Sequence record: ON631220.1
Reading direction: 5' to 3' (one strand)
Length of the DNA: 64,000 nt
Shown: positions 1 through 64,000 of the stretch, one piece after another
Position numbering within the stretch: the stretch's first letter is position 1
How the letters are laid out: each line of letters opens with the position of its first letter
Program-made: the position numbers and the translations under genes
The notes under the pieces: model-generated
Databases searched by the model: none
What the model was told of the DNA's origin: nothing
What the model saw: the letters and a program-made list of their open reading frames with translations, nothing else

Positions 1-57
1 AACGCTGTATCCAACACCACTGGACTGATGAAAATCGAACTTGAGGAAGTAGTATAA
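1..57 (+). CDS. 3' end of upstream gene (partial; NAVSNTTGLMKIELEEVV*)
   Basis: Open frame from base 1 to TAA at 55-57, overlapping the next ATG (TAATG coupling). Confidence 0.6.
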   Translation, partial: NAVSNTTGLMKIELEEVV

Positions 58-3000
58 TGGCTTCTGCATTTGAAGATTATGTAAACGGGGAACTCCCCAA
101 ACGGGTATCATCAATTGATGAACCCACTTCTGTAGTTAATGGACACATCCCGGTTTCTACCGGGGTGGGTCTTAATACCACTTTCGTTGATCCTGTTACT
201 ATACCTGGATTAAAGGGTGAAGACGGTCAGCCGGGTAAAGATGGCGACCAAGGCCCTCCTGGCCCGGTTGGTCCAGCTATCAATATTATCGCTAATGTTG
301 ATCTAGCCACATTCGAACAAGAAATTAAACCATTAGATACGCATAATGTCGGTGATGCTTGGTTCGTTGAAGATCGGCTATGGGTATGGGAATCACCGCT
401 AGGTAACGAAGATCCCCCTGTAAAAGGTCGTTGGGTTGAAACAGGTTCACTTCGTGGTCCAGATGGTACTGGTCTAGTTATCCGTGGTCGTTGGCCTAAT
501 AACTTAGAATTACCTAAGACTGAAAGTAATAAACCTGGAGATGCTTATTCATGGAATAATCAACTCTGGGCGTGGATGCTTATCTCAGGTAATAATCCGC
601 CAGAGAATCCAACTATTGATGACTATGATTGGTTCCCAGTTACACCACAGGGTGAACGTGGACCTGAGGGCCCCGAGGGTCCTCAAGGTAAAGACGGTGA
701 AATTGGTCCTGAAGGTCCTCAGGGTGAACCAGCAATGCCATTCACCATTAAGGATTCACTACCATCACCAGCTGATTTACCTGATCCATCTGTAGCTAAA
801 GAATCAGAAGCATACTTAGTTACTATGGAAGCTGGCAAACCAGAACATCTATTCATCTTTGTAAAAGGAGCGTGGTCAGACCTAGGTACTTTCCAAGGTC
901 CTGAGGGCCCACAAGGTAAACCAGGTAATACAGGTGATCCGGGTCCCGATGGTAAACAAGGTGAACCTGGTCCACAAGGTCGTAACTTAGAAGTAGTTAA
1001 AGCAGTTGAAACTGCTGATGATCTATTAACCACTACTGGTGTAGAACAATACCAAGGTGTTTCAGTACGTTCCACCAATACGGTTTATGTACTGACTGGC
1101 CAAGATCCGACTGTTGATATCTCATGGACAGCCATGGGTTCATTCCGTGGTCCGCAGGGCCCAGAAGGCCCACAAGGTAAAGATGGTGATCAAGGTATAC
1201 CTGGTGAACCAGGGGCACAAGGTAAATCGGCTTTCCAAGTAGCATTGGACAATGGGTTCACTGGTACTGAGGGTGAATGGTTAATCAGTCTACATGGTAA
1301 GAACGTAGTTATTACTGGTGCTGTTGCCAATGAGGCAGCCCTACCGGCAGATGCTCCTGATCAGGCAGCGTACTTCACACAAGACACATCTACCTTATTT
1401 GTTAAGATAGATGGTAATTGGGTAAATAGTGGTACACATCGAGGTCCTAAAGGTGAAGATGGCGCACCTGGTAAAGACGGTGATCAGGGTCCAGAAGGTC
1501 CCGAGGGCCCAGAAGGCCCACAAGGTCCCGCTGGTGAACCTATCCAGATCATCGCAGCGATTGACACTCCTGAAGATACCCCACCAGAGGCACTTGCTGA
1601 TAACCAATGGAAAGCATATACTGTTAAGTCCACGGGCGAAGTATTTGTTAACATGGACGGTAGTCGCTGGACTAGCGTTGGTATTATGGCAGGTCCGCAA
1701 GGTAAACCGGGTGAAGGTTTAAACATCAAAGGTGTTTTAACTGATGCTTCACAACTACCAAAGAAAGACACTGATCCTGACTTAGTAACTGGTGATTCAT
1801 ACTGGGTTGAAACTAATGAAGGTACAATGCTCTATACTTACCAAGGTCAGGAAATTGATGGCTATATCGGCCCAATTAATCTAAATGGTGAGCAGGGTAT
1901 CCAGGGTGTCGAAGGTCCACAAGGTCCTGAAGGTAAACAAGGTGGTGGTCTATTAATTATCTACGTTGGTGATGATGCTGGTAAACCAGTAGCATCTGCT
2001 GATAACGTAGGTAAAGGTATTGCCATTCACACCAATACTGAAGGACAAGTAGAAGTATTTGTAAGTATCGATACTGAAGGTACATTTACTTGGGAAAGCC
2101 TAGGTGTCCTAGCTATGGGTCCGCAGGGTCCTGAAGGTCCTGAGGGCAAGCAAGGTGTTCCAGGTATGCCTGGTAAAACCGGTCAGAAAGGTGAACGTGG
2201 ATCCTCTTGGGTAATTCTACCTGAAGGTCAAACTGCGCCTACATCTATCGATGGTAACCGTGGTGACTGGTGTATCGACAAAACTGGCACTGTCTGGTAT
2301 AAAGATGCTAACTGGGTTGTATTCTACAAACTAATGTCCGTTCCAGTTAGTGAAGTCGATCCAGAAGATGTCGATAAGAAAATGGTTCGGTACAAACTCG
2401 GCTGGACTGAACTACCTGTTGATGAAGTACCCAATGCCGAGGTTGGTGTTTTCTATGGTCGCCGTAAAGCAACCGCTGATGGGGCTGTTGAATGGACTGC
2501 TATTGAATTACCAACACCTGCCATTGATGCTGTACCTAATCCAACTGTCAATGCACAATACGTTCGTAAAGGTATTGCAGGTGGTGAAACTGAATGGGCT
2601 ACCATTACATTCCCAGAAATTCCTTCAGATGTAGTACGCGATACTGCACAAGCTACTAAGCCTCAAGGTCGTGTAGCTGGTAACTGGGTTGATGTAGCAC
2701 CTCTGCAAACCGATGATACTCTGATGGGTATGCAAAATGGTGAATGGGTAGCTGTACCAGCCGCAGTTATTGGTGAAGTACCTAGTGAAGGTGCTACTGG
2801 CACTAACTATGTACGTGAGAAAACAGCTAGTGGTTCTAAATGGACACCTGTAACTATTATAGTTGATCAAGCTGATGCTACTAGTGGACAACTATTCCTA
2901 CGTAATGCTGCGGCTAAATCATGGACTCTATTCCAAGGTCCGAATAATGATGTAACCGCTGATGGTGATTGGGTACGTAGCCGTACTGGTACTAATATTA

Positions 3001-3338
3001 CTTGGAAGAAGCTAGATAAATCATTCGATGCATATAGTCTAAAATCAAGTACATTCACTGGTACAGCTTTAACTCTAACACCAGCTAACCAACAGTGCTA
3101 TAGGGTTCAAACTGCTGCTAACCAAACCATTACACTAGAGAATGGACCTGTTGATCGTATGGTAACGGCTGTTCTTGTACTACTTGGTAAGGTAGCTATG
3201 CCAACACTATCTAGTGCAGTGCTACAGTGGAACAATGGTACTCCATTAATAGTAGATGACCTAGGCGATACTAAAACAATTCTTACTCTCCTATGGGACG
3301 GTACTAATTGGGTAGTTTCCAAAGGTGCTGTTATTTAA
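57..3338 (+). CDS. Collagen-like virion fibre protein (phiKZ gp146-like), 1093 aa
   Basis: Many G-X-Y runs (GPEGPQGKDG) alternate with ~60-70 aa globular spacers; the C-terminal part has short W-containing repeats. Followed by a terminator. Confidence 0.85.
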   Translation: MASAFEDYVNGELPKRVSSIDEPTSVVNGHIPVSTGVGLNTTFVDPVTIPGLKGEDGQPGKDGDQGPPGPVGPAINIIANVDLATFEQEIKPLDTHNVGDAWFVEDRLWVWESPLGNEDPPVKGRWVETGSLRGPDGTGLVIRGRWPNNLELPKTESNKPGDAYSWNNQLWAWMLISGNNPPENPTIDDYDWFPVTPQGERGPEGPEGPQGKDGEIGPEGPQGEPAMPFTIKDSLPSPADLPDPSVAKESEAYLVTMEAGKPEHLFIFVKGAWSDLGTFQGPEGPQGKPGNTGDPGPDGKQGEPGPQGRNLEVVKAVETADDLLTTTGVEQYQGVSVRSTNTVYVLTGQDPTVDISWTAMGSFRGPQGPEGPQGKDGDQGIPGEPGAQGKSAFQVALDNGFTGTEGEWLISLHGKNVVITGAVANEAALPADAPDQAAYFTQDTSTLFVKIDGNWVNSGTHRGPKGEDGAPGKDGDQGPEGPEGPEGPQGPAGEPIQIIAAIDTPEDTPPEALADNQWKAYTVKSTGEVFVNMDGSRWTSVGIMAGPQGKPGEGLNIKGVLTDASQLPKKDTDPDLVTGDSYWVETNEGTMLYTYQGQEIDGYIGPINLNGEQGIQGVEGPQGPEGKQGGGLLIIYVGDDAGKPVASADNVGKGIAIHTNTEGQVEVFVSIDTEGTFTWESLGVLAMGPQGPEGPEGKQGVPGMPGKTGQKGERGSSWVILPEGQTAPTSIDGNRGDWCIDKTGTVWYKDANWVVFYKLMSVPVSEVDPEDVDKKMVRYKLGWTELPVDEVPNAEVGVFYGRRKATADGAVEWTAIELPTPAIDAVPNPTVNAQYVRKGIAGGETEWATITFPEIPSDVVRDTAQATKPQGRVAGNWVDVAPLQTDDTLMGMQNGEWVAVPAAVIGEVPSEGATGTNYVREKTASGSKWTPVTIIVDQADATSGQLFLRNAAAKSWTLFQGPNNDVTADGDWVRSRTGTNITWKKLDKSFDAYSLKSSTFTGTALTLTPANQQCYRVQTAANQTITLENGPVDRMVTAVLVLLGKVAMPTLSSAVLQWNNGTPLIVDDLGDTKTILTLLWDGTNWVVSKGAVI

Positions 3339-3349
3339 AACGACATATT

Positions 3350-3380
3350 GCCCTCCCTTCGGGGAGGGCTTTATTTTGTC
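3350..3380 (+). terminator. Intrinsic terminator
   Basis: GCCCTCCC-TTCG-GGGAGGGC followed by TTTATTTT. Confidence 0.85.
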
Positions 3381-3427
3381 TTTTAAGGTTGATTTATTAT
3401 TAACTATACCATCATGCCAGTTATATC

Positions 3428-3464
3428 TAAAAAAAGCATAGAAAGCCCTATTAGAGCTTTCTAT
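3428..3464 (-). terminator. Intrinsic terminator for the minus-strand operon
   Basis: Stem ATAGAAAGC/GCTTTCTAT with a T8 tract on the minus strand, just after the stop of 3471..4187. Confidence 0.7.
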
Positions 3465-3470
3465 TGGGTA

Positions 3471-4187
3471 TCATGGCTTAAACATGGAAAAGTATTCAGC
3501 ATCGATGAAATCAAAGTCGATATTAAGTTTATGCTTTAACTGGAAATCCATGATAATAAACTGTTTATCTTCAACAGCTAATTCACTTACATCTTTCTCA
3601 AATAGCTTTGGACCAATAATCGTAAAGTCAGGCATCAACACTTGTCCTAATTCAAGAACATGGGTTTTACACCATTCTCCAAAATTATACATAATCGCCA
3701 TTGAATAGATAGAGTTTAATCTAGAACAAGTAAGATCTGTTAATGGAGTATTAATCAGGGTGATCTGAATATGATCACCTATGTACTTATGTAAGCAGTA
3801 TAGTAATTCATCTTGAGCATCTGGTGTTAATTCATATGGCCAGATATTAACTTCAAGACATGTTTCAAAATTAGCATTAACTATACCATCTAATCTATTC
3901 AAATCTGATTGGGCTATTAATTGAATAATAAATGGAATGATACCAGTGAATATAGAACTATTGATAGTATCAGCAGTATTTTCACCACCACGTTTAGAAT
4001 AAGCTTCGACAAATTGTTCATTAGTTACTAAACCATCTGTTAGTTTAGTCCAATCATCCATTTCCCTATGCCAATAAATTTGACCATTAGTAACAAGCTT
4101 ATTAGCTGCATCTTTATTTAGTAACCTAATAGTTCCTAACCGTGTATCTAATAGTGAGTCAAGATCAATTAAGATTTTACGAAACAT
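3471..4187 (-). CDS. Conserved jumbo-phage protein, possible HAD-like fold
   Basis: 238 aa ORF with N-terminal ILIDLDSLLD resembling HAD motif I (DxD); other HAD motifs not verified. Confidence 0.45.
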   Translation of the reverse strand: MFRKILIDLDSLLDTRLGTIRLLNKDAANKLVTNGQIYWHREMDDWTKLTDGLVTNEQFVEAYSKRGGENTADTINSSIFTGIIPFIIQLIAQSDLNRLDGIVNANFETCLEVNIWPYELTPDAQDELLYCLHKYIGDHIQITLINTPLTDLTCSRLNSIYSMAIMYNFGEWCKTHVLELGQVLMPDFTIIGPKLFEKDVSELAVEDKQFIIMDFQLKHKLNIDFDFIDAEYFSMFKP

Positions 4188-4683
4188 TATTATTTACCGC
4201 CTTCTTTTTAGATGGCTTAGCTTGAACTGGGATAGATTCAACCATATTAGTAATATAACGGATATTTAAACATTGGCAAATAATCCAAACTAACCAATCA
4301 TTTTGGTATAAAATGTCAGTTAATTCTTTTCGTGGAATTAATCGCGCTAACATTTCTTGGTCAACAATAGTTGAATTAGGCTGATAAGGATAAATAGAAT
4401 TAGCTAGTAATTCCACCACATCTTCCCAATCATTAACAGCCATCTTAAATCGGCTAACTAAACTTAAGATAGGTTGAAGACGATTACCTTTATTACGGAA
4501 TAAATTCCAGATATCCCTAATAACTGTTTTATCAGCAATGTGATACCAATGAGTATTGGTACTCCAGTTATTTAGTAAATCCAAAATATCCGCAATGATT
4601 TCAGCACTGTATCCATTTACTAACTCAGTATTAGATACAATTAAAGCTTCGCACATATCTTCATAAATCTGACGATTATTCAT
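4177..4683 (-). CDS. Hypothetical protein
   Basis: 168 aa ORF tightly packed in the minus-strand operon. Confidence 0.75.
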   Translation of the reverse strand: MNNRQIYEDMCEALIVSNTELVNGYSAEIIADILDLLNNWSTNTHWYHIADKTVIRDIWNLFRNKGNRLQPILSLVSRFKMAVNDWEDVVELLANSIYPYQPNSTIVDQEMLARLIPRKELTDILYQNDWLVWIICQCLNIRYITNMVESIPVQAKPSKKKAVNNNVS

Positions 4684-4685
4684 AG

Positions 4686-5360
4686 TTACACCAAGTTATT
4701 TTGTAGCATCATGCCTTTTAGATAACATGCAAATGTTTTATTAGATTGCACAGTAGCATCATAAGTGGACATGATGGAATCAACAGAAGCACTACCAGTT
4801 TCGATAATAGAGCGGTTCATTGCATTATATGCCTTCTGGTCACCACCACGTAATTTCATGAATTCGATCATGGAATAACGGAGACCTTTTGAAGCGTTAA
4901 CTTGAATCTCTGGTGCAGACATACGTGATCCTTTAGAATCACCAGTTACTTGCCCTGACCTCTGGTCAATCACATGACTAGAACCCGGAATACTTTTCTT
5001 TTTCTCAAGCATCTGTACTTGACGACGGATTGGTATTAAACCAACTAAATGTTTATTAGCAGTTCGATATACCTGGCCAGTACCTGGATCAGTTAAAATG
5101 ATGTGTTGGAATAAATTATGACCAATCGCTTTAGCAACTTTATAATTTCGCTTAATGGTTAATTTAGGCTTAGTGCATAAGTTAGGAGCATATAACGCCA
5201 ACATCTCTTCACCAGAATCTAACTTATTAATCCACTCCTCAAATTCCTCATCATTCATTCGCGCAAACATTTCTTTATAGATATCAACATTACTACTACC
5301 AGGTAGAAACATGTCAATAATCCATAGGCATTCTTTTTCTACCAATTCTCGTTTAGTCAT
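4686..5360 (-). CDS. rpoB: Virion RNA polymerase beta subunit, C-terminal fragment (phiKZ gp149-like)
   Basis: Beta C-terminal-like motifs (IILTDPGTGQ, QRSGQVTGDSKGSRMSAPEIQ, EFMKLRGGD) that complete the beta chain missing from 32217..36572. Confidence 0.8.
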   Translation of the reverse strand: MTKRELVEKECLWIIDMFLPGSSNVDIYKEMFARMNDEEFEEWINKLDSGEEMLALYAPNLCTKPKLTIKRNYKVAKAIGHNLFQHIILTDPGTGQVYRTANKHLVGLIPIRRQVQMLEKKKSIPGSSHVIDQRSGQVTGDSKGSRMSAPEIQVNASKGLRYSMIEFMKLRGGDQKAYNAMNRSIIETGSASVDSIMSTYDATVQSNKTFACYLKGMMLQNNLV

Positions 5361-5392
5361 GGTAATTTCCTTTAAGGTTGTTTAACATACCA

Positions 5393-5713
5393 TTAGCTTG
5401 AGCGAGATACCCCTTGATAAACAGGTATTGAATTCTGGTCAGTACATGGAGGTAACCTATGTCTCTTAAGAATTGGTAATATGTTGGCTAGAAAATTAGC
5501 ATACCATACTTCAAAGGTGACTGAATCATCAATGGTAGTTCTAGCTGTCAATGTCTGACTAGGATATTGAGCTAATAGTTGCTGAAAGCAAGCTGATAAA
5601 GTGGGTACGTCTGTACACACTGGTAATCGACGTAATAGATCTTCTGATAGTTCAACATCAAACATTCGTAGACGTTGACAAAGTGTTAAACGATAATCTT
5701 CTGTAGTTTTCAT
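5393..5713 (-). CDS. Hypothetical protein
   Basis: 106 aa ORF with RBS-like GGA, in operon context. Confidence 0.7.
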   Translation of the reverse strand: MKTTEDYRLTLCQRLRMFDVELSEDLLRRLPVCTDVPTLSACFQQLLAQYPSQTLTARTTIDDSVTFEVWYANFLANILPILKRHRLPPCTDQNSIPVYQGVSRSS

Positions 5714-5736
5714 TATAGTTCCTTAGGGTCTTTATT

Positions 5737-6087
5737 TTACTTTGATATCTCACCACAGTAAATGACCTCTGTTTTTGTTTCAAGCCATTCTACTAATAAA
5801 TGCCGGTGACAGAAATTACCAGCGCGACAATAACAACCTAATGCTACTTCCTCTAATTGGAAGAACCATTTAAAGAATTCTGGATTATCAATCAATGATT
5901 GCTCTAACATACTGAGATATGCTTCAGTGTATTCATCACTTGATATAATTCCTTTCTTATGTCCCATAACCATTAACCACGTAGGTGCGAGTTGATATGC
6001 ACCTGATTTAACAGTTATGTCTAGCGGTTTTATTCCTTTCTCTATAACTAACTTATATTTAGCTATCTGATAAGTGTAAACATTCAT
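5737..6087 (-). CDS. DUF488/YeaO-like protein
   Basis: LAPT..G.IS..EY...Y and LGCYC....CHRHLL motifs typical of this family. Confidence 0.6.
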   Translation of the reverse strand: MNVYTYQIAKYKLVIEKGIKPLDITVKSGAYQLAPTWLMVMGHKKGIISSDEYTEAYLSMLEQSLIDNPEFFKWFFQLEEVALGCYCRAGNFCHRHLLVEWLETKTEVIYCGEISK

Positions 6088-6101
6088 ATACCAAACCTGA
6101 C

Positions 6102-6132
6102 ATAACTAGGGATCTTATTGACCCCTAGTTAT
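6102..6132 (-). terminator. Hairpin between the recombinase and DUF488-like genes
   Basis: 10-bp stem ATAACTAGGG/CCCTAGTTAT. Confidence 0.5.
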
Positions 6133-6163
6133 TTTAAAACTGGCGATAACATCTATACTAACA

Positions 6164-7603
6164 TTAAGCTTTTGCTTTAGCTAGTTCAAGAGGTACAATT
6201 TTAGCTTTTTCTTCGTCAGTCATCCAGTATGGTTTATATTCACTTTTACGCATGCGTAGTAGGTCATACGTGGATAGGAATTTTTTATCACTAAATTGTT
6301 CGTCTTCTTCGAACATCCAATAGCCACGAGTATTATTAAGAATAATATCCCAATCATAACCCATTACTTTAAGATCAGCATATAGTTCAGCTGGAGTTAC
6401 TACATAATCTCCAAGATTCCAACGTTGGAATTGAATTAATTGTAGCATTTCAGATTGGATTTCAACAGCTCGTTGTAGAGCAGGGTTATCCATCAATTTC
6501 TTACGAACAGTGGTTCGACTTAGTTTGATATCAGGACATAGCTCAACGAAGTAGTTAATGTTATTACCACCAATCCCCCAATCATTTTCACGGCAATAAT
6601 GGAATTCCGATAGTGATGGAAGAATACCTTCAGTCTGTGAAACAATGAGATGGAATGGTAGACCAGTAATTCCACCTTTACCACGTAGGTTAATAACTTC
6701 TAGAATGCGTAGATCTGTATCGCCTTCAATAGCAGTTGAATTGTCAATTGGATATAAAGGCATTTTTTCTTTATTGACTAACGGTTTATTAGATTCAATA
6801 GAAAACACATTATTCGGTAAAGAGTAGAAACCACCTGATACCCCTTTAAGAACCGTATCCTTCTTCATATGCGATAGATTACGTTTATCAGTAGGGTACA
6901 TCTCAATTTGAATGATATCTCCAACGTGTGCAGTGAGAATCATGTATGTACTGGTTTTAGCACAGATCTGTGGCAGTTGGTTAAATAACTGATTCTTAGC
7001 TTTACCATTAGTCATTGCATCAGTGTTTACTTTAGAATCACCGATAGCATTTTTAGCATACATTTCAGACACAGCTGAGACAATGAACTTTGAGAAACTA
7101 TCAATGAACCCACCAGTTGGGTACAGTGCTTTCTTATTATTACCATTCACATCAAGAAATGGGGTAGTGCGTAGATAATCTTTTTCAGCTTTCTCTTTTT
7201 CAGATAATGCATCTCGGAAGATTTTGAACCACTCATCCCCAGTATAACGAGATAAGTCAGTAAACATGTATTGCTCATCATTTTCCCAATCGATGGCAGC
7301 AAGCTCAGGATAAGCTTGTGCTAAAGATGTAAATCGAGCACCTGGGTTTAATGTACCTTCTGTATCATAAGTCATTGCATGTGCACCGGGGAAAGCACGG
7401 CGCATCATTGCCATGAGGTAGATACCTAATGCAGTTTTAAAATTGTTAGGTCGTGAAGCAATACCAGTTAGTGATCCCATACCACCATTTAGAATCATTT
7501 CACCATGCTTACCTTGTTCATACTTACCAGTTGAAATGTCCATAAGGCATCCGATGTTAAGAGCCGGTCGGAAAGCTGGACGTTCGAAATGTTTACCAAA
7601 CAT
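6164..7603 (-). CDS. uvsX: RecA/UvsX-like recombinase (phiKZ gp152-like)
   Basis: P-loop variant GIASRPNNFKT, YDTEGT, Walker B-like GFIDSFS, and ILTAHV; 479 aa. Confidence 0.8.
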   Translation of the reverse strand: MFGKHFERPAFRPALNIGCLMDISTGKYEQGKHGEMILNGGMGSLTGIASRPNNFKTALGIYLMAMMRRAFPGAHAMTYDTEGTLNPGARFTSLAQAYPELAAIDWENDEQYMFTDLSRYTGDEWFKIFRDALSEKEKAEKDYLRTTPFLDVNGNNKKALYPTGGFIDSFSKFIVSAVSEMYAKNAIGDSKVNTDAMTNGKAKNQLFNQLPQICAKTSTYMILTAHVGDIIQIEMYPTDKRNLSHMKKDTVLKGVSGGFYSLPNNVFSIESNKPLVNKEKMPLYPIDNSTAIEGDTDLRILEVINLRGKGGITGLPFHLIVSQTEGILPSLSEFHYCRENDWGIGGNNINYFVELCPDIKLSRTTVRKKLMDNPALQRAVEIQSEMLQLIQFQRWNLGDYVVTPAELYADLKVMGYDWDIILNNTRGYWMFEEDEQFSDKKFLSTYDLLRMRKSEYKPYWMTDEEKAKIVPLELAKAKA

Positions 7604-7700
7604 GTTGACTCCATTTTTTAAGTTAAACAGTCAATTAATTGATTTGGAGAGTAATTTTATGTCTACATATTCAACAATCCTTGCGCAAGGAAATTAAGAC

Positions 7701-8615
7701 ATGTTTAACATCCATAAATACGCTAAAAGTATTTCACTAGAAAATGATTGTCAGGATCTAATTGAATCTGACAATATTGTTAATGATGATATTAGTTTAG
7801 TACAAGTTGATCCAAAACAACAGCTTGTAGATATTACTGAGACTATTTCTCAAGAAGCTAATTTCGCAACAAACGCTATTAACATTATCAATAAACGCGG
7901 TGCTAATTTTGCTATCGCTGCTCGTAATGCATTTACGTCGATGACTAACTGGAGTAATCAAATTATTCCTGAGTTCCATCCAGCGCAGATGCGCCATTTA
8001 GTTTCACACATTGATTATTTAGAAGTAGCAAATACAATCGTGCCACAACCAGTTGGTTTTAATGGTGAGATTCCAGACTATGTTGATTATCTATTAACAG
8101 AAGCTAAGGAAATGGCCACTATTATTCCAGCGGTATTAGACCCGGTTAAAGCACAACTTGGATATTATCTACAACAGCGTGCTGATCGAATGGATAAGCG
8201 TGGCTTTGCTAATTCATTTGCAATGGCATCGATCAATGATCTTGCTAAAGATGCTTCTTTCTATGACAGTGACAACCGGTCAAGTACAGCTGAGTTTGGT
8301 AAGCTTTACCCATCATTAAATTCATTTGTTGACGCAACAAAGAAAATGAACGATATTCGTAGCATTTTATCACGGGTTCGTCCAAATGATGTAAAACGTG
8401 CTTCAGAAGCGCTTAGTCAATTAATTGATAGCTTTATGGAGGATGTTATGGATAGTAACTCTGACACCTCTCCAGAGCTATTACAGACATTAATTGAAGG
8501 GGTTACATGGGCAGCAGACCATGTTGAACGTTATTCAACACTCTTTACTAAGATTGTTGAGACTGCGAACACAATGAAAGCCACTGAAGATATTCTTCGT
8601 GAAATCATTGGATAA
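7701..8615 (+). CDS. Virion (internal head) protein, phiKZ gp153-like
   Basis: Acidic N-terminus with S/A-x-E motifs (SLE, SQE), helical body, upstream TATG at 7658-7661, and synteny. Confidence 0.6.
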   Translation: MFNIHKYAKSISLENDCQDLIESDNIVNDDISLVQVDPKQQLVDITETISQEANFATNAINIINKRGANFAIAARNAFTSMTNWSNQIIPEFHPAQMRHLVSHIDYLEVANTIVPQPVGFNGEIPDYVDYLLTEAKEMATIIPAVLDPVKAQLGYYLQQRADRMDKRGFANSFAMASINDLAKDASFYDSDNRSSTAEFGKLYPSLNSFVDATKKMNDIRSILSRVRPNDVKRASEALSQLIDSFMEDVMDSNSDTSPELLQTLIEGVTWAADHVERYSTLFTKIVETANTMKATEDILREIIG

Positions 8616-8617
8616 CA

Positions 8618-8653
8618 GCATAAGCCCTCTCCCAAAAGGAGAGGGCATTATGT
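8618..8653. terminator. Bidirectional terminator of the CATAA-GCCCTC...GAGGGC-ATTATG family
   Basis: Hairpin GCCCTCTCC-CAAAA-GGAGAGGGC between convergent genes. Confidence 0.8.
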
Positions 8654-8661
8654 CGTACCAA

Positions 8662-9081
8662 TCAATTTGGAATACACTTCTCATGTAAACTTAATTTAAA
8701 GAGAGTTTTCAAATCCTTTAAAAAAGTTGCATCATCAGCATATTTCATCCAACACGGAGTCTTACGAATAAGCCTCATGAAAAATTGATCAGTGGTTAGA
8801 TCTGCTTTATCAATCTTATCGATTGCTATCACGCCTTTCCATACGTACGGCCCATAATGAATTGGGAGTCGTAAGGCAGCTTCATCGCGTACTAGTTTCA
8901 TGTTAGAATTCAAATGAGAGATCTTTTCACACTCATTTGTCTTACACTGTACTATAACGGAGTACAGTGACGCCATGACGCACATCCGCTTTAGTTCGGG
9001 ATCAGCATAGTCCCAGAGCTTAATCCAAATTGCCCTGAAACCATTCTTAACCGACTTTTTGAATCTGCTAATAAGGTTCAT
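8662..9081 (-). CDS. Hypothetical protein (likely start MNLISRF)
   Basis: The ATG at 9081 lies just after the RNase H stop; the track start at 9147 overlaps RNase H. Confidence 0.7.
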   Translation of the reverse strand: MNLISRFKKSVKNGFRAIWIKLWDYADPELKRMCVMASLYSVIVQCKTNECEKISHLNSNMKLVRDEAALRLPIHYGPYVWKGVIAIDKIDKADLTTDQFFMRLIRKTPCWMKYADDATFLKDLKTLFKLSLHEKCIPN

Positions 9082-9091
9082 GGAATACCCA

Positions 9092-10540
9092 CTATTTTGG
9101 GAGAATAAATTGTGTATAGGGTGATTGATAGATAGCTGAACCATCATCCGTCACGAACACAATTGAATATGAATAAGAATATGGGCCTTCAGCTACTACA
9201 AGAATTTCCATTTTAACTTTATTAGCTCCAATACGAGCTAATTGGTTTCTACTTGGAATATCGATATTTAATACAAGCTTTAATTTTATCTTACGATCTT
9301 TAAATGTGATCGGAACTTCTACAAAGCCTGTATTAGATGTAATCGTCTTAAGTAGTTGATAGCCAACTTTCTTACCCTTTGCGACTTCCTCGAAGAAGTG
9401 CTCGGTAATATCAATAATACCAACCGACTCTCCAAGTTTACCAGCCAAGTAATCTTCAAGACGACTGCGCATAACATTAAATGTAGCTACAGCATCATTT
9501 GCCATACGTGGTGGATTAAGAGTCCGACTAATGAGTTCATCTGTTGGCGTCGACAAAACATTGATATCTTTCCATACGACTAGAGCAGGTAGCCCCATGG
9601 ATTCAATTTTCTGTCGAATGGTTGCACGATATGCGTTTGCCAAATTGATGATACCCAGTTCTGGATTTTCAGTACCCAGTGCTTCTGTATGCATATTAAT
9701 TAGTAACTGGAGATACTCATCTGGTTCATTTGCCTTATATACACTGAAGGTTGCTTCAGAGATACGACGCCCTAAAATTAAATCAGCTTTAGCTAATTTA
9801 TCTTTAGCAGTGTCTTTTGGTTTATGACCATAGTTATGCATACGACCTAAGTTATAGGTGTAATAGAACCCATCTGGTTCTTCTCCAGAGTTAATGGCGA
9901 AGAGTAACCTACTTTCGAGGATAAGTGGATTAACAACTTGTTTTTTAAGTTTGTTAATTTCCTCGCCTTTAACCGAAACCATCACTGGCTTATCATTATT
10001 CTGTCCCGAACCAAGCTTAGCGTTAGCATCAGCTTTTTCATTACCAATGTCTCCGTTATGTCCACGGACCCATTGGATGCTTAATGGTTTATTAGTTTCT
10101 TCCCATTTAGCTTTTAGTTCGACCATCTGTTTCCATAGGTCCTGGTTTGCTACCGGCGTGCCGTCTGATTTAATCCAATTAGACTTAATCCATTTGGGTA
10201 AATATGCGGTCATACCTTTTCTAACGTATTCACTATCCATGAGCATCGTTAGTCTAGGAGCATCTGCTTCATGGGCTATTTTGAAAGCCTCAATCGCAGC
10301 GGTTAGCTCACCTGTATTATTAGTAGGGTTATTAGTTACACTACCAAATGCATCAATATAATTTAAAACAGTGCATGTCTCATCTGCACCTACATCTAAG
10401 TATCCCTTAGCTGTTGGTTGCTGTTTGGTGGCTGCTTTAGATTTCATTGCAACATTTTCATAGGTATAACCATGAATACCCCAACCAGCTTTACCCTGTC
10501 GGAATGATCCGTCAGTGTATAAAACCATACCGTCTGACAT
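9092..10540 (-). CDS. rnh: Ribonuclease H with long C-terminal extension (phiKZ gp155-like)
   Basis: RNase HI motifs YTDGS, TNNTGEL, DSEYV, NQDLW and WVRGHNGDIGNEKAD. Confidence 0.92.
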   Translation of the reverse strand: MSDGMVLYTDGSFRQGKAGWGIHGYTYENVAMKSKAATKQQPTAKGYLDVGADETCTVLNYIDAFGSVTNNPTNNTGELTAAIEAFKIAHEADAPRLTMLMDSEYVRKGMTAYLPKWIKSNWIKSDGTPVANQDLWKQMVELKAKWEETNKPLSIQWVRGHNGDIGNEKADANAKLGSGQNNDKPVMVSVKGEEINKLKKQVVNPLILESRLLFAINSGEEPDGFYYTYNLGRMHNYGHKPKDTAKDKLAKADLILGRRISEATFSVYKANEPDEYLQLLINMHTEALGTENPELGIINLANAYRATIRQKIESMGLPALVVWKDINVLSTPTDELISRTLNPPRMANDAVATFNVMRSRLEDYLAGKLGESVGIIDITEHFFEEVAKGKKVGYQLLKTITSNTGFVEVPITFKDRKIKLKLVLNIDIPSRNQLARIGANKVKMEILVVAEGPYSYSYSIVFVTDDGSAIYQSPYTQFILPK

Positions 10541-10595
10541 TATTGTTTCCTCATGTGATCGATTACTAAACTAGATAATAATTCTATCAAGTAAA

Positions 10596-10997
10596 TTACT
10601 CATCACACTTTGCACGCCATTCTTCATATGCTTGCTCAATTTTAGCGCGCTCAGATACAATATGTGACTTTAATTCTTTTATATAGTCAGTCAACAAGAT
10701 ATCGATTTGTTCCGGAGTTTCTATAAACTCTGTAATAATCGGTGTTGGCGGTACCGGTTTCTTTCTTGGTAGTTCGAAAACCATACACTTCTTACTAGTA
10801 TCCTTACTATATTTTTTAGGTGTAGGCAGAACTTTTTGTATTACCTCTTCTTTAGTTGTAACAACAGATGTATGATCATCTGTAGAAGAGGAGTGCTCAT
10901 ATTGGACCACAGTCGTGTTGTGCGTGTGGTACTCATGTGGCGTATAAACACAGCCACTGATAAGTGGTAGGAGTATTAGAAAGAACTTTCTTGACAT
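10596..10997 (-). CDS. Lipoprotein, putative o-spanin
   Basis: MSRKFFLILLPLISG-C lipobox, Pro-rich segment (LPRKKPVPPTP) and C-terminal helix; directly downstream of an i-spanin-like gene. Confidence 0.65.
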   Translation of the reverse strand: MSRKFFLILLPLISGCVYTPHEYHTHNTTVVQYEHSSSTDDHTSVVTTKEEVIQKVLPTPKKYSKDTSKKCMVFELPRKKPVPPTPIITEFIETPEQIDILLTDYIKELKSHIVSERAKIEQAYEEWRAKCDE

Positions 10998-11017
10998 GTG
11001 ATCCACCAATTTGGTAC

Positions 11018-11308
11018 TTACTTTAGCAAGTCATTTAAACGACGGCGGCGCTCAAGCATTTCAGCCTTCTCAGGCGTCATTTTCTTGAGTCGATCCATTT
11101 CGGCTTTAACGGCCCAGTTGCTTGCTTTAACTGACTTCAACTCACTAGTCACTATGAATAAGGTACCTAGTAATATTACAACTAGGATTAACATTGCCGT
11201 GACATGTTTGTTTTCCAGCAACACTTCCTTAATTGTTCTATCACCAAAGATAGCCCTCTTAAGGAATGGCCAAACGAAGAGCAAGGCTTTAATAGTCAAA
11301 CCGAGCAT
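11018..11308 (-). CDS. Membrane protein, putative i-spanin
   Basis: TM helix (AMLILVVILLGTLFIV) followed by a coiled coil; GAGG RBS; upstream of the lipoprotein gene. Confidence 0.6.
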   Translation of the reverse strand: MLGLTIKALLFVWPFLKRAIFGDRTIKEVLLENKHVTAMLILVVILLGTLFIVTSELKSVKASNWAVKAEMDRLKKMTPEKAEMLERRRRLNDLLK

Positions 11309-11483
11309 GATGACCTCTGTTAGTACTATGCCTACCCATAAAAGCCAGTATTGGCATTTCTATCAATAGACTGTTACAAGGGTATTACGTAAAGCTCATA
11401 ATACCAGACTTTTTATTTTAACACAACTAGAACAGACTGATTTTATAGATGGAAACCCATCGCGCTCTAATTATGAGGATTAA

Positions 11484-12824
<1,341 letters not shown>

Positions 12825-12831
12825 TGCATAA

Positions 12832-12859
12832 ATGAGAGAGGGCAAAGGCCCTCTCTTAT
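12832..12859 (+). terminator. Terminator hairpin
   Basis: GAGAGGGC-AAAG-GCCCTCTC followed by TTAT. Confidence 0.7.
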
Positions 12860-12879
12860 ATTAATCTAAAGGTGGTGCA

Positions 12880-13830
12880 ATGCGTAGATTCACTCTTAAT
12901 CTTGCGGATAACCCGCGTGGACAAGATCCACGAATAGGTTTCTTCAAAGCAGTTACAACAGCATATCCGGATTTAGGTTTATCTGAGGATAAGTCCATTA
13001 TTGTAATGGTAATGGATAGTGTAACTATCGATGAGCCTAATAGGGCATTTGTTCGCATTCAGAAAGATGCAACTAATAGTGCTGTTTATTACGACTTTCT
13101 TTATAATCGTTTTAATGTTAATGATTATATTAAAAATCCATATTGGACAGCATCAGAAGTAACGGTTGTTCAAGGGTTAAAAAATAGCGAAGCTTTAGTT
13201 GCGTATGTTGCTAATAAAGCTAAATTAAATTTTACTGCTAGTGACATATGGTTAGAAATATCTAATATAACGTATACCGGTGGTAAGAAACAACCAAACT
13301 TTTTATTTAAAGCTATTGATTCGTCACTATGGTGGAGAGGATGGTTAAATCTATGGTTACATTCAGGTGGTGATGTTGACCCTGATCCGCCGGACCCTGA
13401 TCCAGATCCTGATCCAGAACCAACAGATGGATATCAGATATTCCCGCAATTGCTTGTACCATTTACAATTACAGTTGATAATGAAACAGGTAAATTTGGT
13501 AATTGGATTTGTCCACCTTATGACCAAGCTATAGGTAGACTATTAGTACTAATGCCTAAACCAGATGATGCTCAAATAGTAGAGTCACCTAAAGGTGTTA
13601 TACTGCCCTCTGGTAATAGCGAGAAACTTAAAGCTGGTGCTGAATATCGAATACTGAATTTAACTAATGAAGATGTTGATATAGCCACTGCTTATCAACA
13701 GAGTATCATTAGGCCAATGTATACAAGTACTGGTTTCTTACCTAATAATGGCTATACTCGATTTATCTGTTATAATGAAACAACTAAAGCGATGTATACA
13801 CTTGGTCTATCATGGTGGATGCAATCATGA
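12880..13830 (+). CDS. Two-domain protein with (PD)n linker, possibly tail/baseplate-associated
   Basis: 316 aa with a DPDPPDPDPDPDPEP linker; the C-domain resembles the product of the next gene. Confidence 0.6.
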   Translation: MRRFTLNLADNPRGQDPRIGFFKAVTTAYPDLGLSEDKSIIVMVMDSVTIDEPNRAFVRIQKDATNSAVYYDFLYNRFNVNDYIKNPYWTASEVTVVQGLKNSEALVAYVANKAKLNFTASDIWLEISNITYTGGKKQPNFLFKAIDSSLWWRGWLNLWLHSGGDVDPDPPDPDPDPDPEPTDGYQIFPQLLVPFTITVDNETGKFGNWICPPYDQAIGRLLVLMPKPDDAQIVESPKGVILPSGNSEKLKAGAEYRILNLTNEDVDIATAYQQSIIRPMYTSTGFLPNNGYTRFICYNETTKAMYTLGLSWWMQS

Positions 13831-14231
13831 GTGAATTCTGTTATATCTACCCACCTATGAAAGTAATTGATACGTCTAAAGCAACTGGACGTAAGTTTGA
13901 TATTGACTCAACTTATCTTAATGCACACATTATCGTTGAAGATCCTAATTATACTGATAATGATAATTCAGATAGTCCATTTATAGTAAATTTACCAGCT
14001 ACTGCTTATGATACCAAAAAAGGTAAATATGTATTTACTATTGCTAATAAGACAAATGGATTACTGGTGATTCGTGCTTATGGTAATCGTTTAGTTGGTA
14101 ACAGAGTACTCAAAGTTGACTGTCAATTAAACAAAGGTGAGGCATGTGAATATAGAACGGTTTATAATTCATTAGAAAATGAATTATACTGGTCTATTGA
14201 AGGACGTGTAATGATGGATGTACAGGAGTAA
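13827..14231 (+). CDS. Hypothetical protein with a tail-fibre-like beta module
   Basis: ATGA overlap with the previous stop; VNLP...YVFTIANKT...I pattern. Confidence 0.6.
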   Translation: MSEFCYIYPPMKVIDTSKATGRKFDIDSTYLNAHIIVEDPNYTDNDNSDSPFIVNLPATAYDTKKGKYVFTIANKTNGLLVIRAYGNRLVGNRVLKVDCQLNKGEACEYRTVYNSLENELYWSIEGRVMMDVQE

Positions 14232-14234
14232 ATC

Positions 14235-14708
14235 ATGGCAGATACATCTAAATGTGATAATTTCATTCCTGGTGCATTTTACACAACAATAAATAAATAT
14301 CCATTAAAAATGAAACACCCTCTTTATGGAGATGATGTTATTTATAATCTACTAGATGTTAAAGATTATTTTGATACTAACATTATCTTTAAAGAAGAAG
14401 ATGGATATGTATCATCGCCGACAACGCCTACATTCATTGGCACTGTTATTAAATACAATGCGTCATTGCCGAATGGATTTACTTTCGTATTAAGTTTCTA
14501 TGAAAAAGATCCTATTAATGGCGCAGAGACTAGGAACTCATTAAGTTTTTGGGCACAAGACAAAGATGGTAAATTAGTTATACCTAGAGGTTTTCCATTT
14601 GAAGATGCTTCTGTGCGCGGTACGGTTGGACAAAGATTTATATTAGTCAGACCTAATGGCCAAACAACTGGTGATTATATTTGGGTTTGTCCTGGTCAAG
14701 CATTTTAA
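14235..14708 (+). CDS. Hypothetical protein
   Basis: 157 aa ORF with GGAG RBS. Confidence 0.75.
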   Translation: MADTSKCDNFIPGAFYTTINKYPLKMKHPLYGDDVIYNLLDVKDYFDTNIIFKEEDGYVSSPTTPTFIGTVIKYNASLPNGFTFVLSFYEKDPINGAETRNSLSFWAQDKDGKLVIPRGFPFEDASVRGTVGQRFILVRPNGQTTGDYIWVCPGQAF

Positions 14709-14714
14709 TTTAAA

Positions 14715-14748
14715 GCGGATCTGCTTTAAAGCAGATCCGCTATTATTT
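14715..14748 (+). terminator. Terminator (perfect 26-bp palindrome)
   Basis: GCGGATCTGCTTTAAAGCAGATCCGC followed by TATTATTT. Confidence 0.75.
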
Positions 14749-14782
14749 CGTCTTAAAGTAACTATAGTGCTCAATTGAATGA

Positions 14783-15442
<660 letters not shown>

Positions 15443-15477
15443 CAACCTTATGAACTTTAATACTCCGGAGTTTTAAA

Positions 15478-17046
15478 ATGGCTAAGAAAAAAACAGTTCC
15501 CGCAATGGATTTCTTTGCAAGTCTTGAGCGCGTTTCTGATGCTGAAGATAAGAATGTCAATCTTGATGTTGGTAAAGAATTACCAGAACAATTAAAAGAT
15601 GATGAAGATGGTAAAGTAAATCCATGTGATGAAGTTACCAATGTCGTTACCAATACCCCAATTGACGTATGCAAAGGTCCAGATGTTGATGGAACTGCTG
15701 ATAAGATCAATGATAAGAAGATTCATGTTAGTCAAGGGCTAAAAGAATTCCAAGTAGCTAAAGGTGATCGTGTTGAAAACGAAATCACTGAAACAGCTGA
15801 TGAAATGATCACTAAAGTAAGTGATACTAAAGATCTTAATGTTAGTACCAAAAAACCACACCAAATTGCAGATGTCCCATCGAATGAAGACATTTCTATT
15901 ATGGAAGCCAATGAGACTGAGCAGCTAGACCATGGCTATGATGCCACCGCACTACTGGAAACTACTGAAGATATCATCACTGGTGAACTAGATGATCATC
16001 TAGAATCATTATCAGTTGAAATGTTTACAATTGTAAATGAACTGACTAAAGTAGAATCTGTTCAAACTGCATTAGAAAACTATATTGGTTTAGTTAGTAA
16101 CCGCCATCATCGCGGGCATGATGTCGATCATGATCTAGCTAAAGCTATTAGCATCGCGCTAGAGTCATTTGACTATAAATATTTTAATAACACTGTGCCA
16201 TCAATGGAATCCTTTATATCACCGCTAACTCGGCCTAAAGCTTCTATTGAAGTATTAGATAATCTACAAGCTAAAGCAAAAGAAGTATCTACTGTTGCAT
16301 TAGATTTCATTAAGAAGCTAATTCGCATTGTTGTAGAAACTTATCAACGTATTCGCCAGAATGTCAGTAATCAAATAGAACGCGTTAATAAGATCATGAA
16401 ACGCGTTAAAGAGAATGAACTACCCGATGAAGTTCGTACTATCGCAATTCCACGCGATCTGATTCTAGGTGACACTGGTGAGAGTTGGGTGGGTGTAGAC
16501 CCTGTTCAGGGGGTCACTGTAATCCGTAATCTATTTGACAGTATTGAAAAGAATGGACTGCGTGCTCTTAAAGCAGCCTTAGCTGGAAAAACAACTGATG
16601 ATAAAGCACTGGCTTTAGCTAAAGGTATGTTTGGAACAGCTACCAAAATTAATGCTAATGGTGTTCGCTATGCTAGTCCGGTTGTACCCGGTAATCGTGT
16701 TTATACCTTTGGTAAAGACAAAGCTGCGGTAGACTTCTCCATTCTTGATGCACCGGGTAAACCCAACTATGGAATTACTGTTGAACTATTAGTTGATAAG
16801 AATGTTGTTATGGCTCAGCTAAAAGCAGTTCATAACCTTCTAAATCATCTAAATAATATTCGCGGTATCTCTAAAGAGTCAACTGCTGAAATCATTGCAC
16901 AGATGACTGATAAAGAAGCAACTAATGTCGGTAAGGCTTATCTAACTGGCACCACTGAAGCTAGTAATGATCTGTTTAAATGTGTGATGATTTGGATCAC
17001 CGTACTTGAGAAACTAGTTGATAGTGAAATCAAGGAAACTGAATAG
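15478..17046 (+). CDS. Internal head (inner-body-type) protein, phiKZ gp162-like
   Basis: 522 aa; long acidic N-terminal propeptide with S/A-x-E motifs (SLE, SVE, ALE, SME) matching the known phiKZ prohead protease specificity. Confidence 0.75.
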   Translation: MAKKKTVPAMDFFASLERVSDAEDKNVNLDVGKELPEQLKDDEDGKVNPCDEVTNVVTNTPIDVCKGPDVDGTADKINDKKIHVSQGLKEFQVAKGDRVENEITETADEMITKVSDTKDLNVSTKKPHQIADVPSNEDISIMEANETEQLDHGYDATALLETTEDIITGELDDHLESLSVEMFTIVNELTKVESVQTALENYIGLVSNRHHRGHDVDHDLAKAISIALESFDYKYFNNTVPSMESFISPLTRPKASIEVLDNLQAKAKEVSTVALDFIKKLIRIVVETYQRIRQNVSNQIERVNKIMKRVKENELPDEVRTIAIPRDLILGDTGESWVGVDPVQGVTVIRNLFDSIEKNGLRALKAALAGKTTDDKALALAKGMFGTATKINANGVRYASPVVPGNRVYTFGKDKAAVDFSILDAPGKPNYGITVELLVDKNVVMAQLKAVHNLLNHLNNIRGISKESTAEIIAQMTDKEATNVGKAYLTGTTEASNDLFKCVMIWITVLEKLVDSEIKETE

Positions 17047-17055
17047 GTAAACATA

Positions 17056-18244
17056 ATGTCCACATATGCAGAACTATTAATTACCAATAATGAACTCAAA
17101 GAGGCTATTGTTTCTGTTGAAGCATATCGCCATCGATTAGCTCGTTATCAAGATCTGCTAGATGGACGTGACGTAGCATCTGAAGACCTGTCTAAAGCAA
17201 ATGACATTTGCTTTAGAAAGTATCGATCCCGCCTTCTCCATAAAAGAAGGCGGTATAATTACACTACGTGCTTTAAAAGATGCATTAGTTCGAGCTGCTA
17301 AGGCTGCACGTGATATTGTGCGGATGGTAATCGAAACACTTACGGCATTCTACGTCAAGTTTACTGGCAGTATTTCACATGTGCGTAAAACACAGCAAAA
17401 GTTATCTAGGCGACTTGCAAAACTAGGTAATCGTACGACTAATACTCGACTGACTGTTTCTGGTTTACAGCGGCTATCTATTAACGGTGAATTCATTGGC
17501 GATCGACCAGATAATCTTTTAGATATCAAAGAAGTCACTAATTATATTTTAATGACTTACCCTAAAATGACTTCTAATATTGCTCGAAATATTAGTAGAC
17601 AGGCATTGAATATCTTAGATAATCAAGGCGAAGATACTACTACAGAAATCATTGATGAGTTATTACAATCTTTTGCCGATATCGTGCGTCGTGATTTTAA
17701 AGCACCGCCAGGGGATGAACCACTAAAGAAAGGTGAGACTACTTCTACTGGTACCCATAGAAGTTATATTTTACCAGCTAATCGTGCATTTGTTTATACT
17801 GATGCTGACCATATAGCCACATCAGTTACTAATAAACAATCTGCACTAGAAATGGTTCGCAATACATTTACGATGGAGTTTACAGAGTTACAAATCAATG
17901 CAATTGATAACACTGAACGAGATATAGAAGTACCTTCTGTAACTACACTAAGTGATATTGTAACTGGTATTGCTAATATTTTAACGATCGCTGAACGTGC
18001 TAAGCAAGGCGAAGTAGAATATAAAACAGTTAAGGTAGTTGTAGATGATTCAATTCGACAGCTAGCTGAACGTAGTGAGTTGTTAGGAAGGGCAAATGGC
18101 GAGGCAATTAATATGCTCGCTGAGATATCCCGAAAATTAGCAGAACCTGTTGGTAACTACACCCATTGGTTAGCAGTAACTCTTAAAGTCTGGTTAACAT
18201 TTGTTAGTCACTGCATTACTCACTATGAGAATGAAGGTATTTAA
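17056..18244 (+). CDS. Internal head protein, phiKZ gp163-like, interrupted by a +1 frameshift near 17200 (fused product 395 aa)
   Basis: ORFs 17056..17301 and 17201..18244 join as DLSKA-MTFALESID, which aligns with DLAKAISIALESFD in the adjacent paralog. Confidence 0.7.
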
Positions 18245-18246
18245 CA

Positions 18247-18280
18247 GCATAATCCCTCCCGCAATGGGAGGGCATTATGT
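18247..18280. terminator. Bidirectional terminator (family member)
   Basis: CATAATCCCTCCC-GCAAT-GGGAGGGCATTATG between convergent genes. Confidence 0.8.
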
Positions 18281-18283
18281 TCT

Positions 18284-19456
<1,173 letters not shown>

Positions 19457-19505
19457 TTACTAGGGTTATTAACTCTATAGAGTAAGACATTATTAAGGGT
19501 TAATC

Positions 19506-21998
19506 ATGCAGATCAAGCTACTTAAGCTAATTGGCTATACTAGGTTGATGGCCAATAATACACATTATTTTGAATGGACTCCAAGCAAACAGATGATGGT
19601 TATACTTGGTAGTAATGGTTCTGGCAAATCATCTATTATTAGTGAACTGACACCTGTTGTATCTAGCAGTTCAAACTTCAAGCAAGGTGGCGAGAAACAT
19701 TTCCATTGTCATGCAAATGGTAAAGACTATAAATTAATTTCTAAATATAACCGTGGCACTGGACATCATTCCTTTTTATGTAATGATGAAGAATTAAATA
19801 GTGGTCATACCTTTAAAGAACAAGAAGAACTTGTAATGGCGCATTTCGGGTTAAACCGAGAACTGCATGAAATGTTGACAGGTAAGATGCGTTTTACAAA
19901 GTTAAAACCTAATGAACGTAAAGCATGGTTAACTAGAATGTCTGTAGTTAACCTTGATTATGCATTTAATGTTTATAACAAAGTACGTAAAGAATTATCT
20001 AACCAGCAAGGTACTGTTAAAACAATTAATAAGCGATTGGTCACAGAACACCATGGGGTATTGAATGATTCAGAAATGACACAGTTGAAAGAAGTGAAAC
20101 AACGGTTAGTTAGCCGTATTGATTTACTTTATAAAACACGTGATAAGAAAGGTGTCCTTCATTTTAGAGATGAAACTACTGCACGTAAAGAATTAGATTC
20201 TATCTTAGATGAAGCTCGTTCATTGTTAATGTCATTTCCAATGTTACCTATTCAAGTTAAAGTAGATGGGTATGAATCATTCTTAGAACTAAATAATAAG
20301 AAGATTGAGGAATATAAATCTATACAAGCAGTTATTGCACGTTTAGTTGAAGAATTAGAGGAATTAAAAAGCTCTAATCCGAATACAGCTGAACGTATGT
20401 CTCCAGAAGAAATACAAGAACTTAAGGATAGACATGAACATCATACACGCATTGCTGAAGAAGCTATTAGTAAATATAAAAAGTATACCGGTAGATTTCC
20501 TTTGGTTGACATTTCTGTTAACGGTGATCCATCTGGTAAACTTACTGATCTCTCAGATCGTTGGATCAAACTTCTCACTACATTCCCTAATAATGAGAAT
20601 GGTTACTTAAGTAAAGAAACTGCTATTAAAAATGCAGAAAGGCTAAAAGAATTAAAAAGTAAATATTCAACCATGGAAGGCATGTATTTACAAATTAATC
20701 AACGCCTAAATTCATTTAAGGAATGTGCGTCTATTACTTGCCCATCATGCACTCATTCATTTAAACCTGGTGTTAGTGAACAAGATATCACAATAGCAGA
20801 AGAGCGCAAAGCTAAGTTAGATGAAGCGATGGATAGCTGTTCAAATGAGATCAAGGTTCTTGAACAGTACATGACTGACTTCAATGAATATGTAAGTTAT
20901 GTACATGGCTACGTTCAATTAACGAAAGAGTATAACGAATTTGATACATTATGGAACTATGTAGCTGAACATGTCGTAATGTATCGCACACCAGCAAAAT
21001 ATATAAATGATGCATTAGACTGGCGAGATGCAATGCAGCAACTCATTGTCTCTAAGCAAGCTCATGCGGAAGCTACTTTATTAGCTCAACGACTACGTGT
21101 TATTGCTGAGATGGATCAAGATGCATTAGGGTTCATTAAGGCACGTACAACTGCACTAGAAACTGAAATTAATAATAAAACACATGTAGCAGCTGACTTA
21201 CAAAGAAAAGCATCTCATTTCAATAAAGCTGGTAATGCTATTCGTGAATGGGAAGATAAGTATCATTCTTTTATTGAACGATGGGAGCAGTTTATTAAAA
21301 AGATAGTGGATACAGCTGATAACTTTGTAGATAAGGCATACCAAGCAGAGATTGATGCTGTTAACTTAGAACTATCTAGTGTGCATAGTCGTTTAAGTGA
21401 AATGGAACGTCATGAAGAACGTATTAAAGTTTTAGAATCAGAAGTTAACCATGCACAACAAATGGCTACTGATTTAGCTATTCTTGAAAAAGCATTATCA
21501 CCAAAAAGTGGTATTCTTGGTCGCTATTTATTAGGTTTCTTACAAGGAGTAGTTAAACTAGTAAATGCATACATCAATGAGATTTGGACTTATAGGTTAG
21601 AAGTATTACCTTCTAATGTTGACAAAGATGGCATGGATTATAAGTTCCCAATGCATATTGCAGGTGGTGACGTTCAGCCACCGGACATTGAATACGGGTC
21701 TGACTCACAATTAGAGATTGTTGATTTTGCTTTTAGAATGGCTATCTTGAAATTTTTACATCTAGATGACATGCCCCTTTTCTTAGATGAATTTAGCAGG
21801 ACTTTTGATGAACAACATCGAGCCAATGCTATTCCATTCATTAACAGGTTAATTGAAAATGGCATTGTTAATCAAGTGTTCTTCATCAGCCACTTTGAAT
21901 CAACACACGGTGCATTTAACCAAGCTGAATTTATTGTACTTGATCCAGCTAATATTAGTACTCCAGAAGTATTTAATAAAAATCTAGTATTAAAATAA
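19506..21998 (+). CDS. sbcC: SbcC/Rad50-like SMC ATPase
   Basis: Walker A GSNGSGKSS, coiled coils, central CPSC zinc hook, degenerate signature GSDSQ, Walker B LFLDEF and H-loop ISH. Confidence 0.9.
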   Translation: MQIKLLKLIGYTRLMANNTHYFEWTPSKQMMVILGSNGSGKSSIISELTPVVSSSSNFKQGGEKHFHCHANGKDYKLISKYNRGTGHHSFLCNDEELNSGHTFKEQEELVMAHFGLNRELHEMLTGKMRFTKLKPNERKAWLTRMSVVNLDYAFNVYNKVRKELSNQQGTVKTINKRLVTEHHGVLNDSEMTQLKEVKQRLVSRIDLLYKTRDKKGVLHFRDETTARKELDSILDEARSLLMSFPMLPIQVKVDGYESFLELNNKKIEEYKSIQAVIARLVEELEELKSSNPNTAERMSPEEIQELKDRHEHHTRIAEEAISKYKKYTGRFPLVDISVNGDPSGKLTDLSDRWIKLLTTFPNNENGYLSKETAIKNAERLKELKSKYSTMEGMYLQINQRLNSFKECASITCPSCTHSFKPGVSEQDITIAEERKAKLDEAMDSCSNEIKVLEQYMTDFNEYVSYVHGYVQLTKEYNEFDTLWNYVAEHVVMYRTPAKYINDALDWRDAMQQLIVSKQAHAEATLLAQRLRVIAEMDQDALGFIKARTTALETEINNKTHVAADLQRKASHFNKAGNAIREWEDKYHSFIERWEQFIKKIVDTADNFVDKAYQAEIDAVNLELSSVHSRLSEMERHEERIKVLESEVNHAQQMATDLAILEKALSPKSGILGRYLLGFLQGVVKLVNAYINEIWTYRLEVLPSNVDKDGMDYKFPMHIAGGDVQPPDIEYGSDSQLEIVDFAFRMAILKFLHLDDMPLFLDEFSRTFDEQHRANAIPFINRLIENGIVNQVFFISHFESTHGAFNQAEFIVLDPANISTPEVFNKNLVLK

Positions 21999-22007
21999 TT
22001 ATAAGCA

Positions 22008-22040
22008 ACATAAGCCCTCCCGCAATGGGAGGGCATTATA
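22008..22040. terminator. Bidirectional terminator (family member)
   Basis: CATAAGCCCTCCC-GCAAT-GGGAGGGCATTAT. Confidence 0.8.
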
Positions 22041-22217
22041 TTAGTAACTATCTTTATAAGTGCTATTAAGTGAAACACTTTCAAAACTCTTTTTATTTTT
22101 ATCAGCCTCAACAAAGTCTTTACCAACTGATTGTGGTACACCAACTTTCTTAGCAAACTTCTTATCATTGGCTACAGCAGCCATGAAGTTATGTTGTTTT
22201 TTACTTTTACTAGGCAT
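22041..22217 (-). CDS. Small basic protein absent from the ORF track (58 aa, MPSKSKKQHNFMAAVANDKKFAKKVGVPQSVGKDFVEADK...)
   Basis: Manual translation; GAGGA RBS upstream of the ATG; ends at a terminator; resembles a small protein family I recall from many tailed phages. Confidence 0.8.
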   Translation of the reverse strand: MPSKSKKQHNFMAAVANDKKFAKKVGVPQSVGKDFVEADKNKKSFESVSLNSTYKDSY

Positions 22218-22248
22218 CGTATATTCCTCTAAGTTTTCACAACTACAC

Positions 22249-22274
22249 TAAAAAATAATTAAGATATATATTAC
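22249..22274 (+). promoter_or_regulatory. phiKZ-type early promoter
   Basis: A-tract plus TTAAGATA-TATATTAC upstream of 22309. Confidence 0.75.
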
Positions 22275-22308
22275 TACTATGCATACAATATCTTAAGAGG
22301 TTAATGAC

Positions 22309-22704
22309 ATGTTTAATCAACAATATAATCCAAATAGTTCAGCTAAGGTAATGGAGACATTACATGCCTGTGCTAAACTTATTAAGGAAATGTTTTATTA
22401 TAATGATCAATATGTTCAAGTAGAATCGGCTTATACAGATGATCCAATCCAAGCATCCATTGAAACAGTAAATGATGGGTATTACAGATTAGTTATTCAA
22501 GACACCACACCAGATAGTACGTGGCCAGTGTGGGCAGTTGTTTTTATCAGACAACGTGGTGGAGATATTAAGTGTCTCCATATTATCAATCGTATTACTG
22601 GAGTATCTGCAAATATAGATACGCAATTCAACTGTGATTCTTTTTACTCTGTTATTGATTTACTATTAGATCATTATCGAGTATTAACTTCGATGGAATA
22701 CTGA
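22309..22704 (+). CDS. Early hypothetical protein
   Basis: 131 aa, GAGG RBS, own promoter and terminator. Confidence 0.75.
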   Translation: MFNQQYNPNSSAKVMETLHACAKLIKEMFYYNDQYVQVESAYTDDPIQASIETVNDGYYRLVIQDTTPDSTWPVWAVVFIRQRGGDIKCLHIINRITGVSANIDTQFNCDSFYSVIDLLLDHYRVLTSMEY

Positions 22705-22714
22705 TATACATATT

Positions 22715-22740
22715 ACCCTCTCCTTCGGGAGGGGGTTTAT
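22715..22740 (+). terminator. Terminator
   Basis: ACCCTCTCC-TTCG-GGAGGGGGT-TTAT; near-duplicate of the hairpin at 55806. Confidence 0.75.
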
Positions 22741-22764
22741 ATCGCATTAATTTTTTTATTACAC

Positions 22765-22790
22765 TAAAAAAAGTTTAAGATCTATATTAC
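22765..22790 (+). promoter_or_regulatory. phiKZ-type early promoter
   Basis: TAAAAAAAGTTTAAGATC-TATATTAC. Confidence 0.8.
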
Positions 22791-22845
22791 AGACATGTAT
22801 CTATATTGGATACTTATTAAAACTTAATGATTAGGAAAATAGAAA

Positions 22846-23052
22846 ATGAAAGTACTAAAGATCGCAGCTGCAATTATCTCAACTGGTGCCCTCGCTGTTG
22901 CCGCTATTAATCTATATAAGGCCGTTTCTAAATCAACCGTTATTGATGACACCGTAGCTGATGATGATACGGTACTAGACAGTGAAGTAGATATTCTAAC
23001 TGATGAGCTAGATAAAATCGATATTGATGATAGTGCTCAACAAGTCGATTAA
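22846..23052 (+). CDS. Small membrane-anchored protein with a highly acidic tail
   Basis: N-terminal hydrophobic helix followed by a D/E-rich C-terminus. Confidence 0.7.
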   Translation: MKVLKIAAAIISTGALAVAAINLYKAVSKSTVIDDTVADDDTVLDSEVDILTDELDKIDIDDSAQQVD

Positions 23053-23070
23053 ATAATAGGGTTATCGCTA

Positions 23071-23499
23071 ATGGCGGCATTCACTTTAGCAAACTTAATG
23101 GGTGAGCTAAAGAAGAGTTCCGTCATTGACTTATTCAACGATGGAAAGGTCAAGGCAGAACTCTATCCAGCTCATATGACATATATGGGTAGTGTGGTTG
23201 ACTTACATCGTGTAGGCGATACATTCAGCTTCTATGTTGCAGATGGACATGGAGGCGTCACACGCTATCCATGTAGTAATCAGATTCTTGAATCGATAAC
23301 ATTAGAACCAGATGTTTATTATAAGTTAACTGGTAAAAAAGTTATTGAGAAAAGAATTGAATTACCAGCTGTTACAGTACCAATTGAAGAACCCGCTAAG
23401 CGCATGCCGCTGGAAACAATCACATCAGTTGCTGTTATTGGCGGGTTTATTTTGTACGTTGGTACACGGTTTTATAAAGCATGTAAAAAATTAAAATAA
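23071..23499 (+). CDS. Early protein with a C-terminal TM anchor
   Basis: ITSVAVIGGFILYVG followed by a basic tail. Confidence 0.7.
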   Translation: MAAFTLANLMGELKKSSVIDLFNDGKVKAELYPAHMTYMGSVVDLHRVGDTFSFYVADGHGGVTRYPCSNQILESITLEPDVYYKLTGKKVIEKRIELPAVTVPIEEPAKRMPLETITSVAVIGGFILYVGTRFYKACKKLK

Positions 23500-23506
23500 T
23501 ACGGTC

Positions 23507-24205
23507 ATGCAGTATACTTTAGGTACAATAACCCTAGAGGAAACTGCAATGGCCGTATTAGACCGTCAATTTAATATTCGTTTAAATGGTGCTGATTTAG
23601 ATAAACAAAAGCGAATTATTAAAGAAATTTATACCAGGATTGCAAATGTTAATAACACAGTAATCAATGGTACTACTGTAAGACTGATTTTATTTGTTAA
23701 AGCTAATGGCCAAGTGGCTACTGGAAGTGATGCTATTAAACTAATCAACGATGCAGAAACTAATCTACAGGCGTGGGTTCTTTCTAATCGCTTTATCTTT
23801 AAATGGATGTTTAGTCATGCTAGTGATTTTGGTGCAATCTCTTCCAATTTTGAAGAAGTTTCACCAGGTGTTTATGATTGGAGTAAACGCCGTAGCTTTA
23901 ATAAAGAATTCGATGATGAGCTAGCTAAAGCAAAAGAACGAAAACTAATTCGTCAAAATAAACCTACTCTATTTAAAACTATTAAGAAAGTAGGTAAAGC
24001 TGCATATGAAACTATTTCAGATAACTCAACTGCTATTGTAAGTTTAACTGCTATTGGACTATTAGCTCTCAAAGTAACATCTGATCATAATCAAGTTATT
24101 AACCAAATGAAAGTTATTAAGAAATCAATTGGTAATATTGAGCTACCACCTGTCGAAGTAATCGTAAATACAGTTGGTGATGTATTAGATATCGATTTGT
24201 ATTAA
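23507..24205 (+). CDS. Early protein with a hydrophobic segment near the C-terminus
   Basis: 232 aa; TAIVSLTAIGLLAL. Confidence 0.7.
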   Translation: MQYTLGTITLEETAMAVLDRQFNIRLNGADLDKQKRIIKEIYTRIANVNNTVINGTTVRLILFVKANGQVATGSDAIKLINDAETNLQAWVLSNRFIFKWMFSHASDFGAISSNFEEVSPGVYDWSKRRSFNKEFDDELAKAKERKLIRQNKPTLFKTIKKVGKAAYETISDNSTAIVSLTAIGLLALKVTSDHNQVINQMKVIKKSIGNIELPPVEVIVNTVGDVLDIDLY

Positions 24206-24207
24206 GT

Positions 24208-24243
24208 GCATAACGCCCTCCCGTAATGGGAGGGCTATATGTC
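24208..24243. terminator. Bidirectional terminator (family member)
   Basis: CATAACGCCCTCCC-GTAAT-GGGAGGGCTATATG. Confidence 0.8.
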
Positions 24244-24250
24244 GTTAATA

Positions 24251-24766
24251 TCAGTCGTTTTCTAATTCTTTTTCTCGTGCAGCATCCATCCGTTCCATAA
24301 ATGCATTGGACTCCTCCATGATGATACCGATTTCAGTTTCACCTTCTTCAATAGTGTAATTCTCAAATTCCTCATCAGGGATATCTGGAATCTCACGTGG
24401 TGTTACTGGTCCATCATTCGGATCACGTATTAATGGATTACGGTTCATCTGCATCTTAACGAATTCAGCAAAGCCTTCAGCAAGTTCACGGTTAGAACGC
24501 GCACCTTCAGAATCAACTTGGATACGCCGGTTAGCAATTGTTGTCTTATCCATTGAATCTGTTAATTTAAGAATCATATCAACTGATTCTTTGTCAGTAG
24601 GTACTTTGCCTGTAGTATTCTCTAACACTGCTTTTAGTACTTTCTCTTTGACTGATTGTGTATACCGTATCTGCTGCTCATATTCTAGATCAGCATATAC
24701 CTTTTCTTCTGTAGCGGATGATTTCTTTTCTAAAGGTTCATCAGGTAAATCTGCACCATGGAACAT
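24251..24766 (-). CDS. Acidic hypothetical protein
   Basis: 171 aa ORF with GAGGA RBS. Confidence 0.75.
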   Translation of the reverse strand: MFHGADLPDEPLEKKSSATEEKVYADLEYEQQIRYTQSVKEKVLKAVLENTTGKVPTDKESVDMILKLTDSMDKTTIANRRIQVDSEGARSNRELAEGFAEFVKMQMNRNPLIRDPNDGPVTPREIPDIPDEEFENYTIEEGETEIGIIMEESNAFMERMDAAREKELEND

Positions 24767-24845
24767 TTTATTATCCTCTAATTAGTAATAGTAATACCTA
24801 ACATACTTACCATATGCTAAGTATCTGAAAAATAGGTCCTATATC

Positions 24846-25370
24846 ATGTTTAAGAAAATTATTCAATATTTCCGGGGCTTCCAAAAGGAAGTTGGTAAAG
24901 AACAACTTCTAATTGAATTAGAACGGATAGATAAAGATATTATTTCAGGTGAAGAACGATTAAAAGCTATTAATAATTTCTGGCAATTAATTAATCTGGA
25001 TGAATTAAAAACTCTGACAATCAGGAAGATGATGGGTGTTCCTGTCTATCTAAGACATTACAGTATTGGTTATTTATTAGATGCTCTAACCAGGTTAAAT
25101 GATCATATTGCAAATGAAGATGATCTAAAGATTAGTGAAATGTGCCGTAATGAGTTTATCGACAGGAAATCAATTGACCTTGATGAATATTTTATAAACA
25201 GTAATGATAGTTTTATTGATGTATGTAAATCTATTAAAACTATGCGTGACCTAATTTGGCAACAAACTGAATATCTTGAACAGATTAACCATCAGGCATA
25301 TCAGCGTCAGATGGATAGAATGTACTATGATATTATTGAACTATCAAGAGCAATTATTAAGTTACTGTGA
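24846..25370 (+). CDS. Hypothetical helical protein
   Basis: 174 aa ORF. Confidence 0.75.
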   Translation: MFKKIIQYFRGFQKEVGKEQLLIELERIDKDIISGEERLKAINNFWQLINLDELKTLTIRKMMGVPVYLRHYSIGYLLDALTRLNDHIANEDDLKISEMCRNEFIDRKSIDLDEYFINSNDSFIDVCKSIKTMRDLIWQQTEYLEQINHQAYQRQMDRMYYDIIELSRAIIKLL

Positions 25371-25440
25371 GGTGCAGACTATACAAGTATAAATTAATAT
25401 AAAGTGTGTTTATTATCAATTCACCGTAGGTGTAAAAAAG

Positions 25441-26202
25441 ATGGAATCTGTAAAAGACTTATTAAGCGATCCTCAAAAAGGATTAAGGCAGGCTGAAGGG
25501 GTTTTGTGTTATGTTTTCCGAGAAGTATTACTGTGGAGGAATATGACACAGTTTGCTTGGGATAAACGTTTGAATGCATATTTTCAAAAACCACATAACA
25601 AGAATAACCCAGATAAAGGTAATCTTAATAAAGCACTTAAAGCTGATACAATGAGTTGGGATGGCTTTAAGAAAGCTATTGATTTCTTATCACCTGTTAA
25701 AGCAACATTAGAGGTACGTCTGATTTGGGGTACATCAAAACCTGATTCAGTTTATACGATCAATATTGATCCAACTGAAGATGAGGTAACTTGCTCTGCA
25801 AATGATTTCCCCTATGAAGAATGTGAAATTTTTAAGAATCAAAAACCAGCTACAACTACAATGGCCCATCTGTATAGGCATATTCTCTGGAAAGAAGGAA
25901 TTAACCAGGAGAAGTGGGATAAGCTATGGGAAGAGTTTTTAAATAATCCAGTCAACCTTGTTGGATTAGATAAAAAGAAACTTACTTCATTGGCTAATAC
26001 ACAAAGGCGTGGTTTACTATCACCCAATATGTCTTGGAATACATTAAGACGTGGATTCCTACTGCTACGGCCTAAAGAGGAGAGATATACTCTTTCTCTA
26101 CAATGGACTGATGATCCTAATCTTCGAGATAAACTAGAGGACAGTGTACATATTGTTCCTGTACCTGATCCTCATTGGGTGGAGCCTAATTCAGATGAAT
26201 AA
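25441..26202 (+). CDS. Conserved protein with an internal tandem domain duplication
   Basis: Two aligned halves (…FAWDKRL…MSWDGFKKAIDFLSP…LIW / …EKWDKLW…MSWNTLRRGFLLLRP…LQW). Confidence 0.75.
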   Translation: MESVKDLLSDPQKGLRQAEGVLCYVFREVLLWRNMTQFAWDKRLNAYFQKPHNKNNPDKGNLNKALKADTMSWDGFKKAIDFLSPVKATLEVRLIWGTSKPDSVYTINIDPTEDEVTCSANDFPYEECEIFKNQKPATTTMAHLYRHILWKEGINQEKWDKLWEEFLNNPVNLVGLDKKKLTSLANTQRRGLLSPNMSWNTLRRGFLLLRPKEERYTLSLQWTDDPNLRDKLEDSVHIVPVPDPHWVEPNSDE

Positions 26203-26629
26203 TCCAGAAACCCCATGGGTACAAAATAATTATCCTGTAGATAGTATCATTGTAGATCAGAGCGGTAATACACCGCTCCCTGATCTATTTCAGTTTAATG
26301 GAAAAGAGAAGAAGACCACACTTGATAATGAGAATTTCTTTTCATTCAAAGGTCTTCGGATGTATCTCATCACTGGTAAAAAAGAAAAGGCTTTTCTTCA
26401 ACCAGAAGTCAATTCTCATTATAAACTAGATTATGGTTTAAAATACCAATATGTAGATGGACTTACTAATATCCTTCGTGATACCCTATTATTAAATCTT
26501 AATAGTCGACCATTCGTTCTATTTAAAGCTAAAAATCTCGGCGCTTTATCACTACAAGGTCCAAATCCAACAATTCAGGAAAAAGAATGGTTTGATGTGG
26601 TATGCGAAGTAATTAAATCAATTAGATAG
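26195..26629 (+). CDS. Hypothetical protein (likely start MNNPET)
   Basis: ATG overlaps the end of the previous gene. Confidence 0.7.
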   Translation: MNNPETPWVQNNYPVDSIIVDQSGNTPLPDLFQFNGKEKKTTLDNENFFSFKGLRMYLITGKKEKAFLQPEVNSHYKLDYGLKYQYVDGLTNILRDTLLLNLNSRPFVLFKAKNLGALSLQGPNPTIQEKEWFDVVCEVIKSIR

Positions 26630-26639
26630 GAATAGTGTA

Positions 26640-27566
26640 ATGCAGAATAGTCATAGTTTCGAAATTAGTAAAAAGATGAATTTTCTATTACAGGTAGAAG
26701 CATGTATTAATGTACTATATCAGAAAAGACAGATTATGTCAATTGATCAATTCTCAAAGGAACTGATCAATGAATCTTCAGATGTAGTTAAACAGGCTAT
26801 CACTGAACTATATACAACATATCCATTCCAAGATGAAACTAACCCAAAACGGCAAAACCTTCGTCTAGCTATATTTATCCACGATAATGATGTTAGTTGG
26901 ATTAGTTCAATTCTAGGTGTAGATGAGTTTAAAAATGTTTTAAGGCACGCGGGTATTTTTTATAATTATGCTAGTAGTGCCGAGACTGCTGTTCAGCGTA
27001 ATTATTATGCGTCTTTACCAGATTACCGTGACTACATGTATGCTATCTATGAAGAAGCATTCAACCGCGTTGCCCCACTAGTCAATAAGTATTTAGATAT
27101 CGATGCACATGACAGTGTTTCATTTTTAGAACCACCCCATACTCTACCAAAAAAGAGTGTATCTATTAAAGATATTATTGATCCATTTGGTCCATATAAA
27201 CCTAATTACTATATTAGTGATATTTATAGTGCGCAAGCTACACAAGTAACAGAAAATACATATATCGCAGTTAATACATTTATCCGTACTGCTGTATATG
27301 AAAGACTATGCGCCGAAGGCGATACTGTAGATAAGATTGTTATTTCAGATAAACAAAGCATTATTAATGATGAGGATTATATTAAACTAGTCCAAGATAA
27401 GATTAATGCGTTCCATAAAGAAATGGTAGATAATGATTTTATACTGTATGCACCGCTTAATGGATCCCGTCTAATTTATGTAATGAGGGCTAAATATCCG
27501 ATTAAAGTTACTATTAGTTGTAAAGGATTCAAGCATATTGGAAAATTTATCACTTATAAAAAATAG
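26640..27566 (+). CDS. Hypothetical protein
   Basis: 308 aa ORF. Confidence 0.75.
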   Translation: MQNSHSFEISKKMNFLLQVEACINVLYQKRQIMSIDQFSKELINESSDVVKQAITELYTTYPFQDETNPKRQNLRLAIFIHDNDVSWISSILGVDEFKNVLRHAGIFYNYASSAETAVQRNYYASLPDYRDYMYAIYEEAFNRVAPLVNKYLDIDAHDSVSFLEPPHTLPKKSVSIKDIIDPFGPYKPNYYISDIYSAQATQVTENTYIAVNTFIRTAVYERLCAEGDTVDKIVISDKQSIINDEDYIKLVQDKINAFHKEMVDNDFILYAPLNGSRLIYVMRAKYPIKVTISCKGFKHIGKFITYKK

Positions 27567-27576
27567 TAGTTTCTAA

Positions 27577-28713
<1,137 letters not shown>

Positions 28714-28715
28714 CA

Positions 28716-28760
28716 GCATAAGCCCTCCCATTGCGGGAGGGCATTATGTCTTTTTTTTTA
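28716..28760. terminator. Bidirectional terminator (family member)
   Basis: GCATAAGCCCTCCC-ATTGC-GGGAGGGCATTATG followed by a T-tract. Confidence 0.85.
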
Positions 28761-28764
28761 TTTT

Positions 28765-29577
28765 TTAACGCATGAAGCCAGGGCGTCTATGTTTAACTGG
28801 TGAAATATCCCAGCCAAGACTTTTTGCTAGATCCGTCACGTTGGTGATGTCAGAACATTCAAAACCCATGTTAATTTGACGTTCACGTTCACGCTGTACC
28901 TGATATAGAGTATCAGGCGTGATAACCATTAATTGATCTTCATAGTTCTCTAATGCAGGTGAATTCCATTTATTAGCACCGTAAATACCACCTTCCCCAA
29001 CCATATCCCAAGTTGAAATCTCACGGGTATATTTAATACCTCGCATAGGATCATCTTGGGTTATTGACCTTACTGAGCAATAAGTATTCTGAGAAGGATT
29101 GGTAATAGATGCTTCGAAGTACTTACCAAAAGGACCGTATGGTTTGCATTTGCCAAGTACTAGTTTAATAGGAAGACCTTTCTCATCTGTAGAATCAACC
29201 AGAATAAGTTCCTTAATATGCGCACACACACGATCATCATCGATTTGACGAATGCGCATTAGGTACTCGTGTTCATTCATCCGTGTGCCATCTTTACGAT
29301 AGGGTTCAGGGTGTTTGTATTCCATGAATAGAACACCCTTTTTAACACGACGCATTAAAGGTGAGTCTGGATTAAACATAGATACGCCGGATGCCATTTC
29401 ATAGAACATACCAGCTGAATTTCGGGTACCATAAGCTCCTAGTGGAGTTAGATAGTAACCATCCGCATCAGGCACTAATACACCTTTTTTATTAGTACCA
29501 GCTAACATATCACTGCCGATAACTACTTGGTTATTAGTACGCTGTTGCAAACCAGAAAAATTAGAATATGGTTGCAT
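28765..29577 (-). CDS. Prohead (head maturation) serine protease, phiKZ gp175-like
   Basis: 270 aa; EYKHP (His), CSVRS (Ser) and STWDMV motifs; C-terminal ALE/GFE self-cleavage-type sites; synteny with the vRNAP genes. Confidence 0.8.
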   Translation of the reverse strand: MQPYSNFSGLQQRTNNQVVIGSDMLAGTNKKGVLVPDADGYYLTPLGAYGTRNSAGMFYEMASGVSMFNPDSPLMRRVKKGVLFMEYKHPEPYRKDGTRMNEHEYLMRIRQIDDDRVCAHIKELILVDSTDEKGLPIKLVLGKCKPYGPFGKYFEASITNPSQNTYCSVRSITQDDPMRGIKYTREISTWDMVGEGGIYGANKWNSPALENYEDQLMVITPDTLYQVQRERERQINMGFECSDITNVTDLAKSLGWDISPVKHRRPGFMR

Positions 29578-29588
29578 AACGCAACTCC

Positions 29589-30317
29589 TTAGGTCCTGAG
29601 GAGTTCTTCAATAAGCTCTACTGACTCAGATGGGTTAACAAGTGCTGATGTGATAGCTTGATCAAAATAAGCCCCATTGAGTTTTGATGTTGTGTCTGAA
29701 GTATTCCAGATAACTGAACGGAATGGTACGTCGACTGGTGGATTATCCACGATATCACTGTGTCTAGTTAGCACATGTCGATATAGTTGTGACATATCAT
29801 CCGAGGCACGCTGAGTGGTTGAAATAATAAGTTGTAATGTAGGCCATCCACCAAGATTAACACCAGCGTGTAAATTAGCTGTCTCAAATAATTTGGCTTT
29901 GTCATAATAGTTAATATACCAAGGGAAGTTTCCTTTGTTAATTAACTCATCATAAACATAGTAAGTTAATGTATCATTAACAACTAAGTAAGTATTCTGG
30001 AAAATCTTACTGCCTTTATCAAAATGAAACTCTAGATAAACTTCACCATTGATGTGGACGCGTTCAGTGGAGACTGGATTTATCCGCATCATTGCAATGG
30101 TATTATTCACTGCGTAATATTCATCATTAAAAATAATAGGAAATATACCAATAGTAAATACTTCACTGCCAATAACAGCTAGATGTCTTCCTGTAAATCT
30201 TTCTGGAATCTGTATTTTACATGGGGCATTAGTTACTACTGAATTATCTTCTAAATCAGTTAGATGACTGTGGACCCGTTCTGGATCCCGTCGAAGAGAA
30301 CGTACGTCCATTATCAT
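29589..30317 (-). CDS. Virion protein (phiKZ gp176-like; candidate vRNAP accessory subunit)
   Basis: 242 aa between the protease and gp177-like genes; role assigned from recollection of the family. Confidence 0.55.
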   Translation of the reverse strand: MIMDVRSLRRDPERVHSHLTDLEDNSVVTNAPCKIQIPERFTGRHLAVIGSEVFTIGIFPIIFNDEYYAVNNTIAMMRINPVSTERVHINGEVYLEFHFDKGSKIFQNTYLVVNDTLTYYVYDELINKGNFPWYINYYDKAKLFETANLHAGVNLGGWPTLQLIISTTQRASDDMSQLYRHVLTRHSDIVDNPPVDVPFRSVIWNTSDTTSKLNGAYFDQAITSALVNPSESVELIEELLRT

Positions 30318-30464
30318 GTCCTAATTGTTCATTTATGTAAAGTTTAAAATACTTAATCAAAATCATGCACCTTTAAATATTCGCTGTATTACTCCGGTAT
30401 CCTTCCAAATACCGGAGTTTATCATCGATTGCATGTTTTAATGATTATTAACCATTAAGATAAT

Positions 30465-32024
30465 TTAATTGGAAACTTCTTCTTCGATTTCAACATCATC
30501 TAAAGTTTCAGTGTCATCATCTTCTACAGTTTCAATAACTTCTTTTACTGGCAGTTTCGCATATGGATCAACAACGCCAGTGAACCGCTCAACTTTAATC
30601 TGTTGAGATAGCCATGCTGCCATTAGCGAAATTAGTGATTGTGTATTGAGTTCACGTAGAGTGGCCTCAGGATACATTTGACTAAATTCATCAATGGCTA
30701 ACAGATATTGCCAGTAAACATTTTCTGTAAAGAATGTTTTACAGATAAGTTTACCAAAGGTAATGTAAGGATTCTTAAGATCCTCAGTCGTCATCGTACT
30801 CATTGCTTCTTTAATACGATATTCGAGTTCATTAACATGACGATCTTTAAGTTCAGTATTAATAACGCCATCCATAAATGATTCATGGATGTCATTGCGT
30901 AGTTTACGTAAACCTTTATCCATAGCTGACTGTTTAATCAGCGGATATACCGATAGCCAACGTTGAATAAACTGTTCTGAGTTATTAAGAATCTGCTCTA
31001 GGTAGATGTTATTACTACCTGCTACAGCTGCACCAAGGATAGCTTGGATGTCACCACCTGCTAATTCAAATTGAGGTGCAACATCACCATTAATGATTAC
31101 TTTGCAACGAGAATTAGCAACTACATTATTAGCTTCTGAAGCTAGGATGAGTAGACCTGCATCGCGATCAGCTTGACGACGTTCATAAGCACGCTTGAGA
31201 TAGAATCCAAACATCTCATGTAGTTTACGGATAGTTAGTGACCATGTTTCTAGGTCAACATCACTCTCGCCAATAACTTCAACCGGATTATCGATGTAGT
31301 GACCGCAAATCATGTAAGCCAGAGCTAGTGAATCAACAGTGAATGGGAAGGATCTACCCACAACATATTCAAGTTCACCTGGAATGAGAAGACGACCATC
31401 ATTGAAGATAGAATTCCATACACCTTCAATAACAGCAGCGCTATTAGGAATAGATAGTAGCCATTCTTCAACTTCAGTTTGATCTAGATGCGGATTACCC
31501 ATTGATACTAACCGAATAATTTCATTAGCATCGATTGATTCTAGAATAAAGGTACGATACTCAGGTAACGGCTGTAAATTATTGTATCGTGTACTAACGT
31601 GTGCAGTTAGGCGGGGATCACTGTGAACTGCATTATAGTGGTAGAATGTAGCGCTTACATCTGGTTGACAACTAATGCTTTGACGCTCATTAAAGACACG
31701 TACCATATATTCAATTGCAGGGCAAATAACATTCTGCGTATTGAATTGGATCTTTTGTAATGATGAGCAGACATGTGCAATCAGAGCTTCTTGCTCTTCT
31801 TCTACACTAACAGGTTGCTCTTGGTTAGCTTCCTCGAAGAACTCTTCTACAGATGCTTCCAGTTCTTCAGAGAGGGCAACTTTATTAGAGTTGCCATCTA
31901 CACTGAAACCATCTGCAAAGACCGCAAGGGGATATGTTTCATTAGGGATAACTAGAACAAGGTTATCCTCAGTTAGACTACGTGCTGAGCCAACAATCGC
32001 AGCTTGGGTTTCTTTACAGAACAT
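30465..32024 (-). CDS. Virion head/ejection protein (phiKZ gp177-like)
   Basis: 519 aa; acidic N-terminal segment with S/A-x-E motifs and acidic C-terminal tail; GGAG RBS. Confidence 0.65.
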   Translation of the reverse strand: MFCKETQAAIVGSARSLTEDNLVLVIPNETYPLAVFADGFSVDGNSNKVALSEELEASVEEFFEEANQEQPVSVEEEQEALIAHVCSSLQKIQFNTQNVICPAIEYMVRVFNERQSISCQPDVSATFYHYNAVHSDPRLTAHVSTRYNNLQPLPEYRTFILESIDANEIIRLVSMGNPHLDQTEVEEWLLSIPNSAAVIEGVWNSIFNDGRLLIPGELEYVVGRSFPFTVDSLALAYMICGHYIDNPVEVIGESDVDLETWSLTIRKLHEMFGFYLKRAYERRQADRDAGLLILASEANNVVANSRCKVIINGDVAPQFELAGGDIQAILGAAVAGSNNIYLEQILNNSEQFIQRWLSVYPLIKQSAMDKGLRKLRNDIHESFMDGVINTELKDRHVNELEYRIKEAMSTMTTEDLKNPYITFGKLICKTFFTENVYWQYLLAIDEFSQMYPEATLRELNTQSLISLMAAWLSQQIKVERFTGVVDPYAKLPVKEVIETVEDDDTETLDDVEIEEEVSN

Positions 32025-32035
32025 TTTAACACTCC

Positions 32036-32233
32036 TTAGATATTGAGGTTCTTCATTAAGCGAGCGTTTAAAGCTGCTGCAATATCAGCCTCAGTTAAAA
32101 ACTCCCCATTCAGAGATGGGGAGCTGGTGGTGCCACCAAGCGATTGTAGAATTGCTTGAGTACCTAGTTTAACAGCAGCATGAAGAACAGCAATGTTCTG
32201 ACCATGTGCTACATTATTACTTAGCTTTTGCAT
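32036..32233 (-). CDS. Small hypothetical protein
   Basis: 65 aa ORF filling the gap between the RNAP beta gene and the next gene; its stop (TAAGGAG) overlaps the next RBS. Confidence 0.5.
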   Translation of the reverse strand: MQKLSNNVAHGQNIAVLHAAVKLGTQAILQSLGGTTSSPSLNGEFLTEADIAAALNARLMKNLNI

Positions 32234-35200
32234 TAGTGTTTCCTCTATATACAGCTACAAGATGTTTTCCAGCTGCCCACAAGATACCAGTTGTTGTAGC
32301 AATGATTTTAGGAGATAGAACCATTCGTTCTTCTACCGATGTATTACCGAATAGTAGATCAATATTACGGCCATCTTCAGTTTCATTACGTCCAGTCATT
32401 ACACGGGAGAATACCGTTTTCATCTGGTTAGCTACTACGCCTTTATCTCCAACACCACATGGGATATCATGATCGATATACACTCGAATAATCATGTGGT
32501 CATATTCTAAGGCTCGTCCTTTCACTCGATAGTTAGCATCTACTTGTCCAGTGAAGGTAGGTTCTTTCAATGATTTAGCTCGTTCAGCACGTTGTTTATC
32601 TGACGTATTAGCTAATGCTTGTAAACTTGGTGTCATATCGTCTATTTCACCATGATAGAAGCATTCAATCTTTGATACTGTACCTACGAGCTTAGCACGT
32701 GGCGAATATGCTGATAGTTTGCGTAATGTCTCAATAGATGCCTCGTCATATAGTGAGTGAGCAGCTGTTTCAGGATCTTCAATTATACATAGAATTGAAT
32801 TTAAGTCGACATGATCCCCAACTTTCACCATATCTCGAATAGTCTGATCAAACCTAACATCGATATTCTTGATTGCAGTTGTTTGAGTATTTAACCTTTT
32901 AGCTAGGTCTTCAGAAATAACTGAACCGTCTTCTAAAGTGTCAAGGTTATCATCAAATGCTACAACAGCCATACAACCGGCTTTCCATAATACTTGCCCA
33001 GGCGTATACCTATCTTCAGAGAAATAACGTTTGTTATATGTGATAGTATCACCACGTTTAAACTTATCACCTTTCTTTAATGAGGTAACAAGAATGTGTG
33101 GGTAGTTAACACCAGCTGCTGTGCCATGAACTGTACCTAATTGATATCCAAATACATTACCATCAGCATATTTAACTTGGATACCATATTCATCAATAGC
33201 TACAACTTCACCATCTTGTTCTGCTGCTACAGCAAAGATAGAACTAGTTCTTTGGGCTATGATTTGTTCATAGCCTGTACGAACTGGTGTAACTGTATAC
33301 CCATCAGCATAAATACCTTGCTGCTGCTGAATTGAGATAAAGTTAATTCGCTTAGGGTCATCATGCTCGGTTGCAACACCAAGCAGTGCACTAGTTGAAA
33401 GTAGTCTAGCTGGTCCATCTGTCTTTGGATCAAACATACGCGTAACACCACGCATGTTTACAAAGTTAGCATCAGGTACTAAGTAAGCAATAACGCCAAC
33501 GTCACCTGAGTCAACAGTTGATTCACTAACCACACCAACATCCGCTTCACCGTAAATACGTGTACGTGCAACCATTGAAGTTGAACCGCGTCCACCATCT
33601 CCACGATAAGTCATCGCTTCTTGTTCACGGATATTTGCAATGGGGTTAGAATCTTCAATAGTGGCTACTGTCGGATCTTGTACAATCTTGCGCCAGATCA
33701 CGTGCGGATCTAACTCGACAGTTTGTACTGATCCACCATTACGCATATTAAATACACGTACCGCTCTATTGAGTTCATTAAAAATAGTCCCTGCCATGCG
33801 CTCATAACCACGATAGCGCATATACGCACCATCTACTTCCGCTGGACTCCAGTCGTTCGTTAATAATTCGACAGACCGATAAAGCAATCCTTCAAAAGTA
33901 GTTGGTTCACCCATCTCCTTAAGTAGACCCTCAGTGATTGGATCGACCCATGCTGAGAAGAATGTGTCAATATCACGTGTAAATCTGTTACTTAATCCAG
34001 CTTCTTCAAGAACCCTGAAGTAAACATCTCGTTTATTGAAATCATAAACAGAATAACGCCGCAGTGATTTATGATAACGTTTGAGTCCACTTAATACAAG
34101 CATTGCTTTATAATCAGCTCGATCAAATACTAGGATCTCATCAGCGAACGCTAATGTATAATCCGTACTATTGACAACAATCCTAGTGCCACGCTGATGA
34201 CGCTGATAATTAACATTCAACTTCTTAAGTAGATTGTTTAAGCCATGGTGATAAGCTAAAATGAAACCTAATGGTAGCTCTTTACCACCAATTGACATTA
34301 GAATAGCTTCTAACGGTGCTTTGGTTAAATCTAAGCCAAGTATATCTGTAATAGTACCAATAGGTTCTAGCTCATTACCTGTTTTCATGTAAAAGATGGA
34401 ATTCTTATCTAACAAGATAGCATCAGTGCCATTGAACCCCACCATTATCAAATCATCAGTTTCATAATCTTCGATATGTAGTCCTTGCTTTGCAAAGAAT
34501 TCATTACGATCTTTGAAATTAAAATAGAACACATTACGATAATTATGGAAGCCTTTGAAAGCTGTTCCTAAAGTAGTGTACACCCTTGGTAGAACATAGT
34601 TGGATTGATCTAATTCAGCATAGGTAACTGAATGTACAGACATATCACTTCCATCTAATGCACGGTTGGTAATCGCTCTGATTAACCAGTTATCAAAGTT
34701 GTTTTCAGCACGTTCAGATCTAGTCACAAAGGTCTTATTGTAATAAGAGGTCAATGCAACTTTACGTGGATTAACTTTACGAATTGGAATATCAGCACGT
34801 TGTAAACGTTGGCGATATGTTACTCCATTAGACATGAACCTACCGTCATTATCAATGACGGGGATACGGAACATCACTTGTGAACTTCTACCACGAATAG
34901 GCTTTAATGTAACTTTGTGGATTTGGTAATGGTTACCAGAATCGCGCACAGTTTCAATTTTGTAATTAGTTACTGATACGCCTTGTTTCTGAACAGATAA
35001 AACACTGTTTAAAATATCTTTCTTTAATAAGACCTTGTTATATTTGCGTTGGATGGCTTTTAACTTACTACCCAACATTGATTTATCAACAATGGTTGGC
35101 TTATCTTCAAAAGTGGTGTCTTCTGGAATCTTAAGATCATCTGGATGATATTCCATCGCCTCAGCGATCGTCATCGGCTCTACTGATTCATCATTAGGAT

Positions 35201-36572
35201 CGGTAAATGGATCAGGTAGACGACGATACATAATCGAATCTTCTTGAGCTTGCTCGAATGTATTCGCAGAAATCATATTCACGCGATACATGTCGTATGC
35301 TTTAGCTCTAATGGCATCGATTAGTTTATCTTCTTCATCAACTTCGGTATTGATAAATAACTCATCTTCTGGTACATCTGCTACGATGAGTTCCTTCTCT
35401 TCTTTAATTTGGCGAGAAGGTGAAGATTCCAGTGGATCTTTTTCAATGATAAGCTTTGTTACCTCAAGATCACTTTCTGGTGGTGGGGTATATGTTACCT
35501 CAATTGCACCAATATCAATTAAGTTAGTTAAGTTAGTTGGGTCAAACTGAACATCATCGATAACATCAACTTCAGTTACTTCTTCTTCAACGTTATTAGA
35601 CTCAACATCCTCAACCTCTTCTACTTCACCTTCTTCATAGCTAACCGGAGTTTCTTCATCAACAATAATATCTTCATTAAAGATAGGCGTATCCTCTTTA
35701 ATTAATGAAGTATTACCTTGGTTATATTCAACCATCGCTGATACTAGTGAAATAAGGCGCCTAGCTATTTGCTGGGTATCATAACCTTTATCATCTTTAA
35801 TTTCTGGATCACGACGCCATTGATCAAGCATCCCTAAGTTAATAACAAAGAATGAGCTTTGTACACGGAATAAAAGATTAATGTTACCGTAATACTTAGC
35901 ATCGATGACATTCATGAAAGAACTTTCACGATCATCAGAAACCCAGCGAACTAAATCAAATATATTTAGAATATCAGGTGTATTGAATTGGTTAGCTAGA
36001 TCTTGAGTTAAACCCCCTCGTAGTTTATTAAAAGAAGAAGGAGGTGGAACTAACTCAGGTAAGTGTACATCAATGAACTGGTTCCAGCCAGGAAAGCGTT
36101 CACATGCAGCCGCTACGCCACTCCAGAATGTACGCATGTCATTGGACCAACGGAACCATGTGGCTTTATAAGAAGCCATATAATTCCATTGAGGGTTAAT
36201 TAAATTATAGTTCATTACCAGAATGTTCTGGTTTGATAATTTAAAACCGGTATCACTGCGTAAAGGTTTAAAGAAACGGTTCTGGCGACGAAACTCTTGA
36301 ATCATTGTTGCTGGGATATTTGAAGTCCTACGTGGATTACCTTCAAATGTAAGCATATCAGTAACATGCTCAATATATACTTTACCTTGATGTTTGGAGA
36401 ATAATGGGTCTGTTTGACTAGGACCCATTACTGCATTATTGCCATCGAAGAACTGATAAATGGATTCGAAAGGTAGATCAAGTTTATTTAGAGCATGCAA
36501 CTTAGGTGACTGAAGTTTAGCATATTCGCGTACACTATAATTTTTCAGAAACTGTGTAATATTTAAGCGCAT
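32217..36572 (-). CDS. rpoB: Virion RNA polymerase beta subunit, main fragment (phiKZ gp178-like)
   Basis: 1451 aa; beta motifs GDGGRG, EDGSVISE and GVGDKGVVANQMKTV; lacks the extreme C-terminus, which is supplied by 4686..5360. Confidence 0.92.
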   Translation of the reverse strand: MRLNITQFLKNYSVREYAKLQSPKLHALNKLDLPFESIYQFFDGNNAVMGPSQTDPLFSKHQGKVYIEHVTDMLTFEGNPRRTSNIPATMIQEFRRQNRFFKPLRSDTGFKLSNQNILVMNYNLINPQWNYMASYKATWFRWSNDMRTFWSGVAAACERFPGWNQFIDVHLPELVPPPSSFNKLRGGLTQDLANQFNTPDILNIFDLVRWVSDDRESSFMNVIDAKYYGNINLLFRVQSSFFVINLGMLDQWRRDPEIKDDKGYDTQQIARRLISLVSAMVEYNQGNTSLIKEDTPIFNEDIIVDEETPVSYEEGEVEEVEDVESNNVEEEVTEVDVIDDVQFDPTNLTNLIDIGAIEVTYTPPPESDLEVTKLIIEKDPLESSPSRQIKEEKELIVADVPEDELFINTEVDEEDKLIDAIRAKAYDMYRVNMISANTFEQAQEDSIMYRRLPDPFTDPNDESVEPMTIAEAMEYHPDDLKIPEDTTFEDKPTIVDKSMLGSKLKAIQRKYNKVLLKKDILNSVLSVQKQGVSVTNYKIETVRDSGNHYQIHKVTLKPIRGRSSQVMFRIPVIDNDGRFMSNGVTYRQRLQRADIPIRKVNPRKVALTSYYNKTFVTRSERAENNFDNWLIRAITNRALDGSDMSVHSVTYAELDQSNYVLPRVYTTLGTAFKGFHNYRNVFYFNFKDRNEFFAKQGLHIEDYETDDLIMVGFNGTDAILLDKNSIFYMKTGNELEPIGTITDILGLDLTKAPLEAILMSIGGKELPLGFILAYHHGLNNLLKKLNVNYQRHQRGTRIVVNSTDYTLAFADEILVFDRADYKAMLVLSGLKRYHKSLRRYSVYDFNKRDVYFRVLEEAGLSNRFTRDIDTFFSAWVDPITEGLLKEMGEPTTFEGLLYRSVELLTNDWSPAEVDGAYMRYRGYERMAGTIFNELNRAVRVFNMRNGGSVQTVELDPHVIWRKIVQDPTVATIEDSNPIANIREQEAMTYRGDGGRGSTSMVARTRIYGEADVGVVSESTVDSGDVGVIAYLVPDANFVNMRGVTRMFDPKTDGPARLLSTSALLGVATEHDDPKRINFISIQQQQGIYADGYTVTPVRTGYEQIIAQRTSSIFAVAAEQDGEVVAIDEYGIQVKYADGNVFGYQLGTVHGTAAGVNYPHILVTSLKKGDKFKRGDTITYNKRYFSEDRYTPGQVLWKAGCMAVVAFDDNLDTLEDGSVISEDLAKRLNTQTTAIKNIDVRFDQTIRDMVKVGDHVDLNSILCIIEDPETAAHSLYDEASIETLRKLSAYSPRAKLVGTVSKIECFYHGEIDDMTPSLQALANTSDKQRAERAKSLKEPTFTGQVDANYRVKGRALEYDHMIIRVYIDHDIPCGVGDKGVVANQMKTVFSRVMTGRNETEDGRNIDLLFGNTSVEERMVLSPKIIATTTGILWAAGKHLVAVYRGNTNAKAK

Positions 36573-36574
36573 GA

Positions 36575-36760
36575 TTAATCCCTTTGTTTGGGTTCCCCAG
36601 TCATGTACCGAAGAGTTAAATTGAGTGTATGGACACCAACACTAAATGCCAGTCGCCCATCGGCATGTATATATGCAATACGTTTCTTAAAGAAAGCATC
36701 TGTTTCAGCGATAGCTTCCTCTGAATAAACAGCGTTAAATGATACAGTGTCCCCGTCAAA
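36575..36760 (-). CDS. rpoC: vRNAP beta' catalytic subunit, exon 2 (FDGDTVSFNAVYSEE...EPKQRD*, 61 aa)
   Basis: Manual translation; starts with FDGD, completing the ...LGAD end of exon 1; stop lies 2 nt before the beta ATG. Confidence 0.93.
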   Translation of the reverse strand, partial: FDGDTVSFNAVYSEEAIAETDAFFKKRIAYIHADGRLAFSVGVHTLNLTLRYMTGEPKQRD

Positions 36761-37241
36761 CGTTATGTTCAGTATCAGTCGTTAATTGATACCCGCACCA
36801 TTACGTGCAGCTCTAGCTCTCGCTAGAAGACCAGACTATATCTTCACCTACAGCATTATCTGTTTAGGTGCTCTCCATTTCGGATCACTTGATCCTACGG
36901 GGCGCAACCCCCTAGTCGTTGAACGTTCCACATATTACAGTTAAGTAACTTAGCGGCTTCGCTGCTGATTGGCCCTACCTTAAGTTTGTCAAGCATTCAT
37001 TATCTACTTTCGTGATAATTGTAGCACTTAAGTCTAACAGGAGTTTCCAGCAATTAGAAGAGTAAAACATATTCATTTCGGAATATGTGGACTTATGTAT
37101 TTTACTGCATAATCTCTAAAAATATAACCATGTTCAGAGTAGGGAACTTTCTTAAATCAAAGATTTTCAATAGATTTATTTAACATGGTTATTACCCTAT
37201 TAATTTTCTATAGGATAACCAGATATACAGTACTACAGTTA
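36761..37241 (-). mobile_element. Self-splicing group I intron (IA2-like), 481 nt, no ORF
   Basis: On the minus strand: 5' splice site after U (GAT^TAA), P AATTGCTGGAAA (37044-37055), Q AATCAGCAGC (36961-36970), R GTTCAACGACTAGG (36911-36924), S GAAGATATAGTCTGG (36831-36845), P7 GACTA/TAGTC, and terminal G before TTTGACGGGGAC. Confidence 0.95.
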
Positions 37242-38708
37242 ATCCGCACCTAATGGCGCTAGAATAGATGGTGATATGGATACAGAATCATGCCACTGTG
37301 CAGGTTTATTTAGTTCAAATACTGGGAACTCTAGCGCTGGTTCCAATGCATCGTCCCGTTCCCATTGTTCATTTAATGGGTAACGTAGTTCACCTACTAC
37401 AGTAGTTTTAACGTACATTTTACAAGGAATAGAACTATTATAGTTTTCTACAGGGTAACGTGTAACGAATGCTGAATTGGTTCGCCACATATTTAATCCA
37501 CTGAGGTAAACTAACTCAGCGTATGTGATAGGTCTTACAAACTTCTTATTTAGGTTTGTAGGTAATTCGTCAATATTGCGGAATATCCTGAAATTTTGTT
37601 TATCATCGACGTAGATAAGTGCTAAATAATGATCAGCAATTTCAATTGCACGTGAGCGTTTTTCAATGACATCTAGCTCATTGATGATTTGTTCTTGCCC
37701 TTCAGGAGTTCCCCATAAATCCATATCTTCGTTAGAGATATCGACCCATTCTAAACGTAGTGTTTTCTTATTGATGAGCTGTACAGTGTTAGTAACTGTA
37801 TCAAACACTTCACCAACTACACCTTGCCTTAGTGCAAAGATTGTACGCGGTGCAACTGAACGAGCTGCTTGATGTAAGCCAACTACGGCATCTTTGAATG
37901 TTGGTCGATTAGGTGAATCAAGATCAGCAGCATTAGTATCTAGCGAACTAATGACATTACGTGTACCATTGGCAATACGACGGGATGCCCATTTAGATTG
38001 AATGTATCCACGTTTACCGGATAGCAGTCGTTCATAATGTTCATAAATAGCTAATACGGTGTTTTGCATTGCTACTCGTTTGCGATCATAGATACTCAAG
38101 TCATCATTTGGTCCAAAGCTATCAGGTACACCAAACGACTGATTTAATAGATACCTATAGTGTTCATTGATCTCATCCATCTCAACACGATTATTCTCAT
38201 CAATCTCTGCATCACGATAAGCGGCTGGTGTTACAAGCATGTCTTTAAAAATACAGTTATCTTTATATTTTTCGATTAATTGTAACCTTGATAGCCGAAC
38301 CCCTGACTTAGTGGACCCAAAGTCAATTCGTTTCCAGTTATCAAAAAAGAATGTATAACCAGTTTTACCAGTTAGTTCATCGGCGCGGATAAAATCTTTA
38401 ATAGATTCGTCAAATACTGCAAATGCCTTACCAAGAATAATTTCTTCATAGAAAGCTTTTAATTTAATTAAGTTTCGATATACAGCTGGATGGATAAGTT
38501 CTAAACCTAAATGGATATATCCAAATAAACTCTCACGATCAGTTGATCCAACTCTTCCAAAAATGGAAACAGAGAACAAACCATCTTCATGAAAGTTACC
38601 ACCTAAACCTTCAAATATCTCATGACTCTTTACTTGACCTAAGAACTTTAATTGTTCTTTAGTGGGAATAAGTAAAGAAATATTAAAAGGAACTAATGCC
38701 TTCTTCAT
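37242..38708 (-). CDS. rpoC: vRNAP beta' catalytic subunit, exon 1 (phiKZ gp180-like; spliced product 550 aa)
   Basis: Beta' motifs EDGLFSVSIFG, GYIHL, LLSGKRGYIQ and RNVISS; ends LGAD at an in-frame stop that belongs to the intron. Confidence 0.93.
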
Positions 38709-38771
38709 TTTCTATTTTCCTATTTTGGTAATACTAAGTTAAACAACGATATGATACTTTACTAATCGTCA

Positions 38772-47547
<8,776 letters not shown>

Positions 47548-47605
47548 ATACTTGGAATAGTTATTTATTGTAACCATTCTTAAACCAATGTAATAGGTAA
47601 TTAAC

Positions 47606-47911
47606 ATGTCTCTACTTAAAAAGATCGGTCTAGCTTTAATTGGATCAGAAGGACGTAAGGAAGTTTTTGAACAAGAATTAACTAAACTATCAAATTCTAA
47701 TGCAGTTATTGATCAAATGGTGATTAATTTACTGGGTAGTAAGAAGAAGTTAGATGACTTCCTAATTAAAGCTGAAGAAATTGATAATAAGAAACTAGGC
47801 TTCATTAAAAATCGAGCCGAACTTATTAAACTAGTCAAATCTAAATATTCACAAGACCCTCGGGTTGCCGATGTAGTAGTGTCACTTTACATTGGTGGTT
47901 TCATTTATTGA
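47606..47911 (+). CDS. Hypothetical basic helical protein
   Basis: 101 aa ORF. Confidence 0.7.
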   Translation: MSLLKKIGLALIGSEGRKEVFEQELTKLSNSNAVIDQMVINLLGSKKKLDDFLIKAEEIDNKKLGFIKNRAELIKLVKSKYSQDPRVADVVVSLYIGGFIY

Positions 47912-47918
47912 GGTAAGT

Positions 47919-48611
47919 ATGTCTAAACCTAATCTTGAGTGGTTAGCTTCCTTAGAAAGTAAAGAAGCTAAAAGTACAGTAGATTCTTCCGATATGGATA
48001 ATGATCAAAAGGAAGGTAGCGATAAGTCTCAACAAGATGAAGCTACTGAACCTGAGAAGAAAATTACTGCAACTGATGTACAAATTGCAATTGAAGAATA
48101 TGCGCGTATCCGTGCATTAACCACTACTAAAGATCTTCCAACTGACCCTGAACCAGGTGATACTTATCATGTAAATGGGGTAGATTGGATTTATCAAGAA
48201 GATGGTGGATGGGTAACTATGCAAGGTATTTATGGCCATGAACATTTTGATGAAAATGGTCTAAATATTGAAGCAAGTGGTATTGATCAGAAATCAGGTG
48301 CAACTAAACGTTATGTGGTAACTGGTTATAATGCTCAGACTAACCCAGCTGCTATGCCTGGTGATAATCTGACTGAATGTGTTATCCTAATGCAGAATGG
48401 ACTTGTTCCAGAAGTTGGTGTAAATGGCCTAACTGCTGACTGTCTACTTAAAATCGTTAAAGATTTATTTGAAGGTTATCAAGCAGGCCCATTTGCATGT
48501 GAAGAGAATCAGGTAGTGATTAATTCAATGGACCGTGCTCTTAGTGCAATTCATCAACGCCTCGTAAGACGTAAAGAACAAGGTACTGAAGGTACCTATA
48601 GTGGTAATTGA
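47919..48611 (+). CDS. tad1: Tad1-like cyclic-nucleotide/gcADPR sponge domain fused to an acidic N-terminal extension
   Basis: C-terminal ~110 aa (QNG..PE.GVNG...LLKIVKD.FEGYQAGPFACEEN...ALSAIHQRLVRRKEQGTEGT) aligns by eye with the Tad1 pattern LLEIVRDRL.SFQAGPF.SREN...AL..M..R...R.ER.V.GT; GAGG RBS before MSKPNL. Confidence 0.75.
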   Translation: MSKPNLEWLASLESKEAKSTVDSSDMDNDQKEGSDKSQQDEATEPEKKITATDVQIAIEEYARIRALTTTKDLPTDPEPGDTYHVNGVDWIYQEDGGWVTMQGIYGHEHFDENGLNIEASGIDQKSGATKRYVVTGYNAQTNPAAMPGDNLTECVILMQNGLVPEVGVNGLTADCLLKIVKDLFEGYQAGPFACEENQVVINSMDRALSAIHQRLVRRKEQGTEGTYSGN

Positions 48612-48618
48612 CATAAAT

Positions 48619-48645
48619 GCCTCCCTTCGGGGAGGCTTTATTTCG
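48619..48645 (+). terminator. Terminator
   Basis: GCCTCCC-TTCG-GGGAGGC-TTTATTT. Confidence 0.85.
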
Positions 48646-48647
48646 TA

Positions 48648-48674
48648 TTAAAAAAAATTTGAGATTTATATTAC
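48648..48674 (+). promoter_or_regulatory. phiKZ-type early promoter
   Basis: TTAAAAAAAATTTGAGATT-TATATTAC. Confidence 0.75.
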
Positions 48675-48719
48675 TAGTGTGTAATTAGGAAACCATCTAT
48701 CTAGTAAAGAGGAATCACA

Positions 48720-49274
48720 ATGAGCGTTGTAATTTTCACTGCCAGACCTATTGGTTATAAAGTTCCTGGCGCTAATTCCACTGTAAATAAGTTTGCACTA
48801 AATACAGCTAATGCACCTAGTGTATATAGTTCTTCACCAGGATCACCAATTACTGCTCAGGAGAGTAGTTGTATCTATACACTCACTTCAAATCATGAGT
48901 TAATCGCTGGGGACACCGATAAAGATAACTCCCTAATGAGTTTCAAACTAGTGCTTGCGTATAATAACGATACAGCTAATTATCTAATTAGTACGCAGGT
49001 TATTGATAGTATCGATAAACTAAAAGGAGTGGAAATTATTAGTGAACTCAGTTTCAGTGTAATTGATACTGGTGCACATATGATCCGTAGAGTGAATTCG
49101 ATCGGTGTATGTGAGGCTGTTGCCGCTCGATGGTCTCCAGTTGCAATTGAACACGTGGCTAAAGCAACCGAGCGTGAGCACCCTGGTACTCCCATCGGTG
49201 ATGCTCGTGAGATGATCGACTCTGGTGAAGACCTGGGTGACGTATGTACTTCATATATCAAATCGAGTAACTAG
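48720..49274 (+). CDS. Early hypothetical protein
   Basis: 184 aa with GAGGA RBS. Confidence 0.75.
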   Translation: MSVVIFTARPIGYKVPGANSTVNKFALNTANAPSVYSSSPGSPITAQESSCIYTLTSNHELIAGDTDKDNSLMSFKLVLAYNNDTANYLISTQVIDSIDKLKGVEIISELSFSVIDTGAHMIRRVNSIGVCEAVAARWSPVAIEHVAKATEREHPGTPIGDAREMIDSGEDLGDVCTSYIKSSN

Positions 49275-49275
49275 C

Positions 49276-49518
49276 ATGGTAGATAAAGACAAAACAATGG
49301 TAGATTTGATTAAGTCAGCGCAAGAACTGACTTCACATCTTGGCCCACTGAATAAAGTATTAACTACCATTAATCTAATTGGTATGCCAGATGCTTTAAA
49401 AGAAGTAGTTAAACTCCCCGATGTAAAATGTGTTGTATATAAACGACCATTAACTGATAATCTAATTAAGGTTGTCTTTAATGATGGTAGTTGCTTTGTG
49501 ATAAAAGATGTAAATTAA
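49276..49518 (+). CDS. Hypothetical protein (likely start MVDKDK)
   Basis: ATG 1 nt after the previous stop. Confidence 0.65.
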   Translation: MVDKDKTMVDLIKSAQELTSHLGPLNKVLTTINLIGMPDALKEVVKLPDVKCVVYKRPLTDNLIKVVFNDGSCFVIKDVN

Positions 49519-49548
49519 ACCACCACCGTAAATAGAGAGAGTACTAAA

Positions 49549-49953
49549 ATGTCCATCGAAACCACCAAGAAGTTTATCGAAACCCACAACCTAAATGAAA
49601 AAGTAAGCATGTCTGATGCCGGGGTATTTGAGATCCCTGACGGTCTATTTGAAGAAGTTGTTCTTCAACCAGCAGGCGTTACTGCCGAGCAGTATGCGCA
49701 GGTACATGAAGGTGCAGGTCAACTAGCAGCGGCTGTAAGTTATGTATTTGCTGAAAAAGCCGCACCGTACATGAAAGAAAATGAAAGCATTGCTGAGCTT
49801 GGTTATTCTTATAATGCAGGCGGTGCAACTGTTTCTGGTATCATTGATCGCAGTGGTGCTCTTGTAACAGTTGTAGATACCAAATATAAGAGTAGCGCTA
49901 TGACTGACGTTGTTGAAAGTGTAGCCAGCTTCTTTGAAGATGTCAATAGCTAA
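49549..49953 (+). CDS. Acidic hypothetical protein
   Basis: 134 aa; codon usage richer in C-ending codons, suggesting high expression. Confidence 0.75.
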   Translation: MSIETTKKFIETHNLNEKVSMSDAGVFEIPDGLFEEVVLQPAGVTAEQYAQVHEGAGQLAAAVSYVFAEKAAPYMKENESIAELGYSYNAGGATVSGIIDRSGALVTVVDTKYKSSAMTDVVESVASFFEDVNS

Positions 49954-49983
49954 TATATACTAGCTATTTCAATATAATAAGAT

Positions 49984-50014
49984 CAGTGGGTGCATTGCCC
50001 ACTGGTCATTTTTT
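49984..50014 (+). terminator. Terminator
   Basis: CAGTGGG-TGCATTG-CCCACTG followed by GTCATTTTTT. Confidence 0.65.
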
Positions 50015-50074
50015 ATATTAAAAAAAGTTTAATGGCTAAATAGTACATTTTAATAATTTAAGGAACTGAGTATT

Positions 50075-50404
50075 ATGGCGGATCAGAATTTATTTAAAGA
50101 AGTTCATGGTGATAATAAAAAATCACATTCTGACAATATCAAATATAATCTAGTTATTGCAATTGTACAAACTGCCCGTCAAAAAGCCATTTCTCAAAAA
50201 GTATTGATTGATGATGTTTTCACTAAACTAGGCATCTCTGATGAACTTAGTGAGAATATTAAAATGTTTAATTTACCAGCTTTAAGCATTGATGTATTAG
50301 TTGATGTTCTATATAGCTTAGGTTATAGAGCTTCATTAGAATTATCGCAACAAGATTTAGAAGATAATGTTGAAGCAGTAATTAAACTTAAGATGAGGGA
50401 TTAG
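50075..50404 (+). CDS. XRE/HigA-like helix-turn-helix protein
   Basis: ISQKVL..KLGIS...LSIDVLVDVLYSLGYRASL pattern. Confidence 0.55.
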   Translation: MADQNLFKEVHGDNKKSHSDNIKYNLVIAIVQTARQKAISQKVLIDDVFTKLGISDELSENIKMFNLPALSIDVLVDVLYSLGYRASLELSQQDLEDNVEAVIKLKMRD

Positions 50405-50406
50405 TA

Positions 50407-51465
50407 ATGAATGGTTTATTTGTATGTATCGAAGGAACTGAAGGTGTTGGTAAAACAACTGTTACAAAGATGGTTGTTGAGGAACTACGTAAGCGCAATT
50501 ACGATGTAGTAGCAATGCGTGAACCAGGTGGTACAGCTACATCGGAAAAGATTCGACAAATGTTAATTTGGCCAGAATTTAAAGATGAAGTTCGTCCGCC
50601 AGAATTCGATGTATTGATGCATAGTGCAGGTAGGATGCTTAATGTAGAAAACATTATTCGACCTGCTTTAAAAGATGATAAAATCGTTATCACTGAACGT
50701 TTCATTGCATCTACTTATGCTCTTAATGTAGTACCTTTTGAAGAAACTAATCCATACCTATCAAAACTATTTATGGATATTCTTCAAGGAACACTACATT
50801 CTATTCCAGAACCGGCTACTTTCTTTTTAACTGCTCCTGAAGAAGTTCGTAAAAAACGAATTGAAATGCGCGACCGAGGTCTTGACTATTATGAGTCTAA
50901 GGGTTCCAGTTACTTTAATAAAGTAGATGAAGGTTATGGACGCTTAATTAATCAACCTAGTTCAATTGTTGTAGATACCAATCGCGATCTAGACATCATT
51001 GTTAATGAGATTGTTGAATCAATTATTTTCCTGCGTGATAAACAAAAAAATAAACAATCATCATTTGATGAACAACTAGCTAAAACTACAACTAGTGATC
51101 AGTTTGATGATAGTGTAAGTTCTGAAATACCATGGAATGATGAACAGCAAGAAGATACTGTCGCAACAACCGATGACACTATTAATTTTGATCTAGATGC
51201 TGAAATCAGTAAGTATCTTGATGAAAATATTATCCCTCAGTTATTCGAAGGTGATGATCGTTTCCTTGCATCTGGTAAGGTTGTGGCACAGAAGTACTGC
51301 CAACGAGTTTACGATCAGCTACCTGATAGTGAAAAGCACAAGATGTTCTTAGGTTCAAATAAAGAACGTCTAAATCAACAAATTCATAGTTTACTTTACT
51401 ATGGACATCAATTAGATGCATTCATTGCAGAAAATGATCTAATTGGTAAAACACTCTGGAAATAA
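50407..51465 (+). CDS. tmk: Thymidylate kinase with a C-terminal extra domain
   Basis: P-loop EGTEGVGKTT, REPGGT and ERFIAST; about 140 aa extension after the kinase fold. Confidence 0.92.
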   Translation: MNGLFVCIEGTEGVGKTTVTKMVVEELRKRNYDVVAMREPGGTATSEKIRQMLIWPEFKDEVRPPEFDVLMHSAGRMLNVENIIRPALKDDKIVITERFIASTYALNVVPFEETNPYLSKLFMDILQGTLHSIPEPATFFLTAPEEVRKKRIEMRDRGLDYYESKGSSYFNKVDEGYGRLINQPSSIVVDTNRDLDIIVNEIVESIIFLRDKQKNKQSSFDEQLAKTTTSDQFDDSVSSEIPWNDEQQEDTVATTDDTINFDLDAEISKYLDENIIPQLFEGDDRFLASGKVVAQKYCQRVYDQLPDSEKHKMFLGSNKERLNQQIHSLLYYGHQLDAFIAENDLIGKTLWK

Positions 51466-51502
51466 AATTAATTTATTATTTCGTAATTGGTGAAGAAATT
51501 AA

Positions 51503-51754
51503 ATGAGCACTACCCTGACTCTGAAAGAATCTAAATACATCCCTGCAACTAATCTAGATAACCTAGAAGATTATATTGGTCGTACTTTTCTAGTCGAACG
51601 AAATGGCGTGTCTACAGCGCATAAGCTAATTAAACTCTCTCGCCGAGATGTTTATCTTGGTTATCCGGATGGTAGGGAAGATTCATTTACATTGTCTATT
51701 AATAAATTCCGGAAGTTTTATAAACTAGCACCATCTAATCGCGATAAAAAATAA
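51503..51754 (+). CDS. Hypothetical protein
   Basis: 83 aa ORF followed by a terminator. Confidence 0.7.
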   Translation: MSTTLTLKESKYIPATNLDNLEDYIGRTFLVERNGVSTAHKLIKLSRRDVYLGYPDGREDSFTLSINKFRKFYKLAPSNRDKK

Positions 51755-51767
51755 AATACGATATAAT

Positions 51768-51795
51768 AGAGTCCCCATTACGGGGACTCTTCTTT
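51768..51795 (+). terminator. Terminator
   Basis: AGAGTCCCC-ATTAC-GGGGACTCT-TCTTT. Confidence 0.8.
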
Positions 51796-51823
51796 ATAAT
51801 TTTTTTGTTAAAAGGTATATCAA

Positions 51824-52264
51824 GTGTTCAATAGAATTGTTAGAGCTTTTCACATTATCGATAAAGACCAATCTAAACATGGTGAACTAGATCTACCACA
51901 ATGGCCAGCCTATGTATCGGTTACTCCTAAAGTTATCGATATTAGGGATAAAGAATTTAATTATCATGGTTTTATTTCACATATCAATGCCCCTTTAAAA
52001 GTTATAAAACCAGATGAATATATTAAAGCCAGGTATACTTTATCTTCATACTTTATCCATCAGAATGAAGGAGATGATGATCCAGTTGATGCACCAGGTT
52101 TTAGTATTGACATTGAATACAGGTTAGTTACTCAAAATACTAAGACATGGCATTTAGATATCAACATCATCACTGATAAATCAATTAGTTACAATATCGA
52201 AAGTATTCTAAATGCGGAATTCATGTGTCAATGTCCATTTAATCTTTATATAAACGGTAAATAG
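51824..52264 (+). CDS. Hypothetical protein
   Basis: 146 aa, GTG start. Confidence 0.65.
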   Translation: MFNRIVRAFHIIDKDQSKHGELDLPQWPAYVSVTPKVIDIRDKEFNYHGFISHINAPLKVIKPDEYIKARYTLSSYFIHQNEGDDDPVDAPGFSIDIEYRLVTQNTKTWHLDINIITDKSISYNIESILNAEFMCQCPFNLYINGK

Positions 52265-52291
52265 CTAATCATTTATAATAGAGGAAAGAGT

Positions 52292-53083
52292 ATGTTTAAA
52301 TCCTTGAACTTTAACTACACCACTCAACCTTCTACTGAAGGTATCTGTTTGTATATCGGTCATGGCGATATTGGACTACTTGAGGGTAATAAATCTTCAA
52401 CTGGCATTACTAAGAAATTAGAACAATGTCCTTATTACCTACATGTTACTGTTGGTGAATCAAATACAGCTAACCAATTGACCATTACTGGTTATACTAA
52501 TAACCAACCTAACATCCGTAGTTGGCATGGTCAAGAAGCTATGGACATTCTGCTGAATAATATCAACAGCAATAACAATGTGGTGCAACGAGAACTTAAC
52601 TTTGAAGTACTCATTGAATCAGTTGAACGTAAAGACCCGCGCGTTATTATACTAATGGCGCTAGGTGCACTTCCATCTCAAGATTACCCTGGTCATTTTG
52701 ATGATTTAGCATCCGATAAGCAACTATTCAAACGGGTAGGCTCTTTCATTGATTATAATGAAAAAGAATATAGTGATACATACAATACCATTACACGCAA
52801 ATTATTTAACCTGTGTGGCTGTGGTTATCCAGAAGCGGAGTTGCGTTATATTGATGATGTATTGGATATATATCGCCAAGGTCGGAATACTTCTAAACGT
52901 AATGAATGTAATAAGAAATATGGGTTTGGTCCAACTACATTCATGCTACATTATCTAGATAGTCTTGGATTTGCCGAGCATGGTACAGGCGCTGCTGGTT
53001 GGCTGCTCGATGAAGGTGCATGGGTTAATGTATTAGTAAAATTGGCAATTAAGGAAACCGAGGGTGGATGCACTGATGTTTAA
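52292..53083 (+). CDS. Hypothetical protein with a C-terminal CGCG...EHG...W phage domain
   Basis: 263 aa; GAGGA RBS; LCGCGYPE...LDSLGFAEHGTGAAGWL. Confidence 0.7.
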   Translation: MFKSLNFNYTTQPSTEGICLYIGHGDIGLLEGNKSSTGITKKLEQCPYYLHVTVGESNTANQLTITGYTNNQPNIRSWHGQEAMDILLNNINSNNNVVQRELNFEVLIESVERKDPRVIILMALGALPSQDYPGHFDDLASDKQLFKRVGSFIDYNEKEYSDTYNTITRKLFNLCGCGYPEAELRYIDDVLDIYRQGRNTSKRNECNKKYGFGPTTFMLHYLDSLGFAEHGTGAAGWLLDEGAWVNVLVKLAIKETEGGCTDV

Positions 53084-53801
53084 ATTATCGATGCGTGTAT
53101 TTTGTGCGGTATTTCTGATTAGTATCGGCATGTGTACTAAAGCTAGTGTTAATTACGAACCACTTGCTTTTTATGGTGTACCACTATTCTACTCTAATCA
53201 TACTCCGCGAATTGCTCCATGTAACTTCGACCAACAATCTGGACTTGGTAGTTGCGGATGGACTAGTTATCCAGAATATTCAGTTATTCCATTAGTTAAA
53301 CCAAGTGATCCAACTAAACAGATTCTTGTTAATTATTCGATGTATCAAGAAGTCATCTGTAATGATGAACAATGCTTTACTTCTGATTATCATGAGCCGT
53401 ATGGTTTACTTTCAGGATTTAAAGGCACCACATATTGGTCTGTGCCAACTGGTTATTATCTACTAAATGGACCCAATGGTGTACATGGTGTTAAGTTTGG
53501 TAACGGACCATTAAAAGATAATTATCCTATTCGTGATATTTACATGATAAATAATGATAGAGATATTGATGGCGAATACCTCTCTCTAAAAAATACTAAG
53601 GGAATTTATAATGTGATGTGTAGTCCATTGACCCAGATGTGTAAATATTTGGGTAAAGAGTACACTCTATTGGAACTAAACCAATTGATTCCTTTTGTAA
53701 AGACTACCATTTGTGATGAATACCTTTGTTACATCGATAATAGTAAAGGCAAGGTTGCAGGCATAAATCCAAAACGAAAGGATATTTATGAGGGGTTATA
53801 A
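53076..53801 (+). CDS. Exported Cys-rich protein with a signal peptide
   Basis: N-terminal basic plus hydrophobic leader; paired Cys motifs occurring in two repeats. Confidence 0.65.
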   Translation: MFKLSMRVFCAVFLISIGMCTKASVNYEPLAFYGVPLFYSNHTPRIAPCNFDQQSGLGSCGWTSYPEYSVIPLVKPSDPTKQILVNYSMYQEVICNDEQCFTSDYHEPYGLLSGFKGTTYWSVPTGYYLLNGPNGVHGVKFGNGPLKDNYPIRDIYMINNDRDIDGEYLSLKNTKGIYNVMCSPLTQMCKYLGKEYTLLELNQLIPFVKTTICDEYLCYIDNSKGKVAGINPKRKDIYEGL

Positions 53802-54163
53802 TGAATATTACCAATATAAAGCTCATCCAAACGATGGATGATGTATTGAAGGAACTCACGAAATATCATGATAACCTCAAGCCTCATGTAGATATTAAAA
53901 TAGAGGTTTCACCGTGGGGCGCTAAGTGTACACTCTTGTCTGAGGATACGGTTCGTAAGGTAGTTGTTGAAATCAATATAGATAAACCACTAAATATGTG
54001 CGTAACCTATTTCTTTGATGAGAAAGTGGTTACTAAGATTAACAAAGATAATTCACATCACCATACTGAATTAGCTAAACAAATAAATACGTTCTTTTCG
54101 GATACAAGTATCCCAACACGAACATTCGATTACCATGGGTTCCTAGATTATATTGGATTCTAA
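53801..54163 (+). CDS. Hypothetical protein
   Basis: 120 aa; TAATG coupling; GAGG RBS. Confidence 0.75.
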   Translation: MNITNIKLIQTMDDVLKELTKYHDNLKPHVDIKIEVSPWGAKCTLLSEDTVRKVVVEINIDKPLNMCVTYFFDEKVVTKINKDNSHHHTELAKQINTFFSDTSIPTRTFDYHGFLDYIGF

Positions 54164-54175
54164 AAGGAGATTACA

Positions 54176-54532
54176 ATGGGTTCTCTAACTCTTGAAACAG
54201 GGCGACAGATTGAGCATTATTTGCTGAATGCTATTAGTACCCATATTAATGCATCCCAGATTGACGCTACATTACGTGAAACAGTTAATGTCATCGATAA
54301 CCCTGTAACAAAACGATCTATCGCATATGTGGTTGAAAGGGGCAAGGATATCCGCATTGCAGTTTATGATACTAGTAATGATCATCATGCCATGATATCT
54401 TATATTGAGTCTGGTGATAGTGAATTTAAAGTTCTTAATATGGCACAGGCTGTTCGGATAACCAAATTCTCATTGAATCAATTTGATGAAGCAGCAACAT
54501 GTGCAGTAAACTGGCTTGCCGGGAATCCATAA
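54176..54532 (+). CDS. Hypothetical protein
   Basis: 118 aa; AGGAG RBS. Confidence 0.75.
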   Translation: MGSLTLETGRQIEHYLLNAISTHINASQIDATLRETVNVIDNPVTKRSIAYVVERGKDIRIAVYDTSNDHHAMISYIESGDSEFKVLNMAQAVRITKFSLNQFDEAATCAVNWLAGNP

Positions 54533-54681
54533 TACGTCATTGATTAAAGTGTCACTACAGCTTAATACTCAATCTCAGTCTAAACACTGATCTGATTAGA
54601 TTGAAGACTACTGAGTCAACCCACTATTACCTAATTCTAATTCGATATAGGTAAATTATAAATACTAAATCAGGTAATGTC

Positions 54682-55056
54682 ATGGATTCATTAAAAATAC
54701 AAAACATTCTCTTATGCAATAAAGCATTCAAGGCGATTGTCGAACATCCACTTCAGATTAAATCTGATAGGTCTACTAGTATTCAAGTATTAAATAATGA
54801 ATTGAATTATGGGTTGACTTATATCTTTCATGATGCTGATTCCACTAGAACTGTGAAATTAACAGTACGTTACGGTAATGTAGTAATCTCATTAGTGGAT
54901 AGTAATAATAGATTAGAAAAAGAATTTACCTTTGATAATGAAACTAGTTATCAATTAATGGGTAAAATAGTTTATTGTTATTTACGTAAAAATAAAGATG
55001 ATTATTATCGTGGATTAAGTGATAGTGGATATTTACAATGGCTAGGGATTACTTAA
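54682..55056 (+). CDS. Hypothetical protein
   Basis: 124 aa ORF. Confidence 0.7.
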   Translation: MDSLKIQNILLCNKAFKAIVEHPLQIKSDRSTSIQVLNNELNYGLTYIFHDADSTRTVKLTVRYGNVVISLVDSNNRLEKEFTFDNETSYQLMGKIVYCYLRKNKDDYYRGLSDSGYLQWLGIT

Positions 55057-55057
55057 T

Positions 55058-55420
55058 ATGCTATTTAATAAAGTTATCCGATATTTTAAAAGAAGGCGGT
55101 GTAATACGTCTGAATTAATTGAGATTAATGAACTTATATTAAAAGCAGCTAGGCGACAGAATTATGATCTAGGCCATTTAATTAGTTATCTTGGTGATGG
55201 CAATGATCCAAAATTTATTGATTTTATAAAGAAAGAATATTCTGAGATACACGCTTATTACAATTCCGTATTCAACCCAGCTGACTTCGGTAAAAACTAT
55301 AAGACAAAGTTACATTCTGATCTATTAGAAGCTGAAACTAAATTAAATAAGTTTAAAGAATTATGTAAAAAACATAATATCGACTATTCACACATTGTTG
55401 AAGATGAAATACCTTTCTAG
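55058..55420 (+). CDS. Hypothetical protein
   Basis: 120 aa ORF ending in EDEIPF. Confidence 0.7.
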   Translation: MLFNKVIRYFKRRRCNTSELIEINELILKAARRQNYDLGHLISYLGDGNDPKFIDFIKKEYSEIHAYYNSVFNPADFGKNYKTKLHSDLLEAETKLNKFKELCKKHNIDYSHIVEDEIPF

Positions 55421-55431
55421 GCGGAAATAAA

Positions 55432-55794
55432 ATGGAATTAATCAGTGTCAGCTCAATGGCATTATTCTTTGGTTTAATTGTAGCACACTTCATCTTTGAT
55501 TTTTCATTGCAAAATGATTTTATTGCAAAGGCTAAAGATCATACCACTGAACTAGGTTCTCTATATTGGAAATGGGTATTACCCGCGCATAGTTTTATGC
55601 ATGGCGGTGCAGTTTATTTCATCACTGGTTCATTAGTTTTAGGACTTATTGAAACAATTGCTCATTGCATTATTGATTATTTAAAATGTGATAATAAAAT
55701 TACATTTAATCAAGATCAGTGGTTACACATTGGTTTTAAACTGATGTATACTTATCTAATTGTTTATGAAGTACCTTTTGTAATGTACGGCTAA
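55432..55794 (+). CDS. DUF3307-like membrane protein
   Basis: AHFIFDF.LQ, AHS.MHG, HCIIDYLK and DQWLH motifs within hydrophobic helices. Confidence 0.75.
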   Translation: MELISVSSMALFFGLIVAHFIFDFSLQNDFIAKAKDHTTELGSLYWKWVLPAHSFMHGGAVYFITGSLVLGLIETIAHCIIDYLKCDNKITFNQDQWLHIGFKLMYTYLIVYEVPFVMYG

Positions 55795-55805
55795 AGTTAT
55801 ATATT

Positions 55806-55832
55806 ACCCTCTCCTTCGGGAGAGGGTTTATG
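55806..55832 (+). terminator. Terminator
   Basis: ACCCTCTCC-TTCG-GGAGAGGGT-TTAT. Confidence 0.8.
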
Positions 55833-55934
55833 TTTAATATTTTTTTTGTTAAGTTTTATTACCCAATCTGATAGGGCTATAATGGAGTTTAGTCTTGTGG
55901 AAGTTTATAAAACCCTATTGGGAAGAGAACTACA

Positions 55935-56423
55935 ATGGTTATTACACATCAAACTGTAGACCAGATAGATACACAAGTGAGTTTAGGTTTACCTATTGGT
56001 TACTATGGTGCTAATGATGATCTATCTACATTAATTAGGATGATTGGTGATTGGAACATCAGACCCATTGAAGAGCGTAGGACACTAGGTACAGGTTATA
56101 TTGTAGCTGTCCCATCGAATACTCGTACACGAGTGATTTACACTGCTGGTCGTAAGAAATGGCTAGAAGCATTAGATTTTAGCCCCGAATTAGCCGAGAA
56201 GTATATTCGTGCTTGTAGTGCAATAAAACGATGCTGGGACCACGATGTCGCAACCTTTGTCCTAACACATAATAAAATTAGCGACGAATTACTTAAAGAA
56301 TTGATGAGTGTTGAGAATCCTAAAGCTGTACTCAATCACTATAAAATTCCTGTAAAGATTTCTAGAAATAGAATAATTGCAGCTTGTCAAATAATCTTCA
56401 ATATTCGTGGACTAAAAGTCTAA
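55935..56423 (+). CDS. Hypothetical protein
   Basis: 162 aa ORF. Confidence 0.75.
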   Translation: MVITHQTVDQIDTQVSLGLPIGYYGANDDLSTLIRMIGDWNIRPIEERRTLGTGYIVAVPSNTRTRVIYTAGRKKWLEALDFSPELAEKYIRACSAIKRCWDHDVATFVLTHNKISDELLKELMSVENPKAVLNHYKIPVKISRNRIIAACQIIFNIRGLKV

Positions 56424-56434
56424 TACTTTTATAG

Positions 56435-56462
56435 GAGAGAACCATGATGGTTCTCTCTTTTT
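56435..56462 (+). terminator. Terminator
   Basis: GAGAGAACC-ATGAT-GGTTCTCTC-TTTTT. Confidence 0.75.
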
Positions 56463-56513
56463 GACGTAAGTGCATTATTGTTATGATAAGACTTTCGTAC
56501 AAGGAAAACTACT

Positions 56514-56945
56514 ATGTTACTTTTTGTTGATACAGAATTTGATACGCCTACTGGTACTCTTATTTCACTCGGTATTGTTAGTGAAGATCGACGTTGTGAA
56601 TTCTACGAAGTTCTACCATATGACAATATTGAAGATGAATGGGTTAAAGAAAACGTTATTCCTATTCTTCAAAAAGAACCAATCTCTTTAGAAGAATTCC
56701 ATGATAGACTAGCCAAGTTTCTTGGTCAGTTTGCTCGATTACATTTTATAGCTAATCATGTTAACGATATGGTTTACACTGGTAAAGCTATGGATATGGG
56801 TAAAGGTAAACAAGTTGTTGAGTTACCAACTATATTTGAATTAAATCATGAGCTAAGTGGAAAAGGTTCTAAAATGCTTCACAACGCACTATTTGATGCT
56901 CGTGCAACTCTAGATGACTGGGAGCGTTTAAATGGTGTGAACTAA
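56514..56945 (+). CDS. DEDDh 3'-5' exonuclease (DnaQ-like / Rv2179c-like)
   Basis: FVDTEF (ExoI), LISLGIV and HNALFDAR (ExoIII). Confidence 0.8.
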   Translation: MLLFVDTEFDTPTGTLISLGIVSEDRRCEFYEVLPYDNIEDEWVKENVIPILQKEPISLEEFHDRLAKFLGQFARLHFIANHVNDMVYTGKAMDMGKGKQVVELPTIFELNHELSGKGSKMLHNALFDARATLDDWERLNGVN

Positions 56946-56964
56946 CCTTTTTGGGATAGCCATC

Positions 56965-57624
56965 ATGACTAACACCTTTGAGAAGATGTCAGGCGACAAA
57001 TATAGAAAAAGTCGTCCAGAAATCGTACTGCGTTTGCTGATCGCAACCAGTTTTCCTCAATCCGTTTTAGCCGATTTGACTTTTGATATTACTAAGCAAG
57101 TTGGTATTACTGATAACGATGAATTAGAGAAGATTGCTAATGGCATGCGTGATGTTGAACGTAAGTTTGACATGACTGATTTCGTTAGATGTATTGATCT
57201 ACGTCGTAATGGTAATGACGTAAATATAACTGTTAATTGTTGGGATTTTGATCCACGTGCTAAAACTATCGAGGATCGTGCGGAGAACCATGAATTCCTG
57301 GCAAACAGTAATATTACCTTACATTCACCAGAAGCAGATTTTAATGATCCACGTGAACTGGCTAGTAAATTAGTTGGACTATTTTTTCGTAGCAAGATAG
57401 GTCAAAAGCCATCAGCTAGTAATTTTACTAAGGGATGGAAAATTCTTAGTAAACCAATTAGTAAATCTAAAAATACAGGTGATATAGAATCAATCGATCT
57501 AGTTGATGCTATTGAACTAGTAGCTCAGAGTTTAGCTAAACGTAGGTTTAACATTAAAATTACCACAAGCGCTATTTTATTACTTGATCAGAAAAGACGG
57601 TTATTTAATATAACGCGTGGTTAA
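56965..57624 (+). CDS. Hypothetical protein
   Basis: 219 aa ORF. Confidence 0.75.
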   Translation: MTNTFEKMSGDKYRKSRPEIVLRLLIATSFPQSVLADLTFDITKQVGITDNDELEKIANGMRDVERKFDMTDFVRCIDLRRNGNDVNITVNCWDFDPRAKTIEDRAENHEFLANSNITLHSPEADFNDPRELASKLVGLFFRSKIGQKPSASNFTKGWKILSKPISKSKNTGDIESIDLVDAIELVAQSLAKRRFNIKITTSAILLLDQKRRLFNITRG

Positions 57625-57629
57625 AACAA

Positions 57630-57662
57630 CATAATGCCCTCCCATTGCGGGAGGGCTTATGC
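57630..57662. terminator. Bidirectional terminator (family member)
   Basis: CATAATGCCCTCCC-ATTGC-GGGAGGGCTTATG between convergent genes. Confidence 0.8.
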
Positions 57663-57664
57663 CG

Positions 57665-59614
57665 TTAAACTTTTACAAGTTTATCATTTTCTATTTTCCA
57701 ATTAGCATGGAAAGAAATTGGTTGACCAGTGGTCTCATCAAGAATGTCACCAGTCTTTAACCTATTTTTAATAGCTCGGTTATTTCCAAAGAATGGAACT
57801 AGTTTAGCTACTGTTACATCAGCTAATCCTGGATCTTTCATTACATACCAGCCAGGTGTTGAAGCCAGTTCATCATACTGGACAACTTTAGAAGTATCTG
57901 CAAAGATAACAATATCACCATGTCGTCCGTTCTGGACACGTTGTGATAGTTTACCCCATGTGGAGTTATTATCATAAACATATACATTAGCTGTATTTAA
58001 TGTCTCACCAAGGAATGTACGGCGTAATGCAGTCAATACTATTGGTTTTATATTAATGTTATTCTTATATGCATTCGCTACACGATACATATACTTGGTC
58101 ATGCTAAGATTAATATATTCATAAATTTTAGCTTTACTTATCCCTTTATAATCATCCCATGCCATTGTACCTATAAGGGATGCTTCATTATAAAGAGAAG
58201 CAGGTTTTGAACTAAGTACCACTTGATGCTGCATTGTGTAAGTATAAGGTACACGTACGTTAATACGTATCTGATCATTATCATGGATTAAAAGAGTTGA
58301 TCCATGAGTTATCAGATCCCACTGAGTAATGCCCTGACTAAATAAGAATGATCCAACTAAATAGCCATTTATTTGAATATCGCCTAGATAATCCTGATGG
58401 TCAGTACCATTTGAGTAACCTAGATTAAGATCAAAATAACGCTTAGCTGTTAGTATCTGAGTAGTATCAATAGCTTGGCCATTATCACGTGCAACAAAGA
58501 TACCATCATCTACACCAACTTGGAATCTAAATGAAATAGCATACGGTTTATTAGGATTTTCAGATGTCGTACAAAGAAAATTGTAAATGTACTCGCCAGT
58601 ATGATCGAAGGTAAATTCAGGAATATCTTCTTTGTTATACGCTGGGAAAGTAACAAGCTTAATCTCACTTTCACTTGAATCACCTTTGATAACAAAGTCA
58701 GTTACTTGACCATTACCAATAGATTTATTCATACCTGTAAACAAACCAGATGATGCAGCTTTTGGTGACCAGCTTAGCATCTGATTTACAGTATATTGAA
58801 CATCTGACCTATCAACAACACCAGAGAAATAAGAACCAAAATTAAAGGCTAGTCTATTAGCGGTAAATGCAAAACTACCATTATTTTCTTTAGCATCTTC
58901 AATATTAGTGTAATCTCTTGAAGCAGAATCAGTTATAACAAAGATACCATTACCCGATTTACGCCAAGTAGCTAGATTATCAATAGTCGCCTGACTCACT
59001 CTTTCAGGAGTTAATGCACCAGTATTATGATCTTTAGTAGAGAATAGAATACATGCATAATACTTATTAAGATCTGTTAAAGTAAGGTCTACTGTGCCAC
59101 CCATCATTTCTGGGTAATAAACATCATAGGTAGAATCTTGTACACGAGCAGCCGTATCTAGTATCTTTTTAAAACCATTACCTGACGTATTGAGGACTGA
59201 ATAAGGTTCACTAGGATTACTATCTGTGATTACTAAGAATTTCTTTCCAGTTGATTCGTACTTACTACCATTCCTAATAAACCCAATAGCATTATAAAAA
59301 TATCTTACCCATCCCCATAGATCTTGAGGGTTTGTTGTATTAGCCGGAATTTGGTAAGTATCATAGTTTAAATTATAGAATTTTGGAAAACTACAATCAT
59401 AAAGAACATTACCAGTGCCATCTTGCACAACAGCAATAAATGGACTACCACCTGTTGCAGGGTCACCATCATAAGCAATGTATTCAGAGAGCACCGGAGG
59501 TAACTCCGGGCTCACTGTATAATACACCTTCTGAATATCTGAACTAAAGTTAAATTTAACTTTAGAGTTTAGTGCCACAGGACCCGGCACTTGCGACGGG
59601 ACAATAGAAGGCAT
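57665..59614 (-). CDS. Virion structural protein (phiKZ gp201-like)
   Basis: 649 aa, aromatic- and beta-rich; GGAG RBS; synteny with the SF2 helicase gene. Confidence 0.6.
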   Translation of the reverse strand: MPSIVPSQVPGPVALNSKVKFNFSSDIQKVYYTVSPELPPVLSEYIAYDGDPATGGSPFIAVVQDGTGNVLYDCSFPKFYNLNYDTYQIPANTTNPQDLWGWVRYFYNAIGFIRNGSKYESTGKKFLVITDSNPSEPYSVLNTSGNGFKKILDTAARVQDSTYDVYYPEMMGGTVDLTLTDLNKYYACILFSTKDHNTGALTPERVSQATIDNLATWRKSGNGIFVITDSASRDYTNIEDAKENNGSFAFTANRLAFNFGSYFSGVVDRSDVQYTVNQMLSWSPKAASSGLFTGMNKSIGNGQVTDFVIKGDSSESEIKLVTFPAYNKEDIPEFTFDHTGEYIYNFLCTTSENPNKPYAISFRFQVGVDDGIFVARDNGQAIDTTQILTAKRYFDLNLGYSNGTDHQDYLGDIQINGYLVGSFLFSQGITQWDLITHGSTLLIHDNDQIRINVRVPYTYTMQHQVVLSSKPASLYNEASLIGTMAWDDYKGISKAKIYEYINLSMTKYMYRVANAYKNNINIKPIVLTALRRTFLGETLNTANVYVYDNNSTWGKLSQRVQNGRHGDIVIFADTSKVVQYDELASTPGWYVMKDPGLADVTVAKLVPFFGNNRAIKNRLKTGDILDETTGQPISFHANWKIENDKLVKV

Positions 59615-59624
59615 TTCTCACTCC

Positions 59625-60095
59625 TTACGGGGTATACACGGGAATATCAGCCGTCTTAATAGGTGAGTCAACTCGAATATAATAAGTGATTGGTACAGAC
59701 AGGCTATACCCACGGATATTTAAAATCCCTGTAGATGAATCGAGATCCCAACCAATACTAGCAGAAGCGCTAATAAGCTTACCACTAGTAGGACTAGTAG
59801 TTTCAGGGTCGATAATCTTGAGATCAACGATGGCTGTAGCCAGAGTATAATCACCCATAGAAGTAATAACTTTGGAAAGATCATAAGTAACTACATCTCC
59901 TGGGTTTAATGTACCAGTTTGAAATAGAATTGGTTTTAAACCAGTACTAGGACCTGGACCAGGGCCACCACCAGATTCTAGGATGGTTGTTACTTTGTCA
60001 ACCCACCTTAAAATCGCATTATACATTTCTTCACTGGTGGCTTCAGGCCCAAGAATAAGATCTTCACCAGTATTAGATGAATGTGGATCAGACAT
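59625..60095 (-). CDS. Virion structural protein (phiKZ gp202-like)
   Basis: 156 aa with a GGGPGPGP linker; GGAG RBS. Confidence 0.55.
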   Translation of the reverse strand: MSDPHSSNTGEDLILGPEATSEEMYNAILRWVDKVTTILESGGGPGPGPSTGLKPILFQTGTLNPGDVVTYDLSKVITSMGDYTLATAIVDLKIIDPETTSPTSGKLISASASIGWDLDSSTGILNIRGYSLSVPITYYIRVDSPIKTADIPVYTP

Positions 60096-60106
60096 TTCTG
60101 TCTCCT

Positions 60107-62218
60107 TTAAAACCGCATATATGCGGGCTGATATGGTTTATACATACGTGTATCAAAGTCATTAAAATCAATTGCGATATCATACTTCTCAAATGATTCT
60201 TTTAGCATCTGATAAATGATTTTATTTTCATCAAAATTATTATTTTTATCAACATAACTTTCTAATGACTCTGTGATCTCAAATGGAGATTTAATACCCA
60301 TAATAGCTTCAACCATTGCCTGACTCCATTTTAGAATGTCATCTGACCTTGTTGAGATATTCGGTTCATCTTCTGTATCGAGAGTACATTGATATACGAC
60401 TGTTTGTGAATCCTGACCTTTACGGTAAATTCGAGCAATAGCTTGTTCTAGAATGTAATGCCTAAACGGTGAATTAATTGTCACCATAGTATCAGCCATC
60501 GTCATACGGACCGCTGTTGAAAGGGAAGCATATGTAGCTACCAATGGATTTAATTTAGGGTCTTTCTCAAATCTACTGATTATTTGAGGTAAATTGTCAT
60601 TGGTTTTACCATACACCACCGCCGGATGCATACCTAATTTATTGGTGTACTTATCAACAGTATCAACAACCTCAACAAACGATGTAAATGCAATCGTTTT
60701 CTTCATAGTTGATTCAGTGATACCAACCCAGTCAATATACGGTACCATGTCCACATGGCACTGAATGCGTTTAGCACCTAAAACCCTTCCCAAACATTCA
60801 CCTTGTATCTTTAGCATAACGTATTTTATAACTGATTTAATATCTCTAAAAGCAGCTATTTCATTACGAGGTAAAGTTGGCTCTATAAACATTTTTTCAT
60901 ATTGGTTAGATTCTTTAATTTCTTCACCAATGTATCGCGGGTCTTGATTCTTCTGAATTATTTTAATCAAATTCTTATAGCGAGCGAAACCATCTTTCTG
61001 CGCCTGGGTCTTAAGAGAGTTCTCGTGTATCGCCATTAGTTTAGCCCAATACTTCTCATCTTCTGGTCGGCGCGCAGCATAGAACTTTACACGTTCTCTA
61101 ATAAAAGCTTCACAATCACGTTTAATGGCATTAAGAGTATACTGTGATCCATTTGGTATCTTGATACGATACGCTTTTATCCTCGGTGGTAAAACCTCAG
61201 TATCTTTCTTTTCAATGACGTACGCAATTAACCCAAAGCGATGTTGGACAATATCTAATCCTTTCTGTGTCTCTTTTCCAAATGCTTTCTTAAAACGTTC
61301 TTCAACCTCATTGGTGAAGAGATCGTCTAATACTCTTAATGCACTTACTAATTCAGAACCAAGTGCTTTAACAGGGGTACCTGACGCTAATAATCTGTTA
61401 TTAGAGTTAGACATAAAACATATTTGCTGGAACTTAAGAGATTGTGCAGAATTAGGATCGTTCATATTGTGTGATTCATCCAGAATCACCGTAATGTTCT
61501 TACCTTTGAATATACCGCTTCTTAATAGATCAATTATTTTATCTTGCGCCTGGTAATGGGATATAAGTATTCTTTGACCGTTGTAGGCTTTATCATCAAT
61601 GGTCGACCATACTTTTTGTCTTTTCTTATACATCTCAATAATAGATGGCTTCCATATTAGATCAATAGACTTCTTTTCACAAACAACTATAATGATATCC
61701 GACTCAACCATTTCAGCAATAGCCATCGTCATGAATGTCTTACCAGTACCAGGTTTACCTGCAACAATATCACCACGTAAACCATACTGGTCAATTCGAT
61801 AATTATAATTTTCAAAATAAGCTTTTTGAGACTCATCTGGTGTAAATGTCAATTTGTCTAACATCTTGAAATTGAGTCTACCTGGTACAGAGTTGGTATC
61901 TACAGGACGAGTATTTTTTAACCAGGTATATTGAAGCATTGCTTCACGGATGGCATTAACAGTTTTAATAGAGATGTATCTACTTCTATAATTCTTTACT
62001 GCTTCTAGCATGTAATATATTTCAGGAGCAAAGAATTTATAAAATGAAATACTACGACGACTAACCGTGTTAAATAACTGCGTAGCTAATTTAGTGGTTC
62101 GCCAATACTTGTTAATATCTCTAATGAATGCAGCACCATCAAAACCACTGATGATAATTTCTTGATCAGTTTCAGTAATTGATAGCGAGCCCATTAGCTT
62201 CCTAAATGAGTCTATCAT
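60107..62218 (-). CDS. SF2 (SNF2/DEAD-like) helicase
   Basis: Walker A GKPGTGKT, DESH, SGTP and motif VI QAIARIYRKGQ. Confidence 0.9.
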   Translation of the reverse strand: MIDSFRKLMGSLSITETDQEIIISGFDGAAFIRDINKYWRTTKLATQLFNTVSRRSISFYKFFAPEIYYMLEAVKNYRSRYISIKTVNAIREAMLQYTWLKNTRPVDTNSVPGRLNFKMLDKLTFTPDESQKAYFENYNYRIDQYGLRGDIVAGKPGTGKTFMTMAIAEMVESDIIIVVCEKKSIDLIWKPSIIEMYKKRQKVWSTIDDKAYNGQRILISHYQAQDKIIDLLRSGIFKGKNITVILDESHNMNDPNSAQSLKFQQICFMSNSNNRLLASGTPVKALGSELVSALRVLDDLFTNEVEERFKKAFGKETQKGLDIVQHRFGLIAYVIEKKDTEVLPPRIKAYRIKIPNGSQYTLNAIKRDCEAFIRERVKFYAARRPEDEKYWAKLMAIHENSLKTQAQKDGFARYKNLIKIIQKNQDPRYIGEEIKESNQYEKMFIEPTLPRNEIAAFRDIKSVIKYVMLKIQGECLGRVLGAKRIQCHVDMVPYIDWVGITESTMKKTIAFTSFVEVVDTVDKYTNKLGMHPAVVYGKTNDNLPQIISRFEKDPKLNPLVATYASLSTAVRMTMADTMVTINSPFRHYILEQAIARIYRKGQDSQTVVYQCTLDTEDEPNISTRSDDILKWSQAMVEAIMGIKSPFEITESLESYVDKNNNFDENKIIYQMLKESFEKYDIAIDFNDFDTRMYKPYQPAYMRF

Positions 62219-62283
62219 TGCATTTTTCCTTAAGGGGTATGTAAATATAACTCTAAGTCATAAGATTAGCTAACGAATAAAAA

Positions 62284-62450
62284 TACGCACAGTGCAATGA
62301 TATAGAGCAAGGCAGTTTGCGTAAAACGCACTGCACTTTAAGGGGGTGATCCAGTCGTAAATAAACCGGGGTACTAAAGTATCGTCAGGAACGACACGAA
62401 CCCCAACTACGGTGCCTTGCTACTCACCGACCTCTAGATAGGGGTCGGAC
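62284..62450. ncRNA. Putative structured non-coding RNA
   Basis: About 50% GC by manual count in an AT-rich intergenic space; no ORF; multiple complementary segments. Confidence 0.5.
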
Positions 62451-62461
62451 CTATTACATTA

Positions 62462-62487
62462 AAGGAGCCCACCAGGGGCTCCTTTAT
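62462..62487 (+). terminator. Terminator
   Basis: AAGGAGCCCC-ACCA-GGGGCTCCTT-TAT. Confidence 0.75.
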
Positions 62488-62499
62488 GCCATTCATTAT

Positions 62500-62523
62500 A
62501 AATTAATTTAAATCTATATTACA
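62500..62523 (+). promoter_or_regulatory. phiKZ-type early promoter
   Basis: TAAATTAATTTAAATC-TATATTAC upstream of 62569. Confidence 0.65.
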
Positions 62524-62568
62524 GGATTACCATAAAGATATTTATCCTTTTATAATGAGGAAAAGATT

Positions 62569-62964
62569 ATGTCCGATATTAATAGCACCAATGTAACAGA
62601 TGAATTAGTACCTTATTTTCCATCGGCGGATGCCATTACTAGTTCTACTATTAGGGATGAAGTAATTCCTAATATTTTGTTATTCTACAAGAATGCTTTT
62701 AGTGACTTCCAACACGTTAGTAATATCACAGGTACTAACCAGATTGCATCAGGTTATTTACCAGGTGTAGGTTATTATTTCGAGTATAGTGTTACCGGTA
62801 ATGCTAATCTTATTCCACCTGAAGCAATTAAAGTATTACGTAATGTAATCACTAAAAATGGATATAAAGATGACATTACCATCACACCAAAAGGTTTTGG
62901 CCTAATCAATTGGTTCATTGTAAGAGTATACGTAGATGAGCAAATTAAGAAGACTACTCAATAA
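62569..62964 (+). CDS. Early hypothetical protein
   Basis: 131 aa; GAGGA RBS. Confidence 0.75.
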   Translation: MSDINSTNVTDELVPYFPSADAITSSTIRDEVIPNILLFYKNAFSDFQHVSNITGTNQIASGYLPGVGYYFEYSVTGNANLIPPEAIKVLRNVITKNGYKDDITITPKGFGLINWFIVRVYVDEQIKKTTQ

Positions 62965-63112
62965 AGAATTAGAAAAAGAGTTAGTTAAAAAACTAGATTT
63001 TCTAGAACGTGATTTTAGAGCTATAAAAGAAGTTATCAAAACTGGAAAATATCCTGATCCTGTTAATCCGAATCGCAGACAAAGTGATTATGATTTATCT
63101 TTTAATAATTAA
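62936..63112 (+). CDS. Small protein absent from the ORF track (58 aa, MSKLRRLLNKELEKELVKKLDFLERDF...)
   Basis: Manual translation; fills the gap between flanking genes; amphipathic helix. Confidence 0.55.
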   Translation: MSKLRRLLNKELEKELVKKLDFLERDFRAIKEVIKTGKYPDPVNPNRRQSDYDLSFNN

Positions 63113-63128
63113 CCTATAAGAGGATGCT

Positions 63129-63530
63129 ATGGAAATCACATTTCCATCTGTAAAAGAAGTAATGACAACTGATCCAGCATTTATTGATTTGGTTCTGAAA
63201 AGTAAATTACTTACTATCCGTAAAGCAATGATTGATGTTATTCGAAACGTTGAGAATACATCACTAGCATCTAGTAGGCTTGTTAAACAGAAAAGCTATC
63301 CATATCAAACTACTTTCGAACTTGTATTTAACCCAAAGGTTTTTAAATGGTTTGATAAGACAGATGCTATCAATATTAAAAATATTCTACAAACTGAAGT
63401 AGTTAATCAGGATTGGGAGAATATTGATATTTCTTATAATGGTAGGGATACACATGGTTTTGAGAAAGTAACTATTGTATTGACTCCTATGAAAGATGAA
63501 GCTGTTAAATATGATCTTTCAAAAGCATGA
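63129..63530 (+). CDS. Early hypothetical protein, possible paralog of 62569..62964
   Basis: 133 aa; GAGGA RBS. Confidence 0.75.
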   Translation: MEITFPSVKEVMTTDPAFIDLVLKSKLLTIRKAMIDVIRNVENTSLASSRLVKQKSYPYQTTFELVFNPKVFKWFDKTDAINIKNILQTEVVNQDWENIDISYNGRDTHGFEKVTIVLTPMKDEAVKYDLSKA

Positions 63531-63546
63531 ATTAAGATAACATATA

Positions 63547-63575
63547 CCCTCCCCTTTATTGGGGAGGGATTATTT
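63547..63575 (+). terminator. Terminator
   Basis: CCCTCCCC-TTTATT-GGGGAGGG-ATTATTT. Confidence 0.75.
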
Positions 63576-63772
63576 ACTTATATGTTTAATAGAATAAGGA
63601 CTCTACCTTGGAATAATGCTAATGCTCTTCACCAGAGAAAAGAGATATATAGATAGACGTATTACACATTATCAGGTTGAGTAGTAAATTAAAACAATCA
63701 ATAATACGTTATTTAATATTGAAATAGTTGTTATAAAACATTTATATTAATCTAATATAGGAAATAAAGAAA

Positions 63773-64000
63773 ATGGGTGATTATGTATATTCAGAAACTC
63801 AAGCTAAAGTAAACGATGAATGGATCGGTATCGAAGATATTGAACTAACACAGAATTATGATCTTTATGCATATCTACTTGATATTCGCAATTATTGGGA
63901 TGTAAAACCATTTGCTTACCATAATGGTGTTCCTGATGACCTGAAAAAGAAACCAGAATGGTGGTGTAGTTATGATGATGATCCACGCTGTGATGCATGG
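63773..64000 (+). CDS. Hypothetical protein, 5' partial (MGDYVYSETQAKVNDEW...)
   Basis: Manual translation; open to the window end; GGA RBS upstream. Confidence 0.7.
   Translation, partial: MGDYVYSETQAKVNDEWIGIEDIELTQNYDLYAYLLDIRNYWDVKPFAYHNGVPDDLKKKPEWWCSYDDDPRCDAW

Follow-up and report, generated by a model that had tools for sequence, protein, structure and literature searches.

The window, a 64,000-nt stretch of record ON631220.1, carries on its minus strand a homologue of phiKZ gp180, the gene for a β′-N-like subunit of the virion RNA polymerase (RNAP), split in two by 481 nt with the hallmarks of a group I intron (Table 1). Exon 1 is directly abutted by a TAA (37241..37239) that in the ORF reading is the opening, in-frame codon of the intron, and after G36761 the frame resumes as FDGDTVSFNAV, FDGDTVSFNAVYSEEAIAETDAFFKK. 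The boundaries are set independently by the intronless phage KTN4, which reads GGGGGCGGAT/TTCGACGGGGAC (the slash marks the insertion site) within a single 550-aa ORF. Joined, exons 1 and 2 likewise give 550 aa, colinear with the KTN4 ORF and with positions 1-538 of PHROG 2986. The original prediction had exon 1 ending in LGAD and TAA, an insert of 481 nt with a terminal G, and resumption at FDGD; its coordinates are exact to the base, on the minus strand. No sense-strand ORF of at least 40 aa lies within the 481-nt intron, and an antisense ORF of 52 aa returned no family matches. Independent translation of exon 2 was rejected because the exon has no start codon: an in-frame TAA lies at -24 upstream of FDGD, with no start codon between the two.

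The downstream gene, assigned through PHROGs, is the homologue of phiKZ gp178, which has been described as the β subunit (PMC11620839). Only 2 nt separate the exon 2 stop from the downstream ATG (36572-36577), and a Shine-Dalgarno-like AAAGGGA stands shortly before it. This leaves almost no gap between the two virion RNAP genes, and translation of the gp178 homologue may be coupled to that of the spliced gp180 homologue. At the equivalent locus, phiKZ is annotated with three genes, gp180, gp179 and gp178. The region matches the Pseudomonas phages OMKO1 and fMGyn-Pae01 (Phikzvirus) at 100% identity; against phiKZ, which has about 960 extra nt there, identity over the rest is 92%. Because GenBank records ON631220 and OR228460 both list the 489-aa exon 1 product alone, leaving the intron and exon 2 blank, the catalytic subunit is mis-annotated as truncated.

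Table 1. Features of the interrupted virion RNAP locus, in window coordinates.
Feature	Position	Strand	Details
Exon 1, virion RNAP β′-N-like subunit gene (phiKZ gp180 homologue)	37242..38708	minus	489 codons; C-terminal SILAPLGAD
Group I intron	36761..37241	minus	481 nt; without functional ORF; last nucleotide G36761 is the omega-G
Exon 2	36575..36760	minus	61 codons plus TAA (36577..36575); without its own in-frame start codon
Downstream gene, phiKZ gp178 homologue (β-like virion RNAP subunit)	32217..36572	minus	1451 aa
gp179 remnant	37073..37186	minus	ATG at 37186; codons 1-16 joined, in frame, to the final 21
Divergent mosaic segment	36972..37625	minus	exon -384 to intron nt ~270; contains the endonuclease deletion
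P1 5′ strand	37241..37245	minus	exon GGAU plus first intron U; splice-site U is 37242
Probable internal guide sequence AGUCC	37089..37093	minus	intron nt 149-153; directly 5′ of P2; G150 opposite the splice-site U
L1 domain	37096..37237	minus	stem intron 5-21 / 127-146; hairpin 25-49; 11-bp helix 50-60 / 108-118
Ribozyme core (Rfam match)	36811..37135	minus	71/72 pairs canonical, P7 included
P2	37088-37067	minus	
P3	37062-37057 / 36876-36871	minus	
P4	37052-37047 / 36968-36963	minus	
P5-P5a	37042-36972	minus	
P6-P6a	36962-36923	minus	
P7	36917-36913 / 36838-36834	minus	
P7.1	36912-36899	minus	
P7.2	36895-36882	minus	
P8	36870-36845	minus	
P9	36827-36812	minus	
P9.1 and P9.2 hairpins	36772..36810	minus	3′ of the Rfam match

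The identity of the host gene is supported by profile searches. PHROG 2986, 'RNA polymerase beta subunit', is matched over positions 1-484 by exon 1 (E 3e-205) and over positions 485-538 by exon 2. Pfam returned no matches for exon 1, exon 2, the intact KTN4 protein or the gp178 homologue, and single-sequence phmmer searches of the PDB with the polymerase pieces were equally empty; a profile of 13 sequences was needed. Built from 13 uninterrupted homologues, this profile matches in the PDB the N-terminal β′ subunit of the AR9 non-virion RNAP (nvRNAP; 7S00/7S01, E 1e-15) and bacterial β′ (E 5e-8), and its DFDGD aligns with the DYDGD of AR9. D489, D491, G492 and D493 are invariant across the 13 homologues, at identities down to 39%. 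By homology, the protein belongs to the multisubunit RNAP β′ family (N-terminal part, the double-psi β-barrel bearing DxDGD, with the Mg-binding aspartate triad), and Gp180 of phiKZ has been described as a virion RNAP subunit with an essential Mg-binding DFDGD (PMC10612078). Judged by these alignments, the intron sits between the first D and the FDGD of the Mg-binding motif.

Rfam assigns 37135..36811 on the minus strand to its group I intron family, RF00028, at 88.4 bits (gathering threshold 50; E 3.2e-21) over model positions 1-253, the full length of the model, and this is the sole Rfam family found in the whole 64 kb. The P, Q, R and S blocks reported in the original prediction are visible in this alignment as AAUUGCUGGAAA, AAUCAGCAGC, GUUCAACGACUA and AAGAUAUAGUC, with P7 formed by GACUA and UAGUC. 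To these we added an alignment of 12 family members, comprising four alleles at the gp180 site, paralogues in the nvRNAP β′ gene, and introns from 201phi2-1, the PhiPA3 helicase gene, Serratia 2050HW and an Aeromonas phage. From it RNAalifold recovers P2, P3, P4, P5/P5a, P6/P6a, P7.2, P8, P9, P9.1 and P9.2, and 51 of its 74 pairs show a compensatory change in at least one of the 12 sequences. The P3/P7 pseudoknot is beyond RNAalifold, which places a spurious local hairpin there, and P7 was scored separately by script; being invariant, P7 is uninformative on covariation. Between the window and phiKZ alleles alone, compensatory changes occur in P5 (one), P5a (four) and P7.2 (one), and the fold of the whole intron lies 4.5 standard deviations below shuffled controls (z = -4.5).

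A 33-nt insert between P7 and P3′ forms two hairpins, GGGG..CCCC (P7.1) and GGAUC..GAUCC (P7.2), the latter covarying. These mark the intron, on sequence grounds, as subgroup IA. The element has a conserved core, covariation, an omega-G and a host frame restored on its removal, and its ribozyme appears intact.

The pairing at the 5′ splice site is less certain than the core. In an unconstrained minimum free energy (MFE) fold running from exon position -12 to P2, exon GGAU and U1 pair with AGUCC, and the 147 nt between these strands fold into an L1 domain with three arms meeting at a three-way junction (z -3.3). The 11-bp helix of this domain pairs the old endonuclease start-codon region, AACCAUGUU, with GAACAUGGUU from the 3′ part of the ORF, and contains one compensatory difference, U-A in the window and C-G in phiKZ. 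The same arrangement recurs in paralogous introns with other exons, where the guide directly 5′ of P2/P3 complements each intron's own exon: GUUUC for the exon end GAAAU in KTN4 nvB1, GUUGGG for CCUAAU in KTN4 nvB2, and AUACAGUC for GAU/UGUGU in 201phi2-1. The KTN4 nvB2 guide, just 5′ of P3, is the best exon complement across that whole 1.4-kb intron.

The window P1 core is short (5 bp), and the search for a P10 gave nothing longer than 2 bp. Because G.U-anchored runs of at least 4 bp occur at six places in the intron, we rate the distal AGUCC only as the probable partner, favoured over a local helix. In the latter, exon GCGGAU plus UA would pair with intron nt 7-15 (UAGUACUGU) around a bulged A, with a U.G at the splice site. 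This local helix has the attraction of eight pairs plus the U.G at the cleavage site in the window. We nevertheless find it unlikely: its G becomes A in the phiKZ, Koomba and T2P alleles, leaving a U-A at the splice site, the MFE structure spends its nucleotides in the long L1 stem, and the KTN4 nvB2 paralogue has no room for such a helix. Of the P1 originally proposed, a U.G at the splice site is still predicted, and a partner about 150 nt into the intron is preferred to the local bulged helix that was presumably meant.

Comparison across relatives reveals three states of the site. Using the phiKZ locus as query, we surveyed 47 related GenBank records. The site is empty and the flanks contiguous in 35 of them, KTN4 among these, with its single 550-aa protein and the DNA sequence GGCGGAT/TTCGAC. 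Ten records, representing nine genomes (phiKZ and eight others), carry a 1443-nt intron with gp179, a 357-aa ORF that matches Pfam HNH_3 (E 7e-9); both this match and the phiKZ annotation bear out the original prediction in its mention of a phiKZ HNH gene at this position. The remaining two, OMKO1 and fMGyn-Pae01, have the 481-nt intron lacking the endonuclease. Over about 50 kb collinear with KTN4 (2.1% divergence), the intron is the sole insertion of at least 50 nt. The short allele is identical in two independent isolates and in contigs from three further public sequencing runs, all of propagating phage; these contigs match the window over exon 1 and the first 312 intron nt, deletion point included. 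All three (from Logan assemblies ERR2184201, SRR14182600 and SRR14182599) end at intron nt 312, near the onset of paralogue-shared sequence. A repeat has probably interrupted the assembly at this point, and short-read assemblies may routinely fragment there.

The short intron retains traces of the gene it is missing. It aligns pairwise to nt 1 to ~100 and ~1060 to 1443 of the phiKZ intron, with 960 nt of ORF gone (we used the pairwise alignment, a four-sequence MAFFT alignment having misplaced the 5′ intron part of the window). The gp179 remnant reads MLNKSIENL, stop, FKKVPY-SEHGYIFRDYAVKYISPHIPK, stop: an in-frame deletion has taken out 320 gp179 codons, and codon 10 has changed from GGA to the nonsense codon TGA (37159..37157). 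The HNH region is absent, and what is left does not amount to the functional homing endonuclease of a mobile intron. The 3′ codons of the remnant overlap both the 5′ strand of P2 and the AGUCC that probably serves as guide. Because codons 1-16 and the last 21 codons of gp179 persist, we read the short intron as a decayed allele of the phiKZ gp179 intron whose endonuclease was lost. The original prediction, that the intron 'lost, or never had' an endonuclease, is thereby narrowed to its first half, as both gp179 ends are kept. Its broader claim of a group I intron without an endonuclease gene, splitting a catalytic motif, finds support in the Rfam match, the empty site and the remnant ORF alike. 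Tolerance of a natural gp179 deletion fits the viability of phiKZ with engineered orf179 deletions (bioRxiv 10.1101/2025.11.23.690004). A literature search found no published description of the endonuclease-less allele.

The deletion sits in a mosaic. The last 384 nt of exon 1 (37625..37248) differ from KTN4 at 62 positions (16.1%), with four amino-acid changes, whereas the preceding 1083 nt show three differences and exon 2 with the downstream gene about 1.5%. This divergent tract begins 7 nt from the 5′ splice site and has abrupt ends at exon -384 and intron nt ~270. On the intron side, nt 1-100 show 18 differences from the endonuclease-carrying alleles and the P5 extension is replaced, whereas nt 271-481 differ from the T2P allele at one position. 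phiKZ has the distal third of the tract with an identical left boundary: it carries the window variant at 23/23 sites from -384 to -262, after which its sequence is of the KTN4 type. In Koomba the tract is missing. Along the ~50 kb compared with KTN4, there is one other patch as divergent. Window positions 26401-26900, in hypothetical-protein genes (KTN4_212/213), are 16-26% divergent, and positions 3001-3400, at the 3′ end of a tail-fibre gene (KTN4_182), are 11-12.5% divergent.

This pattern looks like recombination or co-conversion from an unsampled lineage. Because the divergent tract spans both the flank and the deletion, a recent deletion in a phiKZ-type copy is excluded as the origin; instead, the sequence comparison indicates that the 5′ half of the short allele, deletion included, recombined in from a more divergent lineage. 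We did not find the donor in GenBank phages, IMG/VR or JGI metagenomes. Searches of IMG/VR with a deletion-junction pattern and with an empty-site pattern in the OMKO1 flank gave no matches of that kind, and two 5′-junction patterns in JGI metagenomes yielded neither a donor nor a version of this allele containing the homing endonuclease gene. Among the paralogues, the nvRNAP intron of phage 124.01 (124.01_nvB2, L006 1945-2326) is near-identical to the gp180-site alleles in P5-P6 and resembles the KTN4 nvRNAP intron in P7.1-P8, and the P5 extension of the window resembles that of KTN4 nvB1. Modules seem to be exchanged between paralogous introns.

The same site is also occupied in distant, uncultivated jumbo phages. 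Among IMG/VR homologues (38-98% identity), 20/22 have an uninterrupted GAD/FDGD (or YDGD or HDGD in place of FDGD) followed by a 56-61-aa tail. The other two, L025 and L026 (~40% protein identity), have group I introns (79-82 bits) at the identical nucleotide, GAT/TTC. The L026 intron contains a 597-aa ORF for an HNH/I-HmuI-like protein whose homology to gp179 begins at residue 1 (E 1e-42), and the L025 intron (4462-5589) holds a 208-aa open ORF equivalent to the L026-type protein minus residues ~141-519, deleted in frame with the HNH core. The L025 deletion independently repeats the endonuclease loss in the window.

These observations can be combined into a single account, in which an old unit of intron and HNH gene at D/FDGD, common to jumbo phages of only ~40% protein identity, has lost its endonuclease at least twice independently, on each occasion through an internal in-frame deletion sparing both ends of the ORF, and in which the retained ORF ends and the recoded flank were selected. 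They could be kept as RNA structure for P1/L1 folding and, with the recoded 5′ flank of OMKO1, as an 'immune' allele against gp179-type endonucleases during co-infection. We consider this joint account rather improbable; if true, the endonuclease-less intron would be a defensive element in phage-phage competition.

Our overall explanation, in which we have high confidence, is that a self-splicing IA-type group I intron with a decayed endonuclease lies in the gp180-homologue gene. In the pre-mRNA, the ribozyme would fold and the exon end GGAU would pair with the guide, most likely AGUCC. Free guanosine bound at P7 would attack after U37242, the terminal G36761 would enter the G site, and the exons would be ligated to GCGGAU-UUUGAC. 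The spliced product would be a 550-aa subunit with an intact Mg-binding loop; on unspliced RNA, translation would end at the opening UAA, giving a 489-aa product missing two of the three aspartates. The in-frame deletion of 320 codons and the nonsense mutation removed the HNH endonuclease, with the ORF ends that double as structure (the start-codon helix, the guide and P2) being kept, and the short intron would be unable to home by itself.

From the sequence we infer that the window intron splices in vivo, and splicing can soundly be taken as obligatory for the virion RNAP. The opposing reading is that the insert stays unspliced, the gene being broken or split and the RNAP working without a contiguous DFDGD. 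It draws on Putzeys et al. (2024), who obtained zero spliced reads for the predicted phiKZ gp56, gp72 and gp179 introns by ONT-cappable-seq (PMC10914365); this negative result most likely reflects a limit of coverage or mapping. Such a reading has to contend with the invariance of D491, G492 and D493 in 13 homologues, the missing start codon of exon 2, a ribozyme core conserved with compensatory changes, and phages that are viable. It must also accommodate a sister polymerase in which gp71-73 occurs as one fused subunit (PMC8287921) and the 201phi2-1 intron, for which there are two spliced reads and proteomic support (PMC11512511). We therefore consider a permanently unspliced insert extremely improbable.

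If the intron does splice, it probably persists because the catalytic motif would survive only a base-perfect deletion; imprecise intron loss being lethal, persistence needs no selection. This weighs against the idea, raised in the original prediction, that selection keeps the endonuclease-less intron for splitting, and thereby shielding, the target of gp179-type endonucleases in co-infecting relatives. Shielding is plausible by analogy with Birkholz et al., who reported that intron endonucleases mediate competition between co-infecting chimalliviruses (PMC11620839); the same report describes a recoded target, with 17 silent changes, built in the expectation of interfering with gp210 recognition. 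In nine related genomes the site holds a gp179 that looks intact. In the 5′ flank of the window, 62 changes, most of them silent, begin 7 nt from the insertion point, and such heavy synonymous recoding might add resistance. Recombination or co-conversion involving a divergent donor would, however, explain the recoded tract equally well, and part of the tract is found in phiKZ too. Moreover, some HNH intron endonucleases, such as I-HmuI, nick intron-containing alleles too, which we count against shielding. Taking these points together, we think it unlikely that shielding is what maintains the intron.

A different possibility, also raised in the original prediction, is that splicing sets how much active virion RNAP is made and, by way of translational coupling, governs the β-like gene as well. 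Unspliced RNA would halt translation 667 nt ahead of the start of the gp178 homologue, and the tight spacing of the exon 2 stop and the next ATG could provide the coupling. The downstream gene nevertheless has its own Shine-Dalgarno-like sequence, and the intron is absent from 35/47 related records, so no essential regulation depends on it. Because most relatives do without the intron, a regulatory role is unlikely, and we give this possibility considerably less weight than shielding.

The phiKZ gene 180 intron itself is already known; its prediction by Mesyanzhinov (2002) is cited in PMC10914365, PMC11512511 and bioRxiv 10.1101/2025.11.23.690004. It shares with the window intron the gene, the site (GAT/TTY) and a homologous ribozyme, guide, P2-P4 and 3′ half. 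It differs in being 1443 nt long with a 357-aa HNH protein, against 481 nt and a remnant of 37 codons containing a stop. Over the 5′ 100 nt the two introns share 82% identity, and the window has a different P5 extension, in which pairing is maintained by compensatory changes. The introns of PhiPA3 gp210 (gp211/209) and 201phi2-1 gp273/274 belong to the same family and also split conserved aspartate motifs in virion RNAP genes, yet they lie in the gp178-homologue gene, the downstream neighbour of our host gene. We accordingly rejected the intron of Birkholz et al. (2024; PMC11620839) as the same site, since it lies in the gp178 homologue. PhiPA3 gp210 actively nicks DNA and has been shown to take part in phage competition (PMC11620839), an activity of which the window intron would be incapable. 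The 201phi2-1 intron (87 Rfam bits) is also short, about 336 nt, apparently without an endonuclease gene.

Paralogues lie in the KTN4 nvRNAP β′ gene (L007, KTN4 49626-53890). Their ribozyme cores are 72-78% identical to that of the window and their 3′ ~110 nt (P9-P9.2) almost identical. They are inserted at HRN/PTLQR and N/ADFDGD (L007 1053-2289 and about 2404-3779), each with its own guide and HNH ORF, and the N/ADFDGD intron thereby interrupts the paralogous polymerase only 6 nt away from the corresponding catalytic position.

The short allele has a counterpart in phage T4, whose nrdB intron was reportedly recognised by Eddy and Gold in 1991 as a natural deletion derivative of the RB3 intron, which encodes full-length I-TevIII. 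Both are phage group I introns in essential genes, with an endonuclease ORF crippled by internal deletion and with splicing kept (in the window, as predicted), and in both cases close relatives carry a mixture of intron-plus, decayed and intron-less alleles. The host gene, phage family and endonuclease family differ, and the window ORF lies in the P1 loop, with its ends overlapping RNA structure. Goddard and Burt are said to have set out, in 1999, a homing cycle of invasion, endonuclease decay and loss. The short allele is a textbook late stage of that cycle.

These results correct the public annotation of OMKO1 and fMGyn-Pae01, in which the catalytic subunit stands truncated at 489 aa and no intron is marked. 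OMKO1 has seen therapeutic use. A 481-nt ribozyme with a known junction is also a much easier substrate for splicing assays, which bears on the negative phiKZ result. All three stages of the homing cycle (empty, with endonuclease, and decayed) are now found at one site among near-identical nucleus-forming phages; the tract left by recombination can be seen as well, and a distant lineage provides an independent parallel. The locus offers a well-defined natural setting in which to ask whether competition among chimalliviruses is shaped by intron endonucleases and by immunity to them.

Follow-up and report, generated by a model that had tools for sequence, protein, structure and literature searches.

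The 64,000-nucleotide stretch of sequence record ON631220.1 analysed here, referred to below as the window, comes from phiKZ or a near-identical Phikzvirus; bases 47000-49500 share 100% identity with Pseudomonas phage OMKO1 and 99.9% with phiKZ (NC_004629 197550-200050). The open reading frame at 47919-48611 on the + strand is PHIKZ184 of NC_004629, which carries the RefSeq label "structural protein". Its product, gp184, is 100% identical to chain I ("gp184") of PDB entry 8Y6V, the cryo-EM structure of the phiKZ capsid, and is covered over its full length by phrog_22140. The gene has a ribosome-binding site, GAGG, at 47910-47913, and the ATG at 47919 lies five bases past a GAGGT box, which shares bases with the stop codon of gp183. 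The features of the locus are as follows.

45553-47547, + strand: gp182, baseplate spacer protein; opens the unit, behind a terminator at 45505-45532
47606-47911, + strand: gp183, 101 aa, between gp182 and gp184; no family match except phrog_27341
47919-48611, + strand: PHIKZ184 (gp184, phiKZ Tad1), 230 aa plus stop, identified from the open reading frame, the ribosome-binding site, the NC_004629 CDS, and 8y6v_I
47919-48095, + strand: acidic disordered segment and putative propeptide, residues 1-59, with S/A/G-x-E motifs ending at E13, E16, E44, and E59
48096-48242, + strand: β-hairpin "wedge" insert, residues 60-108, ending at GHE108, with strands at 82-85, 88-92, and 98-100 in the model
48243-48608, + strand: Tad1-fold sponge domain, residues 109-230, with pocket residues Y187, N197, R214, and R218
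48619-48646, + strand: intrinsic terminator closing the gp182-gp183-gp184 unit, with a 7-bp GC stem, a 4-nt loop, and a T-rich tail
48662-48674, + strand: AT-rich promoter-like motif upstream of gp185, a recurrent intergenic motif

The initial annotation had placed the gene downstream of the tail genes, and we find it in a late tail-operon position behind the baseplate gene gp182, whose product has a baseplate spacer role (PMC13250141). The lack of an obvious hairpin after 47547 also holds: the + strand from 45532 to 48619 lacks any terminator-like site, and gp182, gp183, and gp184 therefore look like a single late unit. Pfam and NCBIfam scans of gp182 and gp183 gave nothing significant. At the position of gp183, both PhiPA3 and 201phi2-1 carry two small genes unrelated to it.

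The terminator predicted at the end of the gene was recovered as a hairpin at 48619-48636 with a T-rich tail reaching 48646 (MFE -18.8 kcal/mol, z = -4.7), and this tail matches the published phiKZ terminator motif. The early promoter suggested just past it coincides with a recurrent AT-rich element. Using the letters of the window at 48662-48674 as the search pattern, we obtained 8 matches with at most one mismatch in the window, compared with 1.27 expected; exact copies, all intergenic and on the + strand, lie at 22262-22274, 22778-22790, and 48662-48674. The motif fits what has been published on early promoters of phiKZ and probably represents the early-promoter element of this phage. It is preceded by an A-run, and its one-mismatch copies include those at 62510-62522 and 55795-55807.

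The C terminus of gp184 had been read as a Tad1 pattern, and every motif position of that pattern is present (Q159, G161, L176-L177, Y187-F192, E196-N197, R214, R218, and G225-T226); across 90 relatives, these positions are invariant or nearly so. The proposed exchange of the last arginine of the pattern for glutamine is also real, with Q221 occupying the column of CbTad1 R116, which is an arginine in 62 of 63 standalone homologues. When searched against the PDB with phmmer, residues 117-226 align to six Tad1 chains of CbTad1 and CmTad1 (E 2e-6 to 4e-6), including 8kbb, 8kbh, 8kbg, 7uav, and 8kbe, and a profile built from 20 homologues matches the PDB Tad1 chains at E 3.7e-12 to 6.8e-11. The C-terminal half also falls into phrog_2428, a 131-residue family (E 3e-18). 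Pfam and NCBIfam scans of gp184 and of both halves returned nothing significant; the PF24729 model ("Acb2_Tad1_hairpin"), for which a gp184 homologue has a weak precomputed match, is too weak for gp184. The last 120 aa, used in a word-indexed protein search, recovered the same jumbo clade only.

The fold supports this assignment. An AlphaFold model of residues 111-230, computed from an alignment of 51 standalone relatives (pLDDT 95.7, pTM 0.83), consists of three strands and two long helices. Foldseek matched this model to CbTad1 and CmTad1 with TM 0.70-0.76 and a probability of 1.00; the top 20 PDB matches were all Tad1, and the next match, a non-Tad1 protein, had an E of 0.05. The structural comparison suggested earlier as a check on the Tad1 assignment has thus come out in its favor. 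Our full-length AF2 model (20 sequences) reached a pLDDT of 55.8 and a TM of only 0.40-0.44 to Tad1, and it is superseded by the domain model. In outline, it contains a disordered region (residues 1-69, pLDDT below 50), which is followed by short hairpins (82-100) and, further on, by a sheet with two helices.

The N-terminal extension was described as acidic with SLE, ATE, and AIE motifs, and this is what we observed: residues 1-116 contain 26 D/E versus 10 K/R, and the three motifs lie at residues 11-13, 42-44, and 57-59, accompanied by SKE (14-16) and GHE (106-108). The number of these S/A/G-x-E motifs is not beyond chance (5 versus 2.5 ± 1.4 in shuffles, fraction 0.08). Their positions show conservation in an otherwise poorly conserved region, as a motif ends within three alignment columns of E59 in 20 of 20 jumbo-type homologues, of E13 in 18 of 20, and of E108 in 15 of 20. 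Because S/A/G-x-E also occurs inside the folded domain (E195 and E224), the motif alone is no proof of cleavage. The extension had further been likened to the internal head proteins encoded in this stretch. With residues 1-116 as the phmmer query, none of the 88 window ORFs that encode 80 aa or more showed similarity, and the likeness therefore holds for composition and motifs but not for sequence.

Part of the extension is peculiar to phiKZ and its closest relatives. Among 20 aligned sequences, a segment of ~50 aa (approximately residues 66-116) is present only in gp184 and its 4 closest homologues. In 201phi2-1 gp280 (199 aa), PhiPA3 gp217 (189 aa), and metagenomic homologues, the equivalent of E59 almost directly adjoins the Tad1 domain. 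The modelled chain of gp184 in the capsid (8y6v_I) comprises 34 residues. It matches our full-length model (100% identity, TMt 0.82, rmsd 2.0; Foldseek) and is missing from the Foldseek matches of the 111-230 model; the capsid-bound piece therefore lies within residues 1-110. Judging from the model, it most plausibly corresponds to the wedge hairpins around residues 70-105. According to the structural report, the modelled part of gp184 is β-rich, occupies a gap beneath hexamer 1, and has fewer residues than the product of gp175 cleavage (Yang 2024, PMC11297242). When residues 60-116 were compared with the PDB, we retrieved the protein itself, plus chance matches at E above 2 that we dismissed. 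The view of the extension as a propeptide stands in part: gp184 is reported to be cleaved by gp175, but not all of the extension is discarded, as a β segment of 34 residues remains structured on the inner face of each vertex-binding complex of the capsid. In a 300-aa jumbo-type homologue (P0020), a different insert of ~100 aa, helix-forming in appearance, occupies the place of the phiKZ β wedge, making the linker that joins the E59-type site to the Tad1 domain a hot spot of lineage-specific insertion.

The presence of gp184 in the virion and its transfer into the host have been described in the literature. gp184 is a minor capsid protein in the solved phiKZ capsid, where it is reported to be cleaved by the gp175 protease and is resolved in ~55-60 copies per capsid, in five complexes per vertex (Yang 2024, PMC11297242). 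It was also found as an inner-body interactor, and injection of a plasmid-expressed, C-terminally 3xFLAG-tagged gp184 into translation-blocked cells was seen by Western blot (n = 1; Fossati 2023, PMC10449902). Another study named the protein Tad1, with "N-termini wedged, C-termini liberated and injected", and found the gene dispensable by TnSeq and its competitive index close to neutral (Chan 2025). A 2026 review lists phiKZ Tad1 as an injected blocker of Thoeris and CBASS, AntiDefenseFinder detects gp184, and the 201phi2-1 homologue gp280, whose locus is syntenic with that of gp184, has been detected in virions. These reports bear out the virion-delivered factor put forward in the initial annotation: chain I of 8Y6V is gp184, and both its cleavage by gp175 and its injection are published. 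As a new candidate it does not stand, the same view of gp184 having appeared in Yang 2024, Fossati 2023, and Chan 2025. An injected Tad1 sponge in phiKZ is thus correct but already known. The additions made here are the mapping of pocket and cA3 residues, the conserved positions of the protease sites, the wedge, and other Tad1 fusions of jumbo phages.

At E ≤1e-3, the 20-homologue profile retrieved 4,410 representative proteins. Contigs of at least 266 kb encode the fused form (189-231 aa) and contigs of 4-105 kb the standalone form (~110-160 aa), with a few exceptions at both sizes. The fused form shows synteny, in the order tape-measure/lysin, gp182, small genes, Tad1, and thymidylate kinase. 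A standalone 134-aa Tad1-like ORF, not the fused form, is found at 3920-4324 of L016, a 268.7-kb IMG/VR contig. PhiPA3-type genomes (PhiPA3 NC_028999, HPP-Temi, phiLBG22, and BRkr) contain two separate Tad1-like places per record; the PhiPA3 place syntenic with gp184 is gp217.

Tad1 domains are also joined to other N-terminal partners. Seven of 59 long Tad1-domain representatives combine an N-terminal fragment of a phiKZ-type major capsid protein (MCP) with a C-terminal Tad1 domain; the fragment spans positions about 143-270 of PF25620 and 223-354 of phrog_3231. The fusions P0047, P0080, P0094, P0101, and P0113 measure 346-591 aa and have intact pocket residues, and an MCP-Tad1 relative is encoded at L086:8001-9131 on a 253.7-kb IMG/VR viral contig. 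Fusion to an MCP fragment may represent a second way of tying the sponge to the jumbo-phage capsid. The MCP-like genes that adjoin the Tad1 gene in 201phi2-1-type loci were considered and set aside, as they have no Tad1 domain inside. A cyclophilin-type peptidyl-prolyl isomerase (PF00160, E 2e-44) precedes a C-terminal Tad1-like domain in gp131 of the Burkholderia jumbo phage FLC9 (L087:2404-3420, an annotated 338-aa CDS in a 322-kb genome) and on two IMG/VR contigs (L010:3227-4327 and L011:396-1496).

In CbTad1, the pocket for gcADPR and cyclic dinucleotides is lined by F82, N92, R109, and R113 (Li et al. 2023 preprint). Our HMMER alignment to CbTad1 assigns Y187, N197, R214, and R218 of gp184 to this pocket, with all four residues retained. 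All 27 jumbo-type proteins have the asparagine and both arginines (100% conservation), each of these three columns is at least 97% conserved among 63 standalone proteins, and the aromatic column holds F or Y in 90 of 90. Passages in secondary sources that cite Li et al. (2024, Nature) state that gp184 binds gcADPR and blocks Thoeris.

Together, these data lead us to conclude, with a probability of roughly 90%, that gp184 represents, in phiKZ, the Tad1 family of sponges for immune signals and that it is made as a head-targeted precursor. The following sequence of events would fit this conclusion. gp184 would share a transcript with gp182 and gp183, two late baseplate genes. Its acidic residues 1-59 would act as a head-targeting propeptide that is cut off after E59, possibly also after E13, and residues 60-108 would anchor the protein beneath hexamer 1. 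Another cleavage, behind GHE108, would release a domain of 122 residues, approximately the size of a standalone Tad1. This domain would exit with the DNA and the inner-body proteins, pair in the cytoplasm with the pocket in the dimer interface, and absorb TIR-made gcADPR and some CBASS dinucleotides before phage gene expression.

A broader reading is that gp184 is a full-spectrum Tad1, which would also sequester cyclic trinucleotides such as cA3 through a hexamer, as CbTad1 and CmTad1 do. It would be in keeping with the 2026 review, in which phiKZ Tad1 blocks CBASS as well as Thoeris, and, speculatively, a charge swap of E195 with R205/R206 could preserve the dimer-dimer contact. The cA3 pocket of CbTad1 includes R90 and T97, which contact the phosphates of cA3, contribute to hexamer formation as well, and abolish binding when mutated (Li et al. 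2023 preprint). These residues correspond to E195 and N202 in gp184, and sequestration of cA3 is therefore not to be assumed. Both are likewise replaced in all 27 jumbo-type relatives, where the R90 column is E in 22, D in 2, and G, K, or P in 1 each, and the T97 column is never T. The hexamer-interface residues R88, T95, K96, Q98, E99, M102, W103, and K106 of CmTad1 align to E195, N202, S203, D205, R206, S209, A210, and Q213, so that none is conserved and the hydrophobic M-W pair becomes S209-A210. On sequence grounds, the canonical cyclic-trinucleotide site is probably missing from gp184. This loss agrees with the observation that tad1-positive phiKZ still triggers cAAA-dependent NucC (type III-C CBASS), which is silenced only when Acb2 is supplied in trans; among 1,500 arrayed phiKZ mutants, nlp1 alone was sensitised to cAAA/NucC CBASS, and no orf184 mutant was (Chan 2025). 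We regard the full-spectrum reading as unlikely. The absorption of Thoeris and CBASS signals claimed in the initial annotation is accordingly favored for gcADPR and dinucleotides, for which the pocket residues are retained, but not for cA3. We also considered whether the loss of the cA3 residues is specific to the fused clade and rejected this idea. In the 63 standalone IMG/VR proteins, the R90 column is R or K in 46 and the T97 column is T in 45; in the 51 standalone representatives nearest gp184, R or K occupies the R90 column in just 6. Many of these nearest relatives also lack the pair, and its absence is therefore a trait of a wider subfamily, not a consequence of fusion.

Two further explanations concern the place and time at which gp184 would act. 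The sponge might work chiefly as a fresh cytoplasmic protein late in infection, with the packaged copies too few to matter. The gene does lie in a late tail operon, injection was seen once and with an over-expressed tagged copy, and the ~55-60 copies resolved per capsid correspond to roughly 0.1 micromolar binding sites per cell by our estimate, so that the injected dose may be small compared with the signal. Yet a block of Thoeris or CBASS signalling is useful only if it comes early. Moreover, conserved protease-site positions and an extension in the head-targeting style occur in every jumbo-phage homologue, whereas the standalone Tad1 proteins of smaller phages have no extension, and the independent fusions of Tad1 to an MCP fragment point toward packaging. 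We consider a predominantly late role improbable. Alternatively, gp184 might be mainly a structural cement of the capsid vertex, its Tad1-like domain being a fold kept by descent that does not serve as a sponge in phiKZ. Several observations speak against this: just 34 residues are ordered, and these lie outside the Tad1 domain; the gene is dispensable, with almost no cost in competition; and Goslar forms the vertex complex without a gp184 homologue. In addition, most homologues do not have the wedge, yet their Tad1 domain and pocket residues are invariant. A purely structural role is, in our view, very hard to sustain.

The injected Tad1 sponge, our preferred reading, may be one case of a wider pattern, although we offer this extension tentatively and with more doubt than confidence. 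Jumbo phages might recurrently deliver Tad1 in their virions through varied N-terminal adaptors, the packaged forms being restricted to gcADPR and dinucleotides, without the cyclic-trinucleotide site and perhaps without the hexamer. The adaptors that we observed are the acidic propeptide with candidate protease sites in phiKZ, PhiPA3, and 201phi2-1, to which phiKZ adds the wedge, and the MCP fragment in uncultured jumbo phages. The reason for such a specialisation may be that individually tethered protomers have to travel through the tail and then come together again at low concentration.

An injected sponge would blunt signal-based immunity (Thoeris and some CBASS) before any phage gene expression, a point already made in the literature, and would complement the vesicle and nucleus that shield phiKZ DNA. 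Our residue-level reading, of modest extra value, separates the signals that the packaged form is predicted to absorb from those that it is not, and the other fusion partners indicate where further packaged anti-defence proteins could be sought, a lead that is likewise modest.

Among known systems, gp184 belongs to the same family as Tad1 (Thoeris anti-defence 1) of Bacillus phage SBSphiJ7, CbTad1 (7UAV/7UAW/8SMD/8KBE-H), and CmTad1 (8KBB-D). It has the same antiparallel sheet with two long helices and shares with them the gcADPR/dinucleotide pocket residues and a glycine-threonine pair near the C-terminal end. In contrast to standalone Tad1 proteins, which have ~120-145 aa and are expressed early, it is a 230-aa precursor with a 108-residue N-terminal extension that is packaged and injected. 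Further differences from CbTad1 and CmTad1 lie in the residues of the cA3 pocket, in those of the hexamer interface, and in the lid arginine, R116, which is replaced by Q221 in gp184. Acb2 and Tad2 are, like gp184, small oligomeric phage sponges for CBASS or Thoeris nucleotide signals, but they represent different families; Pfam PF24729 groups a hairpin element of Acb2 with Tad1.

With respect to its route, gp184 resembles the phiKZ proteins gp93, gp95, and gp97 (and gp94, gp153, gp163, and gp177), which enter the head, are processed by gp175 at S/A/G-x-E, and are injected; an N-terminal piece of gp93, as of gp184, stays woven into the capsid. The gp93/gp95/gp97 group has no sequence similarity to gp184, however, and consists of helix-rich, PF12699-type proteins with no assigned anti-defence function. 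A comparable packaging route is known from IPI* of phage T4, a late anti-defence protein that carries an N-terminal prohead signal, is trimmed by the prohead protease, is injected with the DNA, and acts before gene expression. IPI* has an unrelated fold and, unlike gp184, directly inhibits a restriction nuclease without sequestering a small molecule.

Follow-up and report, generated by a model that had tools for sequence, protein, structure and literature searches.

We show that Pseudomonas phage phiKZ carries a plus-strand gene for a structured RNA between PHIKZ203, a helicase gene on the minus strand, and PHIKZ204. A promoter-like motif of its own precedes a structured core, which is followed by a 3' hairpin and a terminator of the phiKZ type, and mapping in vivo has placed a plus-strand 3' end within the gene. 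Its fold is shared by a family of at least 38 distinct sequences, and one strand left unpaired by that fold is complementary to the 3' end of 16S rRNA over 16-21 contiguous nucleotides (median 18) in 38 of 38 distinct members. The literature that we searched contained no published description of this RNA or its kind. The window analyzed here is 64,000 nt of the phiKZ record ON631220.1, and positions are those of the window unless stated otherwise (Table 1).

Table 1. Features of the RNA gene and its surroundings, in window coordinates
Feature	Position	Strand	Description
Promoter-like region	62276-62305	+	A-rich tract and TAC(G) at 62279-62287; TATAG at 62301-62305, abutting the first helix
Structured core	62306-62421	+	Three-way junction P1/P2/P3 and a long single-stranded joining segment
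P1	62306-62314 (AGCAAGGCA) with 62413-62421 (TGCCTTGCT)	+	Closing helix
P2 hairpin	62314-62332	+	AGU-UUGCGU-AAA-ACGCA-CU
Unpaired junction strand	62339-62359	+	UAAGGGGGUGAUCCAG and UCGUA
P3 domain	62366-62412	+	Outer helix CCG-GGGU with ACCC..CGG; internal loop with UAAAG; apical hairpin 62382-62394
Second antisense segment, CUACGGUGCCUUG	62407-62419	+	Junction and P1 3' strand; collinear with the antisense of 16S ~1500-1513 (CAAGGUAGCCGUAG; E. coli numbering)
P4 hairpin	62427-62452, including the mapped 3' end 62452	+	CCGACCUCU-AGAU-AGGGGUCGG; hairpin 62427-62448
Intrinsic terminator, phiKZ type	62461-62487	+	AAAGGAGCCC-ACCA-GGGGCUCCUUU and AUGCC
Helicase PHIKZ203 late promoter P107 (context)	62259-62308	-	Start at 62259; divergent overlap with the promoter region of the RNA

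Transcription signals and RNA ends

A preliminary description of this DNA had noted a multi-stem element of about 50% GC without an ORF. In agreement with this, we found no ORF of at least 30 aa in 62284-62450, and the G+C content of the core is ~50%, against an AT-rich phage background. ARAGORN identified no tRNA or tmRNA gene in the whole window. Annotated phiKZ-type records list no feature under the region, and in HPP-Temi and pPa_SNUABM_DT01 the element is overlain by spurious small 'hypothetical protein' calls.

The conserved signals upstream of the core are an A-rich tract and TAC ~22 nt upstream, together with TATAG or TATG abutting the first helix. The layout AAAAA..TAC..N..ATATAG is kept in PhiPA3, PA1C, HPP-Temi, Psa21, L009 and L025, and DT01-type relatives have TATG directly 5' of GUACAGG. 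This layout agrees with the published description of the phiKZ middle promoter, in which TACT is centered 22 nt upstream of the start and preceded by A-rich repeats (PMC8244752). It also agrees with the late-promoter sequences of phiKZ, all of which end in TATG (bioRxiv 10.1101/2023.10.13.562163). ONT-cappable-seq called no plus-strand start at the element, and the start is therefore one that we infer: because the conserved promoter-like signals lie there, transcription probably begins at ~62305-62307, which would give an RNA of about 147-182 nt. An RNA of ~250 nt had been proposed earlier from a TATG at 62238-41, a motif that is not conserved in PA1C or phiHQ. The alternative pairings that had suggested a switch also lose their basis, because the partner sequences (TACGCA at 62284-89 and AGTGCA at 62291-96) lie upstream of the likely start at ~62305 and thus outside the predicted transcript.

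At the other end, ONT-cappable-seq mapped a 3' end, T095, to phiKZ position 213001 (+), which is 62452 of the window (supplement of bioRxiv 10.1101/2023.10.13.562163). A terminator near 62462 had been noted in the preliminary description, and its sequence fits the published phiKZ motif, in which TTAT follows a stem-loop (PMC10914365). Every family member has a phiKZ-type terminator, placed immediately downstream of the core or of P4, and in every member both this terminator and the promoter-like motif are on the plus strand. G.U pairs, such as the UG found in 7 sequences in P1, are likewise compatible with the plus strand only. These signals, together with the mapped 3' end, agree on the plus-strand non-coding RNA that had been suggested. 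The RNA is absent from the 17 phiKZ small-RNA candidates of the ONT-cappable-seq study, and the 16S-pairing motif described below is in none of the 17 listed sequences. Grad-seq of phiKZ, which sampled early infection (10 min), yielded only two ncRNA candidates, both of them other RNAs (PMC8545117).

Covariation shows the fold of a new RNA family

The plus strand folded better than its shuffles (z = -3.7), with 1 of 200 shuffles as good. We built a consensus from a hand-annotated seed of nine sequences followed by Infernal realignment. RNAalifold on MAFFT alignments of 23-33 members had given only P1 and a spurious pairing inside the 16S-pairing motif, and that consensus was replaced because P2 and P3 were misaligned there. 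Covariation shows the fold of the element. Compensatory changes among relatives, the check that the preliminary description had put forward, occur on both sides of 22 of 27 pairs in the family alignment, where 90.5% of cells are paired. When partners were slid, ~29-42% of cells were paired, and 0 of 500 shuffles matched the observed values.

Individual helices vary in how much they covary. P1 (helix 1) has both-side changes in 7 of 8 pairs and is paired in 99.6% of cells. A hairpin is present at the position of P2 in every member, with double changes in 3 of 3 modelled pairs; its sequences and loops vary (UUCG, UGAU, GAAU and others). In the P3 domain, double changes are found in 5 of 5 pairs of helix 4 and 7 of 8 pairs of helix 5. 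The CCG/CGG helix of P3 is conserved without covariation, and the apical loop of P3, CAGGA in phiKZ, is a GNRA tetraloop in almost all relatives. P4 is present with differing sequence in PhiPA3, PA1C, HPP-Temi, 201phi2-1, Psa21, L009 and L025, and absent from DT01-type members. Relatives therefore back the closing helix, the TGCGT-AAA-ACGCA hairpin and the 3' hairpin that were first seen in the phiKZ sequence. The long arm GGGGT(62343-47)..ACCCC fared differently: it does appear in the minimum-energy fold of phiKZ, where the GGGGU of the motif pairs with ACCCC, but it is not conserved. In the family model GGGGU 62343-47 is part of the invariant unpaired motif, and ACCCC pairs with a second GGGGU at 62368-72.

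Two structural ideas were discarded. The P3a triplet is not always paired, as CGR has no partner in 201phi2-1, and P2 was rejected as a mimic of h45 because its loop sequences are not conserved. In a non-systematic look at alternative pairings, the P1 5' strand of L045 and L071 could pair locally instead of with the 3' strand, and we saw no conserved competitor of the terminator that would form a terminator/antiterminator alternative.

The family comprises at least 38 distinct sequences, nearly all on phage contigs of 230-317 kb. Named members include PhiPA3, 201phi2-1 (homologue at about 229,020-229,200), Psa21 and pPa_SNUABM_DT01. When a covariance model, R1, was built solely from nine distant relatives of the DT01/L017 type, with phiKZ left out, it recovered the phiKZ core at full length (model positions 1-109; E = 4e-5). 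R1 also matched PhiPA3 (9e-8), PA1C, L009, 201phi2-1 and others at full length. Its matches to Psa21-type members were weak (E 0.2-5), and these were placed in the family by eye from the same order of P1, P2, motif, GNRA arm, ACUACGA, P4 and terminator. No family of Rfam 15, whose scope includes 6S, tmRNA, RNase P, SRP, phi29 pRNA, riboswitches, ribozymes and the Weinberg/Breaker candidate motifs, matched the locus at gathering threshold, consistent with the earlier remark that the element resembles no known RNA class. Allowing E up to 10 across 62100-62650 gave four chance-level matches, all scoring far below threshold and none inside 62306-62452. These data give good support to the conclusion that the element defines a structured RNA family that is new to the catalogues and useful for annotating jumbo-phage genomes.

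The element is not tied to any neighboring gene. The neighboring helicase is divergent from it in phiKZ, PA1C, phiHQ, HPP-Temi and Psa21; in PhiPA3 the element is upstream of the helicase and co-directional with it; and in pPa_SNUABM_DT01 there is no helicase nearby and all annotated neighbors are hypothetical proteins. The gene downstream also varies by clade (a gp204 homologue, a helicase or unrelated ORFs). It runs in the same direction in phiKZ, Psa21, PhiPA3 and many DT01-type contigs, and it is convergent in PA1C and phiHQ.

Complementarity to the 3' end of 16S rRNA

The 3' end of Pseudomonas 16S rRNA, ..GGCUGGAUCACCUCCUUA, lies in a 68-nt stretch matched exactly by more than 120 genomes, most of them Pseudomonas, and the Rfam SSU model ends exactly at that terminus. 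Enterobacteria have the tail variant ..GGUUGGAUCA... In phiKZ, the unpaired junction strand is complementary without interruption to the final 21 nt of 16S (..UGCGGCUGGAUCACCUCCUUA-3'), with 17 Watson-Crick and 4 G.U pairs. The region of 16S that is matched throughout the family is the anti-Shine-Dalgarno tail. This complementarity is the defining feature of the element, and the preliminary description had missed it.

The consensus of the motif in the junction strand is (U/C)(A/G)AGG(G/A)GGUGAUCCAG(Y..). At the 15 positions after the first nucleotide, variation is confined to A/G at two sites facing U1541 and U1537, the sole exception being one U in L071 next to the first nucleotide. Since these A/G changes lie opposite U1541 and U1537, pairing with 16S is kept. 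Variation does occur at the first nucleotide, which faces the terminal A1542: it is U in 27 members and C or G in 11. GGGGG stands in place of GGAGG in 32 of 38 members. The invariance of the motif is partly ascertainment, because most members were retrieved by patterns containing part of it. A search anchored on P1, in which the motif was unused, found 12 viral and 9 metagenomic members, all within the DT01-type clade that it spans, and 21 of 21 have the motif. Within the window the 16-mer of the motif occurs once, and neither a second copy nor a complement was found with up to 3 mismatches. GGGGGUGAUCC is part of the phiKZ motif.

The motif is unpaired in the consensus structure. Folding thermodynamics predicts moderate accessibility, with a mean unpaired probability of 0.47 for the motif and 0.36 for the rest of the RNA. 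The predicted duplex with the 13-nt 16S tail has an energy of about -21 kcal/mol. For 54 ORFs of the window, Shine-Dalgarno duplexes have a median of -6 and a best value of -10.9 kcal/mol, so that even the strongest of them has about half the stability of the predicted RNA-16S duplex. In unrelated phage contigs, TAAGGGGGTGATCCAG occurs directly before ATG, which is the position of a ribosome-binding site.

A second segment of the RNA, CUACGGUGCCUUG, is antisense to 16S in the same order. In local alignment against shuffles, this match had p ~0.002-0.03 in phiKZ-type, L046-type, L071 and L038 members and was not significant in the DT01 subgroup. RNAduplex, given the entire RNA and the terminal 57 nt of 16S, was uninformative past the terminal helix; we set this result aside because huge internal loops are allowed and shuffles score well too. 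The RNAduplex duplex of PA1C also involves the second antisense segment.

Possible roles on host ribosomes

Latching onto host ribosomes is the most likely role of the RNA, because it exposes a strand complementary to the very end of 16S. Specifically, we lean, at slightly better than even confidence, toward a trans-acting decoy for host 30S or 70S ribosomes, on which it would base-pair with the 3' tail of 16S. Judging from sequence features, the element would be a gene in its own right, whose product is a stable, structured non-coding RNA that acts in trans. Transcription of the plus strand by the non-virion RNA polymerase of the phage would begin at ~62305 and stop at the phiKZ-type terminator, ~62487; the RNA would then be trimmed back to the P4 hairpin, or P4 may also terminate, giving the 3' end at 62452. 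In the fold shown by covariation, P1 stacks on P2 and, together with the P3 arm and its GNRA-type cap, presents a ~30-nt junction strand. We infer that this strand pairs over 16-21 contiguous positions with the single-stranded 16S tail, comprising the anti-Shine-Dalgarno and the nucleotides that link it to helix 45. Such pairing would mean that the RNA occupies the mRNA-docking site of the 30S or 70S as a 'super-Shine-Dalgarno' decoy. The likeliest effect would be that host ribosomes are reprogrammed or parked in mid or late infection, with Shine-Dalgarno-led initiation blocked or the 16S 3' end covered. The arms of the fold probably serve to dock the RNA on the 30S platform or to recruit a protein of the phage. 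Pairing past ~9-13 nt would require the base of helix 45 to open in the mature 30S, and since phage mRNAs rely on ordinary Shine-Dalgarno sequences, a decoy that blocks the anti-Shine-Dalgarno would affect them as well.

Pairing with the 16S 3' end could control the fate of the rRNA rather than initiation, which we consider unlikely. RNase R enters at the 16S 3' end and needs a single-stranded tail. If the tail were turned into a blunt duplex, this might keep 3'-to-5' exonucleases such as RNase R, or host toxins acting at that site, away from the ribosome; consistent with such shielding, in 27 of 38 members a U begins the motif and pairs with the terminal A1542, leaving no 3' overhang, and phiKZ attains 21 contiguous pairs. 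Degradation of the 30S subunit by RNase R is the subject of a structural paper (PMC10901742). The pairing could also serve attack: using the second antisense segment, which follows the complement of 16S ~1500-1513 in order, the RNA would clamp immature 16S over its last ~45 nt, and 30S maturation would be blocked or a double-stranded substrate made for RNase III. This second complementarity, however, is weak or absent in the DT01 subgroup and is locked in P1 in the free RNA. Ribosome structures place 16S nt 1494-1513 in the buried part of mature 30S subunits, and the duplex of only 17-18 bp attained by most members would be a short substrate for RNase III. A rather unlikely explanation is that of an ordinary sRNA, which would target phage or host mRNAs bearing anti-Shine-Dalgarno-like CCUCC/GGAUCACC or titrate a protein that recognizes Shine-Dalgarno sequences, the 16S match being a by-product. 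Candidate proteins would be S1, a CsrA/Rsm-type protein or a phage protein. The architecture resembles that of a trans-sRNA, with a promoter-like motif, a terminator and an exposed strand, and according to a review ChmC of jumbo phages binds phage mRNAs and small regulatory RNAs (PMC13282480). Nevertheless, 14 invariant nucleotides with pairing-keeping flanks are found across very different phage genomes, uncultured contigs included, and of the plausible partners 16S rRNA alone is expected to be equally invariant; its tail is also by far the commonest complementary RNA in the cell. Likewise, a scan of the 64-kb window with up to 3 mismatches, which found the motif nowhere else and no complement to it, speaks against mRNA targets. 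CsrA/Rsm proteins need a GGA core, and a CsrA/Rsm sponge was rejected since the GGGGG of 32 of 38 members leaves no GGA in the motif.

Three further explanations place the element within an mRNA. That it is a cis-acting 5' leader (an attenuator, riboswitch or standby site) controlling PHIKZ204 through the terminator or the Shine-Dalgarno-like strand is very unlikely. Although a same-direction gene follows in several genomes, and premature termination in 5'UTRs is described as the origin of many phiKZ small RNAs (PMC10914365), the downstream gene and its orientation differ among clades. The motif is 215 nt upstream of the PHIKZ204 ATG, and PHIKZ204 has its own early-promoter-like TCTATATTAC past the terminator of the element; the non-systematic look described above likewise found no conserved terminator/antiterminator alternative. 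It is highly improbable that the purine-rich strand is a genuine Shine-Dalgarno of a tiny ORF, and the transcript a small mRNA. An identical 16-mer does precede ATG in unrelated phage contigs, but here an ORF of at least 30 aa is absent, and no member has an ATG at Shine-Dalgarno spacing, 4-12 nt downstream. The only start close by, a GUG inside the motif, opens 4 codons in phiKZ and 10 in L017 and is unconserved, and the compensatory changes are those of RNA helices. The preliminary description had also considered a minus-strand 5' leader of the helicase PHIKZ203 mRNA. The element is upstream of the helicase start codon, and the minus strand folds somewhat better than shuffles (z = -2.35). 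However, P107 starts at phiKZ 212808 minus, which is window 62259 (ONT-cappable-seq; attributed also to Ceyssens et al. 2014). This places the start in the interval that separates the element from the helicase ATG, and hence downstream of the element on the minus strand. We reject the leader because this published start lies outside the element. The PhiPA3 element also has the opposite orientation relative to the helicase, plus-strand U.G pairs become A-C mismatches on the minus strand, and the terminators and promoter motifs are all plus-strand, so that a helicase leader is almost certainly wrong.

An unlikely extension of the 16S pairing is that the RNA is the first known of an 'anti-ribosome' class of phage RNA, and that its backbone in effect copies the final ~48 nt of 16S in antisense. 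By sequence correspondence, the motif would represent nt 1522/1527-1542 and the 3' segment nt ~1497-1513, with the P3 domain replacing the tip of helix 45 and the 16S-like P1 5' strand masking the second antisense segment. The anti-Shine-Dalgarno tail would then act as a toehold for docking, after which the RNA would hold the 30S as a decoy. Alternatively, the RNA may strand-invade helix 45 and the top of helix 44, with the result that small subunits of the host, or precursors of these, would be remodeled, inactivated or marked.

The proposed decoy shares with an ordinary or extended Shine-Dalgarno its partner, the 16S 3' tail, and a core of GGAGG/GGGGG and UGAUC. In contrast to a Shine-Dalgarno, the phiKZ RNA has no start codon or ORF, its complementarity spans 16-21 nt rather than 4-9, and its strand is set in a conserved three-way-junction RNA with a putative promoter and a terminator of its own that would act in trans. 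The proposed logic is that of 6S RNA, an abundant structured RNA of similar size that mimics a nucleic-acid ligand of RNA polymerase and so sequesters this core machine. The two share no kinship in sequence or structure, as seen from the lack of an Rfam match, and the phiKZ RNA is phage-encoded. Whereas 6S RNA acts by shape mimicry, the phiKZ RNA would target the anti-Shine-Dalgarno of the ribosome by base-pairing, and its consensus, a three-way junction with a ~30-nt single strand, is not the double-stranded rod with a central bubble of 6S. Some phages encode bS21. In Bacteroidia, bS21, bS18 and bS6 sequester the 16S tail and tune which mRNAs initiate, according to two reports (PMC7797042, PMC9976891); the agent proposed for phiKZ is a pairing RNA, not a protein pocket.

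Should binding to the anti-Shine-Dalgarno tail be real, the RNA would be, to our knowledge, the first phage or bacterial ncRNA shown to act on the ribosome by rRNA pairing and, for translation, the equivalent of 6S RNA. The takeover of host protein synthesis by nucleus-forming jumbo phages, in which phage proteins alone have so far been implicated (PMC10914614), would then gain an RNA component. Binding to 16S is directly testable in the well-developed phiKZ/PAO1 system, where antisense oligomers have served to knock down phiKZ mRNAs (PMC12571901), and the RNA could offer a compact natural scaffold for a ribosome-binding strand, possibly as a tool to titrate or label 30S subunits.

Other small RNAs of phiKZ and 201phi2-1 (5'UTR_gp40, 3'UTR_PHIKZ298 and the sRNA upstream of gp182/gp277) are also small and structured, and some are kept between genera; they come from different loci. 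Phage PAK_P3 has an experimentally detected 80-nt '5'UTR-derived' RNA upstream of its tRNA cluster, and this RNA carries GAGGAGGUGAUCCAGC. It differs from the phiKZ RNA in size and fold, gives no match to R1 and is unrelated, a convergence that we count in favor of the proposed pairing with 16S. The accessible part of the PAK_P3 report does not discuss complementarity to 16S. If the antisense-copy explanation were true, the PAK_P3 RNA would imply that RNA targeting of the 16S tail evolved at least twice in Pseudomonas phages. GAGGAGGUGAUCCAGC forms 16 pairs with the same 16S tail and is conserved in Pakpunavirus and Nankokuvirus.

A structured RNA family of Pseudomonas jumbo phages

The window is part of the genome of Pseudomonas phage phiKZ. 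The element between PHIKZ203 and PHIKZ204 has the sequence reported in the preliminary description, and it is non-coding as proposed, with no ORF of at least 30 aa in 62284-62450 and a core of about 50% G+C. The plus-strand fold beats dinucleotide shuffles (z = -3.7), whereas the minus-strand fold is less convincing (z = -2.35). At the Rfam gathering threshold no match was found over the element, and at E up to 10 there were chance-level matches only, in agreement with the earlier failure to recognise an RNA class. ARAGORN found no tRNA or tmRNA in the window. The suggested alternative, a minus-strand leader of the helicase gene PHIKZ203, is excluded by the published transcription start of the helicase late promoter P107, placed at minus-strand position 212808, or 62259 in the window (bioRxiv 10.1101/2023.10.13.562163; phiKZ coordinate minus 150,549).

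Sensitive blastn detected diverged copies in PhiPA3-like phages, with 73-85% identity over parts. IMG/VR and metagenomes were then scanned with the invariant strand and with gapped patterns, and afterwards with a pattern of closing-helix sequence only. This brought the family to at least 38 distinct sequences, almost all of which lie on contigs between 230 and 317 kb. Every cultured carrier is a Pseudomonas jumbo phage. These carriers comprise the phiKZ group (47 records), the PhiPA3 group (PhiPA3, PA1C, PS119XW, phiLBG22, BRkr, HPP-Temi, phiHQ and HHBS36_1), 201phi2-1, Viktualia, Psa21, pPa_SNUABM_DT01 (DT01) and D6, the last by a partial match only. Placed side by side, the PhiPA3-like copies share one arrangement: AAUGAUAUAG precedes the closing helix and a hairpin; next come an invariant purine-rich strand and a variable, GNRA-looped arm; then AACUACGG, with the closing helix's second strand, is followed by another hairpin and by a G+C-rich stem with UUUAUG after it. 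One clade (L046, L047, L048, L053, L065) lies on contigs of 94-244 kb, the near-complete ones about the size of the Goslar genome. Its terminator is similar to one annotated in Goslar, at 93% over 29 nt, and Goslar itself gave no match to the RNA core. In the phiKZ-like phage vB_PaM_W10-2 (blastn match H75, PP793740), two sites match the 271-nt query, which may represent a partial duplication of the RNA locus.

Plain MAFFT alignments were of insufficient quality for RNAalifold, so we built a covariance model, R1, from nine unambiguously alignable DT01/L017-type sequences with a hand-written structure and without any phiKZ-type sequence. R1 matched the phiKZ core (E = 4e-5) and PhiPA3 (E = 9e-8) at full length, and also recovered full-length PA1C, L009, 201phi2-1 and other clades. 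It did not match unrelated contigs holding the purine-rich 16-mer alone. In the R1-derived alignment, standard pairs fill 90.5% of cells and 22 of 27 pairs changed on both sides (163 cells), figures somewhat inflated by an alignment fitted to R1, with the phiKZ-type rows outside model building. None of 500 shuffles reached any observed measure, and when the 3' partners were slid by 1-3 columns, pairing was 29-42% and the covariation score fell to 0.04-0.09, against 0.48 unshifted. U.G and G.U pairs are frequent and compatible with the plus strand only. The closing helix, TGCGT/ACGCA hairpin and 3' hairpin recognised from the single sequence are all present in the family structure. The "long arm" drawn with them is a single-sequence artefact that takes up GGGGU of the junction strand, and the partners of the suggested switch lie 5' of the probable transcription start.

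Features of the RNA, its locus and related loci
Feature	Location	Strand	Remarks
Flagged element	62284-62450	+	between PHIKZ203 and PHIKZ204
R1 match (core)	62306-62421	+	full length
P1			closing helix, 8-9 bp
P2			hairpin stacked on P1; loop sequence free
Junction			~30 nt single-stranded, after P2
P3			arm: conserved CCG/CGG base, covarying 5-bp helix, internal loop, 3-8-bp helix capped by GNRA (CAGGA in phiKZ)
Junction + P1 3' strand	62407-62419, and equivalent positions in relatives	+	CUACGGUGCCUUG
P4	62427-62448	+	extra 3' hairpin; phiKZ, PhiPA3, 201phi2-1 and Psa21 clades
PHIKZ203	60107-62218	-	SNF2/DEAD-type helicase
PHIKZ204	62569-62964	+	
PAK_P3 RNA	L213 (KC862299) 938-1018 = genome 85937-86017	+	
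Group I catalytic intron	36811-37135	-	Rfam RF00028, 88.4 bits, full-length model match

Complementarity to the 3' end of 16S rRNA

The junction strand 62339-62354, UAAGGGGGUGAUCCAG, is the reverse complement of the 16S rRNA 3' end with one G.U. A 68-nt string ending in GUAACAAGGUAGCCGUAGGGGAACCUGCGGCUGGAUCACCUCCUUA is exact in more than 120 genomes, mostly Pseudomonas, and in P. delhiensis the final A of the string is exactly the last position of the match to Rfam's bacterial SSU model (positions 1-1533). P. aeruginosa is not among the genome matches listed, and its 16S end was taken from genus-wide identity. The phiKZ RNA can form 21 contiguous pairs with the 16S tail (62339-62359), and the 38 distinct members can form 16-21 (median 18). 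Motif nucleotide 1 faces the terminal A1542 and is not fixed, being U in 27 members and C or G in 11. The other 15 positions vary only as A/G facing U1541 and A/G facing U1537 (GGGGG or GGAGG), the sole exception being L071 with one U facing U1541. These A/G changes are exactly those predicted to preserve pairing with an invariant 16S partner. GGGGG instead of the canonical GGAGG occurs in 32/38 members (motif position 6) and places a G.U wobble mid-duplex. This variant also abolishes GGA/GGAG within the motif, which are recognition cores of CsrA/Rsm proteins and SD-cleaving nucleases.

Since most members had been retrieved using part of the motif, we ran a control pattern from P1 sequences only, GTACAGGCAG..CGGCGCCTGTAC. 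Matches with the family architecture numbered 12 viral and 9 metagenomic, and the motif was present in 21/21, once as the GGAGG variant. Two chance matches had neither the architecture nor the motif. For the motif paired with the 13-nt single-stranded 16S tail, the predicted duplex energy is about -21 kcal/mol; the Shine-Dalgarno regions of 54 window ORFs have a median of -6 and a best value of -10.9 kcal/mol. In unrelated, mostly smaller phage contigs, AGGRGGTGATCCAG stands immediately 5' of ATG as a ribosome-binding site (L007, L008, L010, L018, L021, L022, L028, L031, L036, L037, L039 and L073), within the full 16-mer TAAGGGGGTGATCCAG in all except L073. These Shine-Dalgarno sequences are unusually long, with 14-16 nt complementary to 16S.

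Towards its 3' end the core also carries a sequence, CUACGG-UGCCUUG in phiKZ and CUACGG-UACCUUG in L025, that aligns collinearly with 16S ~1500-1513 antisense; the alignment beats shuffles in several clades (p about 0.002-0.03) and is not significant in the DT01 subgroup. Because the P1 3' strand is collinear with 16S antisense, the P1 5' strand (CAAGGCAG) resembles 16S CAAGGUAG. On this view, the RNA would mirror the final ~48 nt of 16S in antisense, with P3 in place of the helix 45 tip and the P1 5' strand standing for the 16S strand. The collinear 3' segment may record how the RNA arose, or it may be a second pairing site that is masked.

A published 80-nt "5'UTR-derived" transcript of phage PAK_P3, found by ONT-cappable-seq 5' of the phage tRNA-Asn/Tyr/Gln cluster, carries GAGGAGGUGAUCCAGC, which can form 16 pairs with the 3' tail of 16S. 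Across many Pakpunavirus and Nankokuvirus phages this segment is ~89% conserved. Some records annotate the region as tRNA-Cys, and ARAGORN finds no tRNA there. R1 does not match this RNA, so we count it as a second, unrelated phage RNA with the same motif; the two look like convergence on one target.

A possible decoy for ribosomes

On balance, we lean towards a decoy role, in which the phiKZ RNA binds ribosomes through the 16S tail. Acting in trans, it would occupy the mRNA-docking site of 30S/70S particles by pairing with the host's anti-Shine-Dalgarno tail in 16S rRNA, with the folded arms as a scaffold and possibly a docking surface. The phage might gain a shut-off of SD-dependent initiation, parking or protection of ribosomes late in infection, or exclusion of competitors. 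However, predicted accessibility of the motif is only moderate (0.47), pairs past about 13 require the base of helix 45 to open, and phage mRNAs too rely on ordinary Shine-Dalgarno sequences. The same 16S pairing might instead shield the 3' end or target it for nucleases, which we consider unlikely. The putative decoy would share its partner and chemistry with Shine-Dalgarno sequences, and its decoy logic with 6S RNA, but it lacks the defining features of both and is a member of neither. There is no matching Rfam family and no description in the searchable literature. We regard it as a new class of RNA with a putative function. Its proposed target is not known from earlier descriptions of small RNAs in phages or bacteria.

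Transcription unit and genomic setting

A stem-loop with UUAUG(C/U)C stands 3' of every family member and corresponds to the published phiKZ terminator motif, a hairpin then TTAT (PMC10914365). Upstream, phiKZ-type members have an A-rich tract and TAC ~22 nt 5' of the first helix, with TATAG abutting the helix, and DT01-type members have TATG immediately 5' of GUACAGG. These layouts match the published phiKZ middle promoter, in which A-rich repeats precede a TACT whose centre lies at -22 (PMC8244752), and the listed late-promoter sequences, which end in TATG (ONT-cappable-seq supplement, bioRxiv 10.1101/2023.10.13.562163). From this match we infer that the phage non-virion RNA polymerase transcribes the RNA from about 62305. 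The same supplement lists no plus-strand start in the element region. It places a 3' end, T095, at phiKZ 213001 (+), window 62452, directly after P4; T095 is not a predicted intrinsic terminator and is outside any transcription unit in that source. Its position exactly at the P4 foot, 35 nt 5' of the canonical terminator, suggests 3' trimming or dual termination. The RNA is absent from the 17 phiKZ ncRNA candidates of the ONT-cappable-seq study (bioRxiv 10.1101/2023.10.13.562163) and from the two Grad-seq candidates, and is not mentioned in other searchable phiKZ or jumbo-phage literature.

Among the annotated matches listed, 40 phiKZ-type records have no annotated feature under the element. 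The helicase is divergent from it in phiKZ, PA1C, phiHQ, HPP-Temi and Psa21 and co-directional in PhiPA3, and the next gene is convergent in PA1C and phiHQ. In DT01, all annotated neighbours are hypothetical proteins, with no helicase among the annotated genes nearby. These differing relations to nearby genes argue for a product that acts in trans.

The opposite orientations of element and helicase gene in PhiPA3 (L001 1466-1800) and PA1C (L002 1380-1760)/phiKZ imply an inversion breakpoint between them. Small "hypothetical protein" CDSs of about 30-48 aa, annotated over the RNA gene or terminator in HPP-Temi (L003 1440-1535 and 1633-1858) and DT01 (L041 2530-2652), are probably spurious. Just 3' of the terminator and upstream of PHIKZ204, TCTATATTAC (62513-62522) resembles what we take to be the AT-rich core of phiKZ early promoters. 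Psa21, L009 and L078 have the string TATATTAC after the terminator as well, and L025 and L076 have close variants of it.
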